A DNA stretch of 64,000 nucleotides from Phoronis australis (GCA_002633005.1 NMRA01000095.1:631108-695107), one strand, 5' to 3'. Positions 1 to 64,000 are shown, counted from the stretch's first letter. The notes: generated by a model not told the origin, from the sequence alone. A program made the numbers and translations.

Positions 1-737
1 GGCAACGAGATGAACTCGGTCAATCTCAATGGGCCGGTGGCACAAAAAGTAACCAATAATATTCATCTAAGTGAGAAATACACAAACAACAACCAATGAG
101 AACCATCAAAGGCAGTTTCATGCAAATGTTTTTGAGACTGGTATCTGTAAAGTCTGTCGTGGGGCCCACGGAATATTGAAAAATGTGCTACGAAAACCAA
201 AATTCTGGCCTCCCAGAAGACGGCCATTGCATAAACGGCTGCGCAACGGTGTCTTTGCTGACAACATACACTTCGCAGAACTAACCACCGAGCCTTAATT
301 ATTTTATTTTCAATGGGTAATATGATTAGTTCTCCGCCGAACACAAAATGGTGACTGCAAAAGCGAAAAGGCCTAACGCAACGATCAGCGACTTTCGTGC
401 CGGACTGCACCTCCAGTGAGCAGGTAGTGGATTAGGCGTATAGGTAGCACTGGGCCTTTGTTTAAATTGACTAGTTGTTCGGGATGAATTGAGGGATGAA
501 TTGAAAAGATAATCGAGAGATTATTTCCACGCCGCGTTACATCATAAATAGACTTGCAGTCCGGTCTGCCGCTTGAGTGAGTCCGATGATTAGGCTGTCC
601 ACAACGGACCACCGACTTCCTTAGGCTTAGCCTTTATTCAGTTTCAATGGGCTTGGCCAGTTGCTGTCAAGCGTAATTTGAACCAGTGAAGAACTTATTA
701 ACGACTACGACGTCTTTTTTACAAAGTAGAACCTATA

Positions 738-848
738 TTTTTAAACAGGACGCTGGATTTTTAAACAGGACGCGGGACATTTAAATAGGACGCGCACTCG
801 GCCAAACAGGACGCTGCGACACGTTAAAAGTGGTCGTGGAGAACACTG
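738..848. mobile_element. Probable end of a non-autonomous DNA transposon with about four subterminal AAACAGGACGC repeats at roughly 20 bp spacing
   Basis: Repeated aaacaggacgc followed by ...gagaacactg (reverse complement CAGTGTTCTC, hAT-like terminus). The partner end was not found. Confidence 0.4.
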
Positions 849-1472
849 AAATATGTTAATATCATATTTAAAATAAGTTTGTACTTAAATAATTTTGTAC
901 TTGTCATGGGAAACTATGTGTTTGGTGATGTATTTCATGAGGCCAATTTAATCACCTCAGAATTTGGATTAAATTCGTCTTAATCATGATGAATATGTAA
1001 CATGAAATAAATCAAAGATTTCTAAATTGTATTTGTTTTCGCTGTGTTTTTCAGTAATTTCTATTATTTCAACTGATTTATATTGTTGAACACTATGTCT
1101 GGAGATTTGAAACTATCCAGGTAAATAATACTTGGAATAAGATTTCTCCCCTGACCAAGCCGACTGCGATGGTTTAGAAACCATATATACGCCAACGCTC
1201 ACTCGTGTAGTCAACAAAACAAGATATTTCTCTGTAATAATTGAGTTTGCATGTTCCGACACACTCTAGATCAACTAAAATAGTTACAAGAAATTGCCTT
1301 TAGCAAAACATGCCTGTCAGGTTGTAATTCTTTAAGCACTACGTGTGTGTAGTCTTTCTTCACTGTCAGCCATTGATTTATCCTTCAAGATCTATTCTTC
1401 ATCGCATTCTTCATTAAAATGTGTTTTTCAAACCAGGAGGGAGGGCTTGGGTCTTTAAAGGGGCAATAATCT

Positions 1473-1736
1473 GATATAACGTGCCCGTATTTTGAGAACC
1501 AGTTTGATGCTCGTTATTCAGTGGAGAAAATTGGGTATAGTTCAGTAACACTAGGACCTCGCTAAAAATCTAGCCACTGTCACGTGTCCTCATGTAGTAA
1601 AATATAGAGCAATATCGCACATAATCTCTCGAAGTCTTGCTTTTTAGCGAGGTTCTAGCATGACTGAACTCTACCCAATTTTCTCCACTGAATAACGGGC
1701 ATCAAACTGGTTCTCAAAATGCGGGCACGTTATATC
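1473..1736. mobile_element. MITE with about 95 bp imperfect terminal inverted repeats
   Basis: gatataacgtgcccg...cctcgctaaaaa mirrored by tttttagcgagg...cgggcacgttatatc. Confidence 0.75.
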
Positions 1737-1886
1737 CGACCATTAGATATACACTTGGGCTTTAACATGTTTATAAACGTATGCGGTAATTTAGGGCACA
1801 ATATGGCAGACAAGTGAACGTTTTTTTCTCACTTGTTTCTATGAAAGACATGTTGCACCAAACTATTGGTTGGCCATGTTCAAGGC

Positions 1887-2187
1887 CTGTACCTCTGCTA
1901 TCAAATGACAAATGTTTTGAGAAATTTTGAAAATTTAAAACAATGCTAGAAGCCCTTTAAAAATATAAAAAGGATAATTTTTTTCTAACATTTTTATCCG
2001 AAATTGAGGAGATTTTACCGTCAGAATGTTTTGAAAAATTGCGGGCATTCTGACGGTAAAATCTCCTCAATTTCGGATAAAAATGTTAGAAAAAAATTAT
2101 TCTTTTTATATTTTTAAAGGGCTTTTAGCATTGTTTTAAATTTTCAAAATTTCTCAAAACATTTGTCATTTGATAGCAGAGGTACAG
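1887..2187. repeat. Near-perfect foldback: 142 bp arms (1887-2028, 2046-2187) with 17 bp spacer
   Basis: Arms are reverse complements with about two mismatches, read directly. Confidence 0.9.
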
Positions 2188-3859
2188 TTTTAGAAGTCCT
2201 TGAAACGTGATAAAATATCAGTTTAGGTAATTTGTTTTGTTTCAAAATTGGTGAAATTACTATTGTAAGCTCATAAAATTTGTACTGGACTCAAAAGAAA
2301 ATTTTGCCTTCACCCCACATTGATTGTTACCTCGATCCACCAACATTGGACGAGCTGCTGATGTCAGACACATACTAAGGTGAAGACAATCCCGGATTTT
2401 AGCAACTGTTGCCAGAGGGCCACAGACACACATTGACCAATCAAAGTTGTTTTCTATTTGTGATGTCATGTTCTGGGAATCTACTGGGTTGTCTATTTAT
2501 AGAATACCTTGCTGGTGAACTAGGGCTGCAGTCAGTAAATGTGATTTCTGTTTGTTAAATCACATGACTGTCTTTGTACAATTAGCCTTAAATTTGGATC
2601 TTGAATCTTCAGAGTGGCAAAAATCTGCAGTAGGTCTTGCTGAGATTCATGGCATTGTGGGCCTTCTTTAGATAAACTTTCAAATTTTATGTTAAGTGTG
2701 TGCCAATTCTCAGTTGAATTTCCAGAAAGTTCAGTGGTGCTGTGCCCTTTAGCCTTACCAGCAGGCCTTCATGCAGCGTACGTCCTGGGCGTCCATTTGG
2801 ACGCCCTAGCACTAATGTGGACACTCTGGCAAGGACGCCCAATGTATCATTTGGACGCCCTGTCAATCAGAATTTCTCCAGTTTGGACACCCACATTATA
2901 AGATTACTAAGACTCCCAGTTAATCAAAGAGAGAAGTTGGCCCTTTCAACTCAGAAAGAAATATACAATGTATTTCAAATGTTGCAATGTTCAAACTATT
3001 TTCAAAGTATTTGGTAGACCTGTCAATCATTAGCATGTGTTTGGTTGCCAGAGTGTCTGCTTTCAGTAGACTCATGTGCCACTGCAATTCTGTACTTTAT
3101 ATAGGGACACGGACCTTGCTCAACTCCAAACTGGTGTTTCAGAGCTGTAGTTTCATCTACTTCATCTTTTTTTTGAAAACACCAAAAGCGAAATAAATGT
3201 CATTATTTTAATAATATGGTGTGCCGCAAGAATATCCCCATTTAAAATGTTTGAGTTTTCGCCCGTTTCATGCTTTTGTATGTGCGTCTAAAATGGAGCA
3301 GCAGTGACACCTGTTGCCAAAATATAAACCACACATCATCTGTGCATTTTTCTTTTGTTGGTAACTGCAGCTTTGATGACTCATTGTACAGAATATAAAG
3401 CTAGTGAAGTTGATATAATAAACTTTATAACAGAATTTGACNTTAGGAACGAACCATGTTGATCAGGCTTTACATGATATTGGTGGAGTCGTCCGGCTCA
3501 ACTGAGCTCACCTGTGGTTCTAGTACAGAGGAGTTAGCCACGTTGTTGATATAACCTTCAAGGCAACTCAGTCTTGCCACCTAACATTTAACAGCACAAT
3601 GCTCTAATTGGATTCTCAGACTTTCACGGTTAACCTTACCGCTATTTAAATCGTGACTTGATGGCAAAGGCGCTGAAATCTCATACAGCCAATTTGATGT
3701 ATCTAGGTAATGTGGCACCAGTTTTGGTAAAAAATAGTTTCCACAATTATTTCATTTTTCAAGTTTTCAAGGGCTTGTAACCTGGTTGTTGTAAATGTTC
3801 AAGATGAAATCTCAAAAATGCTGTTGCTGTCTTTTTAAATTATTATTGCGTATTCGTTT

Positions 3860-4088
3860 TAGTTCAACTTTTGAGTTTTTTGCATAGAAATCATTAAAAG
3901 TCCAAAATTTTGATAGCCCCTCATGTAAGAGTGAAAAAAGTATTATAACAATCCCTAACACTGCTTTGGACTACAGTACATGTAAGTATACTGTGTGAAA
4001 GTTTCAGATGCATCTTATCATTTATGAGATATGATGTTTCGAAGTTGGCCAGATTTGGAATTTTTCTAGGGTCCTGTGCAACTTGAAG
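3860..4088 (+). mobile_element. Dispersed repeat, partial copy of the element at 36779-37277
   Basis: Shared ttttgagtttttt...gatagcccc...gaagttggccagatttgga...ctagggtcctgtgcaac. Confidence 0.6.
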
Positions 4089-4744
4089 TTTAGGTCGGAA
4101 GTTTGGTATTGCTCTCCTCACAACTATTTCTCACAAATAATGAAATTTCAAGAGGGACAAAATTCACGACTTGCTGAAAACAAAGAAAAAAAAGGAATGT
4201 CACTGCGCCTTTTTGCTGCAAGGCGTGGCAGAAAAAGGACACATGACTGATGGGTGTAGCAAGTCTTGGCACTGATAGTACATTGGTTTCAGAAGAGATG
4301 TCCGCTAGAAGTAGTTGAAAGACCCTTGCATTGTTCAAGAGAATTAGTTTATAAATTAGACAAACATCGGGTTGGGGGGAGGACGAACCTCACAGAACCT
4401 GTTCTCTTTTAATATTTGACTAAAATTCAGTCTTCGGATTCCTTAGCCTGTTCCATGAGATCAGACTAATGTTGTAAGTCTGAAAATCTATGTTTAACTT
4501 GAAGTCAAAAGCCAGGAATCTGTGGTCTGCATAGAAGCAAACTGAAAGCCAAAACCAAAAGACAAAAAAAATCTACTTTCGGTTATTCATAGTCTGATAT
4601 CTGACTTTTGGCTTCAGTCAAAAGACAATAGACTCTTCTATAAACATGGCTCTGGTCTAAAAAAATAATTGCAGGCCGTCTGCTACACGTTGTACCAGGC
4701 CGCGCATGTGGGCCCATTGCACTGATCACCTGGAACTATTTTTG

Positions 4745-4880
4745 TGCTTTATTAATAAATAGTTAAAACCGAGCTGAGGAACTAGAAACCTGACTCAAGG
4801 ATCTAGCAGTGTGGCCCAGAGGGACTCAAACCCACGACCTCGAGTAAAGAGGGAGGGCACTATCACACTCCACACTGCTT
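4745..4880 (-). mobile_element. Degenerate tRNA-derived SINE-like fragment
   Basis: Minus strand reads gaggtcgtgggtttgagtccctctgggccac (B-box-like), then tccttgagtcagg and an A-rich stretch. Confidence 0.35.
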
Positions 4881-7800
4881 CCTCTGCCTCTGGTCTACTG
4901 CTGAATGGTTTTAGCTGCACTGAACAACCAGTTCAAAAATTGCATCATCGAGTCAAAGTGAGCCTCAACAGGAGTGTATCTATTCGTATTATTGTCTGAT
5001 ATATGCACTATCACACTCATCTGCTGAAACGAAAAAAACTTCAAAAATTTTCAATAATGTGTTTAGCTCCAGGCAACCTCACAATGTACACAGGTCATGA
5101 CTTATTAAAACGAACAAAAATGGTCATAACTGTTCTTTTCACCATGATATGCAACATGCATACGACACAGAACTGACATGCACCAGCTCATCAATACTTG
5201 GGCTGATGATGATGGAAACAATGGAAATACCTTTGCATCACGTAACAGAAATTACTCAAGCCAAGTTGGGAAGTGTTATTAGTCCCAGATCAAGTCTTGA
5301 CTTGCCACAGACAGACGATTTGATCGTTTTCGCCATTAAATCAACTCTTCAAAGCATTTAGCAACGTAAAACTTCTTAATATTCATGCCATTGCAACAAA
5401 TTGTATTCCTAATTTCTTAAGTCACGTAATTACAATAGTGAGTAGTAAGCATGTGGATATCCCTTTAAGGCTGAAAAAGGCAGCATTTGGAAGTGCAATC
5501 GGTGCATTCAGTTAGAGGTTGTGAGCTGTAGTTCCTGTTAGGGTACAGGGGAAGTAACCTAGGATGTCATTGATTAATGTGTTTCAACACAGCTGGAATG
5601 CCAAGACCATGCTGGACATGTTGAAAGCAACTTTCAGNNNNNNNNNNNNNNNATGTAGCGGTCACTTCATGTCAATTATAACAATACAATAGTATCATAG
5701 GAAGGGAAGGGGTCCTATCCCATCTCTAGATCTGCTTCTGGCATACCTGATTAGACACCCAGGCAGTGATATTGGTAGACTTCCACTGGTTAAGAAATAG
5801 TACTTGTGGTCATCAAGTTATTAATCTCAGTTGGTCTAAAATTTAATTGGTGAAATTTAATTGCGGATATTGTGTACACACCTGTGCTCAGAAGATTGAT
5901 TAGTGACAGGTTCTGTGAGTAAGGATAGACCCTCCAGAGCTGAGCTATGACTGAGTGACCTCTGGTGACACAGTGTGGAATCAGTTGTAAGCTTCAAACA
6001 CTGGATACTGGCTTCACATTGCCAGTTGAAGGTTTTAAGCTACTAAGAATAGAATAAAACTGTAAAACAGAAAATTAACTTTGATTCGATTTTAGATGAG
6101 TGATAGCTTAATTTGCATGCCTTATTTTCTTGATATAATTTTTATAGTAATTTGAATTGTCCTTGTACATGGCACCAATGGCAGTTTTCATTTGAATAAA
6201 TCCTACTTATAAATTTAGTCTCCCTTAGTTTGTTAAATGTTGGGAGCAAATTATTTGAACCGATGTCGGCCAAGGGCATCCTAAGGTCACTTGTCATAGT
6301 ACACAGAAACAGCCCACATAGCAGTTCTGGTCTTGAACAATGGACAGACCTGCAAACAAGATTACTGAAGTTTCTACTCTAGGGGTCTTAGTTCTTGGAA
6401 CTCAGTTCTTCATAGATGTAAAATCTGGTGTCTTACTTGGTGGTAAATTCAATTAGCCTTGATCTCTCATTCTTAATCCATGGGTTGTTATACCTCAATT
6501 TATTATGTATAAATAAATAATTACTCATTGTACACGATGACCTCCACTGATAATCTTTGTTAATCTTCCCTGTTGATCGTTCAATTAATCATTGGTTTCT
6601 GATGTTAGCAACGTAAGAATCCCCAACTGATATAACACTGGATTAAGGAACATCTCACACTGAGCGAGCTCTTAACTCATGCCTGCACTCCCCTGTGTTA
6701 ATCAACTTGGACTGTCCCAGACAAGATCCACAGGAGTCCCCAGTCATTCTGGTCCTGGGTCAAAGGTCACTGGAAATAAAGGCAAACAATATTAGCTTGT
6801 GAGTAGCTTTCTACACAGTAATGCTAGTATGTTGATACACAGGGAATGTGGTCTTATTGTGATCATTATTAACTGAGGCTGGCTGGAGATTGGAGCTGTG
6901 TAAATGATTGGACATTATATGGTTAACTACAGTTGAGATGGATAACAAGGTATTTGGAGGTTTATCCTAGCCATACATATTCACAGAAGTTGAATTGGAG
7001 TTCCCTGTTGGCAGATTCTGATGAGTGTTCAGATTAGCTGTTAATGGTTTCAGTAGTTAATTGTGTGGTGGAGATGTTGATGAGTTATGAAGTTAGGATT
7101 GTGATGGCTGAGTGAAAGGAGACTTATGTACTATTCGTGGCGCACTTGGTGTAATTGATTTAAGTGAAACTAGGAAGATAGCGATTATGTAATAAAGCCA
7201 CTTTGGCAAAAGTTTGGTTTGGAATTTGATATTTAGGTCAAAGCAACTTCATGTTGTCTTTTGTCTAATTAAGATTTGATTATGAATTTTCCTTCGTCTG
7301 ACTTTTTATTTCACTTTCTTCTATTAATGTAGTTGTGGCGATAAATAGTCATTGTAACTGGGAGTTGATAGTGACTAGTGTAACCATGTTAAATTCTAAT
7401 TCTGCAACTCTCTCCAATAGCGGGGTGATTTAACTCTCCTGTTCAATGTATTCATATTAATATATCTTTAAGCCATCCCTAGCCAAATAGTTTGAATAGG
7501 AGGCTTTCAGTGGTCAAAGCCTTCCTTCATTGAATAGAGCTCCCTTGGAGGAAAGGGTTATGTAAGATGTTTAACCACTCCTGGTCTGTATAGGAAATCT
7601 TTGCACAATGAATAAATTGAAGTATGTACTTATTGAAATTTGATTTGTATAGGCTCATCTTGCAAGTCATAAATCACCAGCATGGGCCAGAGTTTAAAGG
7701 AGAAGTTGTAATATGAAGCATGTGCTGAAAGCCTGTTTTTAGGTTATTGTTCTGCGAGCATGCTAAAACTCTATTCACAGAATTGTTACTCATCTTTTTG

Positions 7801-10593
7801 TTGAGTTGAGGTCAGTGGCATTTTCAATGACTGAATCTAAATTTTGCTGTCATATTTGTGAACTTTCAACAACTGTGGTGTTCGTTGTTTACCGCAACAG
7901 AATATTCAAACTCTTTAAGAGTTTCAAAACTCATACATGTCTTTGAAAGTCTGTACCAAATTCACGTATGTGTTTGAAAGTCCGTATCTTTACTGTAGAA
8001 AGTTGTGCTAAGTCTTGGAATAAGATACACTGAAATTATCAACTTTTGGACACATATCAACTGTGAAATTTTTTGATTGGTTCATTCATTTCACCTCCCA
8101 TTAAAAGGGCAAGTGATTATATTTGTGTATCAGTGCTCAAATTTTCGACGCTGGGACATGTACCGTTGGTGTTGCTTAGAAATCACTAATCTCAAAGTCT
8201 TCATAGTTTTTCAACTCTATGCAAGTAAGCCAAACTCGTCATGACAAACCTCAAACTCAACATAGTGACGAGTCAAAACAGGTTTTATAGAACACCAAGT
8301 GTGTGATTTATGAACTTAACATCCTGAGGGTCCTGTCACTTCAAAGTAATTATGAATACAATCTCGTAAATGTGTGAGAAATGAATAGGAATAAACCAGC
8401 ATTGTATATAATCAAAGTAACAACATTAGAGGCAAGTTTTGGGTCAAAATTGCCTGTTTTCTCCCATGCTGAGCCTAGTTCAGGAAGATATTTAGTGGGG
8501 CTTGAGCAGCCCAGTGGGTTGTGATATTGCCCTATAGTAGGGCTTGAGCTGCTGAGTACGGTGTGATATTGACCAATTTTGCTGCTGTATATGGAGTGTC
8601 TAAGGTTAATATAGAGGCCTTAATTTTCCCTGATAATTGGAAATGGACGGAATTCACCGAATCTGACTTATTTCGTGGAATTAGCGGTTCGAATGGAATT
8701 TCTGTATTATAGTAGCACATGCTATTTTTCTGTGTTTTTGGACTGCACACTCGCCAGTACAAGTTTGCGCACTTGCATAACTAATTGTGCATGGAAAGTG
8801 CCATCCACACACAGACTTTCCTTAGAACAAGTTACTCCTGGAATGAGTTGCCTCTAAGTTTGAAGACTGTGTGGACGGTATTTAAACTAAGACAACTTAA
8901 CCCACTAGTGACAATTTACTCCAATTTATCAAGGTGGGTTAACTTTTTTCTAACGTAACTCGCGCCACTTCTAATTCCTGTGTGGCCGAAAATTTGGGGC
9001 AAGGCGGAATTAATTATCAACTGCGGTTACATACAGACAGGTTTTCTTTTGCGCGTGACACTCGCATAAGGTGCTCATTGTCATGCACAGAGTGACAACT
9101 TTGGCCTTACCCCAGTTATTGGATATGTGTGTTTGGACACTCCACTCAAAAGTGAGGTAAGTTGCACTAGTGCAAGTTGTTCTAGGGTAGGCTGTGTGTG
9201 GACTGGAACTTCAGTGTTTGGGTGCCTTGAAAGTACAAGACTCTTAAACTTTGAACAGACTTGTGGTTTGACTGTGCGATGACTCAACATTCCTCTGCAG
9301 TGAACCACATGCCCTAACATTATGATACAGTTGCAACATCCTCACAACAACAACTCATTCAAGATTTCTCATTATTCAGTGTTCTATAAGTTTAGGCTAG
9401 ATGTCTGTGCTTAAATTCTGGGAATCTTTTCCTCTTGCTGGACTCTATTTGTGTACAAGTCCGTTTTGGTTAACACTTATAATCTGATCAGATTGCAGGT
9501 CAGGAGATGTGTTGTGATTCTCAATAAATTATTAATTGAAAACTTGCAAATTAATCTTTAGAATGTTTGAATTTGAAATTGGGGTAGTATACCAACTGTG
9601 ACTGACGGAAGGATATTTGAGATTGCTACTGGAATGCTGTTTTAATGGTCTTAGAGTTTGAATCATTTTTGTGCGCCTTCATATTCGTATGTGGGTGCTT
9701 TTTGCTATCATCTCTGTTTGGCATCCATCTACAGGTCGGACATCTGCTGCTGTATCCCCTCTAACCCTTGTAGGGTCTTTGTGAAATTTGTGGAGTGGAC
9801 TCCTATGTAAGCGAGTATGAATGACCATGTTGTTCAGATGGATTCGACTACCGCCGACGCTGTACCACCCAGTGGACATTATATTTTTCACATTTGCCTT
9901 ATCTTCATGGTTGTGTGGCAGACTTTCATGAAATTTGACAAATAGGTTGTTAGTAAGGAATCGGTGGCACCTATCATCAGAATTTTCCTTTCATTGTCAT
10001 GAAGTAAGATAGAGCAAACTGTGACATTGCTCTAATTTTGGATAAAGCACAATTTGAATTTTTTATGCGTCTGTATTATTTAACATTTGAAGGTATATTG
10101 CATGCTATTAAGTTAATATCAAATATGGCTATTACCCTGGGACATCCTGTGTCACACAATGGTGAGTGTCAAATTTTTTATTTAATTTTGCGACCGTCAC
10201 AACTAACCGAGTCGTTAAGAACGTTAACATTTAAAAAGTCAAAACTTTTTGGTGGAGTTCATTGATGCTTTTTTGGCGTAAGAAACTGCTTCGTCCTTAT
10301 TTTATCTTGTGTTTAGGTCAGCAATTTTCAACCCACCGATGTAGCACTCAATATATTGTTCGTACCAGTTTCTAGCAAAAAGTGGTCGCCACATTTGCCT
10401 TTCATATCTTTTAAAGGGTTCCAACAGTGTTGGGTATGTCCATAAATTTTCTAAAGATGGTCTGGTGGTAGGTTTTGTACAGAGTTTGAATATGGAAAAG
10501 CCTTGGTTTGGTGCTGCAAACCTTTTATGAGAAAATGAAATTTTTGTCTTAAATTGATGATATTTCGGTGTAACTATAGTAAAAGTTGTAACT

Positions 10594-10890
10594 ATGGTGA
10601 AAATTCTCCAATATGAGACAGTGAAAAATTAATTATTTTGCCCATGGTCATAGCTTGTCCCAAATTCTAGAAATAGGCAATATATCGGCTGTCCCAAATT
10701 CAAGAATCACCAGAAAGACGGCAGAATTACCCACTCTGTAGATTGAAAACACACTGTCCAAAATTTAAGGAATATAGAGAACCCCAAAATCATTCTTGTT
10801 CCAAGTTCCAGAATCAAGGAAGTTCAGTTTTGCAGGAGATTCCGTGTCCCAAATTGTAGAGGCTATCTCAAATTGCAGAATTTTTACTGT
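10594..10890. mobile_element. Tc1/mariner-type MITE, same family as 54744-55007
   Basis: Shared internal caaattcaagaatca...cactctgtagattgaaaa...ttttactgta and inverted ends. Confidence 0.6.
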
Positions 10891-12456
10891 AAGCACTGAC
10901 ACTAAGGGTACATTCTGAGTGTAGTTGAGACTGGTATGACTGAGACAGTGTGTGATGCTGAGGCTGGCCACTGACACACATAAATGCTGTTTTGTTGAGT
11001 TATCTTACTTCTATTATGGTGTTATGAAAGACACCTTTGTCCAGAAATCAATATGCCTACGTTTTTTTATAACCAGATGCTTTGTTGGCGTGGATAAATG
11101 ATTTGGGCTCATGCTCGGCGGGAGGTTAATAAAGAAAGATGCTGCTATTAATGTACCTCATAGTTGGTCTAGATTTTTTTCACTCGCAGCCGCTCTGCAA
11201 AGGGGCTGCTCTTTACTGTTACATTTGTAAGTCTTCATGAAAAGGTTTTTGTGGTAAGGTTTTGTTTGCAGCCATCCATAAATTACTATGTTAGCTTGGG
11301 TGCTTCAGCCAGTTTATAATTGGATTGGAAATTTCATGGTTGACCTGGTGTTCTTTAGGAAATAGAAATTCCCTTGCCTGTTTTGTGTGAAGCAGGGTAC
11401 TTACACTAAACAAATAGCATAGTAGTTGGAGTATTTGTCACACTCTGCCTCTTCAGAGATCTGATTCTGCAAGCCTCTGTGGTGGAATAACAGTGGACAG
11501 TCTAGGATCAATAATCAGATATCTAGATACGGGAATCGTCTCTTAATATTCATTAATTTTTTATTTCATTTGGCTTCGCTTGTTGCCCAATCACAATGCT
11601 GTCTCCACACGAGTACACCGGCCTGCACACGGCTTATCATCAGGCTATTTGTCACAGTGCTCGGCGTAATAACTACCTTGACTACGATTTAATTGCGAAG
11701 TAATTTGTCCGCCACGCAGGTGGTAGTGTTTCTGAGATGATGCTTGGTCTTAATTATATCTAATATTGTCTGACGAGTGAAAACAAATCAGTCAACTGTT
11801 CGCCTGCAGTTGATGCTTTCGAGTTGTTGAGTGCTAAAGATCTCGATCTCATTTTGTGAAATAGCCTAAAGTGCCCGCATCCACCTTAGATATTAAAGTG
11901 AAAAGAAACATAGCCCTGAATGTTGTGAGTGAGAGCTATTTCGTCGATTGTGCGATAAACGTTTTTCAAATGCATTGTGGGGAGGTTATTGGCTCGTAAA
12001 CATCCGGTGATCTCTTGTAATTTGTGGACGTAACCTGATTCACACTTAGTGGCTTCAACATGCCTCAAGAATCTTTTGTTCAAAATTCTTGTTAATCAGT
12101 TTATTCAATACACGCTGAGCCTCGTTTTCAATCTTTTATTTTATGATGGTTGTTTTTTTGTACCGCAACAAAAGGTATGTTGCAGTGGACCCATGCAAAC
12201 AAATGAAGTGCCGTTTTCTATCATATTGGTTTTACATGTCACTAAATTATCTTTGGTATCACTGGATATTTATGAGCCAACAGCCGTCTCACAATACACC
12301 ATAAAGCTTCAAAAGTTATCCGCTGGATAAGTTTGATTGTTGCATGACTTCAGGTGCATTGTTCAACAATAACAACGTGACGCGTGATAATGCGACGTCA
12401 TTGTTGCTATACGGCGTATAACTTTTATGCAACTGGACCCTGATGAATGTCTGCAT

Positions 12457-12918
12457 TGCCGTAGATGTCTACAGTGCGGTAGATGTCTACAGTGCGGTAG
12501 ATGTCTACAGTGCGGTAGATGTCTACAGTGCCGTAGATGTCTATAGTGCCGTAGATGCCTACAGTGCCGTAGATGTCTACAGTGCCATAGATGTCTACAG
12601 TGTCGTAGATGTCTACAGTGCTGTAGATGTCTACAGTGCTGTAGATGTCTACAGTGCGGTAGATGTCTACAGTGCCGTAGATGTCTACAGTGCCGTAGAT
12701 GCCTACAGTGCCGTAGATGCCTACAGTGCCGTAGAAGTCTACAGTGACGTAGATGTCTACAGTGCCGTAGATGTCTACAGTGCCGTAGATGTCTACAGTG
12801 CCGTAGATGTCTACAGTGCCGTAGATGTCTACAGTGCCGTAGATGTCTACAGTGCCGTAGATGTCTACAGTGCCGTAGATGTCTACAGTGCCGTAGATGT
12901 CTACAGTGCCTTAGATGT
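12457..12918. repeat. 18 bp minisatellite (gccgtagatgtctacagt) x about 25
   Basis: Direct tandem units, seen as AVDVYS repeats in the spurious ORF. Confidence 0.95.
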
Positions 12919-15900
12919 AATCTCGGAATTACTAGGTTTCCTTTTGTGGTGATGAACTAAGTGAAATTTTCAGAGCAGAAACTTACGTGTTTTGGGTTTA
13001 CTAGTTTAGGACTCAATGTGGAAAACGCAGGAATTTTTTCTCGTTTTTAATTTCTTGCCATTTTTAAACTCTCTGCTATACCTATCATCAAACAATATTT
13101 TGAATAGTTGGCAGTATTCTAGGCATTGAGTCCTTAAGGGAATGTAAAAGATTAATTTTGGCTGTTAATTTTCTTCAGACAGCTGTCTACAGCGAAAATT
13201 CCCACCTTGATGACATTTTCAATCTCAAGATGTTTCAGCCTCAAATTAAAAATTTCAAGTCGAAGCCAGGAAATCCTGGTAAAAATATTCTTGAAGTCTG
13301 GATAGCTCGTAATACTTTACTGAGATGATTACCTTTATAATCCTGAACTAAAAGAATCCAGAGGATAAAAAACCATTGAAGCCACTGTTTTGCAGTTTAC
13401 AAACGAATCCATGTGGGTGTTTTTCTGTGGTTGGATTAAAAGTTCAGCAGAGTTTATTTTTCCCAGAACTCCATTGTCCCCTTTCTGTAAAACCACAACA
13501 CTGTCTTGGTTGAGCAGTTCACTCAGTGTTACAAGAGGATATACGAAGGTGTAGGCTTGGCCTAGCTTCATAGACCTTGTTTGAACAGTCACACACCTTG
13601 CTTGAACTGTAATCACTTTGTTGGTTATGCTAGCTTTAACTAAAGAACACCAGAGTTGAAGTACTTTAAAAACACCTTAGTTTCAGGCTCTGAAAAGGTA
13701 ATTATATTTGTAAACCTGGGTGCCAACTTGTGTCCATAATTTCTGAACAATGGTTATGTGACAGGCAGGCAGACAGACAGACAAACAGGCAGACAGACAA
13801 ACATATTGACATCACACTCAAACATGTGCATATTAGTGCGGTTAAATTTCTTCAAATTTGAGCAAATCTTGTAGCCAAACTTATCATTCTCCGTTCCACA
13901 CTCGTGATGCCTGATATGCTGACACAAAATTAAATTTTGTAAAACTATTTTTGTTGAAAAATTTGACAAAACAGTATTTCTCTTTTCTGTAGTCAGCAGT
14001 GTACCGTTCCTCAGTTACCTTAGGTATGTAATCATATCTTAAGCTGAGGTGATGATCGCGAGTAGCGCCCAGCAGATAATCGTTATCTCACAGGTATTGC
14101 AATAGATAACAAGTCCCAAGGCTGTGATTCAGGTTCAGCATATAGATGGGGCAGATGTTATGTACAAGATTTCTGCATATTGTCGCGGCAACAGTGCAAA
14201 ATGGTATGTGCAGTTGATTGGTCACCTAAGGCCAGAATGGGGCAGACTAGTGGAATTTCACTCGGTCAAATATTTCAATGAAAGTACTGATTAAGAAAAC
14301 TTCCCCTCGTTAGTGTTGTATGTTCAGTCTGGCTGTTACCTAATAATACGTGACAAAATTTTGGTTTCATCTGGTGTGCCGTTGAAATTTTGAAAAATGC
14401 AATCACTTTTAATTATTTTCGTCACAAATTGAAGAATTTCGCGGTAAACAAGCGTTACTGATTAATGAACCATATACTAACACAAATTTTTCTGTCTTCA
14501 TAATGTTTCTCCTTGTAGAATTTTTAAATTCCATCTTGCCTTCAGATGGTAATGCATGGTCTTTAATGTCCTTTCATTCCAATTTGTTTTGATGGATCAT
14601 GGTATATAACAGATATTTCCTTTTATTCTACAACTAGTGTAATTGCTGCCTCATCGTTAGAGCACAGTGGAAGACAACATAGCGCAATTAATATGGCTGT
14701 ATACATGTGCTTAATTTAAATAGCTACGGAGGCTCATCACCTCTAAGACTTGCGATAGGTGTAAATCAAATGACAAGCTATAGTGTTAATCTGTGTCCAG
14801 CCAATAACAGGGACATCAGATCTCATGATAAATCGCACAAGCGGATTAGTTTTCTAGCTACTGAACGCTGTGAAAGACAGACACAAAAATCAATAGGACT
14901 ACAAAAGAGTTGCAGACATACACTCGAGATTAGCGACGCTTTAACGTCAGCTATCCTTACTACGATGACGTTAATTAGTACAAGTCGGTGATGGCTATAT
15001 ATGTGTAATTAACAAACTGCAATCTATTGTTTCACTATCTACAGTTTAGTTCTTCCTGCGCGACTACCAGTTTTCCTTGTCAATTTGCCGATGTGGTCAC
15101 GCTTGTCTAAGAATTGGGTCACTTTACAGCTTGTTCACTCGCTACTTTCTTCTGTGTAATGTTTTATTTAGTTCCTAGACAGCTTACGTCTAGTGGGTTG
15201 CCCATAATCCGGTAATCTAATAATTGTGATCTAATGTAAATTGATAATACTACCCATGCTAGAGTGTAATAGAGAGGATTGATATGATTTTGATGAGAAT
15301 TAGATAATTGAAAATATCAATCTCTTCAAATTCTATTTCTTTATTTGGCTTTATTCAGCGAAAGTCACGGTAGGATTGAGAGCCTGTGCCGCATCTCTAG
15401 AGATGTTGCATCAGGTGATGAGAGCAGTGTTAGATATAGTGGATGTCTCATCAGGTGTTGAGAGTAGTCTTAGATTTAGTGGCACTTACCCACCTCTTAA
15501 CAGCTTGTTGAGATTAATGAGGATGAGAAACTGATCAGTTAGTTCAAAGGTCATCCTTTCAGAACAATTGTCTGTAGCATTTGCAGTTTTGGTAGTTAGT
15601 AATTGCTAAAATTGATTACTTAAGTTATTGTATGTTGGTAGTGATGGTGTGGAATATAAAAATAATGTAGATTGAATTAGAAAATTATAAAGCATTTACT
15701 AGGTGCGAGTTATCTTTCGTGGTAAAATAAAATAATAAGACTGAAATTTCACTTGTCTGCCATATTGGGTCTTGAAAAGTGACTAACCAGTAGGGCCAAG
15801 TTTGAAAGTTTAACCAATGAATGCCATGTAGTTTTTGACTCGAGTCTCATTTGAAATTGATGGTCTTGGCGTAACAGCAGTCACAAGAAAATTGCGCATT

Positions 15901-18387
15901 TTGGTGTCTTCTAGACTCTGTTGTTTTATCTTCATTGTACTTGTGGTGTGATCTGTTGAACATAACAATGAAAGCGCTCCGAGGAGCAAACCTTGGCGAA
16001 ATTAACCAAAAAGATGACGATAAAGATGATGACGAAGATGGTGGCGAGGATGAACAAAAGAAGTAATAATAACATACACATGATGAAAGTAGAAGTCCGA
16101 AATCAGTATGAAAAAGGCTAGTCTTGAGCGACACTTGGCGAAATTAAGGAAAAGACGGAGATGATGACGAAGATGATGACGAATATGATGATGGTGGTGG
16201 CGATGATGAACAACATCACAACATTCATATGACGAACTGCGACTGCTTTCCACGGCATGTCAATGTCTGCCAAGAGTGTTTAAAAAGTGATCAAAATGTA
16301 TTCTCCCCAATTGGCCTTTTTTCCAGCTGACTGAATGTTCATCATCTGGACCATGTGAATCATTTAGGACGAGGCTTGCTGTCCATGCCAGACGGTGTAG
16401 GTTATGATATCAGAGCCAATCAGACAATACCTCTGCGCATATCCTTGGCTGATTGATCATTAGGAAGGAATGTCAGCTATTCTGCTTCAGTTTTCCTGCT
16501 AAGTCCGCATGTACCACACACTTGGGTTGTGTTGTGGTAAGACTGACTCTGACCTGCTGTCTTGGAGTGACCTTTGGCTTTTGGGGTCACGTGTGTTGAT
16601 TGGTCAAGAACACAACATGAGTGCAGTCAAAACCACCTCGGTGGTTGTAGTCATGTCTTCCTTCTATTGCCATAGTTCATGGCTAAAACATGGTTGTGTC
16701 ATGCTGACGCATAAGAACAAGCTGACTATAACACTGTGAAACTAGTGTGTGGTACAAGTCTGGCAATTATGTGCATTTGAAATGTGTTGATGTGTTAGCG
16801 CGGTACTGAAAATCAGAGCCGCGCAGTTTGAATGTGGAAACACTCTGTGTTTCGACTTAGTTGCTGATGCAACATTACCTTAAAGCTGCCCGCGGTACCA
16901 TCTGCATCTGTAAGAACCTGCTTTCCCGTGGAATACGATTCGAAGATTTTTGATAATGCGAGTTAGCATTTGTAATTTTATTCAATTTTGATGTGGATTG
17001 AAGAGAATTGTCTGATTGCTTTTCATTTAGATTTGGACTGTAAACGCGATTTTGTATAATTTGAAATTGACCATTTGTACTCGACCTAATTATCACTTGT
17101 ATTTGACTTTAAAAACATTGTTTTAACCCCGACACAAAAAACAAAGCTGCATTTGTAAAGATTTGACATTATCCCCGTCAGTAGGGAGTTGAATCATCCC
17201 AGAGTTTTCGTTCTTCTGCCCCAGTAATCACCCATTTCTGTGAGGTTGTGTGAATTCTAAGGTATGTTAGGTAAATCAACTTGAGTGCACCCAGGTGTAC
17301 ACAGTGTCCTACTGTGCACCCAGCTGCACACCACCGTGTCATTTCTGTACAATGAAAGTTGTCGTACTTGCGCAAGTTCAAATCTCAGTTAGATGACGCT
17401 TAATTATGCATAAAATTGATCGCTATCTATAAATCTCCCGTGGCTAGGATTTTTTCTTGTTGAGATTGTTAACAACTGGAGCAAGACGTGTGCATGGTTG
17501 AGATTGAAAAAAATAGTCTGTTGTTCTGGTGAGTCTTGTAACCTGTGTCTTTTATTGCACTGTCCAGTGATGCGGGCCATGTGATATTTTTCACACGTTG
17601 CCATGGCTGATAGTTTTTCAGTTGTAGGTTTGTGTTGTATCTGCACGCTCATAATTATGCTAATTTATTACAGGAACTAAACGACACTGCTACTTAAACA
17701 TCATCTATGCTAAACAAAGTGCAGTTGTATTTATTGATAACTTGTATTTGTGAAAAAAAAGTTCTGAAAATAGGTGACCTTTGCACTAATGACGTACCTT
17801 GGGGGCTCACATAGCCTGCATCACGTCACGATACTCAGTGGATACAGCTAAGTGATTATTTTCAACGTAAAACTCGTTCTTAAAATCATTTAGCTGTTTT
17901 CAACCCCTGCATCATATTCACCTCGTCGCTATAAGTCGTATTTTTAACTAATTTGACCAAGCAATCACAGATATAAGGAATTAGTGTACAAGTTCCACTT
18001 TAAGAAAATACAGCCTGTACCCTGCTCGGTGAAACAAGGATTATCCATCTCGACTTACTGTACTAACATTCTCGTTCTTTTATCAAAGGCTCTTAGATTA
18101 AAATTATTATACAGTGCCCTCTCCTTCAGCTTTGTTTGTTTGACGTAACCTATATGTACATGGCCTAGATATGAAGTTATCATACAGGAAATGCTATTTA
18201 TGTTTATGTTGCAGTTTTCTTAGGACAACATTTACAAGTGAATCACCTGAAAATTCCTGTTTCTCCACATTTCCTGTAATCGTTAGATGAGCGTAGACTT
18301 GTTGTTTACAGTTGACCCTATTGTTGACCTACCTGATCAATGTGGACACACTTTCTCAATGGGATTGATTCAGCCATCTTTCTCTTA

Positions 18388-18676
18388 AGGCCCTTTCACC
18401 CTAACTTAACTCTGATATGAGTGTAGCGCCGACGTAATTGAATCGTTCATACCAGCTTCAGTAGTTAAGAGCTTCGAGGTAAATGCTAGGTGACGCTGTC
18501 GTCATTGAAGTAATCACAAGGTAGCGCTGATGCATCCCATGCACGTTAAGATTTTTTTAATGTGACAATTATGGAAAAGTTACATGTGCTTATTGATATA
18601 AAACTTGTTTTCAGTTTGATTGGTGATTAATTGAGCAAAATATATGTAACTATTAGCGACAACATTGCTCTTTAAT
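18388..18676 (+). mobile_element. Dispersed repeat, homologous to about 43650-43893; possibly PIF/Harbinger-like
   Basis: Shared ttaactctg.tatgagtg...caaggtagcgctgat...attggtgatta...gc.ctttaatt. Confidence 0.6.
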
Positions 18677-19836
18677 TATTGAACAATTTCGCATGTGCCT
18701 CTCTCAAGTGAATAGTTCTGGCTTCATTCATATTGAAAAATATGCAAGTTAACAGAAACTCTGTAATATCCGTAGTCCAGTGCATTGTTTGAGAAAAAAG
18801 AGGAAATTCATGGATATTCCTGATCCTCGATTTCTGGTGTGCTGACGCTGCAGTGTAGTCCCAGTTTTTAGAGTTGGTGCGCATGTTTTTATCTCATAGT
18901 TTGAGTTAACATCAAATTTCCATGCTGGATATTTGTCGGCCATTCTTTAAGCACTGACGGATCATTAGGTGGAAGTGTAAAACATGGTCGCAGTGGGGCG
19001 GTATTCTTTATAAACCTTACAACTAGGAACAAAAGGAAACCATGATGATTGCAACACAAAAAGCTTTTTACACTTGATTATTGACGCCAGAATGATGTCT
19101 CAACTTGATTTCAGTTCACTGATTTACGACTTGGGGCACTATATTCTATGTTCACTATATTTACTAGATTCACTGATTTAGCACTTGCAGCACTACATTC
19201 GAGTTGTTCCGAAGACGCCTAAGGAGACTCATTTGCCAATTACAAATGAAAAAGGAGTAAAAGGGTTTAAATGCTCTTGTAAATTCACCAGTTTCTCACT
19301 GTAGTGGCAATGTGTAGAAATGCTTGAGAAAATCAGAACCCTTTATTTCTTTGCCATAAATTTGCCATTCTTGTGCAGCAGTAACATGTTAGTTTCAAAA
19401 AAGATTAACCACTGGTATAGTTTTCGTAACAATTATTCCAGGTTTGCTGCCCAAAACCTTCATTTAAGAAGTTGTTTATTTTGCATCCATGCTTCAAGGC
19501 CTTTCATTTTGAGTTGGAATTTTTAATGTTCTATCTGTCCTGAATTGCTTCTTTTCTTAAATTGATTTATTTCTGATCTGTATTCGATGAAATGATCAGT
19601 GAATTTGGAGTGAAATGAAAATTTGAAACAAAGTGCCATCCTCATGTAGTTGTACTCTGCTTAGGATGCCATTATTTGTAATGAAGTATAGTCATGGTTC
19701 ATGGTGTGGTATAAAACTGTTGACTGCCAGCTGTCTTAGGCCTTGTGTACAATATTGCTACCAGTAATCCGGTTGTATTTATTATTGATTTTGTCGCATG
19801 CGCGCGTAAATCGTCATCATTCCTACTACTCTCCAG

Positions 19837-19936
19837 TCTGGTACTGCCTGGAGCCAGCACGCGGCATTTCAACAGCCATTACCAACGGCTAATGGACACG
19901 AGCCAGAAGCAATGTTTCAAGAACGTTCACTTGAAG
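19837..19936 (+). CDS. Probable upstream exon of the same gene (SGTAWSQHAAFQQPLPTANGHEPEAMFQERSLE+g); in-frame ATG at 19912 is a possible start
   Basis: ctactactctccAG acceptor and gaag|GTagat donor; 100 nt open frame. It ends in phase 1, which matches the phase-1 start of exon 43298 (g+aa = Glu). No homology support. Confidence 0.5.
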
Positions 19937-22900
19937 GTAGATACCCTGTGTACTCCATTTCCCATTATGAGTTCTACCCACTGTTAGGTCAGTGCTGTGG
20001 ATTTCCATTCTGAAGCACTTTGCTAGTTAACTGGTACATGGATTATTCACTGTAAATGTAGCCACAGGGCTACCTCTCATAGAATATTATTTGTAGCATT
20101 GTCCCACCATTTGACTGCTGTTGTCCCCCCTTTCTGTGTAAACTTGCGTAAGAATTGGTTGTGTCAGGCTGGTGTTGAAGGGTGATGAAAGGTCAGAGCA
20201 CAGAAAAATAGATTTGAAGTGGAGACTTATTGTCAAGAAAGGTGGCTGTTGGCTTCACAGGGTTCACTGTCTGATGTCTGAAGGCCACTCCAATCTGCTT
20301 TGTCAGCTTCTTGGTCTGCAGTGTCTTGTCCTCTAGGTGCTGTTCTTATTGTCAATTTATGCTCGTTTGGTGTTTGGGATTTCTTGGGTTTATTGGCAAT
20401 GATACGTTGATTGTTCAGATTTTGTTTTAGCATCAGCTGTATTGTTTTGCTGAGAAATGTAGTCTTCTACATGTAGTCGGTCATGCTGGAATGATGTTGG
20501 GGTGGGAGACTTTCATAAAGCAGCGTTGCCTGGTCACATTGGACGGATGAGTGCTGCCATCTAGTGGTAGTGAGAAGTAGTTTATATTGCAGTAAACTGA
20601 TCATCATGACTGGATGTCAAAAACATTAACAATATTTTGGGACATTCTAGTGAAATTGCTTTGGCTTTAAAGTAGAACTTATTCCTCTGTGTAAGAGGAC
20701 AAGAAAGACTCCTGGACTCCTGGGCCCAACCAAACTTTTACGTGAATCAGCTCGAAAATTGACCTATCACATTCTGTGAAATTTGAAAGCTCAATCAGAA
20801 TTTGCAATATGATTTGTCAAATTCCAAGTGAAGTCTTCAGTCGTGGGTCCGCGGTCTAATCTCGGACCGTAATGGAGACTCAAGACAAAAATTGACCAAT
20901 TGCACGTAGCATATTCTGAGTACCTTGAAATTCATACTAGAATCGTGCAGTATGATTTGTTAAGTTTCAAATCTGAATGCGAGTCAAGTCGGAGATTAGA
21001 CTTTGGTCAAACATGGTCCATCTATTGGTTCCTGAACATATTAATGTTTTTGTGAGCATATTATATCTGACACTGACCAGTAAGGTTGTGGTTTACCATG
21101 CATGTTTGACGTGTCCTTCAAGCTTCCTGACTTCTAAATACACAACAGAGTTGTACTGTTGCACCTAGACTAGGGACTTGAACAGAGTCTACTGGCTTTT
21201 GACTTTCAGCTAAAAATCAGTCTAGTGATGACTTAACCTTTTTCACGAAAACTGGCTAAAGCTGTAAGTTAGAAAGTCTAAGTGTATTTACAATTCTAAA
21301 GTTGAAAGACAGAAAGCTGTTGTTGTCTTATTGGACAGAAGACAAAATTGTTTGAGAAATGCTACAGACAAAAAAATCAACAGATTTCTGAAGCAGCCCT
21401 GGAGCTGTCCAAAATGGAGTTTTAAGATGTGATTGAAGTTGGGAGTTGATAAAGGATGTATCTGTCGTGGGGAAATAAAAAATGCGACTTATTCAACATC
21501 TGTTTTGTGACATAAGATGATTTCCAAGGGAATATGTTGGTGATATTTTATGACAGAGTGCACTATGCCTTCTGTGTACAAATCTCTCAACTCCTCAAAA
21601 TTATGACTTTTTGTTGACTTTCTAAGGATACTGTGGTGAAATCTTTGAAGGGAAACCATAACAACTAGACCAGGTCAGGCTAGGTGTCTATCCCCATATA
21701 TCAACCAGGACAGGCATTATGAAGCCAGATCAGTCTTATGTTTGTACCAGCTGTCTAGACATAGAATTAGCCTTGCTCTTTGCTTCTGCTGAGAGACATT
21801 TGATTTGTTGGTCATCAAGGTTTACCACTTTTGAACTTTGTGGTGGTTTGTGTCTTACTTGGGAGCTGGTAGAGTGGAAGGTTTTTGTTCCATGTCAGTT
21901 TGGCAGCACTCGTTTTGATGCATAAACCTATGTCATCGAGTGAAATTTGACTTTGCCTTCGGATGGTTTTACAAATTATATGTGGAGTTTGGAATGCAGT
22001 TGTTCATTTGCTGTTCCTGATGTGACACTGAAAAATAGAGATGGGTGATGTGGTAGTTGCCTTCCTCCTCGAAACTCCAGTCTCTGAGTATTGGTGCTGC
22101 TGGGTCCCAGCTCTGGCTCTGGAAGATTTTATTTGATTTGGATGTTACATGCTTTGATGAAACTTATATATAGCATGGAGGTCGGCTTATATCCACTCCA
22201 AGTTAAAAAGCATGGCTGTTGATTGTCTGTTTCTATGACAGTAGGTGGATGTACCTGTGCATGCGGGATCCCAGATAGTTGTTTTACCAATTGTCCATGT
22301 AAATGAGATAAATTGACGTCAACTGCAGGTGGAGCTGCGATGTTCTTCACTGATTAAACCTTCATAGGACTGTGCACAGTGCCTAGCATCACCTCCTTGA
22401 CTGACTCTTTTGACTTTGTCCAAAGAGCTTTGGTTACTTTGTGGGCTTTTTTGTCAAAATGTAGTTCAGGTCATTAATACAAGACTGGACTGAAATCTTC
22501 TCTGACTTCAGGCTGAAGGTGCAGTAAAGACAGGTTGAGTTAAAGACAGTGTTGGTCTATTAGAAGGGTTACTGGGTGCATCCTGTCAGGTCAACTAGTA
22601 TGGCTGTTGGTCCACCTTTGTTCCACTGTGGTGTGCCTTCAGTTTGTGGTTGCCCAGTTTTGTCGAAAGTTAACCAATTAAATCCGTTTGATAATAGCCG
22701 GTTATCGGAGTGGAGTTCTACGTAGTGATACGTTTGATGTTTTGTGCTCCAAGCCTCAGGCCATTCGCTGAATTTTTTAAACTCAAGGTTAAGCGTCTCT
22801 TATTTTGCCTTGGAAGATTTATGACCTGGACTGTTCTTAAGGTACTTTTTCATTTGCAGATCTCATGGAGTGGTGTTTAATGTCTTAGTGTACACGAACC

Positions 22901-24208
22901 ATTTATCTAGTCGCTATTTAACATTTTTTCATGTGTATTATTGTGGAGATGTGGGGAATTTCATGTCACAGTTACTTGCTTCTTTAGTCCTGTTGTCTTT
23001 ATCATGTGGGGTGAGGAGAGACATAACTCTCTTGCGATGTCCACATTCATTTTTCTACAAGGATTGGCTCTAACACTAGTTGTGAAAATTTTGTGCGAGC
23101 AATCAGAACCCTGAATCACTCTGGGCCCTGGGTTGTGTTGGTTAGGTATAAGCTAATCATACATTATTTCAGGTCCAGGATTTTGTTAAGTTTATTGAAT
23201 GTCCTCTTTAGGCAAATAAAGCATTATGATGTAACAAAGAGATTTCTAGTTTTCCACTAGCAATGGATGGCGTGTGCTTGACTAGAAGACTTGGACTCAT
23301 TTGATGGTAAGGCTGATTTATGTCTGGTTTATAACTAATAAGGGCTATGATTTTTTGTGAGGTTTGAAATAGATTTAGATGAAAACTTTAAGCTCATGAA
23401 AAAGCCTCTTAACTTTTTTAGTGGCACATTTAGTTTTTCGTAGCTTCAGACAAACAGGTGTTAAAGTTACTAATTTAGTAAAACAGATCGGAGAGGATGT
23501 GTCAAGTGGAGATTTGAAACCAAGGTTGGTGCACTTCTGAACAACCACAGAATGTAAAAAACGTCTGCTTGAGAAAAAAAGATGATGGTTTCTGTCATAG
23601 TCTCAAAAAACAACTAACTGCATTCTCGGTATAATTGAGTTATTGCCAGATGAGAAGCCTGCATGTTGCAGTGTCCTTTTCTGCCATGCTGATCTGATCA
23701 AACACCCACAAATTAAGTATTGACCTGGACTAAATCAACAGGGATCTTCTTTGTCTGTTGGACCAGTCCATTGGTGAAGGGGGTGCAGGCTGTGAGACAA
23801 CAACCAGTGGCTACTGACCTGGTGCTGATCATGAGCAAGTATAGGTAGGAGTGGAGGCTATTTGTGTATTGATTTGTTAGAGCATTTATTAGACAGTGCA
23901 ATATTGGTTATAATTATTGCTAGTGTAGTGAAGCCACTTTACAATGGCCTTCACTGTCATGGATACAACAGTTTACCTTTGAATTATTGGTAAATTTATA
24001 CTACAGATGTTTTGTCACTTAAGTATGGTTGTGAGTCTTAGAGCTTGAATATTTTGTAAATCAGATCAACTTAGAGTAGTCCATATCAAAATTCCATGTA
24101 TGTGTATAAAAGTGATAGAAATAAATTTCTTAGGTATGTTTAGGGGTTTTTCTAAGATTTCAAAAAGAGTGATCCAAATTTAAATCCACGCATAACATTT
24201 TTGAAGCG

Positions 24209-24243
24209 CTGAGTCAAGAAGGGGGTCCCCCTTCTTGACTCAG
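24209..24243. repeat. Perfect 35 bp palindrome with 17 bp arms
   Basis: ctgagtcaagaaggggg t cccccttcttgactcag. Confidence 0.9.
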
Positions 24244-27200
24244 GGTGTCTCCCATCCTTTCTTGGGTAGAAAACAGTAACTGACTAACCCTGGTCCCTGG
24301 CTGTCTGAGGCTTTATAAGCTGAACTTAGCTTTAATTGGTTAAAAAAGAAAACTTAGTTGGTAAATGCATGCAGTTTTAGGTCAAATTAACGTAATTTGT
24401 ATCATAAAAAGATAAGTACTTGTTGACAACAAACATTTTAGGTTTCATAACATATCTTTAACAGAAGTAAAATAGCTTGAAGGTTCTTATGTCTCCATAA
24501 AGAAAATAAGTAACACATTTAATATTGAGACAAAATTTCTTGTATCAAATATATGAATTTCTTTATGGCAACTGTTGTGTCAATATTCTTTTATTAGATT
24601 TCCAGTACTCTGTAACAAATGCATCAAAATCCTGTCTTTTCTTGATTTAGGTATGATTCACTGGTTTCACCAAGGAAATAAGATTTCATTACAAATTTTT
24701 GGTGTAACCAGGGCAACTGTGCTGTAGTGTATCTGAGTTGACACCGTTCTGTCTTCAATTGTATTCAATCTGGAGGTCATCGTTCTCCTCACTCTTAAAT
24801 AATAGTGGTATAGAGGCAGTTGCTCATGGATGAAGGCGTTATGACCAATAGCCGTCACATAGCAAAAAACAATATCTGAAGGGTGTTAGTACTAATTAAT
24901 ACTTGGTCTGCTAAATGTCAATGTTCACAAAATGTCGGTGAATAAAAGAATTTTTTGTTTCGTCTTTGTCGGCTCGGCCTGTCATGCGCATCAAGAGTTT
25001 GAAAGTGGGTCAAGCAAAAAGTTACATTTGAACTGTTGTATGTCCGATGGGTTCGTGACACTTGGAATTTTCCTTATCCCCTCTTTGCGGTATACTCTCG
25101 AGACATGCGTCCAAACATGGAATGAATTGGAGCGCTCCCCTGGAAGTAAGGTCCCAGGTCCCAGCAACTCATTCTCACAGAGACTGAATGATCTTGAATG
25201 TGAAAAGCTCCTGGTGTTTTCACGGAGTTCAGAAAATGAAGGTTTATTGCTGCAGGTCTAGTTTACTCACTGTAGACGCTTCCAAATTTTTATGAGTTTC
25301 CCAATGCCACCCAGTTCTCAGCCAGAATAAGCATTTTTTTATTTCCCCAAGACTTGTGTGTTTAGTTGGTTGCTAATCATTTATAAACAACATTTCCTGT
25401 TGCGGTTGGACGGCAGGTTTATGGCCCGTTTAACGACAAGAGATCAAATCAAAACACATTTTTAGCAACAAATGAATGCTTTATTGGTGTTATTTAAGGA
25501 AAAGGTAGTGTAAAAAAGTTTTAGAGCTACAAGTGTCATACTGAGAACTTGCGAAAATGGACCCACCCAAAAGTACGCCCATGGGCGTATGTTCGGAAAT
25601 CGGTAACTGTTTGCAAGTTTTGGAAATCTGGTGTATTGTTCCAACATATGTATGTTTTGATGTAAAATTTTGTTTATTGTTGGCAAGACAGTTTTTTGGG
25701 ACTGTGATTTCACTCAATGACTGTCATTTAACAAGACATTGGGTGACCTATTTGGTATCAAACCATGTTTACACATTACGAAGGACAGTATTTAATGCTC
25801 TGTGTTTGCTGAATGCAAAATAAAGATAGAGCAGTTTAGAGGTTGTTATGACAAAGGCAACCTAGGGAATGTTTGGAGATAGCTAAGCATAGAAAGTCAC
25901 TGTGTGAAGCAATCCACTGGCTCATCTGATGAACATCCAGTCTGGCTATTTACATGTCGTTGTTTATTCTGACATTGTAAATTATCGCATTAGCATCCAG
26001 GTTTATTGATGTTCATTGGACAACATCCTTAGATATCAGATACTAAAATCAATGTCAGGACAATCCTTTAGCTTTGTAATCATCAAGCACTGGAGTAAAT
26101 ACACAGAGGAGATATTGAATTCGAAATCAATTCAATGTTTGCTGTCGACTTGATCCATTCATGACTGCACATACTCGTAAACATGTGAGGTTTGTATCAA
26201 GATATCAGATCGCTGATTTCTTCAACATTGATGGGCTTACTCACCCTTCAACTTAGAGTTTATTGACCTCTGCTTCTGCAATAGCCACTCTACAGAGTGT
26301 GATCTTGTTTAGGACATGATGGATTTGTTATTGTACAGGTAGGAAGGTGCAGGTAAAGGGTTGAACACCTAGTATCTTCCAGGTGTAGTTTGGGTTTCCT
26401 TGGTGACGACATGATAAATGCCATCATATTTGAGGTGGTATCTTAAATCCATTTAGTTAACTGTTGGAAAGTTGGGTTGGTGTGTCGCAATACACTCGTG
26501 TGACCTACACTACACATACGGTATATTTGAAGTTTTTTCGATGACCTGAGATAAAAATGACCATGACTGGTCTCCCAGTTAAACTAACCTGAGCATATTG
26601 GGCCATTGTGGTGATAGACATGCGATTCAGATGAGTTTGTCTGGGCAGCAATAAGTGGTACTGGAAATAGAAGTTATTTTAGAGTTCAAGGGAAGGTTGT
26701 TGGTGGTGGTGCCCTGGAATGGAGGATCAGATGAGAATTCTAACTATTGTTCTTCACCTTAGTCTGTAAAAAAGGGTGATGTTCTTTGCCTGGAATATTT
26801 ACTGTTGGCCATCAAGTCTTTAGAAAATAAGCTCCCAATCCCTCGTGCTCTGGTAACAAGTCGAGAGAGGAAACTGGCTTACGTCGTGATGCTCAGATAT
26901 TGAAAATGAGATGATGTTTTACTATGTTGCCCGGTGTTTAACTATGCAAGATTCAACTTTGCGCCAGAAACATCATGTAACTTTACAAACTCCAAAAATA
27001 TCTGCGGTTTGCTTAAGACAAAAAATAGACTATCCTTGATGTTAAGGTTCTGATTTCAGACAGGAAATTCTAATGGTGCAGAAATGTGCTAATTGTCTAT
27101 TCATCAAATTGCCATCTATTATTTAATTATCTAGTATTGTAATGTGCACAAGTGAGCACTGGATACAAATACAAATACAAATACAAATCTCTGTTACACA

Positions 27201-28642
27201 GTGTTCATAACGTGTATGACCTAGGCTTGTCCCTTCCCTGTTTATGCCTAGATTCTCTCTGACATGCCTCAACACATAGCTGTAGATAGTATGAAAATAA
27301 GACAGATGTGGGCTGCTGTACTAGGAAGACATATTTGGCAATATTCACAATGCTTGCTAGCTATCCCTTCTGTCCTAATGCCTAGTTGATCTTCCTCTCT
27401 CCATAAATATGGGACAAGTATGTCATGGTGTATTATTGTCTTGACAGTTGGTCAGGGTTGTCAATCATCAGTTCACAAGGCCACCCTATGGTGGTGTCTG
27501 ATAGTTCCTCTGTGTGAACATATCTGTGATATCAGTGGGGGAGTGTCTACATGTCAGCAACCCTCCTCTGGTATATATGGCAGATAGTGATATAGGCCAC
27601 CAGAGGCATGCTAGTCACCAGCTACTGTCTGCTCTGCTGGTCTTCTGGATCTCCAATAGTCTCACTCTTGACTATTTAGAAATTCAAGAATACAACATGA
27701 CATGGTGAAAGTCATGTACAAACAAGTTGTGATGAACTACTTATAAAATATTGATCTGACTAGCATAAATTATTTACTGTGAATCTTTTGTTGTGGTCAC
27801 TGATATTTGCTGTGTGAATGAGCCTGTTCATTTCAAGAGAAGTACCAACAGCGATGACATTCGTTAAGTAAACATGGTACATTATTAGACTAAAAAAATC
27901 TGTCCTTGTCTTACAGTGTTTTGAAAACAACAACATGAACCAATTTGATTTGGTCAAATTCAGTGTATCGGAATCTTTTTGGACTACGATTATGTCTCGG
28001 CAAAATAGAATTTAAAAAGTTAGAGCTGTTACTGGTTTGCTATAATTTTTTTCTCTTTTTGTTCGTGCATAGGCTAGAGGTTGCAATGACATTGAAGTTT
28101 ACAAAAAGCATGTAACTTGTGTAAACGTATAGGCCTATTGTATTTTGTTGAAATCAGACACAAGATGGTGCTTTGAAAGTAATTATTTCTTGACTTTTCG
28201 ATTCACTGTCTTGAAAACATTTCTCCTGAAATTTGGAAGTATGTCATCCATTCCTCACGGGTTTTGTAGTTTTCCTGTAACGTCACTACGGTAACCACCA
28301 CGTTTTTGTTCGAAAACGGCAAGAAAGTTGTGGTGGAGATGTGTTGTTCATGTGTCCCTGTGACTTGTAGATCAGTGCTACACTTTGTTCTTTCCTACAA
28401 AATTGTTATGTTCAGTGGAGGCCTTGTCACTTGAGATAGTGTGAGGTGCTGAAGGTATGTGATGCGCAATCCTGGTTCAGGCCAGGCTTTGTACTCCAGG
28501 CAAGCAATTGGGTGTTTTGCTACAGTACTCAGCAAATCAGCATTTTCTCATTATGGCTGCATGACAAAATGGTCATCAGCTGTTTATATATGTGGAACAG
28601 TTGTCAGGGTGCGAGTTGTCAGGGTGCGACTTGCTCCGCTTG

Positions 28643-29000
28643 AGTCGCATTTACATGGCATTAGATCGCAAACTCGATCAGCATGTCATTTACACGAAGA
28701 CTGTCTGTGCATGCTTGCATCAACAATAGCAAAGGTCCAAACCATGTGGAATGCCAGCGAATCATACGTCTTCACTCTGTTGCGCAAGCGCATTGAAAGA
28801 TGACCCTTTTTCGCCCTGCCCAGTTGTGTTGAGATATGTAGTTGAAACTAGAGCAACTTATCAAGTCCAACTCGCTCTACCCCTCAAACCGGTGTAAAAA
28901 ATGGTCGCCGCGGTGTTAGCTTACTCCATGTCAGTCGTGTATGCACACACTTGCTCCCGATCTGCTCTTCCGTGTTAGTTGGTCCCGTGTAAATGCAGCT
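28643..29000. mobile_element. MITE with short imperfect TIRs, Harbinger-like
   Basis: agtcgcatttacatgg ... ccgtgtaaatgcagct. Confidence 0.5.
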
Positions 29001-29262
29001 TTGGTTGCCTCTCCTTGAAAATGTAGACAGTCCCTGAAAATGTTCACTTAGGGCAAACACAGCTTCACCTGGTTATCTTTTATGAGATCAAAGGATTTTT
29101 ACAGAAGAACCAGTTCACATAAATCTGGGAGCACAACTGACAGTTGTCTATGTGTTGACATGTGGGCATTCATAACAAAGCTTGAACCCTTTGAAAATTG
29201 GTTTTAGTGACATTTTTGGATTTGTTGGTCACTGAGAAATTGAAGAATAGGTAATATTTCTC

Positions 29263-30196
29263 NNNNNNNNNNNNNNNNNNNNNNNNNNNNNNNNNNNNNN
29301 NNNNNNNNNNNNNNNNNNNNNNNNNNNNNNNNNNNNNNNNNNNNNNNNNNNNNNNNNNNNNNNNNNNNNNNNNNNNNNNNNNNNNNNNNNNNNNNNNNNN
29401 NNNNNNNNNNNNNNNNNNNNNNNNNNNNNNNNNNNNNNNNNNNNNNNNNNNNNNNNNNNNNNNNNNNNNNNNNNNNNNNNNNNNNNNNNNNNNNNNNNNN
29501 NNNNNNNNNNNNNNNNNNNNNNNNNNNNNNNNNNNNNNNNNNNNNNNNNNNNNNNNNNNNNNNNNNNNNNNNNNNNNNNNNNNNNNNNNNNNNNNNNNNN
29601 NNNNNNNNNNNNNNNNNNNNNNNNNNNNNNNNNNNNNNNNNNNNNNNNNNNNNNNNNNNNNNNNNNNNNNNNNNNNNNNNNNNNNNNNNNNNNNNNNNNN
29701 NNNNNNNNNNNNNNNNNNNNNNNNNNNNNNNNNNNNNNNNNNNNNNNNNNNNNNNNNNNNNNNNNNNNNNNNNNNNNNNNNNNNNNNNNNNNNNNNNNNN
29801 NNNNNNNNNNNNNNNNNNNNNNNNNNNNNNNNNNNNNNNNNNNNNNNNNNNNNNNNNNNNNNNNNNNNNNNNNNNNNNNNNNNNNNNNNNNNNNNNNNNN
29901 NNNNNNNNNNNNNNNNNNNNNNNNNNNNNNNNNNNNNNNNNNNNNNNNNNNNNNNNNNNNNNNNNNNNNNNNNNNNNNNNNNNNNNNNNNNNNNNNNNNN
30001 NNNNNNNNNNNNNNNNNNNNNNNNNNNNNNNNNNNNNNNNNNNNNNNNNNNNNNNNNNNNNNNNNNNNNNNNNNNNNNNNNNNNNNNNNNNNNNNNNNNN
30101 NNNNNNNNNNNNNNNNNNNNNNNNNNNNNNNNNNNNNNNNNNNNNNNNNNNNNNNNNNNNNNNNNNNNNNNNNNNNNNNNNNNNNNNNNNNNNNNN
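29263..30196. other. Assembly gap (other N runs: 5638-5652, 50246-50306; single N at 3441 and 32807)
   Basis: Runs of n. Confidence 0.99.
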
Positions 30197-32043
30197 TCTT
30201 ACATAAACCTGTGTGGGTGACTATTTTTTATGGTCTCCAAAATTTTGGAATTGATTTCTTCATTCAATGCACTATTGTGCTGCCACACTTAAAAGCTGTA
30301 TACTGTTGTTAGTCATAGCCTCTAGTAATTTGCATCTTAAACTTTCCACACTGTAGTTATGTTCAATATCCATTTCATAACTGATCATTTAAGACTTGGG
30401 CATTGGAAAGAGTGTTAAAAAACCATCAGTTACAACTGCATTGGCCCACCCTTAGGAAATTTGACTGCTTTACATCAGTCGAAGATAACCTCCGCCCATC
30501 CTTTACATGGTAGAAACCAAACCAAACGTTACCGTTGCAAGGAAAATTTTAAATTTCTTAGTTTTTGTGGTAGGGGAAAGAAAGGGTTGTGCTCCTACAT
30601 ACAAAGTCAGTAACAGTATACTGGTATTGTGTTATATACACTAACAATATACAGGACTGATGAGTGGGTGTCATTGATGAAGTTAGGTGTGCACCTGTAA
30701 TAAAATAAAATAAAATAAAATGAACTGAAAGAAAACACCTGTCTTGTTGTTTTTTGCCGGTGTCTTTATCTTCGCTTTCAATGCAGTGTTGCAACTTCCT
30801 CTTTGCCACATTGTCTCTTTTGTGGGGGAGGTGGCGCTGTGAAAGAATGATGAACGACACGCAGAGATCAGTGTATTGGCATCAGCATGCACGCTTTAAT
30901 TTGGACGTTTGTTACACACATATGGTATAGGAATGAGCCGCAAGCCACAAAGACATTTCTCAATAGATGGTGCAGTATACTTGTACATTTCTCAACAAAC
31001 CAATCATAATATCCGAATGTCGCCCTGTTCTGTTCATCTAGGAGAGCCCTTGGCATACTCCTTATTTCTTGGTTTTTTATTGAGAGCTATTATCCTCACC
31101 TACGGTTATCTAACCAGAAATTCTGCAGTCCATCCTGGACAAGCTTCTTGTGTCTGCCCTGTGTCTGCCCTGTGCCAGCCTTGTGGGTGTGAACTTATGG
31201 CTGCCCCAGACCAGCAAGCTGCCTGAACAGGTTAAGGGTTTAATCATAGTCCTGTTGAAGCTGATCCATTAAGCCCAATTTGCAATTGACTCTTTCTGAC
31301 CAGCTCCACTTGTTAAGCAGTGAATGAGGGTGATGTAATCCCCTGGATCCAGTTTGAAGGGGCTCATAAAAGCATCTATTTACACCTCCTTACCCAGGAG
31401 ACTTCACCTAGTGTATCTTCTCAGCACAGGCTGCAGGGGGCTGAGTTCATTGGTGGAAAGTGAAGCCTTGAACAGGGCACAGGGCCTTACTTTGTGGACA
31501 ATACTGCCAGTATTGATGTATACTGGGGACTTCTATACAGTGAAAAGTAAACATGTGATTTCATTATTTACACTATTGGCCCTATACAAATATAAGCCAG
31601 GCCAATTTCTTTAGCTATGTATTGATTGACAGAGGACAAATACTGAAGGGCTTAGTGAAGACTTGAATTTGAAACTATTAGCTGTTTCAAAGGCCAGGCA
31701 AGCAAGGTGTTTATAGGGGATTTCTCACTGAACTTGTTATTAAATGTCCCATGAAGTGAGACATGTTCTGGGTTGGTGAGACCATCTAAGCTCCAGGTTA
31801 GTTGTACAAATATCTTAGTTGTGTATGTTTGACTGCTAGCGTGTCTGAATGCATTGAATGTTTGTGTGCTAGTCCAGTGAATTGTGATCTGGCTATGGAT
31901 ATGTGTAGTGTATGTCAACAAGTGAACTGTAAGTGTTGGCTCTCTCCCAGTGATCAGATGTTGAATAGTCAATGTCTCCAGGGATGTTGCCATTTTGGAT
32001 GGTGAAGATAGAGGGCAGTAAAGTGAAAGGTCAGATAGTCTTT

Positions 32044-33342
32044 TGTTAGTGTTTTGCGTGGTGATGACACCCAGTGTAGACAACTGTTTACACACCTGAC
32101 AAACAAACCCTGTTAAAAAGAAATCTAAACTATGAGTATTTAGTAGGTAATTTGTAAACATGTGCATTGTGGAACTGTTTTGCAAATATGCTTTCATCTA
32201 TAGAGTAAAGTGTCACTGATTTAAGATACACTATATCAAACATGTGAAATTTTATTTTTTCATCCTTTATGAAAGGTTAGGAGCATCAAGTCAACGCTTA
32301 ATTTTTATATTATATCTTAGCCACCATGAGACAGTGTCTGTAGAAATCATGACAGGTATTCAGAATTGTGTCGGAAGCCTTCGTTAAATCGAAGAAAGAT
32401 CTATTTTGACAAGTATCGAGATTTTTACCACACCGTGTGATAAGTGAGCTGTAGTTGAATAAAAGCTCTGTGCGTCTGCCGTGAGGTGAATTTTAAAGCA
32501 AAATCTGCATCACATTCTCAGGAACTTTTTCTCATGTCTGCTCTGCAATGCTGTAGTATAGTCTGTACTCTACAATACAAGGTACCTAAACTACACGGTC
32601 AACGGACTCATAAACACGACTCACGGACCTGCAAACACCGTCCACTGACTCACAAACACGGGAACGGACTCAAAAACACGATCCACGCACCCAAATACAC
32701 GGGACACGGACTCACATTCACGAGGAAACACGGTTAACGGACCGCCAAACACGGGTCACGGACAAAATGACGATGTCAGCTGACCCAGGAAGCCGATGAG
32801 TCCGTGNTGTTAGTGTTTTGCGTCGTGATGACACCCAGTGTAGACAACTGTTTACACACCTGACAAACAAACCCTGTTAAAAAGAAATCTAAACTATGAG
32901 TATTTAGTAGGTAATTTGTAAACATGTGCATTGTGGAACTGTTTTGCAAATATGCTTTCACCTATAGAGTAAAGTGTCACTGATTTAAGATACACTATAT
33001 CAAACATGTGAAATTTTATTTTTTCATCCTTTATGAAAGGTTAGGAGCATCAAGTCATCGCTTAATTTTTATATTATATCTTAGCCACCATGAGACAGTG
33101 TCTGTAGAAATCATGACAGGTATTCAGAATTGTGTCGGAAGCCTTCGTTAAATCGAAGAAAGATCAATTTTGACAAGTATCGAGATTTTTACCACACCGT
33201 GTGATAAGTGAGCTGTAGTTGAATAAAAGCTCTGTGCGTCTGCCGTGAGGTGAATTTTAAAGCAAAAATCCGCATCACATTCTCAGGAACTTTTTGTCAT
33301 GTCTGCTCTGCAATGCTGTAGTATAGTCTATACTCTACAATA
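32044..33342 (+). repeat. About 534 bp direct duplication (32044-32577 and 32808-33342) separated by a truncated MITE and a single N
   Basis: Copies differ at about eight positions; the duplicated ORFs 31652..32197 and 32776..32961 share the same start. Confidence 0.9.
32578..32806. mobile_element. Left half of a TA-flanked MITE, same family as 40417-40834
   Basis: ta|caaggtacctaaa...cggactcataaacac..., cut off at the N. Confidence 0.8.
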
Positions 33343-36300
33343 GGGGTGCATTCTGTAGACCCAAGATACCCTCGAAGGAAACTAGTGTGATCCCATGCTT
33401 CGGTTGTGATACGAGGTGAAATGACTTGAATGGCCTTGCTTCTTGGCGAGTGTCTTGCATCTATGTAGCGAAGCCTAGCACAGCATCTCTGGTGTTGAAA
33501 TGACAATGGGACCAGTTGAAATGTTTGAACTTCATTTTATTTTAAACTGCGTTGAAAAAAACAAGGCTAGAAGATGGCAGTGAGATGGTGATAGAGTGTA
33601 CAGGGTTGTGCATGGATCACGTAGATTTAGTGTGGCATAGTATCGTATATTCTGGGATAAAGCAAAATCTTGCCAATTTCGGACAAAAATAATTTCCAAA
33701 TTTGACTTTTTCAATTTTCAAAGGCCCACAACATTGTTAATGCGCACATTTTCTCAAAACACTGTTGGATTATAAGTGTGTCCTACTCATGAAGACTGAT
33801 GAAGGTTTTTATTTTGTTCTACCATACTTGTATTTTATGAAGAAAATGAAAACAAAATTTCTTTTGTCCACCATATTGTGTTCTAAGTTGGTGTAGTATG
33901 ACTATATTGAGTTCTTTCAGTGGAGACGATTGTGTTGCACAAGTTGTGAGGGTGTGTGGGGGAGGGTCAGGTATCAGACACCTGCACTACGGTGTAGTAC
34001 ATTTTCCTAGTGTACTGTGCTTTATTACAATGTTCTGGTGTCCTCTGACTAAAGTACATGTGTGCCTGACCACTGACCGCTTTTACCGGGATCATTGTAT
34101 GCAACAGGTTGTCTTCTGAAAATATTACAGTAACCTTAAAAAATTCTTAATTTATGATGTCATTGCTTGCCAGGTGAAAGTGCTTCTGGATTGGTTTCCT
34201 ACAGCCTGGGGTCCTCTTATTACATGGTCTATTCAGTTATGTTCATTGAAACTGCATTTGGTTTTAGGGAAAAACTTTACTTGAATAGCATTTCCTTGGT
34301 TATTATAATTATTATTATATTAAAGCAACATCTTGTCGTGTCTAGTCTCAAAACCCAAGTCAAATTAGACCTTCTAGTCTCAAAATATTCATTACTGCGA
34401 TAAGATCCTATTTCTGTTCAGACGAGAACATTTTCCATTTTTGAATTCGTCATTTAGGATTAAGGTTAACTAATCCCAGTAAACTCTGAAACCTTTGCTT
34501 GGAAACCAGGAATATATTCCAAATATCTAGGAAAGTTATTTTTCTATCAGAAAACTTTGATTTTGCCATGTTGCAACACCATCAATGTAACCCTGACCGT
34601 ACTCAAGTTGAATTCTGGTGATAGTATTGTGGTCGTCCATTATGAGGTTCACATACTGCAAACACGTGGGTCGTCTACACGTCTGGAACAACACAATGGG
34701 ATACCTGCTGTAACATGTGATCGACAATGTACAGACATTTATTGACAGCAATCCTGTATTTACCCTACCAACATGTATATTGTCTTATGTTTGATACAAC
34801 TGAGCCAGCTTTTTGGCATATGGAGGTCAAGAGTATGTACCAGCTTCGAGAGTATGTACCAGCTTCAAACTATTCTAAAAAGGCTAAGAGAGGCGAGATG
34901 AGAGTGGTCGAAGTTTTTTTTGTAATTTGTGTGCTAAGTTTTAGCATCCTAGCGGTCATTCAGTTTGTTCTTTATGATTTTCGGGTGGCTGTATGTCAAT
35001 GAACATTTCTTTTTCTGATGTTCGACATTGAGGCGTGTGATTCTTTATAGAGTTGTTTGTTACATGCTCATTAGGTAAATATGCTATTTCAGATTTCGTC
35101 TTGGCTCACCTGGATTGTTCTGTAAAGCAAATTCAGTGTGAGTTTGCTGAGATCGGTCAAAAACACATTAGTGAATGGCTTGTTTCATTAGTAAACTCGC
35201 AATCGTACTCCTGTGAACTAGCAAAATGGCCGCCACTGTAGTGGTCGGTCAAAGAGGCTGAAATGTTGAATTGTGTGAGAAAAATGCTCATTTAGACAGA
35301 TTGTTTTGGTTCTCTAAGCCAAGATTTCTTGTAGCAACTGTCTTGCCAGTGCCTAGAATCATGGAACCTGCTCTCACATTCTGTTCCAACTGTTCTGGAT
35401 GCCATCTTGTTTGTGGGTGTCATCTTGTTTGTTATCTTAATGTTGATGGTGTTAGTGTTGATTGGTGGTGAGAACTGTAATGTACTTTATACTAGAGGAG
35501 TGGCTTCCTTGACTTAGTCTACCTGGAGCTAACCATTGTGGTCACTATCTGCCTTCATCCTGTGTTATAAGTGGTAGGTGAGTAGGTCACTGTACAAGGT
35601 ACTTTATATAGACCGTGTAGGTGATAGCCTGTTTCGATGTGGTTTTAATTAAGTGTCTGCCTTTCTGGCCACAAGAGTTGAGCTACAAAATGTTCAAGAA
35701 CTGTAAAAACAAGGCTCTTTAGTTGCCCCGGGTGTTGCTGGGAACAAGACGCATGCAGCTACCCAAATATAGGGATATTCCTGAACTGTACCTTTGCGGC
35801 AGTAGTCTGCTTAATGCAGCACTCTACCAGAAATGCAGGATTGTAGTAGAATTATAGTCAATCGGGCAATGTATGATTCGCAGATTTCATTAAAATGACG
35901 AAATTAAATTACTGTTTAAACAACAATGTGTCACTCACAGCCGCAGCTGTGACCGCAACAACCTTGACATTCAAGAGGATGCTACACGAACTAATCATGT
36001 CTGCTGATGAAGCCGTCAAAACTCTGAACTATGGGAGAAGCGACAGCCGACTTTTCTAGAATTTTGGACATCACAAACAGCTCCCTATCGGTGATCCTCT
36101 ACGAGTGATTCCGCAAGCATTGACCCCTGGTGGTCACCAGTGACGGTGATAACGATAACCCAACCAGTGGTCTTCATTTCTTACCAATTATCGACAGTAG
36201 CAGTGATGCTGCCAATGATCCAGCAACCTGTGATCTGGACGTCACAGTGCCTTTTATTTCCATTTCAACTAAGCAATTAGCCCCTGAAAAAGTTCAGCAA

Positions 36301-36778
36301 AACTAGCTGGCTATCATCTATCCATTGCTGTGCGTCAATTCATGACTCAAGCCTGTTCGTAACAACTTTTTGAAAATCGGCCCACTCCTCATCAGCAGGT
36401 GCTCCCAAAGGGTACAGGTTCAAGCCAGGCAAGGGATATGCTTTCAGTAACACAGGTTGGGCCAATGCTTCACTAGCGCCCCCTAGGTGATTTTTAGTTT
36501 CTCATGGTTCAGTGTGGAATTGTGTTATCACATTCCTTCCATGGCATACAAACGAAGCACCAGACAGTAGCTAGCAGGTCATTCCACTCCCAGTGTATCA
36601 GTGGCTTTGTTGATTCCTTCTACCACTGCTTGTAAAGTCAATTTGAAATCTTCTGTTGAAGGTTGAGTAGGCATCCCACCCCTATACCCATTTCAGTTGA
36701 CCACCTGCGTGTGATAAAACAAATGGATTGAAATAAAATGGACTAGTATGATGATATTTGTTGTGTACTCGGCATGTC

Positions 36779-37277
36779 GGTTATGTGGGACCTTATAGAC
36801 AATTCTGAACATTTAGACAAATTTCTACAAAACTCAGTACAGGATCACAGAGAGCAATAATTCCATTTTTAACTTCATACCAATCATTTATTTAGCCATG
36901 TTATCACCTCTTAGTGATAAAATTTATTAAAAAGAAAGGTACAGTTCTGGGATATCCACGATATCAAGGTCATGGCCAAATTTTGTTTGGCATAATTGTT
37001 CATGGTCAAATCTTAAAAAAACATGTTAATAATTTTCTGAAATATTTCATTTTCATTTTATATAACTTTTGAGTTTTTTCATGAAAATAATAATCATAAA
37101 GTCGTATTTTTGATAGGCCCACATGCAAACGTAAGACATTGTAAAGAGAATATTCCAAGCACTGCATAAAGCACAGTATCTGAAAATTTTATGTAAATGC
37201 GATCAGCCATGTCTGAGAACGAAGTTCCGAAGTTAGCCAAGTTTGGACCTTTCTCTAGGGTCCTATGCAACCTTAAC
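36779..37277. mobile_element. TTAA-associated non-autonomous element (Kolobok- or piggyBac-like); short relative at about 38160-38318
   Basis: ggttatgtgggacctta ... ctagggtcctatgcaaccttaa imperfect inverted ends. Confidence 0.5.
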
Positions 37278-40200
37278 ATGCTGTTTATGGTACGCAGTAT
37301 GTGTGTGTCGGAACGTCAGGATTTGCCATATGCTTTGCTTTGTTAATTTTAAGCACTTTATTACGCATGGATGTTGGCTTTGGTTTGGACTTAGTTAGGG
37401 TAAATGCTTCTGTGATCAAAATAAGTCAAAACATATGTGGAGTGCACCTGTCAAGTTTTGTTGTTGCTTTTATATTTGAGTTACCTTTACTTTCCGATCT
37501 TTACATAATTTGCTACAAGTCACGATTGTTTTTGTTTTGCGCACTCTGAAATCAGTGTGAGCATTTTTATGAGTGAAAGTTCACGCCAGGTCGATTGTTT
37601 CATGCGGTTCTTTCTGTGGCTGACCAACGAACAAACCAATAAATATGTCACCCCCACGCTTAGTTATGTAACTGTGGCTCCGCCCTCCCCCACATTTAAT
37701 AAACCGCATTACAGACATTACTCCGACGCACGCACGTACACATGCGCTCACCGAGCTAATAATCAATATTATTGTACACAGTGAAGCATGACTTGAAGTG
37801 ATGGTGTTTTCTGTAATTTCGCCACATGCCACACAGCTTCCTATTGGTCAGCGTTACTTAGCACAAGGTAAAGAAAGTGTACTTAAACATGTCATGCATT
37901 GTGCTATCATTGTCCATAAATAAACAGATCATGCTCAGCTGCACATGACTTATCACCATGTTTGCACTAGGAAGGTACTTAGGTAAGTGTACTCAGTGGG
38001 TTGTATGGTATCTTGAGCGTTTTTGGATGAGGATTGTCTTGTCAGTATCTCAAGGCTGGGTGATATCGAGCTTGTATCTCGGGTCTGCGTGATGACGAGC
38101 TTGTTGATGGTGAGGCCTCTCCATTCAGAGCTCTTGCTGATGACGAGCTGATGGTTAATTTAAGATTATGTAGGACCTTAATGACAAGTCCATCGCATTT
38201 AGCTTAATATCTGCAAAAGTGTAGATTTCGGCGCAGTAAATGTTTACATTCACGTGACGAAGATGACCAATGTTCTAGCTAAATTTTGACATGTTTGTAG
38301 GACCCTACATAACTTCATAACTGACCAACTCATGGGAGGGTATCTCTGGCTTGGTTTGTAACACTTATGACTACTGAATTGCTGTACGTACTTGATTTAG
38401 GGCCTCTGCCAAAACCCATTAGCCAAGAGGACACTACCTGTTCGCATTACTCGATTTTTTGCAAGACTGATGTTAACAATACCCATCAATAATTGTCCTC
38501 AGTGTATATGTGTGTTAGCATGTTGATAGTTGCTTTGAGTCATGTGACCAGTTCTTCTGTTTCATTAGAGGATAGGTCCATGAGGCTATGAAAGTAGTTT
38601 GGATTGGATCCATGTTGAGGGGTGAATTGGGTAAAAGTGATACCGCTCTGCTATGAAAAAAATCTTCGATTTGGGACAAAAATAATTGCTAAAGTTACCA
38701 TAATTCTGTTTTTCAGAGGCTTACCATCTTGTTGCAAATGCTCAAAATTTTAGCGAATGTTGTTTGGTATACAAACCATGATAAAAGCAAAGTAGATTTT
38801 CTGAAAAGTTATTTTTGTTGTCAAGTTTTGACAAAGTAAAATTTCACCTTTCTGCCATGTTGTGTCCCAAACATATCCATTGCTAGGACTTTTCATGCTT
38901 ATAGTTTCCAAGGTTTATAGTTTCCAAGGTGTCTCAATTTTCCTGAGTGCTGACAGACACATTCAGCTCCATTTGTGTCTTCTGCCTTGCTATGGCAGCC
39001 TATCATGTCATAAAAGTCTGGCCTTACTGGAGTCATGGAGAGTTCTTCAACAATATTGATGTTTACAGCTAAGCAGGACTGTTACAGTGTTGTGACCTGT
39101 TCTATAAACAACAAGATCTCATTGCTTCTGATGGTGAATGTGTGTTTCATTACATGACACACACAAATACATCTGCTTATCCATGTTCGTTGTTAGTTTA
39201 CTGTGTCAAAAGGCCACTTGGTGTGCCGACAGTTGGTTAGTTGTTTTGATAGTAAAGATTCAGTGTTTCCCTGCCTTCAGTGCTTAGGTGGCGAGTTTGG
39301 AAATTGGCTCAAGTGGCTGTGAAGTCGTTGGTTTCATTGATGTCTTGGTCTGTGACTCTATGACTTATCATGGCTTCTTGAAGTGGGATGAAACGTTTCA
39401 AACCCACACCACCCTCAACTTTGATGCCTATGCTATTGGACTGAAGAGATTGGGTTTGTGGCAAATAATAGCAATCTATTTGGGAGTTACCATTGTACTG
39501 GCACAACTTGAGAGGTATCTGTCTGGTTATTGTCAAAGTTGTGTGTGTGTGTGTGTGTCTGTTTTACATAAACTCTGTTGTCTGACATTGTTCCCTTGCC
39601 TTAGCAGTATGTGGTGAACCTTTTGTTTGCTTTCATTTTATCTCTGTGTCAATTTCCTTCATGATGCTTCAAATTTTTATCAGTACACACCTTGGATGAG
39701 GTGATCTTAGATGAAGATTTTTGGTTTCAAATGAGAGCGACCTTAGGGTTATCTCTATACAATTTGTCATATTTGAATTCTCAATTTTTCATTGGTTGAC
39801 CAGCAGGCCTTTTTATACTCCAATAATTAATTGACAGGTAATAGGTTGCTGAGCATTGTGGGTAAAGTTTCCTGATGCAGAAAAAGTGTGATCTGTAAGT
39901 GGATTATTGCTATTTTTCGGAATGAGGCTAATCTTGCGTCAAAGAAAAGAGCAATGGATGTCTTAGAGGAGGCCGTGGGTACTGTTTGTTGTTTGTACTT
40001 CTCACCTCAACTGATCAAAGCAGCACCTCTCTTGACACTGTCTTTATCAATATAAACCTGTTGTTTGTTGTATCCCATGTCATACCTTTACTATAGTCCA
40101 CTGCACTCTGCTCCATACAGTGGACCATTGTGTCAGCTGATTTAGGCCCTGTTCAGTAACCCACCTTGATAGTGTAACTGCAGACAATAGACTGCAGGCA

Positions 40201-40416
40201 AGACCACTCCTGGGTTTGTGTATATAGGCTAAAGGCAACAATAGGAATGCACTGGCCTGCCTTTGTTATACTGTATGGGACCAGAGTTATGTTTGACCAT
40301 GCTACTTAAACAGCTGATGGCCAATTTGTCTCCCAGGTCATGTGTTAAATTCTGTCTAGGATTACCCAGTACCAGGATCCTTTGTGACAAATGACCAACA
40401 TCTTCATCATCTGATA

Positions 40417-40834
40417 CAAGGTACCTAAATTGGTTAACGGACTCATAAACACAGTCACGGACGCATGAACGCGACTCATGTACCTGCAAACACCGTTCAC
40501 TGACTCATAAACATGGGGACGGACTCACAGAACATGATCCATTCACCCAAATACGAGGGACATGGACTCACATTCACGATTAACGGACCGCCAAACACAG
40601 TTTACGGACAAAATGTAATGTAGAGTGTTAGCTGACCCAAGAAGGATGAGTTCGTGAACCGTGTTTGGAGGTGCGTTAACCGTGTTTCTTCGTGAATGTG
40701 AGTTCGTTCCCATGTTTGTGAGTCAGTGAACGGTGTTTGCAGGTACGTGAGTCGTGTTCGTGTGTCCGTGACCATGTTAATGAGTCCGTTGACCATGTTA
40801 ATGAGTCCGTTAACCGTGTAGTTTAGATACCTTG
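40417..40834. mobile_element. Full-length, largely palindromic MITE (caaggtacctaaa...tttagataccttg)
   Basis: Long internal inverted repeats (cggactca/tgagtccg, cctgcaaacaccgttcactgactca/tgagtcagtgaacggtgtttgcagg); TA at the left flank. Confidence 0.8.
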
Positions 40835-43297
40835 TGATAGGAGTATAGTTATCACATACAGTCATATATAGGTTTTGATTTTGAAAAGTTTCAATATCAA
40901 ACAGCACACTTTCCATTGGGCGTGTTTTTGAAGAAATTGCAGACGAAAGCACGTGTGAAAATCAAAATACCATTGGAAATGACTCCTGCAACTCTGTTAA
41001 CATTACTGGCATTTTTTCCACTTACAAAACTACTAGGAATAACACAAAAACTCAGTACCTGTGAACAAAGTATGAGACATGAAAGCATCTTTAAATATTT
41101 CTCACTCTGTAGCTCAGTTCAGCTCCACATTTGTTTTAGTTCATGTTTTAAGGGAGACATTTTGTTGTTATTCTTTAATATACACGAAAATACCTGGACT
41201 GAGTGGAGTTCATATCAGAAACATTCGTTGTCGCAAACTTGGTTGAAGCTTTTAAATTCAGCTTGATTTACTTGGCACTGCTTCGTATAGTTGTAATTGT
41301 CCATGTTGCTGGCTTAGCAAAATCTGATTTAGTTGTGAAGTTCCACTTTAAGAGTTAAAGCAGGTATGACCCACCTTTGATCACATACAACAACTTTTGA
41401 TTTAGACCACTTATGGTAGTTTAGTGCTATGAAATTGGTCTGAAAATTTTCCATAGTCAAATTGGAGAGGATTTCAAGACTTCAGAAGCACTGACAGTTC
41501 GTTATTCTTGAAATCGGCCGCTATATCTTGTCATGGTCCAGGCATGGTCCAGGCATGGTCCAGGCATGGTCTCCAGTAAATATGTAAGTTCGTTGCATAT
41601 GGAGAAATCATTACTGATCTGAGTAAGAAAGGTTAGTTGAGGCCAATTTTATAGCTCCTTTGACGGCTTTATAGCCACTTCAAATATTGGCAGAAATGTA
41701 TCTTCAGTATCTCTGGTATTTTGGTAAAAAGCTCCAACTAGCACTTCCTATTACTGTACTGTCAAAACAGCCGTCACTCAACTCTTGTTCTTTCTCTACC
41801 AAGACCCACATGAACCAAGGGTTCCAACATGCACTGTCACAACAGCCACCCCACTGCATAAGCAAGGAGTAATTACTATTTCTGTCCATTGTTACAAGCA
41901 TGTCACATGATTCTTGTGAATGGAGGAGAGCCAGATGTTGAGACATTGACCTGACCTGAAAAATCACTCCTAGCCTCCAACCCACACACCCTCATCACCT
42001 GTTGATTGTTTAATTTTTAATGATGGTGTTTACAAACTAGCTTTTAAGTGATTTTATACACAGTTGTCTAAACTGCTACTGAACAAGCTGGACTACTAAA
42101 AGGCATGCGATAAAAATCTTGTTTCTGTTTAGTTACTTTCGCCTTTCTTGAAAGCAGGAAAATGATACACGGAGATGGAAGCAGATCCTGGTAATGATTG
42201 ATCCATACTGTGCCTCAGTAGGACTCTTTCAATTGTTATTTGATGTCATTTCAAATCTGTCAATCACTGACTCTGACCTTTGATTCTGGTCTTTCCTGCC
42301 TGCCTTCCTCATAACCCAGCAATATAGGTCACGAGAATGGAATGCCTCTGCTGGAAGGAGTGATTTAGCCAGTTAGAGATTAGCCGATTGTCTGGCCCTT
42401 GAGTCTCTTCAGCTAGTGTTATTGATGATAAGTGTGATGGAGTGACTGATCAACAGGTCTATACATTCTTGCTAGGGGCCTTGATAGTCATGTCACCTAG
42501 TTATGACAGTGTGAGGTGTGCAACAAGTGTTCTGGTACCATAAAATGTACTAACACTGAGATGCTAAGAGATGATGCACGACTACAATAAATTCTCATCA
42601 ATATATGACGCGGAGACGTGAACTTTTAATTTCTCATTTTTTCATAAAAATATATATGGCCAAAATGATGCTCTGTCATGTTCATGCTGTGCAACATTGC
42701 TGCCAACAGACAAGATATTGTGTGAGGGTGGCCCTTCATAACATTGTTGAAAGATTTGGAAAAGTGAAAAAGGGGCAGTTTTGGCAATTCTTTTAGTTTT
42801 TGGTGATATTTTTGTTGGTAAAGTAAAATTAAGGAAGGTTTTTAAACCAGTAATATGTACAGGTTTGTGTTGACAAAACGTTTGTTTGCATGTTTTATGT
42901 CTGCTCTGCTTAGTGCGTTTAACTCACAACTGAAGTTGAAAAATTGACTTTTGTTTTTTTTGAAGACTGTTTGTGTTCCGTCACGTGTTTGTGGTAGTCA
43001 TTTAGCATATTATGAGCGAACTTACACGGTTTCTGTCCAGTTTTGTGACTTCCACGATACCACGCCTGATGGTTTGAAAACGAATTGTAAACTTATAGCC
43101 ATGTTATAATAAGCGTAACTTTCTTGACATTATTCTTTTGTTAGAGATTGAGAATAAGAAATTAATCTTCTTCCACTCGCCATTTTTGTGTTCCAAACTG
43201 GATAGTCTTTCGATTAGTGTTGGCGCACATGTGTACAACAAGTTTGAACTTTCCGTTCTTGTCTACCACTGACATGCATTGTCATTGTGTTTTCCAG

Positions 43298-43499
43298 AAA
43301 CAAGTCCATACGATGGCCTGAGGTCAATGTTCGAGTTGCCATTTCTTATGCAGTTCATCTCCTTACATCAAGAAAAGTTCAGCTTTCCCAAGATTTCAAT
43401 CAGTGAATTTGAAGAGTGCCTCTGTGATCCCAATAGTGCCGTTATCCCGGATATTATTGCTAGACTTCTACGCTATTTCACTGGAAACAGTTCTATCTT
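43298..43499 (+). CDS. Exon: DDT-like domain (LRSMFELPFLMQFISLHQEKFSFPKISISEFEECL...IPDIIARLL)
   Basis: tttccAG acceptor and tt|GTaagt donor. Pattern resembles the CECR2-type DDT N-terminus (LRSxxExPxIxxFxSLxxxxFxLPxFxIxELE...DLIAxLL). Confidence 0.8.
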
Positions 43500-46400
43500 G
43501 TAAGTAGGGTGTTATCACTCGTTCTTATAAAATGTTTATCTGGTTTGAGATTTGTTGGGTGTGGAGCCGACTAGGTTTTCAATCTCACGTGTCATGTTCT
43601 ATTTGCAATCGTCCAATCGAGAGAAACGTATCATTAAAAGCGATTTCATACTGAGTTAACTCTGGTATGAGTGGAGCGTCAGTGTAAACTGTGAAGTTAC
43701 TTTATTTGGTAATTAACGTCATCAAAGTAAATACAAGGTAGCGCTGATATATCCCGTGCATGCTAACATTTTTTAATTTGACAATTTGAGAACATTTTCG
43801 TGTGCTAATTGACACTAAACCTATTTCTAACTCAATTGGTGATTATTTGAACAAAATATAAGCAACTATTAAAGATGACACTGCCCTTTAATTGATGACG
43901 ATACTAGCGGCCCCTAGCGATAACTTCAATGAGACTGATGTGGACCGATGCTCTGCTGTGAAATCCACCTGTTTACTGCCAAGTAAACTGGCACTGTTAA
44001 CTTCGATCCAGGACCAAAGTTAACCATTCATACTGACCGCAACTCCCCAAAACTTTGACGTGTTGACATTAATATGAACGGGCCTTAAGAACCTAGACTG
44101 CATATGTGCATGTGAGGGTAAATGTCCTTGTGAGGGTGAATCTCCTTCAGTTTCTTCCAAAAATGAATGCCAGTATCCATTTTCCAAAAGCTTATGACGC
44201 TGCTAGAAATTCGTGAAAGTTATACATGGCGAGTTGTTTGATAAGCATGCCATGCAATACAAGTCAAGCAATAAACGTATTGCTATAAGTATCTGTATCC
44301 AAAAATGTGACTAAATTGTACTTTTCCATCACGTGGCGTCTTGAGTTGAAGAATCTGTCGTTAATGCTTTCTGTGATCGCGTGACAGGGGAGGTAATGTG
44401 CTTCCTGTTTTTTAATATCTTGTAATGTTTTATATGTGATTAGCGATATAACTGGGGAGAATAAGCAGATGATGTGAACAGACCTTATAAGTAGTCGCTG
44501 CACTTGAAGATGTTTGATACGGATGAAATGACAGAAAAGTGTTATTTTTGTGCGAAATAAGTGTCGAGTTGCCGTCTTCTTTTTTGGTTAAGTGTAAAGC
44601 TGACTTAGTCCTCAAGTGTAAAGCGTACTTAGTATTTATCTCATGCATACGTACGATAAAAATTCTTCAGTTTCGGACACAATATGGAGAACAGGTGAAA
44701 TTTTATTTTGGTAAATATTTGGACAAAACTAAGGTTTTAGGAAAATTTACTTCACTTCTGAAAAATAAAAATATGAAAGTTTTAGCAATTGTTTTTGTCC
44801 TAAATTGAAGACCTTTTGCTGTAGTAGTACATAAATGCACTTTGGTTGATATGGGCTTCACTGTATTATATCACCTTGAGCTATATATGTTGAGAGAAAC
44901 GATCTGTTGTTATCTCCCCCTGATGCCCCTGGCTATGCAGAGTCACACTGTGAAAGTCTATCAAAATGCATGTTCAATCTACTTGCTTTGGCGCCAAGGA
45001 AATATTTGTAATTAAAAACATTTTCAAAAGTATATGAAACGTTTTTCGTTTTGACTGAGTCTCCCCTTCGTCCATAAAGATTTTTTTCCAAATACTGTAT
45101 GTCAAGTGTCGTCTTCTGATAGACGATTCAATCGACGTTTTAGGAAAACATTAAAGCGAGCATTTATTGCTAACCCTTATGTTTTGTACAGCTATTGAAA
45201 TTTCGTCAATCATACTCAATTTAGTAGTTCAATGTTTGTTCTGTAAAATCTCACCAATTTAGGACACAATATGGCCTCCAAGTGAAATTTTATTCACGTG
45301 ACGTTACTCCATAAAAGTTATGTGACACCAAATTAACGCTTGTTAAACTTCAAAATCTATACTGTAGCTACCATTAAATGGTTTTTAAAATGTGGCCATT
45401 TGCAACAATGTTTGAATCATTTGAGAAATGAGAAAAGAGAAGTTTTGTGCGAATCTACCAAAAGCCCCTGCAACATCGTTATGTTTTCATTTCAGAATAA
45501 ACAGTTTTGAGTCCAGCCTGTGCCAGTTGTTAAACGACAAGCAGAGGGACTTCAACCCACTGAATTCTGGGAAATTTGCTGATTTATCTCCTGAAGAAAA
45601 GGTAGTGTACAGTTAACCCCCATGATTTTTTATTTACTTATTATTTTCTGATGACTGTTAATGCCGTGCAACTGATACAGAGGCGACAATGGTACTTCAT
45701 GGAAAGTGTTGAAGTTGCCCATATCTATCATTCATGTTCATTACAAAGAGCTTCCCTATGCCAGCATATGCTTACATTGAATGTCTTCTATTTGGGAGGC
45801 TGTGCAAGCTAAACTTAGTGGTACTTTGTTGGTATGATAACATTACCATCAGCCGGGGCTCCTCCAAGACAACTAACTTTTGAGTTGAGCTACTGGTCTG
45901 TACTTGTTCCTTACCCAGATCAGAAGTGATTTCTGGGTTTGAGAAGAACTGGCAGTCCATTAGTCCACCAAGTGCCATTATATTGGTTCACCATGTGCCA
46001 GTATATTGGTCCACCTTGTGCCAATATATTGGTCCATGAAGTGCCAGTGTATTGGTCCACCATGTGCCAGTATATTGGCCCACCATTTGCCAGTTTATTG
46101 ATCCACCGTATGCCAGTATATTGGTCCACTGTGTGCCAGTATAATGGTCCATTGTGTGCCAGTATATTGGTCCACTGTGTGCCAGTATATTGGTCCACCA
46201 TGTGCCAGTATATTGGTCCACCATGTGCCAGTGTACTGAGTCAAGGCTCCAGCAGTAAGGAACTATTAGTTTTTCCCAAGCGTAGAAATCACTTCTAATT
46301 TGAGCAAGGAACAGTTTCGTTGTGGTAAGCTTTTTCAAATGGAAAGTTTCTTTTCATAGTTAAACTGTAGCTTAAAGCAGCATTTGATATAAAGTTTTTA

Positions 46401-49400
46401 GCATTTGCAACAGTGTACTGAATCTGTGTATACAGAAAAAAGTTTTAGTCAAGAGTAGAAGTGTCTCTTCATGCCACCAGGTGTCAGTAGGGGCATTGGT
46501 ACCATGTGACAATAATGTAATAATGTTTCCTGGAATTCTCCAGTTGGTGAACTCTAATGCTCAATCTCTTAATGTTTGACCCGAGATGTACTTTTGCAAA
46601 GGCCAGGTAGTCAATAATACATCACTGCCAAGCGTGACGTGAGCACAAGTACTCTAGCTATTAAGCTTGATCTATATGTTGGATGACAAATGATAAGCGT
46701 GTTAAGCTGCCAATGTCACAAAGATGAAGTGGGCAATGTTGTAGAGAGTCCTTGCAATTCATCCCTGTTACTGTGCAGAGTCATTTCTGTCCAGTGGGTG
46801 GGGACACAGAGGCAGGCGTCTTGTGTTATCCAGCTGGTGGGGACACAGAGGGAGGCAACTATGTTGTCTAGTTGGTGGGGACACAGAGGCAGGCGTCTAT
46901 GTTGTTTAGTGGGTGGGGACACAGAGGCAGGCGTCTATGTTATCCAGTGGGTGGGGACACAGAGGCAGGCGTCCATGACAATGAGTTCAAAAGGTCATGC
47001 ATTCTCTTTATGCGCCCACGTATATACATGTATGGGTGCATCATTTGCTTTCGTTTGCCATTATATAAGAAGCCGTTGTTCCGATAAACTGACATTTTGC
47101 CTCATCATGTAATGACGTTATTGAGAAAACATTAATGATGCGGAGTTTAGGCTCTGTGCTTGAAACTAGACTAAAAAATTGACCAATGGCATGGCACACT
47201 TTTGGAAAACTTACAAATTTGTTCTCGAATCATGCAGTCTGATAAGTGTAATTTCGTGTCTGAGTAAAGTCAGCGAGTTCAGCAATAAAATCCTGGTTCT
47301 AGTGGTTGGTTGCATAAACCTACGCAAGTTGTTTGTTATATATATTGGATTGTTTCATGACGTCAAACACATTGCATTGTTCAGCAATAACAAGGTGATG
47401 TGTGGTAATGCTATGTTTGACATCTAACGTAGAATGTTAATGTAACTGGATCTAGGTTATATTATTAAAGTGTTAATTACATTACCACACTACTCTGTAC
47501 TTGGTGTGTGAGTGGTTTACGTGTGTACTGTTGTAAAAAATATGAACTTAAGAAAAGGACGTATTTCCTTCTTGGGCATTTCAGGAATTTTAGATAATTT
47601 GCACAAGTTTGTCAACAACATAATGTTCTCAGTTCATTCAAATTTACTGAAATGACCACAAATTTACTGTCATAAGTGTGAATTTACTAAAATGACTACA
47701 AATTTACTGAAATGACTACAAATTGACTGAAATGACTATAATTTTATTGAAATGACAACAAGTTGACTGAAATGACTACAGATTTACTGAAATGACTACA
47801 AATTTACTGAAATGACAAAAAATTTACTGAAATGACTATAAATTTTCTGAAATGACTACAAATTTACTGAAATGACTATAAATTTGCCGAAATGACTGCA
47901 AATTTATCGAAATGGCTACAAGTTTCAGGAAAGATGCTTTAGTGTTGCAGAAAATGGTAGCAATTTTTGTTATTTTCAGTGAAAGAGTTAAAAGCAAATA
48001 ATTATTTTATTTTTTTATTGTAACTGTGCAGTGTCCAAGGATTTTGCTTGGACTAACAGTTCAGTGCAATGTCATGTTTTCCACTCTGCCTCATGTGACA
48101 ACACAATAAAAGACCTATCATGTAAATCTGCGAGAGATCAGATGATTTACAAGCCAATATGTAGGTTAATTTCATAAAGCAATCACTGTATTTTTGCATG
48201 ATTGAGCACGTGGACATACCGTCTGCCATTCAGACTTACCAGTGAAAAGTTCAGTCTTAGTTTCATACCATTGACACAATCACCTTTCTCACTTACATTG
48301 AATGAATTCACCTCTTTTCCATTCGTTTCATCTGCTGCTAGTGCACAAACGATACTCTTAAATCGCATTGAAACAGGCAGACTTGTGACATATCAAAGTT
48401 TGATTTCATGGAAGCGAGGTTTTTTGGACTTTTAAAGCCATTCCGTATTATCTTGAGCATTGTTGGCAATTCATGTGGAAATCTCACACTAGCCGTGATT
48501 GAAAGCATTATTGATTATTTTCCTGTTTCTATTTTTTTCAGCTTCAGTTGCTCAAATGGTTAGTCGATCTAATTTGTGAAAGCCGGGACGATGATCTCAA
48601 TGAGTTTCTCAACGACTCCTTCGACCCGGAGAGCATGGTTTGTACATCACTGTTCTGTAAGGGGGCTCATGAACATTCACAATGTCTTAAAAGTCTTCCT
48701 TGGTTGTAGTAACAAAATCATTTTCGTTGGGCATCTTTACGCTAGCGCGTGCGAGTAAGCCGCAACGAACATTGTAGAATTAGATCAGGAAGCCTGGCTG
48801 GTGAAAAATATTCCTACAAAATTGTCTGGTATTTCCTTTTAAGGCCTTCGAGCTGGGAGAGCCCAGCTGTCAGAAATAAAGATGACTACATTCCTTGAAA
48901 AAAAAAAAACATAAGTCTTGATTTTTGATAGGGAATCTCTTGGTCTAAAAGTCCTTAAAAATGAAAATCCCAGACATGCATTTGTTGCTAATAGAATAAC
49001 TAAACAAAATTTGTAATTAATGTTTGCGAAAATGTGGCAATCTCTGTGAAAAATCATGATTTGTGAGAAAAAACGCAATCTCGTGGTTTCTAATATCAGG
49101 ACATTGTTTCCATGCACATAACAAAATTCTGTGATCATTTTAAAAAGATTGTAAAAATATTGTTTTATGTACTTCTTAAAATACTTTAAAAACATTATTT
49201 AAGAAATTGGTTCCCTGTTAACTGAGTTTGCCTGTTACCTTGGCATTGTACAACGTCACTGGGAACTAGCAAAAGTGCCTTTAAGAGTGAATGGGCTATT
49301 TCAAAAGTAAATTTTCAGTTATTACAACAGTTTTAATTCTTTGCACCAATGTGTGTTTTACAGCGTGCCGTGAATGTCGGCCAAGATGCGTTTAATAACA

Positions 49401-52400
49401 CTTACTGGTACTTTGATGGTGAGTTAACTCTTTGTTTATTGTAAAATTTGTTCAATTTGTGACAAAATGTAGTTGCTCTAATTGTCGTTTTTCTCTCCAT
49501 TTTTCATAAGCTTATTTCTCATCAGCAATTGATGAAAATTTGACCAATTGTTGTTTGATGAGTGTTGTGCAGCATTAAGCGTGTTAGCGATGAAGTGAAA
49601 CGTTTTCACGTTATTGTTTTCGTTGGGAAATTTGATAAAATGAAATTCCAGTTTTCTGCCATATTTCGCCTTAAAATAAAGAAGTTTGTTTCACTTTGTA
49701 AACAGTTACAGATGTTAGTAATGAGTGACTCTGGCGAGGGTTCAAAGAAATATGTTTATGTTTCTTTTAGTAGTGCACTTGTTTACCTGTACATGGTTAA
49801 CGAGGGAAGGGGTGAGGAGTACATGTGAAAGAGTGTGTAGATAGATACATGGCACAAATTAGGTTTGGAATCTTTACTGACTAGTCATTGAGAAGACCGG
49901 CTGCTTTGACAAAGGCTTTTTTGTTGACTACTCTGAGGCATTCGACCCAGTTTGGGAGAGGGGGTGCTTCTAGAGATTTGCAGTATGTACATAGTTGTCA
50001 GTATTGCCTGACAAATTTTACCCCACCAAAATGTAATCTGCTTCGTCACAAATGGACTCTTAAACTTTTTTTTACTGAATTATGTGAGGACCTTTACATG
50101 GGTCAGCAGTGCTTGCGGTTGTAGGAAACTGAAACCTCAGATGTAGTTTCATTTCATTCAAAATTCATATCCAATGTGCAGGTTATTTTTTTTTTTTTTT
50201 TTTTTTCTAGCATGGATATTTACAATTTACACGACACAATAAACANNNNNNNNNNNNNNNNNNNNNNNNNNNNNNNNNNNNNNNNNNNNNNNNNNNNNNN
50301 NNNNNNCCCCCCCCCCCCCCAACTTACTCTTAGTAGGATGTTGTTAGGCAAAAGTTATGGTTAACCAGTTTCTCCAGGTTGCATGGTATTCATCTAAATT
50401 ACCATTATTTAATAAAATCCTTCTTTGAATATAAAATTCTCTTTCTAATATCTTAAGGAACTGACAGAAAACTGGGGATTACTTTTTTACACCTGGATAG
50501 GTAAATAAAATGTGCAGGTTATTGTTATCATTTCCATATAAAGACACTTTTTTTTTCTATTGTTTGTACATGTTTTCCAACCACTATGGATAACCTGGAA
50601 ATGACAAATTTAGTTTCCATATTTTAAAAACACGAAATTTGTGAAAATTTTCATAAAATGGGTACAAGTACCCCTCATTTTGTGAGTCTTATCGCCTATC
50701 CTTGCGTTTAATTATGTCAGGCAATTTTAGTTAGCAAAATAACTGTCTGTTTACATTTTGTGGGAAACCAACTCATGAGAAATGGCAGTTATATCTTAAG
50801 TAACTTAATATATAAAACTTAAATCATTGAAAAGGAAAACAACTATAAATTGGATCCATGTGGAGGTTTTTGGAAATTTCAAATATTAATGAATCCATTT
50901 TGAGAGAGAATGATTGCCTCATTTTGTTCTGTGGATAGTGTTTAGTGAAGGAGTGTTGTTCATAACTATCTTGTCCCCCCAACTGTTGCATCTATTCCAT
51001 CATTTATTGCTCCACCTGTTGACAGGTGTTTGAGACGCGAGATGATTAAAGTAGGTGTGCTGACTTCATTAATAAGACTACACCTCGTAGCCTTCTCATC
51101 TTCTGTTACACAGCGCTGGTGCTTTGTGTACTTGAGGAATTCATTTCACCGCTCTATTGATTGCAGAAATTAATTTTAGCTTTCCAACAAACACACCGTT
51201 CAATGGCAAAACTTGACAATCGGTTCAGTTCCTGTTAGGCACTCTCTCGACTTTCTTTTCCAAATATTTACTCTACACTCCTCAAAGGAGGTATTTATAA
51301 GACTACCAGAGAGTTTGTTTTTGCCTGTTTTAATAACAACAGCAATTGATTCTAACGCTTGTGTTTTATGACTATTTGTTCAGATCAACGATTATACAAA
51401 GAGAACAGTAAAAAAGCCGGCAAGAGGGAGTGGGAGTGTGTCTGCCTGTCACTGAAGGACTGGAGGACATTATTGAAACAGTTTCGCAAGACTACAAACG
51501 AGCAGGAGAAGGAACTGTTTGACTATCTAAACAATCAGCTATTTCCATTGGTCGAGATCCAGTTGGAGGTAGGCTTGTCTGCAACTCTATGCTCTCCGTC
51601 AAGCAAACGTTTGATGCAGAATGTTGGCAGTTTGCCAATCTAGGGACCCTTTGTGTCAACAGGTGTTGACTCCCCCATCAATGCAATTATTGAAAACAAG
51701 AAATGTTTGCTTGGCGTATTTCTGAACTAAAATAATTTTTTCTGGCGAATGTGACAACAGAAGCTAAAACATCGCCACGGAAACGTATCCCAACATAATA
51801 GTGATATTTGTTGTGAGACGTGGTTATGACTGATCTGACCTTGTTTCCAGAATCAAGAGAAGGCTCTATTGGAGTGTTCGCCTGGCTCGCACAACACTGA
51901 GTTGAGCCAGGACGTACTGACTGCCCGCGAGGCCAGGCAGTTACAAACTATGGTCAAGCTTGAAAATATGTCCGCAGGCAGTAAAGACAGTGAAGTCAAG
52001 ACGGAACAACCCGCTGTAGTCAAGACTGAAGAGAAAAAGAATAACAATGCAAAGAGTGAGTATGTTGGTGGTCAGGTTGTGGGGTCAGAGGTCAAGGGTT
52101 AGAAGTTAGGGGGTTTGGGCATTGATGTGTCCATCTGCAGGAGACTTGATAGTGGCAGATTCAGAAGTGGAAGTAAGGGTCTATGGCCTCCGATGAAATT
52201 GTCTTGATTTTAGTCAGTGGTCATGTTTAAGATTCAAAAAATCAACATGTGAGGGTTACTGGAGCTCCCTCTGTAGTATGAAGTATAAGTTTCAAGACTG
52301 CTCTAATTATAACTATTAAGTGGGTACAGTAAAATAACTAAAAAAGGCGTTCATTAATGTTGCTAAAATCTGAATATAGTGTAAAAATCGTGGATTACTC

Positions 52401-55400
52401 TCCGACTGTTATACTTAACCATTGAAGTAAATACAATGTCATACTTTACCATTGGAGTAAATACAATATATTATACTTTACCATTGGAGTAAATACAATA
52501 TGTTATACTTTACCACTGGAGTATTTACTAAATACAATATTTTATACTTTACCACTGGAGTATTTACTAAATACAATATGTTATACTTTACCATTGGGGT
52601 AAATACAATATGTTATACTTTACCATTGGAGTAAATACAATATGTCAATGATCACTTATTTCTCATTATAGCAATTTCAGTGACTTTAGTGTGCTTTGTT
52701 TTATAGTGTTTGTTTTATTAAATGTTGATTTACGTGGCAGACACATTGTTCTTTCATCTGCCAGGTGTTTCCAGCACTCTGTTATTATATTAGGACATAA
52801 ATGTGATAAAACATATCAGGGTAGTATTCTGTTGTTCGGTAATTCCTAGAATGGTTTCAGCTGTTTGTTATTTCTAGACAACAAATCAAACTTTGTAAAA
52901 TCTGAAACGGATGTGACTAGCAGTCTGACTTGGATGACATTGGTAATTTTTTATTGATTTAACAAAAAATTGTACATAGGCACCCGTCATGCTAATTTGT
53001 ATAGCAAAACATGCCATTAGACATTTAATGCCAAGTGTATGAACGGTACATGAACAGTGCACGTATGGTAAGCATGACTATTTCAGCAGTGAAGCCTTTG
53101 TATCAATGAATCATTGGAAGAATAGCAGTAATTATAGACAGGTTTCTTAGTTTTATTTCTAATGCATTATGCAGTAGTATGCGAGTGCATGGGGCATCTG
53201 AATATTATGCGAGTGCATAGCACAACTGAAGAATGCTTACTATTTTCACACTTGTATTTGTTTCTGAGACTGCGTTCAGTGAAGGGTGAAGTGAAGTTTG
53301 GGTTGGTTTCAAACCCAGGGGTCCTCCACTGGGTTGTCCGTAGGATGAGCCACTTATTAGAGTCTCTAATGAGGGAAATAGTCTGGTCGAGTACTGCCCG
53401 AGTTAGAAAAGAATGAGCCTATCACTGTACGCTGTCTTCTTTGTTGCACTAAATGTTATCCTTCTCTGTCTTGCATTAACCAGTTGTCTTTGCTTTGTTT
53501 TTGTCCACTCAGCTGAACTTGAGGCTCTGTTAGACTCTGACACTAACCAGGAGCCATCTGCAGGTAAGAGGGCTTCGTCTTTTTTATGTGCACTCACCTG
53601 CCTTATGGTCTTACTTGTTTTCACTTGAATATTGGTGGCCAAAAAACTAGTGATCTGATTCATCTTACTTTCACGTGCCAAAACCTTTTAGAATCATTCC
53701 CAACAGATGTCCTGACGCTATTTAACTCTGACAATATGCAGTGCACCACAAGGGTTTCAAACTTGACACAATTGCCCAAAATAACATAGTCATCTTGCGC
53801 AATGAGATTCAAATATATGGTCTTGAACAATATGATTTGAGCTTGAATAATTACTAAGCCACGCTTCTGCAAGAAAAATGTCACAGACTCCTCTCGAATT
53901 TTCATGTCTAAACAGGCATATGTCATGCCATCTAGTGTTTAGGAAAAGAAACAACCAGAGGTCGTAATCATAGAAATGCCTACATCTAGTTAGTCACATG
54001 GGTTCCTGATGAAGTGTTTTCTCCTCTCAATCTATTCAGATGTTGAAAAGAGGAGCTCTTCTTCAGCTCGGTGAATATCGAATCCCCTTTTCAATTTTTG
54101 AGACATATCATGCACTGTGTCACCTTAATTTTTTGGTGATGGAATATGTGCTTAGTCTTGCTGTAGCTATTCTGGTGGAATTATTTTGCATTTTCTGCTT
54201 TGTAAGTTCTTCAAGTTTTGTTTGTTTGGCCTAATGGCGGTTACTAGTTCATATATGTTCACAACCGAAGTATTTGGGGGTGAACTACAAACAGTAGGAA
54301 TATCCATCGAGAGCCTTTGACAATATAGTAACCTTTAACCTTTACCATCTAGAGGTGAAACCCGTGACGCCGACGACTCAGAGTGTCCCTGTCAAGCCAA
54401 AAGGGCCACACAGCAGGCAGCAATCCCAGGAGTCACCCTTTGTGCAGCAAAGGTCTCAAATATTCGTGTTTTCAACGAAACTAGCAAATAAAGCGTCAGA
54501 GGGCGTATTGCAGGGGCGCTACGACTCCATTCTGGCGTATCACATGGATCAGCCGGGGACAAAGAAATTTTTACAAGTAAGAAAGCTGTTGTTTATGGCA
54601 TAGTAGTGTATTCTAGTGTATTCTATGGTATTCTAGTGTATTCTAATGTATTCTAGTGTCTTCAACTTGTTAAAGCTTCTACAGCATTAGTGCCACTGAT
54701 GTTTGTTAGTTTTAAACCAGTGTACTAAGCATATTGGTTTGTGCAGTAAAAATTCTCCAGTTTGGTTCAGCAAAAGATTTATTACTTTGCTTTAAGGTAG
54801 ACGATGTTAGCCTTCCAAATTCAAGAATCATCTGAAAAAATCAAAATTACTGGCACTCTGTAGATTGAAAATACATTTTCTGAAATTTGAGAAATGTGGT
54901 GAACGTCAAAATCATCTTTGCACCAGAATGGAGAAAAAAGTCAAATTTTGTGGAAGTTTCCTTGTCTCAAATTCTTTAGACTGTCCTAATTTGGAGAGTT
55001 TTTACTGTATTAAAACTCTTTCTTCAAAAGTATTTGCAGGAAAATTTCATAGACCTCTGGTGATACTTTTCATTATCGACTTTTTTTAATCTTCGTGATG
55101 TGATGTGTGGCAGTGTACAACTTTGTTTCCACAAATTCTTTACTTTATGTAACCACATACAGAAACTTGACGGAAACGCCATTTTGTGATATTCAGCCAT
55201 TTTGTGATATTCAGCCATTTTGTGATATTCAGCCATTTTGTGATATTCAGCCATTTTGTGATATTCAGATAATTCCTCTTAACTTATGTGATTGTGTTCA
55301 CCTAATGTGTTTTTCATTTGTTCGTTTGATGTCGGAACAAGTGCTTTGTTCTATAGTTGTCTATTGCCTGCTGATGAGCATAGTGGGGACTGACTCCCTG

Positions 55401-58400
55401 AAATCTGTTGAGCTTGTGTCGCACATAAACCACTGAGTCATTGGTTAGAAGAATAAGAATATGACCTTTTGCTAAGACTGTAGACACCCCCCTTTTTCTC
55501 CGATGGTCGACAGCTGTTGTTCCAGCTCTCAGTGGTAGTACTGTACCAAATACTGAAACAAAAAGGAGTCAAAAGTACTCCAATACCTTGAAAAACTCCG
55601 TCAACTGTGATGTGCAACAAACCAGTGTGATGTTTAACTCCAGCTAGCAAATAGTCATTAAACCAAACCCGAGTGTGTTACCAACTCTGAAAGGGTGGGT
55701 ATTTTAATTTTCTGGTAAGACGAGCCAAATCTAAACTTTGCTTTAAATGGCATTCGGTTTTGGTATTGCCAGAGTATTGATATCAAATTGTCAGTATTGT
55801 AATGGTGCTGTGTGACACAACTCTATCATCTCCATATGTATATATTGTCATGGTGCAGTGTGACACAACTCTATCATCTCCATATATTCGTGAAGGCTCT
55901 CTTGTCTACTCTACATCGTCACGTGTGTTTTCTGTCATTACAGAAGCACCCAATGAAGCCATCACAGTTTAACAAACTGAACACTCCAGGGATGCCCATG
56001 TACACCAGTGCATCAGACATGATCACATCCAACACTACTTCGAGTATGCCAAACGGTGGCGTTCCACCCAACCAAATGGTGCTGCCCCCTAATGGTTTGC
56101 ATTCTATGAATGGTGGGAACGGCGTGCAGAATGTGGACTGGCCAGGCTCCCCCAATTCTATGCTACCGGATATTACGCACAATAAGGTCCCGGATGAGAA
56201 CTTGACCCCGGAACAGCTGCACCGGCGAGAGGAGCAATTGGCCAATATACGTAAACTTCAGTCAATGTTGTTCCCGGACAATAGCAATCCAAATGCGCAT
56301 AATCCTCAGCTTGCCCCAATGGGTAATCACCCGGGCAATGGACGGCCGTCGAGTAAATACGGTCCTCAGATGGGGCCCTATCCACAGCCCATGATGGGGC
56401 CAAATGGGTCAAACATGCCTGGCAGCTTTGGACCAAATATGCATGGACCTGGACCACATATGATGAGCCCAGGAGGGCCCAGTATGATGGGACCAAATGG
56501 TCCAATAGTGCCCAATGGGCCACCTATGGCTCCTGGACCTAACGGTCAGAACTTTGGCACATCCTCAGCCATGATGATGTCACACCAACAGGCCATGATG
56601 TCACAGCCAAATGTTGTGATGTCACAGCAGAATATGATGATGTCAACATCGCAGCATCCCAATATGACAATGAACATGTCGGCACAATCGATGAGTATGG
56701 GCCCGCAGCCTATGTACTCTCCCCCTATGATGGACATGCGACCTCCCTCTGGCAACATAGCCGAGAAGGAATGGGCACGACTGCAGCAGGAGTTCTATGG
56801 TGGTCGCGGTGGCGCTGCTGGCATGCGCCAGCAGTCGACCATCCATGCAGCCAATCCATTTGCAGACAATGAGTTGCCGTCTCAGGGACCACCGCCCCCG
56901 TACTACAGCTCAGTTAGTCACCGCCACTCCAGCGTCTCATCAGGACCTACCTCACCGCCCATGATCGGCGCCCCGTCCCCCATGCACTCGCCAGCGGCAC
57001 TGACCTCTCCACATGTCAACCCTCCTCAGGGTCAGTTCATGTATCCTCCTCAGCGGAGGCCGACCCCGGCGACTATGAACTATCCTCCAGGAGCGCCCAT
57101 GATGCCTGACCTGCCTCCAGAGATGATGGGATCCCCAGGTTTGAAATTAATAATCCTACTGTTTCATTCGTATAAGTGTGAAAAGCTATGTTTTGTCAAA
57201 GGAATTAAGTTTCATTTTAGACCACTTAACACTGTAAAAGGTTTCTCCACATGCACCTAACGCAGATAATTAGAAAAGTCTTGTATCCAGAATATTCAGT
57301 TTTGCCCAACTTTCTCATTCAGTGACTCATAATCAGCCATTAAAGTGGGTAAGTAATAAAAACATTCTGCTGAGTGCTGTTCAAAGTGAGTCTGCGTGCA
57401 CTTTCCAAGGTCCAACCGTATGCAGTTATAACTATGATGAAACAAATTTGAGGTGGCTTAGATCTGTGCTGGATGTTATACAATCATAACAAACGAAGTG
57501 TTAATCTCCTTATTTCAGAACTTGGGCTATTACTCCTCACAAATTCAAAATCGGTGCAAATCAAGTGTCACTATGGAATCTCATTTGTGTCTTGAATGAT
57601 AGTCGGGCTCTTGAGCTCAGAATTAATGTGCGCTGTCTCGCTTATGGTATTACGTTTTCATTCCGTTGTTTTAGGGATGCGAATGCCAGGTGGACATCCT
57701 AAGGAGGTGACTGTAGCCCGAGCTGGACACCCAGAACCATTCCAACCAGAGTTGACGTCTAGTCAGGGAGGAGGTAACAAACCGCCACCCAGTTACGCTC
57801 AGTCAACCAAGCGTAAGCAACGTGACAATGTTGATGATTTGTACAAAAACTTACAGCCTGCCCCATCACCGCAGCACTTCACATACCCAAACCAGTTCGA
57901 GGGGCAGGAATTGACAATTACGAAACAGTTGAATGCGGCGTATCAGGAGTCTCCTGTCTCGCAGTCTCCAGCTGTCAGTCAACCAATAGACACACCCATA
58001 TCTGGACCCGCCTCCGTTCCGACAACAGGACCCCCGTCTGTTCCGCCGCAGGGTCCAGCATCCGTACCACCCCCTGCCACCCCTCACACGCCTTCCGACT
58101 CTCAAGTGTTCAACAACGAGACCAATGCGAAAAGTGTGGCAGCTGCGGGCAGGAGACTGTCGCATCTCAGTTCACCCGCGCCCGGAACTCCGGGCACACC
58201 GGTGACGAAGCCGAACTTGTCTAATATCACATCGTCAAGTTTGGCAAATCTGGCAAAGGGTGTGGAAGACATGTCGCATCAGATGCAACAAAGTATGTTA
58301 CAAGGGGGACCGTTTCACAGTATTCAGGTGCAGAGTCAGTCTATGGACGACATCCCTGGCAAGAGCACAAACTCTACTACGCAGGGACAGCAAAACGTGA

Positions 58401-59893
58401 ACAACACTTATGTGAATACAACAATGTCAATAGGTCAGTTGAACATACAGCAGATGAATCACCTCCAGAACCATCCATCACAGGGTCACCCAGGTCAAGG
58501 TCATCCACCACAGGGTCATCCACCACAAGGTCACCCGGCACAGGGTCACCCAGCTCAGGGTCATCCGGCACAGGGTCACCCAGCACAGGGTAGCACGGGA
58601 GTCCCTTCAATACCACACATGGGGGGGCCGACACCTCCGCATTTGACAGCACCCCCAAGCGCCCACTCTGTAGGCAGACCTTCCTCGAGGGGCTTCATGG
58701 AGATGTCCCAACAACGCCAGCAGATGATGGCCCATGGTCCACAAATGTTACCTCAACGGATGGACAGCCCGCAGCTCATGGGCAGTCCAGAGTTTACCAG
58801 TCCTCATGGGCCACACATGGCTAGTCCCCATGGTGGAATGGTCAATGGGCCACCCTTTAATAGTCAACATGCACACCCTATGATGCCTGGTCAGTCACCC
58901 ATAGAGCGCGGTCCAATGATGATTCCTGGGGGAAGCCCCCATGGGGCCCCTCACATGGGACATCAGATGGGGCCAGAGTTCATGGGTCCCTCCCCTTCCA
59001 TGTCCCATCCTGGCCAGATACCTAGTCAATACCCACCGGGAATGCCAATGGCTGGCATGAGGCCAGGTATGTTGCCTGGTTCCCGGTACCCTCAACCATC
59101 AGACCCCCAGTTTATGAGTCCCGCCGTACCCATGCCCTCTCAACCAATGCCGGCAGAGCCCCAGCCTGCACCTCCACCCACCACAACAACGTCACGAAAA
59201 CGAGGTCGCAAGACATCCAGCAGCACTAATGTCAAAGTTCAGACAACTGCCCCCAACACCATCCAGTATCTTCCAGCCAATCCTCCATCCTCACAAGCCG
59301 GCATGGGTCCACCACCTCCTAAGCGATCTTTCCCCGACCAGTTCACAGAGGCATTCCCAGCCGAGCCCTTACGTAACCTAGACAAGAAGGTACCCTCCTC
59401 CAAACTTTCATACTTTCCACCCAGCGAACAGAACCACCTGGAGTACAGTCGTATGACCTCCATGGCTCCGGTCTATCAACCTGGTCATCAGAACCCTAAT
59501 GTAATGTGTGGGTCCCCGTCCTTCCCGTCTGACATCATCCCTCCGTCCTCACTTGGTCATGCTGGGCCTCCTATGGGTGATCCAATGATGAACCACAACA
59601 TGCTTCCATCCCATATATCCCCTTCCATGAACCCAGGACACATGGCTGGCATGCCACCAAGACATCCTGGCTATGGGCCAGGTCCCATGCACGAGATGAG
59701 TTATGGACATCGTCAGCCCAATGAGTACAGTATAGGTCCCAGAATGTCGGCTCCACATCCCGGGCCCTACCCTGGTCACCCCGGTCACCCTGGTCACCCC
59801 GGATATGGTCCTCAGATGGGTCCACCTGGACCAGATTTTATGGGCCCTCCTGTGGGTGACCCGAGATATATAAATATGATGTCAGGCATGTGA
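43298..59893 (+). CDS. BCL9: Spliced gene, BCL9/Legless homolog with N-terminal DDT-WHIM1-WSD module; join(43298..43499,45496..45601,48542..48637,49364..49418,51384..51568,51851..52055,53513..53563,54353..54576,55944..57138,57675..59893), 5' end incomplete
   Basis: All ten exons have AG acceptors with pyrimidine tracts and nine have GT donors. Phases chain 2,0,0,1,0,1,1,0,1 without a stop. Total 4538 nt plus 1 upstream nt is 1513 codons ending in TGA at 59891-59893. HD1, HD2 and HD3 motifs are recognisable. Confidence 0.85.
45496..45601 (+). CDS. Exon: start of WHIM1 region (INSFESSLCQLLNDKQRDFNPLNSGKFADLSPEEK)
   Basis: ttttcatttcAG acceptor; first base completes tt+a = Leu; aag|GTagt donor. 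NPL...FxDLSxEEK is typical of the WHIM1 start. Confidence 0.8.
45955..46233. repeat. 23 bp minisatellite (gtgccagtatattggtccaccat) x about 12
   Basis: Direct tandem units. Confidence 0.9.
46790..46975. repeat. 38-39 bp minisatellite (ggtggggacacagaggcaggcgtctatgttatccagtg) x about 5
   Basis: Direct tandem units. Confidence 0.9.
47640..47925. repeat. 20 bp minisatellite (aaatttactgaaatgactac) x about 14
   Basis: Direct tandem units. Confidence 0.9.
48542..48637 (+). CDS. Exon: WHIM1 helix (LQLLKWLVDLICESRDDDLNEFLNDSFDPESM)
   Basis: tttttttcAG acceptor and atg|GTttgt donor; 96 nt, phase 0-0. Continues EEK-LQLLKWLVD, the WHIM1 pattern. Missed by the ORF track. Confidence 0.8.
49364..49418 (+). 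CDS. Exon: WHIM2/WSD motif (RAVNVGQDAFNNTYWYFD)
   Basis: gtgttttacAG acceptor and g|GTgagt donor. RxxxxGxDxxxxxYWYF is the hallmark WHIM2 motif. Confidence 0.85.
51384..51568 (+). CDS. Exon: WHIM3/WSD region (DQRLYKE...WECVCLSLKDWRTLLKQFRKTTNEQEKELFDYLNNQLFP)
   Basis: tttgttcAG acceptor, phase 1 (g+at = Asp); gag|GTaggc donor. RLYKE...WxxxCxxxxDWxxL...ExELxxxL...P matches the CECR2/RSF1-type pattern. Confidence 0.85.
51851..52055 (+). CDS. Exon: linker with VKLE, VKTE and VKTE SUMO-consensus motifs
   Basis: ttgtttccAG acceptor and a|GTgagt donor; open frame, phase 0-1. Confidence 0.8.
52407..52645. repeat. About 31 bp minisatellite (tgttatactttaccattggagtaaatacaata) x about 7
   Basis: Direct tandem units, two with a small insertion. 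Confidence 0.85.
53513..53563 (+). CDS. Small symmetric linker exon (TELEALLDSDTNQEPSA)
   Basis: Long pyrimidine tract ending ccactcAG and g|GTaaga donor; 51 nt, phase 1-1. Confidence 0.7.
54353..54576 (+). CDS. BCL9: Exon: BCL9 HD1, Pygopus-binding (QIFVFSTKLANKASEGVLQGRYDSILAYH)
   Basis: Close match to BCL9 HD1 (VYVFSTEMANKAAEAVLKG...IVSFH); ccatctAG acceptor and caa|GTaaga donor. Confidence 0.92.
54744..55007. mobile_element. Tc1/mariner-type MITE (cagtaaaaattctcca...tggagagtttttactg)
   Basis: Inverted termini; internal similarity to 10594-10890. Confidence 0.65.
55178..55268. repeat. 18 bp tandem repeat (gccattttgtgatattca) x5
   Basis: Direct tandem units. Confidence 0.9.
55944..57138 (+). 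CDS. BCL9: Exon: BCL9 HD2, beta-catenin-binding (VPDENLTPEQLHRREEQLANIRKLQSMLFPD, 56187-56279); HD3 (AEKEWARLQQEFY, 56760-56798); NPFxD and PPPPY motifs
   Basis: Long P/M/G/Q-rich open frame with HD2 and HD3 motifs; cattacAG acceptor and g|GTttga donor. Confidence 0.93.
57675..59893 (+). CDS. BCL9: Terminal coding exon: P/G/M/H-rich low-complexity C-terminus
   Basis: ttgttttAG acceptor, phase 1 (g+gg = Gly); 2.2 kb open frame to TGA. Confidence 0.9.
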
Positions 59894-62160
59894 TAATCTG
59901 CTGCTGGTCAGAGTCCATTGGACAACTGTAAGTGCCTGTAGAAAAAGGACACTAAAAATATACGCGAAAAGACAAGACAAAGCTGTGTTCACGGCTGAAG
60001 TTGATTTTCAAAAAACCTTAATGGTACTGATGTGTGAGATTATAATAGACAATAAGTTTCAAAGCAGTAATTGGCCGCTGCCTGTTCTGTGTACTTGTGA
60101 ACACAATGCCTTGTGAGGCAGACGGTTGGAAGCTAGACTATTGTAGTGCGAGAGAGTGGAGCTTGGGAGCAATATGTTGATACATATAACTGCAAGCTGA
60201 AATGTATCTCACTTGGAGATATATAGCCGAATATGGGGTAAAAAGCAATATAGACAAAGCTGAGTGTTACCGCGGTTATGTAAAAGATATTCTCTGATGA
60301 ACTGTTGTGAACTTATTAGATGGGAATATCACAGTTGGTGTCTGGTGAAGATGTCTGTTGGAGACTTGCCTTAAACAGATTATGGGTGTATTTTTATTGG
60401 ATATTTATAAGAGCGCATGACTGTGAGATGTTTGTAGATAAAAACAAAAGTGGCTTGTATATATTTCTTATTTGGTCTCTTTTTAAGTGTCCAGCTTTAT
60501 ACATGCGTTTACTTAGGAACAAAATGTGATTGAAGGGTAGTGACGAAATTTGAAGTTGTCGTGGAGGAGATGTCCAGACACGTGCGTTCATCTTGTGGAT
60601 ATACCAAGTTTTATTTTAGTTTGTTGCAGACAGGAGAGAAGTTTCCTGCAGATTATACAATTGAACAATCTCAGAATGGTTATATTGTGTTCAAAAATTG
60701 ACAGCGGGTCGCTAAAAGACGAGGTTTTTAATGGAGCCGACTGTATTGTGTGTGCTGAAATATGAAGGATTGTAAAACGTGAAGGTTCAATTTCGCACGA
60801 ATGAATATTAGGGAATTGAATAATCTTGGTGTGTGTAGAAGCGATCGAATGAACTTCGTAACCTACGAATGTGGGTGTGTTTCAATACTCATATTCTTGT
60901 GATTTGACTGATGACGGAATTGTAAATCATGTTTAGACTGTTAGTTGTTTTTGTAAATAAGGGTCAATTGGGTACTTGTGTGATTTTTTAGCATCGTAGA
61001 GTTTAGATTTTTGGATGTACATAGTCTTATGTAAAACTGATATTTTTATAACATTGAGAAAAAAGTATGTATTTTAATGTCGGAACTTGTTTTTTTGCCT
61101 CCACTACATACATTTGCATATTTTCTAGCATAATTTTTCTGTTTTATCTCTGTTTATGCTTTACTGCATACTCCTTCAGATTTGTTTTCACACTTCTATT
61201 CCACTATGCAAAATTGATTTATTGAACTAAAAACATTTTTAAATGCCATATTCCAAACCAAATCTATTTTAAATGGTCAAGGCTTATTGTGTACTTGGGT
61301 CAAGCCAAAATTGCACACTTAAACTGTGGTGGTGAAGCTTTTTTTGAAGCAATCAATGAACTTCATCGCGCCCATGGTTTGTTGATGTGTAAGTTGGAAT
61401 GTTTGTTGTATTTAAAAGCCGAAAGGAAGGGTCCAAATCGTAACAATCTCTATAAGAGAGGCGCGTGGATCTACAGATTGGCATGATGTGTTGCCGAATG
61501 CTCGTGAAGACCTGGGCTCGAATGATCGTTATAAATGTAAGTTTATGCAACTTTAACTGGAATGAGAAGCAGATTCCACATACTTCATGCTGTCGCCACC
61601 CAGTGTGTGAGAAATGAACTAGTTGCTGACAGCCAACACATTCTGCCCCATACAATAGCATATCACTCAGACTCTAGCCTATGCCGTGTCTAAGGCAATG
61701 CTAACAGGGAAATGGCTGGATTGTAGCGACTGTTGCCGTAGCTACCCCAGGCACGTGTTTCTGGTGAGCTGCCACGTTTTATCAGAGGTTTATTTTGTCT
61801 TCATTTTAAAAAGCTGCATTTCGCGCTGTTAGGCTGGCTAAAGTGAAAATCGAATTGAGTCTTTTGTTCTCATTGAATGAGTACTTCATTTAATATTCCT
61901 TAATGTGATAGGATTCAAGTGCCGTTGCCTATTCAAGTCGCAAACAATGCGCAAATTTTGAATCTGCAATTATAGGTTTGCCAACCACAAAAAAATGCAG
62001 TGTTTTTGATGAGTTGCTGATGGTTTTGATGTTCTTGTTGGTAAAGAATACAAAATCGATATATGAAAGTAAAAGGCTCAATTCGATTTCCGGTTTGAAG
62101 GAGGGCAAAATGCCACTGGAATTTAGCGTTTATGCATCTGACAACAAATAAGTAAATAAA
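59894..62160 (+). other. Probable 3' UTR; candidate AATAAA at 62155-62160
   Basis: U-rich, low-repeat sequence after the stop codon, with Pumilio-type motifs. The true end is uncertain. Confidence 0.45.
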
Positions 62161-62309
62161 AACATGACATTCTAAACATTTCATTTTATTTGAGATTATC
62201 GTTATGTACAATGACTACAAAACTTCATGACACAAAATCTACCTTGTGAGCTTGATTGGTGATGACACTTGTGGACGACAATGTGGCTGTTCAGCATGTG
62301 GAAGCAGGA

Positions 62310-62560
62310 AATATTCGTGACAAATATCACTGCATATCCTTGATATCAAGCAAACATTTTTTAGATATTGGTGACAAATATCTATATGTACATCCTTGAT
62401 ATCACAGAAACATTTCGTAGGTATAGGTGACCAATATCGATGCATATCAAACAAACAGTACGTACATATTGGTAAAAAATATCTATGCACATCGTTGACA
62501 TCACAAACAGTACGTAGATATTGCTATAAACCAATATCAATGCATATCTTTGATATCACT
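62310..62560. repeat. Degenerate tandem repeat of about 50 bp, x about 5
   Basis: Recurring atattggtgacaaatatc...catccttgatatcac. Confidence 0.6.
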
Positions 62561-64000
62561 TAAGCATTTTGCTTGAAAAAATCACGAAACAAAAAATTCA
62601 GATTAAAACTGAAGCTCTTTAAGCACCACAGCCAATGGCACCATTTAGTCAGAATTGCATACACATGGCAATACTTGTAGAAAGTATCGGTTGTTCTATA
62701 CAAATATCCATTTGGTCCATAAACTTGGTAGAATCAACATTGCAATATGTGAAGTAATTAACACTCAAGAAAACTTGTACAGTAAAACTGGAGTGACAGA
62801 TTTTGTCAGAGTAAGGCACAATCTGACTCGTATGAAGGGCCGAGTGCATGAACTGGTGCAATAGTAAGAGTGGAATTCTCATTTGTCTGAGTTTAGCAAA
62901 AAGCAAGTATTACTGTAACTGTCTTTAGTCTACACATGTATGTTGCACAATTCCTAAAATCATCATGATTTGGACACAAAACCCAGAAAAGGTAAACCAG
63001 TATTTCTAGCTTACAGATTACACACGTGACATGTCTTAAAATAAACTTGAGAGCAATAAATCAGTCTTTCTAGTTTCCAGATTACATACGGTGCTTTTGC
63101 GTTTTACCAAAACTTGAGAGCAATGAACCAGTGTTTATCGCTTATACTGAACACACGTGACTTCGTCTCAAGCATAATCAGAAATTGAGGCAGCCTTCCG
63201 CTGAAAATCTATACACTACGAATCAGTCACTATTCAAAACGAGGCACGGTCTATGTACATCAAACAAACCTAAGAAAGTGAGATATAAATAACGAGATCA
63301 CACGTAAACACACAATGAAATTACAGCATATCAATTATTTCAATGCGGTCATAAAATTTCAAACTTCAGCAGTCACAGCAGATTACACCAGTTGTAACCA
63401 GCACAACTAGTAAAGACTCTTATTCTACGTTATCAATCAAATGGCCACAATTTTCACAATGATTTCAACATGCACAAAGTTGTCAGGGCATAGAAACAAT
63501 CCATGGACCGAACTAAATGCTGGCCAATCAGATGTGAAGCCCGTGTGAAAGTATTATACGATATCTGTCAGTGCTGCTATGAACTGTCCTTTGACCTAAC
63601 ATTACTGTAAGTGGTCCAGTCTGACACGGTGAGTTCGACAGCTGAATTTTCGGGTCTTGCCACAAAACCTTATCTCTGTTGCCATGGAGATAAATACAGA
63701 ATTGTTGCTTAATCTCGTTTAGCAATAGGTAGAAGCTTTGTTAAACGTCCACAATTGTGCTCAAATACTGTTACATGTTGTTTTGAATAACTGATAGTGC
63801 TGATCAATTAATGATAAATCCAGATGACCTTGAAAAACTGGCACAAAATGGTGGAAGAATGCAGAAATTTCATTCCAATGTCTCCAAAGGAAGTTTTAAC
63901 AACTGGTGTCAGCTAGGAAGAAATGGACACAAAAACTCCTAATATATCCTAAGACAACGAAATTCAGCAAAATCTCTGCTTCCAGACAATACTTCACGAA

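Follow-up and report, generated by a model that had tools for sequence, protein, structure and literature searches.

Does a BCL9 gene of Phoronis australis encode, within one and the same protein, a module of the type that binds ISWI chromatin remodellers, and what would such a protein do? The question arises from the window, i.e. the whole stretch of 64,000 nucleotides analysed here, in which an earlier note had seen a set of DDT-WHIM exons that splice in frame, through two linker exons, into the exons encoding HD1, HD2 and HD3 of BCL9. DDT-WHIM-WSD modules of ACF1/BAZ, BPTF, RSF1 and CECR2 bind ISWI ATPases, and we know of no characterised BCL9 protein from flies or vertebrates that carries such a module.

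Gene structure

Splicing by coordinates bears out the proposed chain: ten exons on the plus strand with GT..AG ends and matching phases yield a single open frame of 1,511 amino acids plus stop, and the other two frames of the spliced chain between 43298 and 59893 contain 62 and 75 stops. The ten exons of the originally proposed span thus stand, while its gene start does not, since 43298 is preceded by a further exon.

43298..43499, +, coding exon, DDT helices (43318-43479); sub-threshold Pfam matches to DDT (E 0.028) and KIAA2026_hel (E 5e-4); junction reads
45496..45601, +, coding exon, helical linker followed from 45575 by the opening half of WHIM1; WHIM1 E 0.13; junction reads
48542..48637, +, coding exon, the rest of WHIM1 together with a helix/loop predicted to touch ISWI SLIDE; junction reads, interface mapped from the chiton stand-in
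49364..49418, +, coding exon, WHIM2 (start of WSD, beta-hairpin); junction reads; G, D, Y, W and Y invariant in 11 of 11 modules
51384..51568, +, coding exon, WHIM3 (51431-51463) and last module helices; junction reads; 65-74% identity to five BCL9 proteins
51851..52055, +, linker exon 1, of low complexity and without conservation; both of its junctions covered by reads; no Pfam match
53513..53563, +, linker exon 2, 51 nt; reads across each of its two junctions; X1 contig depth 13.3 on each side
54353..54576, +, HD1 exon, with the element that binds the Pygopus PHD at 54454-54552; PDB 3zpv E 4e-8, 2xb1 E 1e-7
55944..57138, +, HD2 (beta-catenin-binding helix, 56196-56276) and HD3 (56763-56798); Pfam BCL9 E 7e-13; PDB 3sl9/2gl7 E 8e-4
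57675..59893, +, last coding exon, P/Q/M/G-rich tail with the stop at 59891-59893; frame and junction reads
59894..61400, +, 3′-UTR, extending at least to 61400; unbroken same-strand read depth

The junction 45601/48542 breaks the WHIM1 motif in two, and the motif is therefore missing from a plain six-frame search. A flexible linker of about 115 amino acids lies between the module and HD1, and the tail contains short conserved blocks at 57779-57802, 57893-57934, 58220-58267, 58397-58450, 59249-59278 and 59378-59419.

Transcription across the fusion

RNA evidence over the region 41500-61400 comes from three stranded runs of one study (X2, X3 and X4; about one-fifth of each run, read length 151 nt) and from a contig set, X1. 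All nine junctions are covered in X2 and in X3, and seven of the nine in X4, all on one strand. The numbers of reads in X2, X3 and X4, respectively, are as follows.

43499/45496: 11, 3, 2
45601/48542: 6, 6, 5
48637/49364: 3, 7, 2
49418/51384: 4, 4, 0
51568/51851: 6, 8, 0
52055/53513: 6, 2, 2
53563/54353: 5, 2, 1
54576/55944: 6, 3, 8
57138/57675: 4, 5, 3

Read counts at the junctions that lead from the module to HD1 are similar to those within the module and downstream of it; contigs of X1 bridge four of the nine junctions, and among the joints listed for the RNA reads of this region there is no rival joint into the linker or HD1 exons. The three junctions named beforehand for checking (51568/51851, 52055/53513 and 53563/54353) are all present in RNA, and the fusion is thus transcribed. 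Since the reads are 151 nt long, the evidence is a chain of junctions, and no single molecule spans the distance from the module to HD2. Overall, BCL9 with a DDT-WHIM module is a real, spliced and expressed gene.

The BCL9 half

HD2 is recognised by the Pfam family PF11502 at 48.6 bits against a cut-off of 25 (E 7e-13), the sole Pfam match above a curated cut-off in the eight of ten exons scanned, and it aligns to the solved BCL9 peptides of PDB 3sl9 and 2gl7. HD1 aligns to the solved Legless/BCL9 peptides of 3zpv and 2xb1. HD3, EKEWARLQQEFY, is helical and carries the invariant W and the F/Y doublet given for HD3 in PMC5352222. Conservation of these motifs suggests that the protein binds Pygopus through HD1 and beta-catenin through HD2 and is needed for Wnt output.

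The protein shares with BCL9, BCL9L and Drosophila Legless (PF11502) the succession of HD1, HD2 and HD3 and a disordered P/Q/M-rich tail. It differs from them in a folded N-terminal module of about 215 amino acids, whereas descriptions of the characterised proteins go no further than HD1-HD6; PMC5352222 makes no mention of DDT or WHIM.

Sequence and relatives of the N-terminal module

The module is faint at the level of sequence profiles. The DDT exon of the window is a weak match when scanned by itself (15 bits, cut-off 22), and its split WHIM1 exon scores below cut-off; the coral proteins P0061 and P0021 clear the DDT cut-off at 22.7-22.8 bits, and a DDT match at E 0.5 or better occurs in five of the 11 module members. 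In the chiton homologue, DDT spans residues 34-69, WHIM1 100-124 (19.5 bits, cut-off 19.1) and WSD 146-190 (below cut-off). The order DDT, WHIM1, WHIM2, WHIM3 is present, and the identity originally assigned to the module is upheld by weak Pfam matches in the right order together with the likeness of its fold, for which the chiton module served as stand-in. Because the DDT, WHIM and WSD scores across the module members mostly fall under curated cut-offs, the module has likely been overlooked.

The order DDT-WHIM1-WSD is shared with ISWI regulatory subunits, namely CECR2, RSF1, BPTF/NURF301, BAZ1A/ACF1, BAZ1B, BAZ2A/B and the yeast proteins Itc1 and Ioc3. Unlike these, the present BCL9 has no bromodomain, PHD, WAC or MBD and carries Wnt-adaptor motifs instead; the earlier report that bromodomain and PHD exons are missing holds for the eight of ten exons scanned with Pfam and for the full-length BCL9 homologues scanned. 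Matches in the Atlas, which are leads only, include DDT/WHIM1/WSD clusters (0.76-0.87), an RSF1-like one (0.83) among them. The designation of the module as 'CECR2/RSF1-type' is tentative and draws on the weak RSF1-like Atlas lead; neither CECR2 nor RSF1 is among the named matches of the module searches. In its compact layout the module is presumably most like CECR2. CECR2 is listed with a bromodomain (PMC5575660), and the bromodomain to be expected behind the DDT-WHIM region of a CECR2 orthologue is absent from the window exons scanned and from the homologues.

Two further families resemble the module. The helical domain of KIAA2026/BRD10 (PF23450) is the most frequent Pfam match (seven of 11 module members, best E 4e-5), but every one of these matches lies below the curated cut-off and most cover the first third of the profile. 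The closest named relative found outside BCL9 is a fungal DDT-WHIM-PHD protein (Ascobolus RPA77976.1; 29% identity over 214 columns), which differs in having no HD1 or HD2 and a PHD in cis that resembles those of MLL5/ASH1L, not that of Pygopus. A common origin of BCL9 and Pygopus from one split DDT-PHD gene was considered and rejected, with no Pygopus chain among the 29 PDB matches of the fungal PHD; for this reason, only the functional analogy between BCL9 plus Pygopus and DDT-PHD proteins is kept.

Predicted fold and contact with ISWI

The chiton module, which is 55% identical to that of the window, was used as a stand-in for fold prediction and co-folding. AlphaFold2 predicts a helical half and a beta-hairpin/helix half (pLDDT 86, pTM 0.81). 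By full structural alignment, the best of 48,161 PDB chains is 2y9z_B (Z 11.8, rmsd 3.9, 211 of 230 residues), the sole match that spans nearly all of both halves; the next matches cover one half each, CH-type domains (Z 9.5-10.6) the first and PH/EVH1 domains the second. Chain A of 2y9z is Isw1, and chain B is therefore the partner, i.e. non-ATPase, subunit of yeast ISW1a, which we take to be Ioc3. A Z of 11.8 is within the range that helical folds can reach through a common arrangement. A PDB sequence search with the module profile gave non-significant rows only, and Foldseek with the chiton module returned no match at E 1e-3 or better. The module is predicted to adopt an Ioc3-like fold, and likeness to the ISW1a partner subunit and a predicted contact with the SLIDE tip are features that it would share with ISWI regulatory subunits.

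For co-folding, an animal-type HAND-SANT-SLIDE region encoded at a metagenome locus (L015) served as the ISWI partner, and both chains were folded without alignments. This check, proposed in the earlier note, gave a score of 0.68 (0.70, 0.68 and 0.64 in individual runs) against 0.01 for the best of three controls, a score that stands for likeness and is not proof of binding, since the ISW1a complex is solved and both chains are stand-ins. At least 96% of contacts recur between runs, and the partner pLDDT is at least 84. Among microbial pairs, 51 of 78 solved and two of 108 mismatched ones reach the mark applied to such co-folds; among eukaryotic pairs, 71 of 105 solved and two of 126 unrelated ones do.

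In the predicted contact, DDT helix 1, the link between WHIM1 and WHIM2, and WHIM2 itself meet the tip of SLIDE, which is the interface that PMC12093815 reports for models of Itc1 and Acf1. Interface columns are slightly more conserved than the rest of the module (2.86 versus 2.16), a value reached by 857 of 10,000 random draws over 15 modules, eight rows having been dropped as redundant, partial or fungal. Between window and chiton, eight of 18 interface residues are identical; from corals to chiton, there is little change at the contact residues W158, W20, F28 and Q27 (numbered as in chiton, with F28 by consensus). On the ISWI side, the apparent invariance of SLIDE contact residues 247-256 was discounted, as the search pattern had selected for them. 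Taken together, the models predict that the module likely clamps the tip of ISWI SLIDE.

Distribution and descent

The combination of a DDT module with BCL9, which the earlier note had suggested seeking in other invertebrates, was found by protein profile search from corals to amphioxus. The 61-residue WHIM3 exon matched five of 16 candidates, all of them BCL9-domain proteins of chiton, horseshoe crab and spiders (65-74% identity). Against 1.84 billion representatives the same exon gave 34 matches; of the ten with at least 400 amino acids and E below 1e-7, nine contain HD1, the lone exception being an amphioxus model that ends in the linker (P0018). Seven weaker long matches have no BCL9 motifs, and six of these have a PHD at E 0.05 or better. 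A profile built from 11 modules matched 24 of 7,990 scored candidates, all 24 with HD1 and/or HD2. A region search with chiton residues 1-228 found only the query itself among 640 candidates, which reflects a word-index limit, as the profile search gave 24.

Liolophura, Owenia, Tubulanus, Tachypleus, Limulus (partial module), Araneus, Nephila, Centruroides, the damselfly Ischnura and Branchiostoma belcheri: module, HD1 and HD2
Nymphon: module, HD1 and HD3
Watersipora (bryozoan): module and HD2, without HD1
Pocillopora and Oculina (corals): module and HD1, with a weak HD2-like segment only

The coral HD1 aligns to BCL9 peptides in the PDB (E 3e-4). For HD2, the same segment ranks top in six of six coral-type proteins, yet between 6 and 78 of 500 shuffles reach its score; HD3 was not found in the three coral-type proteins scanned. 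Some database models are incomplete, with the module alone in amphioxus P0018 and no module in the scorpion isoform P0038. In public annotations of the homologues, the precomputed Pfam column mostly holds PF11502 alone.

Homologous modules are 35-55% identical to that of the window over about 215 columns. A tree of 23 modules, built without near-identical coral-type copies and short fragments, has corals (97/100), arthropods (92/96) and spiralians (86/81) as separate groups; amphioxus falls outside the protostomes, and the window module is placed, at weak support, among the spiralians. The module tree roughly tracks animal phylogeny and fits vertical descent from a cnidarian-bilaterian ancestor with later losses. 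As judged from these comparisons, the layout is old and widespread and not peculiar to this genome, and the module-bearing BCL9 is likely to be the ancestral form. The layout would then be older than the split between cnidarians and bilaterians, with independent losses in vertebrates and on the insect lineage that leads to flies. Loss in flies and vertebrates is inferred from absent matches: there is no vertebrate or dipteran protein among the named module matches, many short matches carrying no name, and fly and vertebrate BCL9 are not known to have the module.

A probable ISWI subunit at Wnt-responsive enhancers

We consider it likely that the DDT-WHIM1-WSD module clamps the SLIDE tip and that BCL9 would thereby itself serve as a regulatory subunit of ISWI, held at enhancers that respond to Wnt. 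Following known BCL9 biology, HD1 would bind the PHD finger of Pygopus, HD3 would bind Chip/LDB-SSDP and HD2 would capture beta-catenin, and the flexible linker would hold the ISWI motor at TCF enhancers, where the tethered enzyme could slide or space nucleosomes. Pygopus would provide a histone-reading PHD in trans; BPTF, ACF1 and RSF1 carry theirs in cis. The earlier proposal of an ISWI subunit 'recruited directly by beta-catenin' probably has the direction wrong. PMC5352222 describes BCL9 as a constitutive scaffold of the enhanceosome that is held via Pygo (HD1) and Chip/LDB-SSDP (HD3) and captures beta-catenin via HD2, and ISWI is therefore more likely to be pre-tethered than brought by beta-catenin.

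A broader version of this proposal takes the ancestral BCL9 to be an ISWI subunit, such that BCL9, Pygopus and ISWI would form an undescribed Wnt-dedicated complex in most animals, in effect a 'split BPTF' to which BCL9 contributes DDT-WHIM and Pygopus the PHD that reads H3K4me; in flies and vertebrates the module would have been lost, with NURF, ACF or CERF acting in trans. We see the chances for and against this version as evenly balanced. Because HD2 is weak and the module and HD1 are clear in corals, the link between ISWI and Pygopus may go back as far as a strong link to beta-catenin, or further.

Alternative readings

The module could bind ISWI as a decoy or repressive tether that sequesters the enzyme or spaces nucleosomes, keeping Wnt targets off until beta-catenin docks. 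NURF is reported to regulate Wingless output (Song et al. 2009), and an activating role of NURF would speak against this reading, which we judge rather unlikely. The points in its favour are that no bromodomain or PHD is present in the protein (eight of ten exons and the homologues scanned), that PMC5352222 portrays an enhanceosome which represses and primes its targets ahead of Wnt, and that SNF2L is reported to attenuate Wnt signalling (PMC8567610).

Improbable in our view, if not without arguments, is a fusion that is real and old and whose module has been repurposed to bind DNA, nucleosomes or another partner and no longer binds ISWI. The conservation of the interface is not clearly above background, the two halves structurally match CH and PH/EVH1 domains when taken separately, and a co-fold pass can stem from ISW1a likeness; however, it is the ISW1a subunit that the entire two-part module matches best, the predicted contact falls on the expected SLIDE tip, and W158, W20, F28 and Q27 are largely kept. 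That two adjacent genes, a short DDT-WHIM gene and BCL9, have been joined by read-through or by an error in the gene model is largely refuted and very improbable: module-only (P0018, P0058) and module-less (P0038) database models exist, no read is full-length, and three joints and 260 loose ends stand outside the junctions listed, but the linker junctions are as well covered as the flanking ones, there is no stop or 3′-end at the module exon, the same order recurs within one protein from corals to amphioxus, and P0018 ends in linker words of the fused amphioxus protein P0016.

Novelty and significance

BCL9 and the DDT-WHIM-WSD parts are each known, and their combination is apparently new in print: no description of a BCL9 architecture with DDT, WHIM or ISWI was found in the literature, mostly the non-subscription part of it. 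The work in which Aravind and Iyer reportedly defined WHIM in 2012 could already name the architecture, in its main text or its supplements. Flies and mammals are almost the only animals in which BCL9/Legless has been dissected, and these two groups are apparently exceptional. Should the ancestral BCL9 bear a module that docks ISWI, nucleosome remodelling would be built into the Wnt enhanceosome of most animals; there would be a physical reason for the reported links of ISWI complexes to Wnt output, and one more candidate would join the short list of ISWI regulatory subunits. Vertebrate BCL9 is a cancer drug target, and the question is raised of what replaced the module in vertebrates. The review PMC8567610, one of the sources that link ISWI complexes to Wnt output, lists the human ISWI complexes in a passage without mention of BCL9.

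The 5′ end of the gene

The gene begins upstream of 43298, an exon that opens in phase 1 and to which reads join a coding exon lying further upstream. Four reads in X4 splice 43298 to this short exon, MPRKSKSQ, which matches the N-termini of homologues. The exon is absent from the readable letters of the window (script and pattern search) and therefore lies upstream of the window or inside an N gap. An alternative upstream exon is joined to 43298 in X2.

40360..40420, +, alternative upstream exon; four X2 reads mapping to 40395-40418; donor GT at 40421

This exon would measure 61 nt if the inferred acceptor at 40360 is used, and a frame check finds no in-frame ATG; it is either a 5′-UTR exon, with the start Met at 43327, or a frame-shifting exon.

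Module architecture and homologues with weak or undetected HD elements

In an AlphaFold2 model of the DDT-WHIM-WSD module from the chiton Liolophura, a stand-in for the module of the window, the two halves have different predicted fold likenesses. The DDT-WHIM1 half (residues 7-136) resembles CH domains of the Ndc80/Nuf2/augmin type, and the WSD half (residues 146-228) is similar to PH/EVH1 domains; a Pfam search of individual window exons likewise hinted at PH_9.

In two sets of homologues that carry the module, some HD elements are weak or were not detected. The BCL9 model of the bryozoan Watersipora (P0076) contains the module and HD2, the beta-catenin-binding helix, and neither the Pygopus-binding HD1 nor the HD3 helix was detectable in it; the missing HD1 could reflect either a gap in the gene model or a lost Pygopus link. 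The coral proteins P0061-P0063 retain the module and HD1; their HD2-like segment is no more than weak and HD3 is not clearly present, and for this reason Pfam does not call them BCL9.

Alternative upstream exon

RNA reads identify a further exon upstream of the BCL9 coding exons:

40360-40420, + strand, alternative upstream exon, 4 RNA reads in the stranded RNA-seq run X2

A palindromic repeat adjoins this exon. With the inferred acceptor at 40360 it is 61 nt long, so that its inclusion after the phase-1 first exon (MPRKSKSQ) would put the downstream codons out of frame; it may therefore serve as an alternative 5' UTR or act as a poison exon.

Repeats in the window

Imperfect palindromic repeats at 32593-32806 and 40431-40835 form one related, MITE-like family (76-79% identity), and further palindromes lie at 1470-1739 and 1887-2187. 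A 535-nt direct duplication (32044-32577 and 32808-33342; copies 98.5% identical) flanks a single N at 32807 and is possibly an assembly artefact.

Intronic repeats at 43796-43990 and 45237-45294 draw hundreds of partly matching RNA reads, among which a 39-nt back-jump (43892/43854, opposite strand, 77-211 reads) recurs; these reads likely stem from dispersed or tandem repeat copies elsewhere. Tandem repeats comprise a QGHP-type 15-nt coding repeat of 7.8 copies within the last BCL9 exon (58475-58591) and, upstream, an 18-nt minisatellite of 26 copies (12447-12918).
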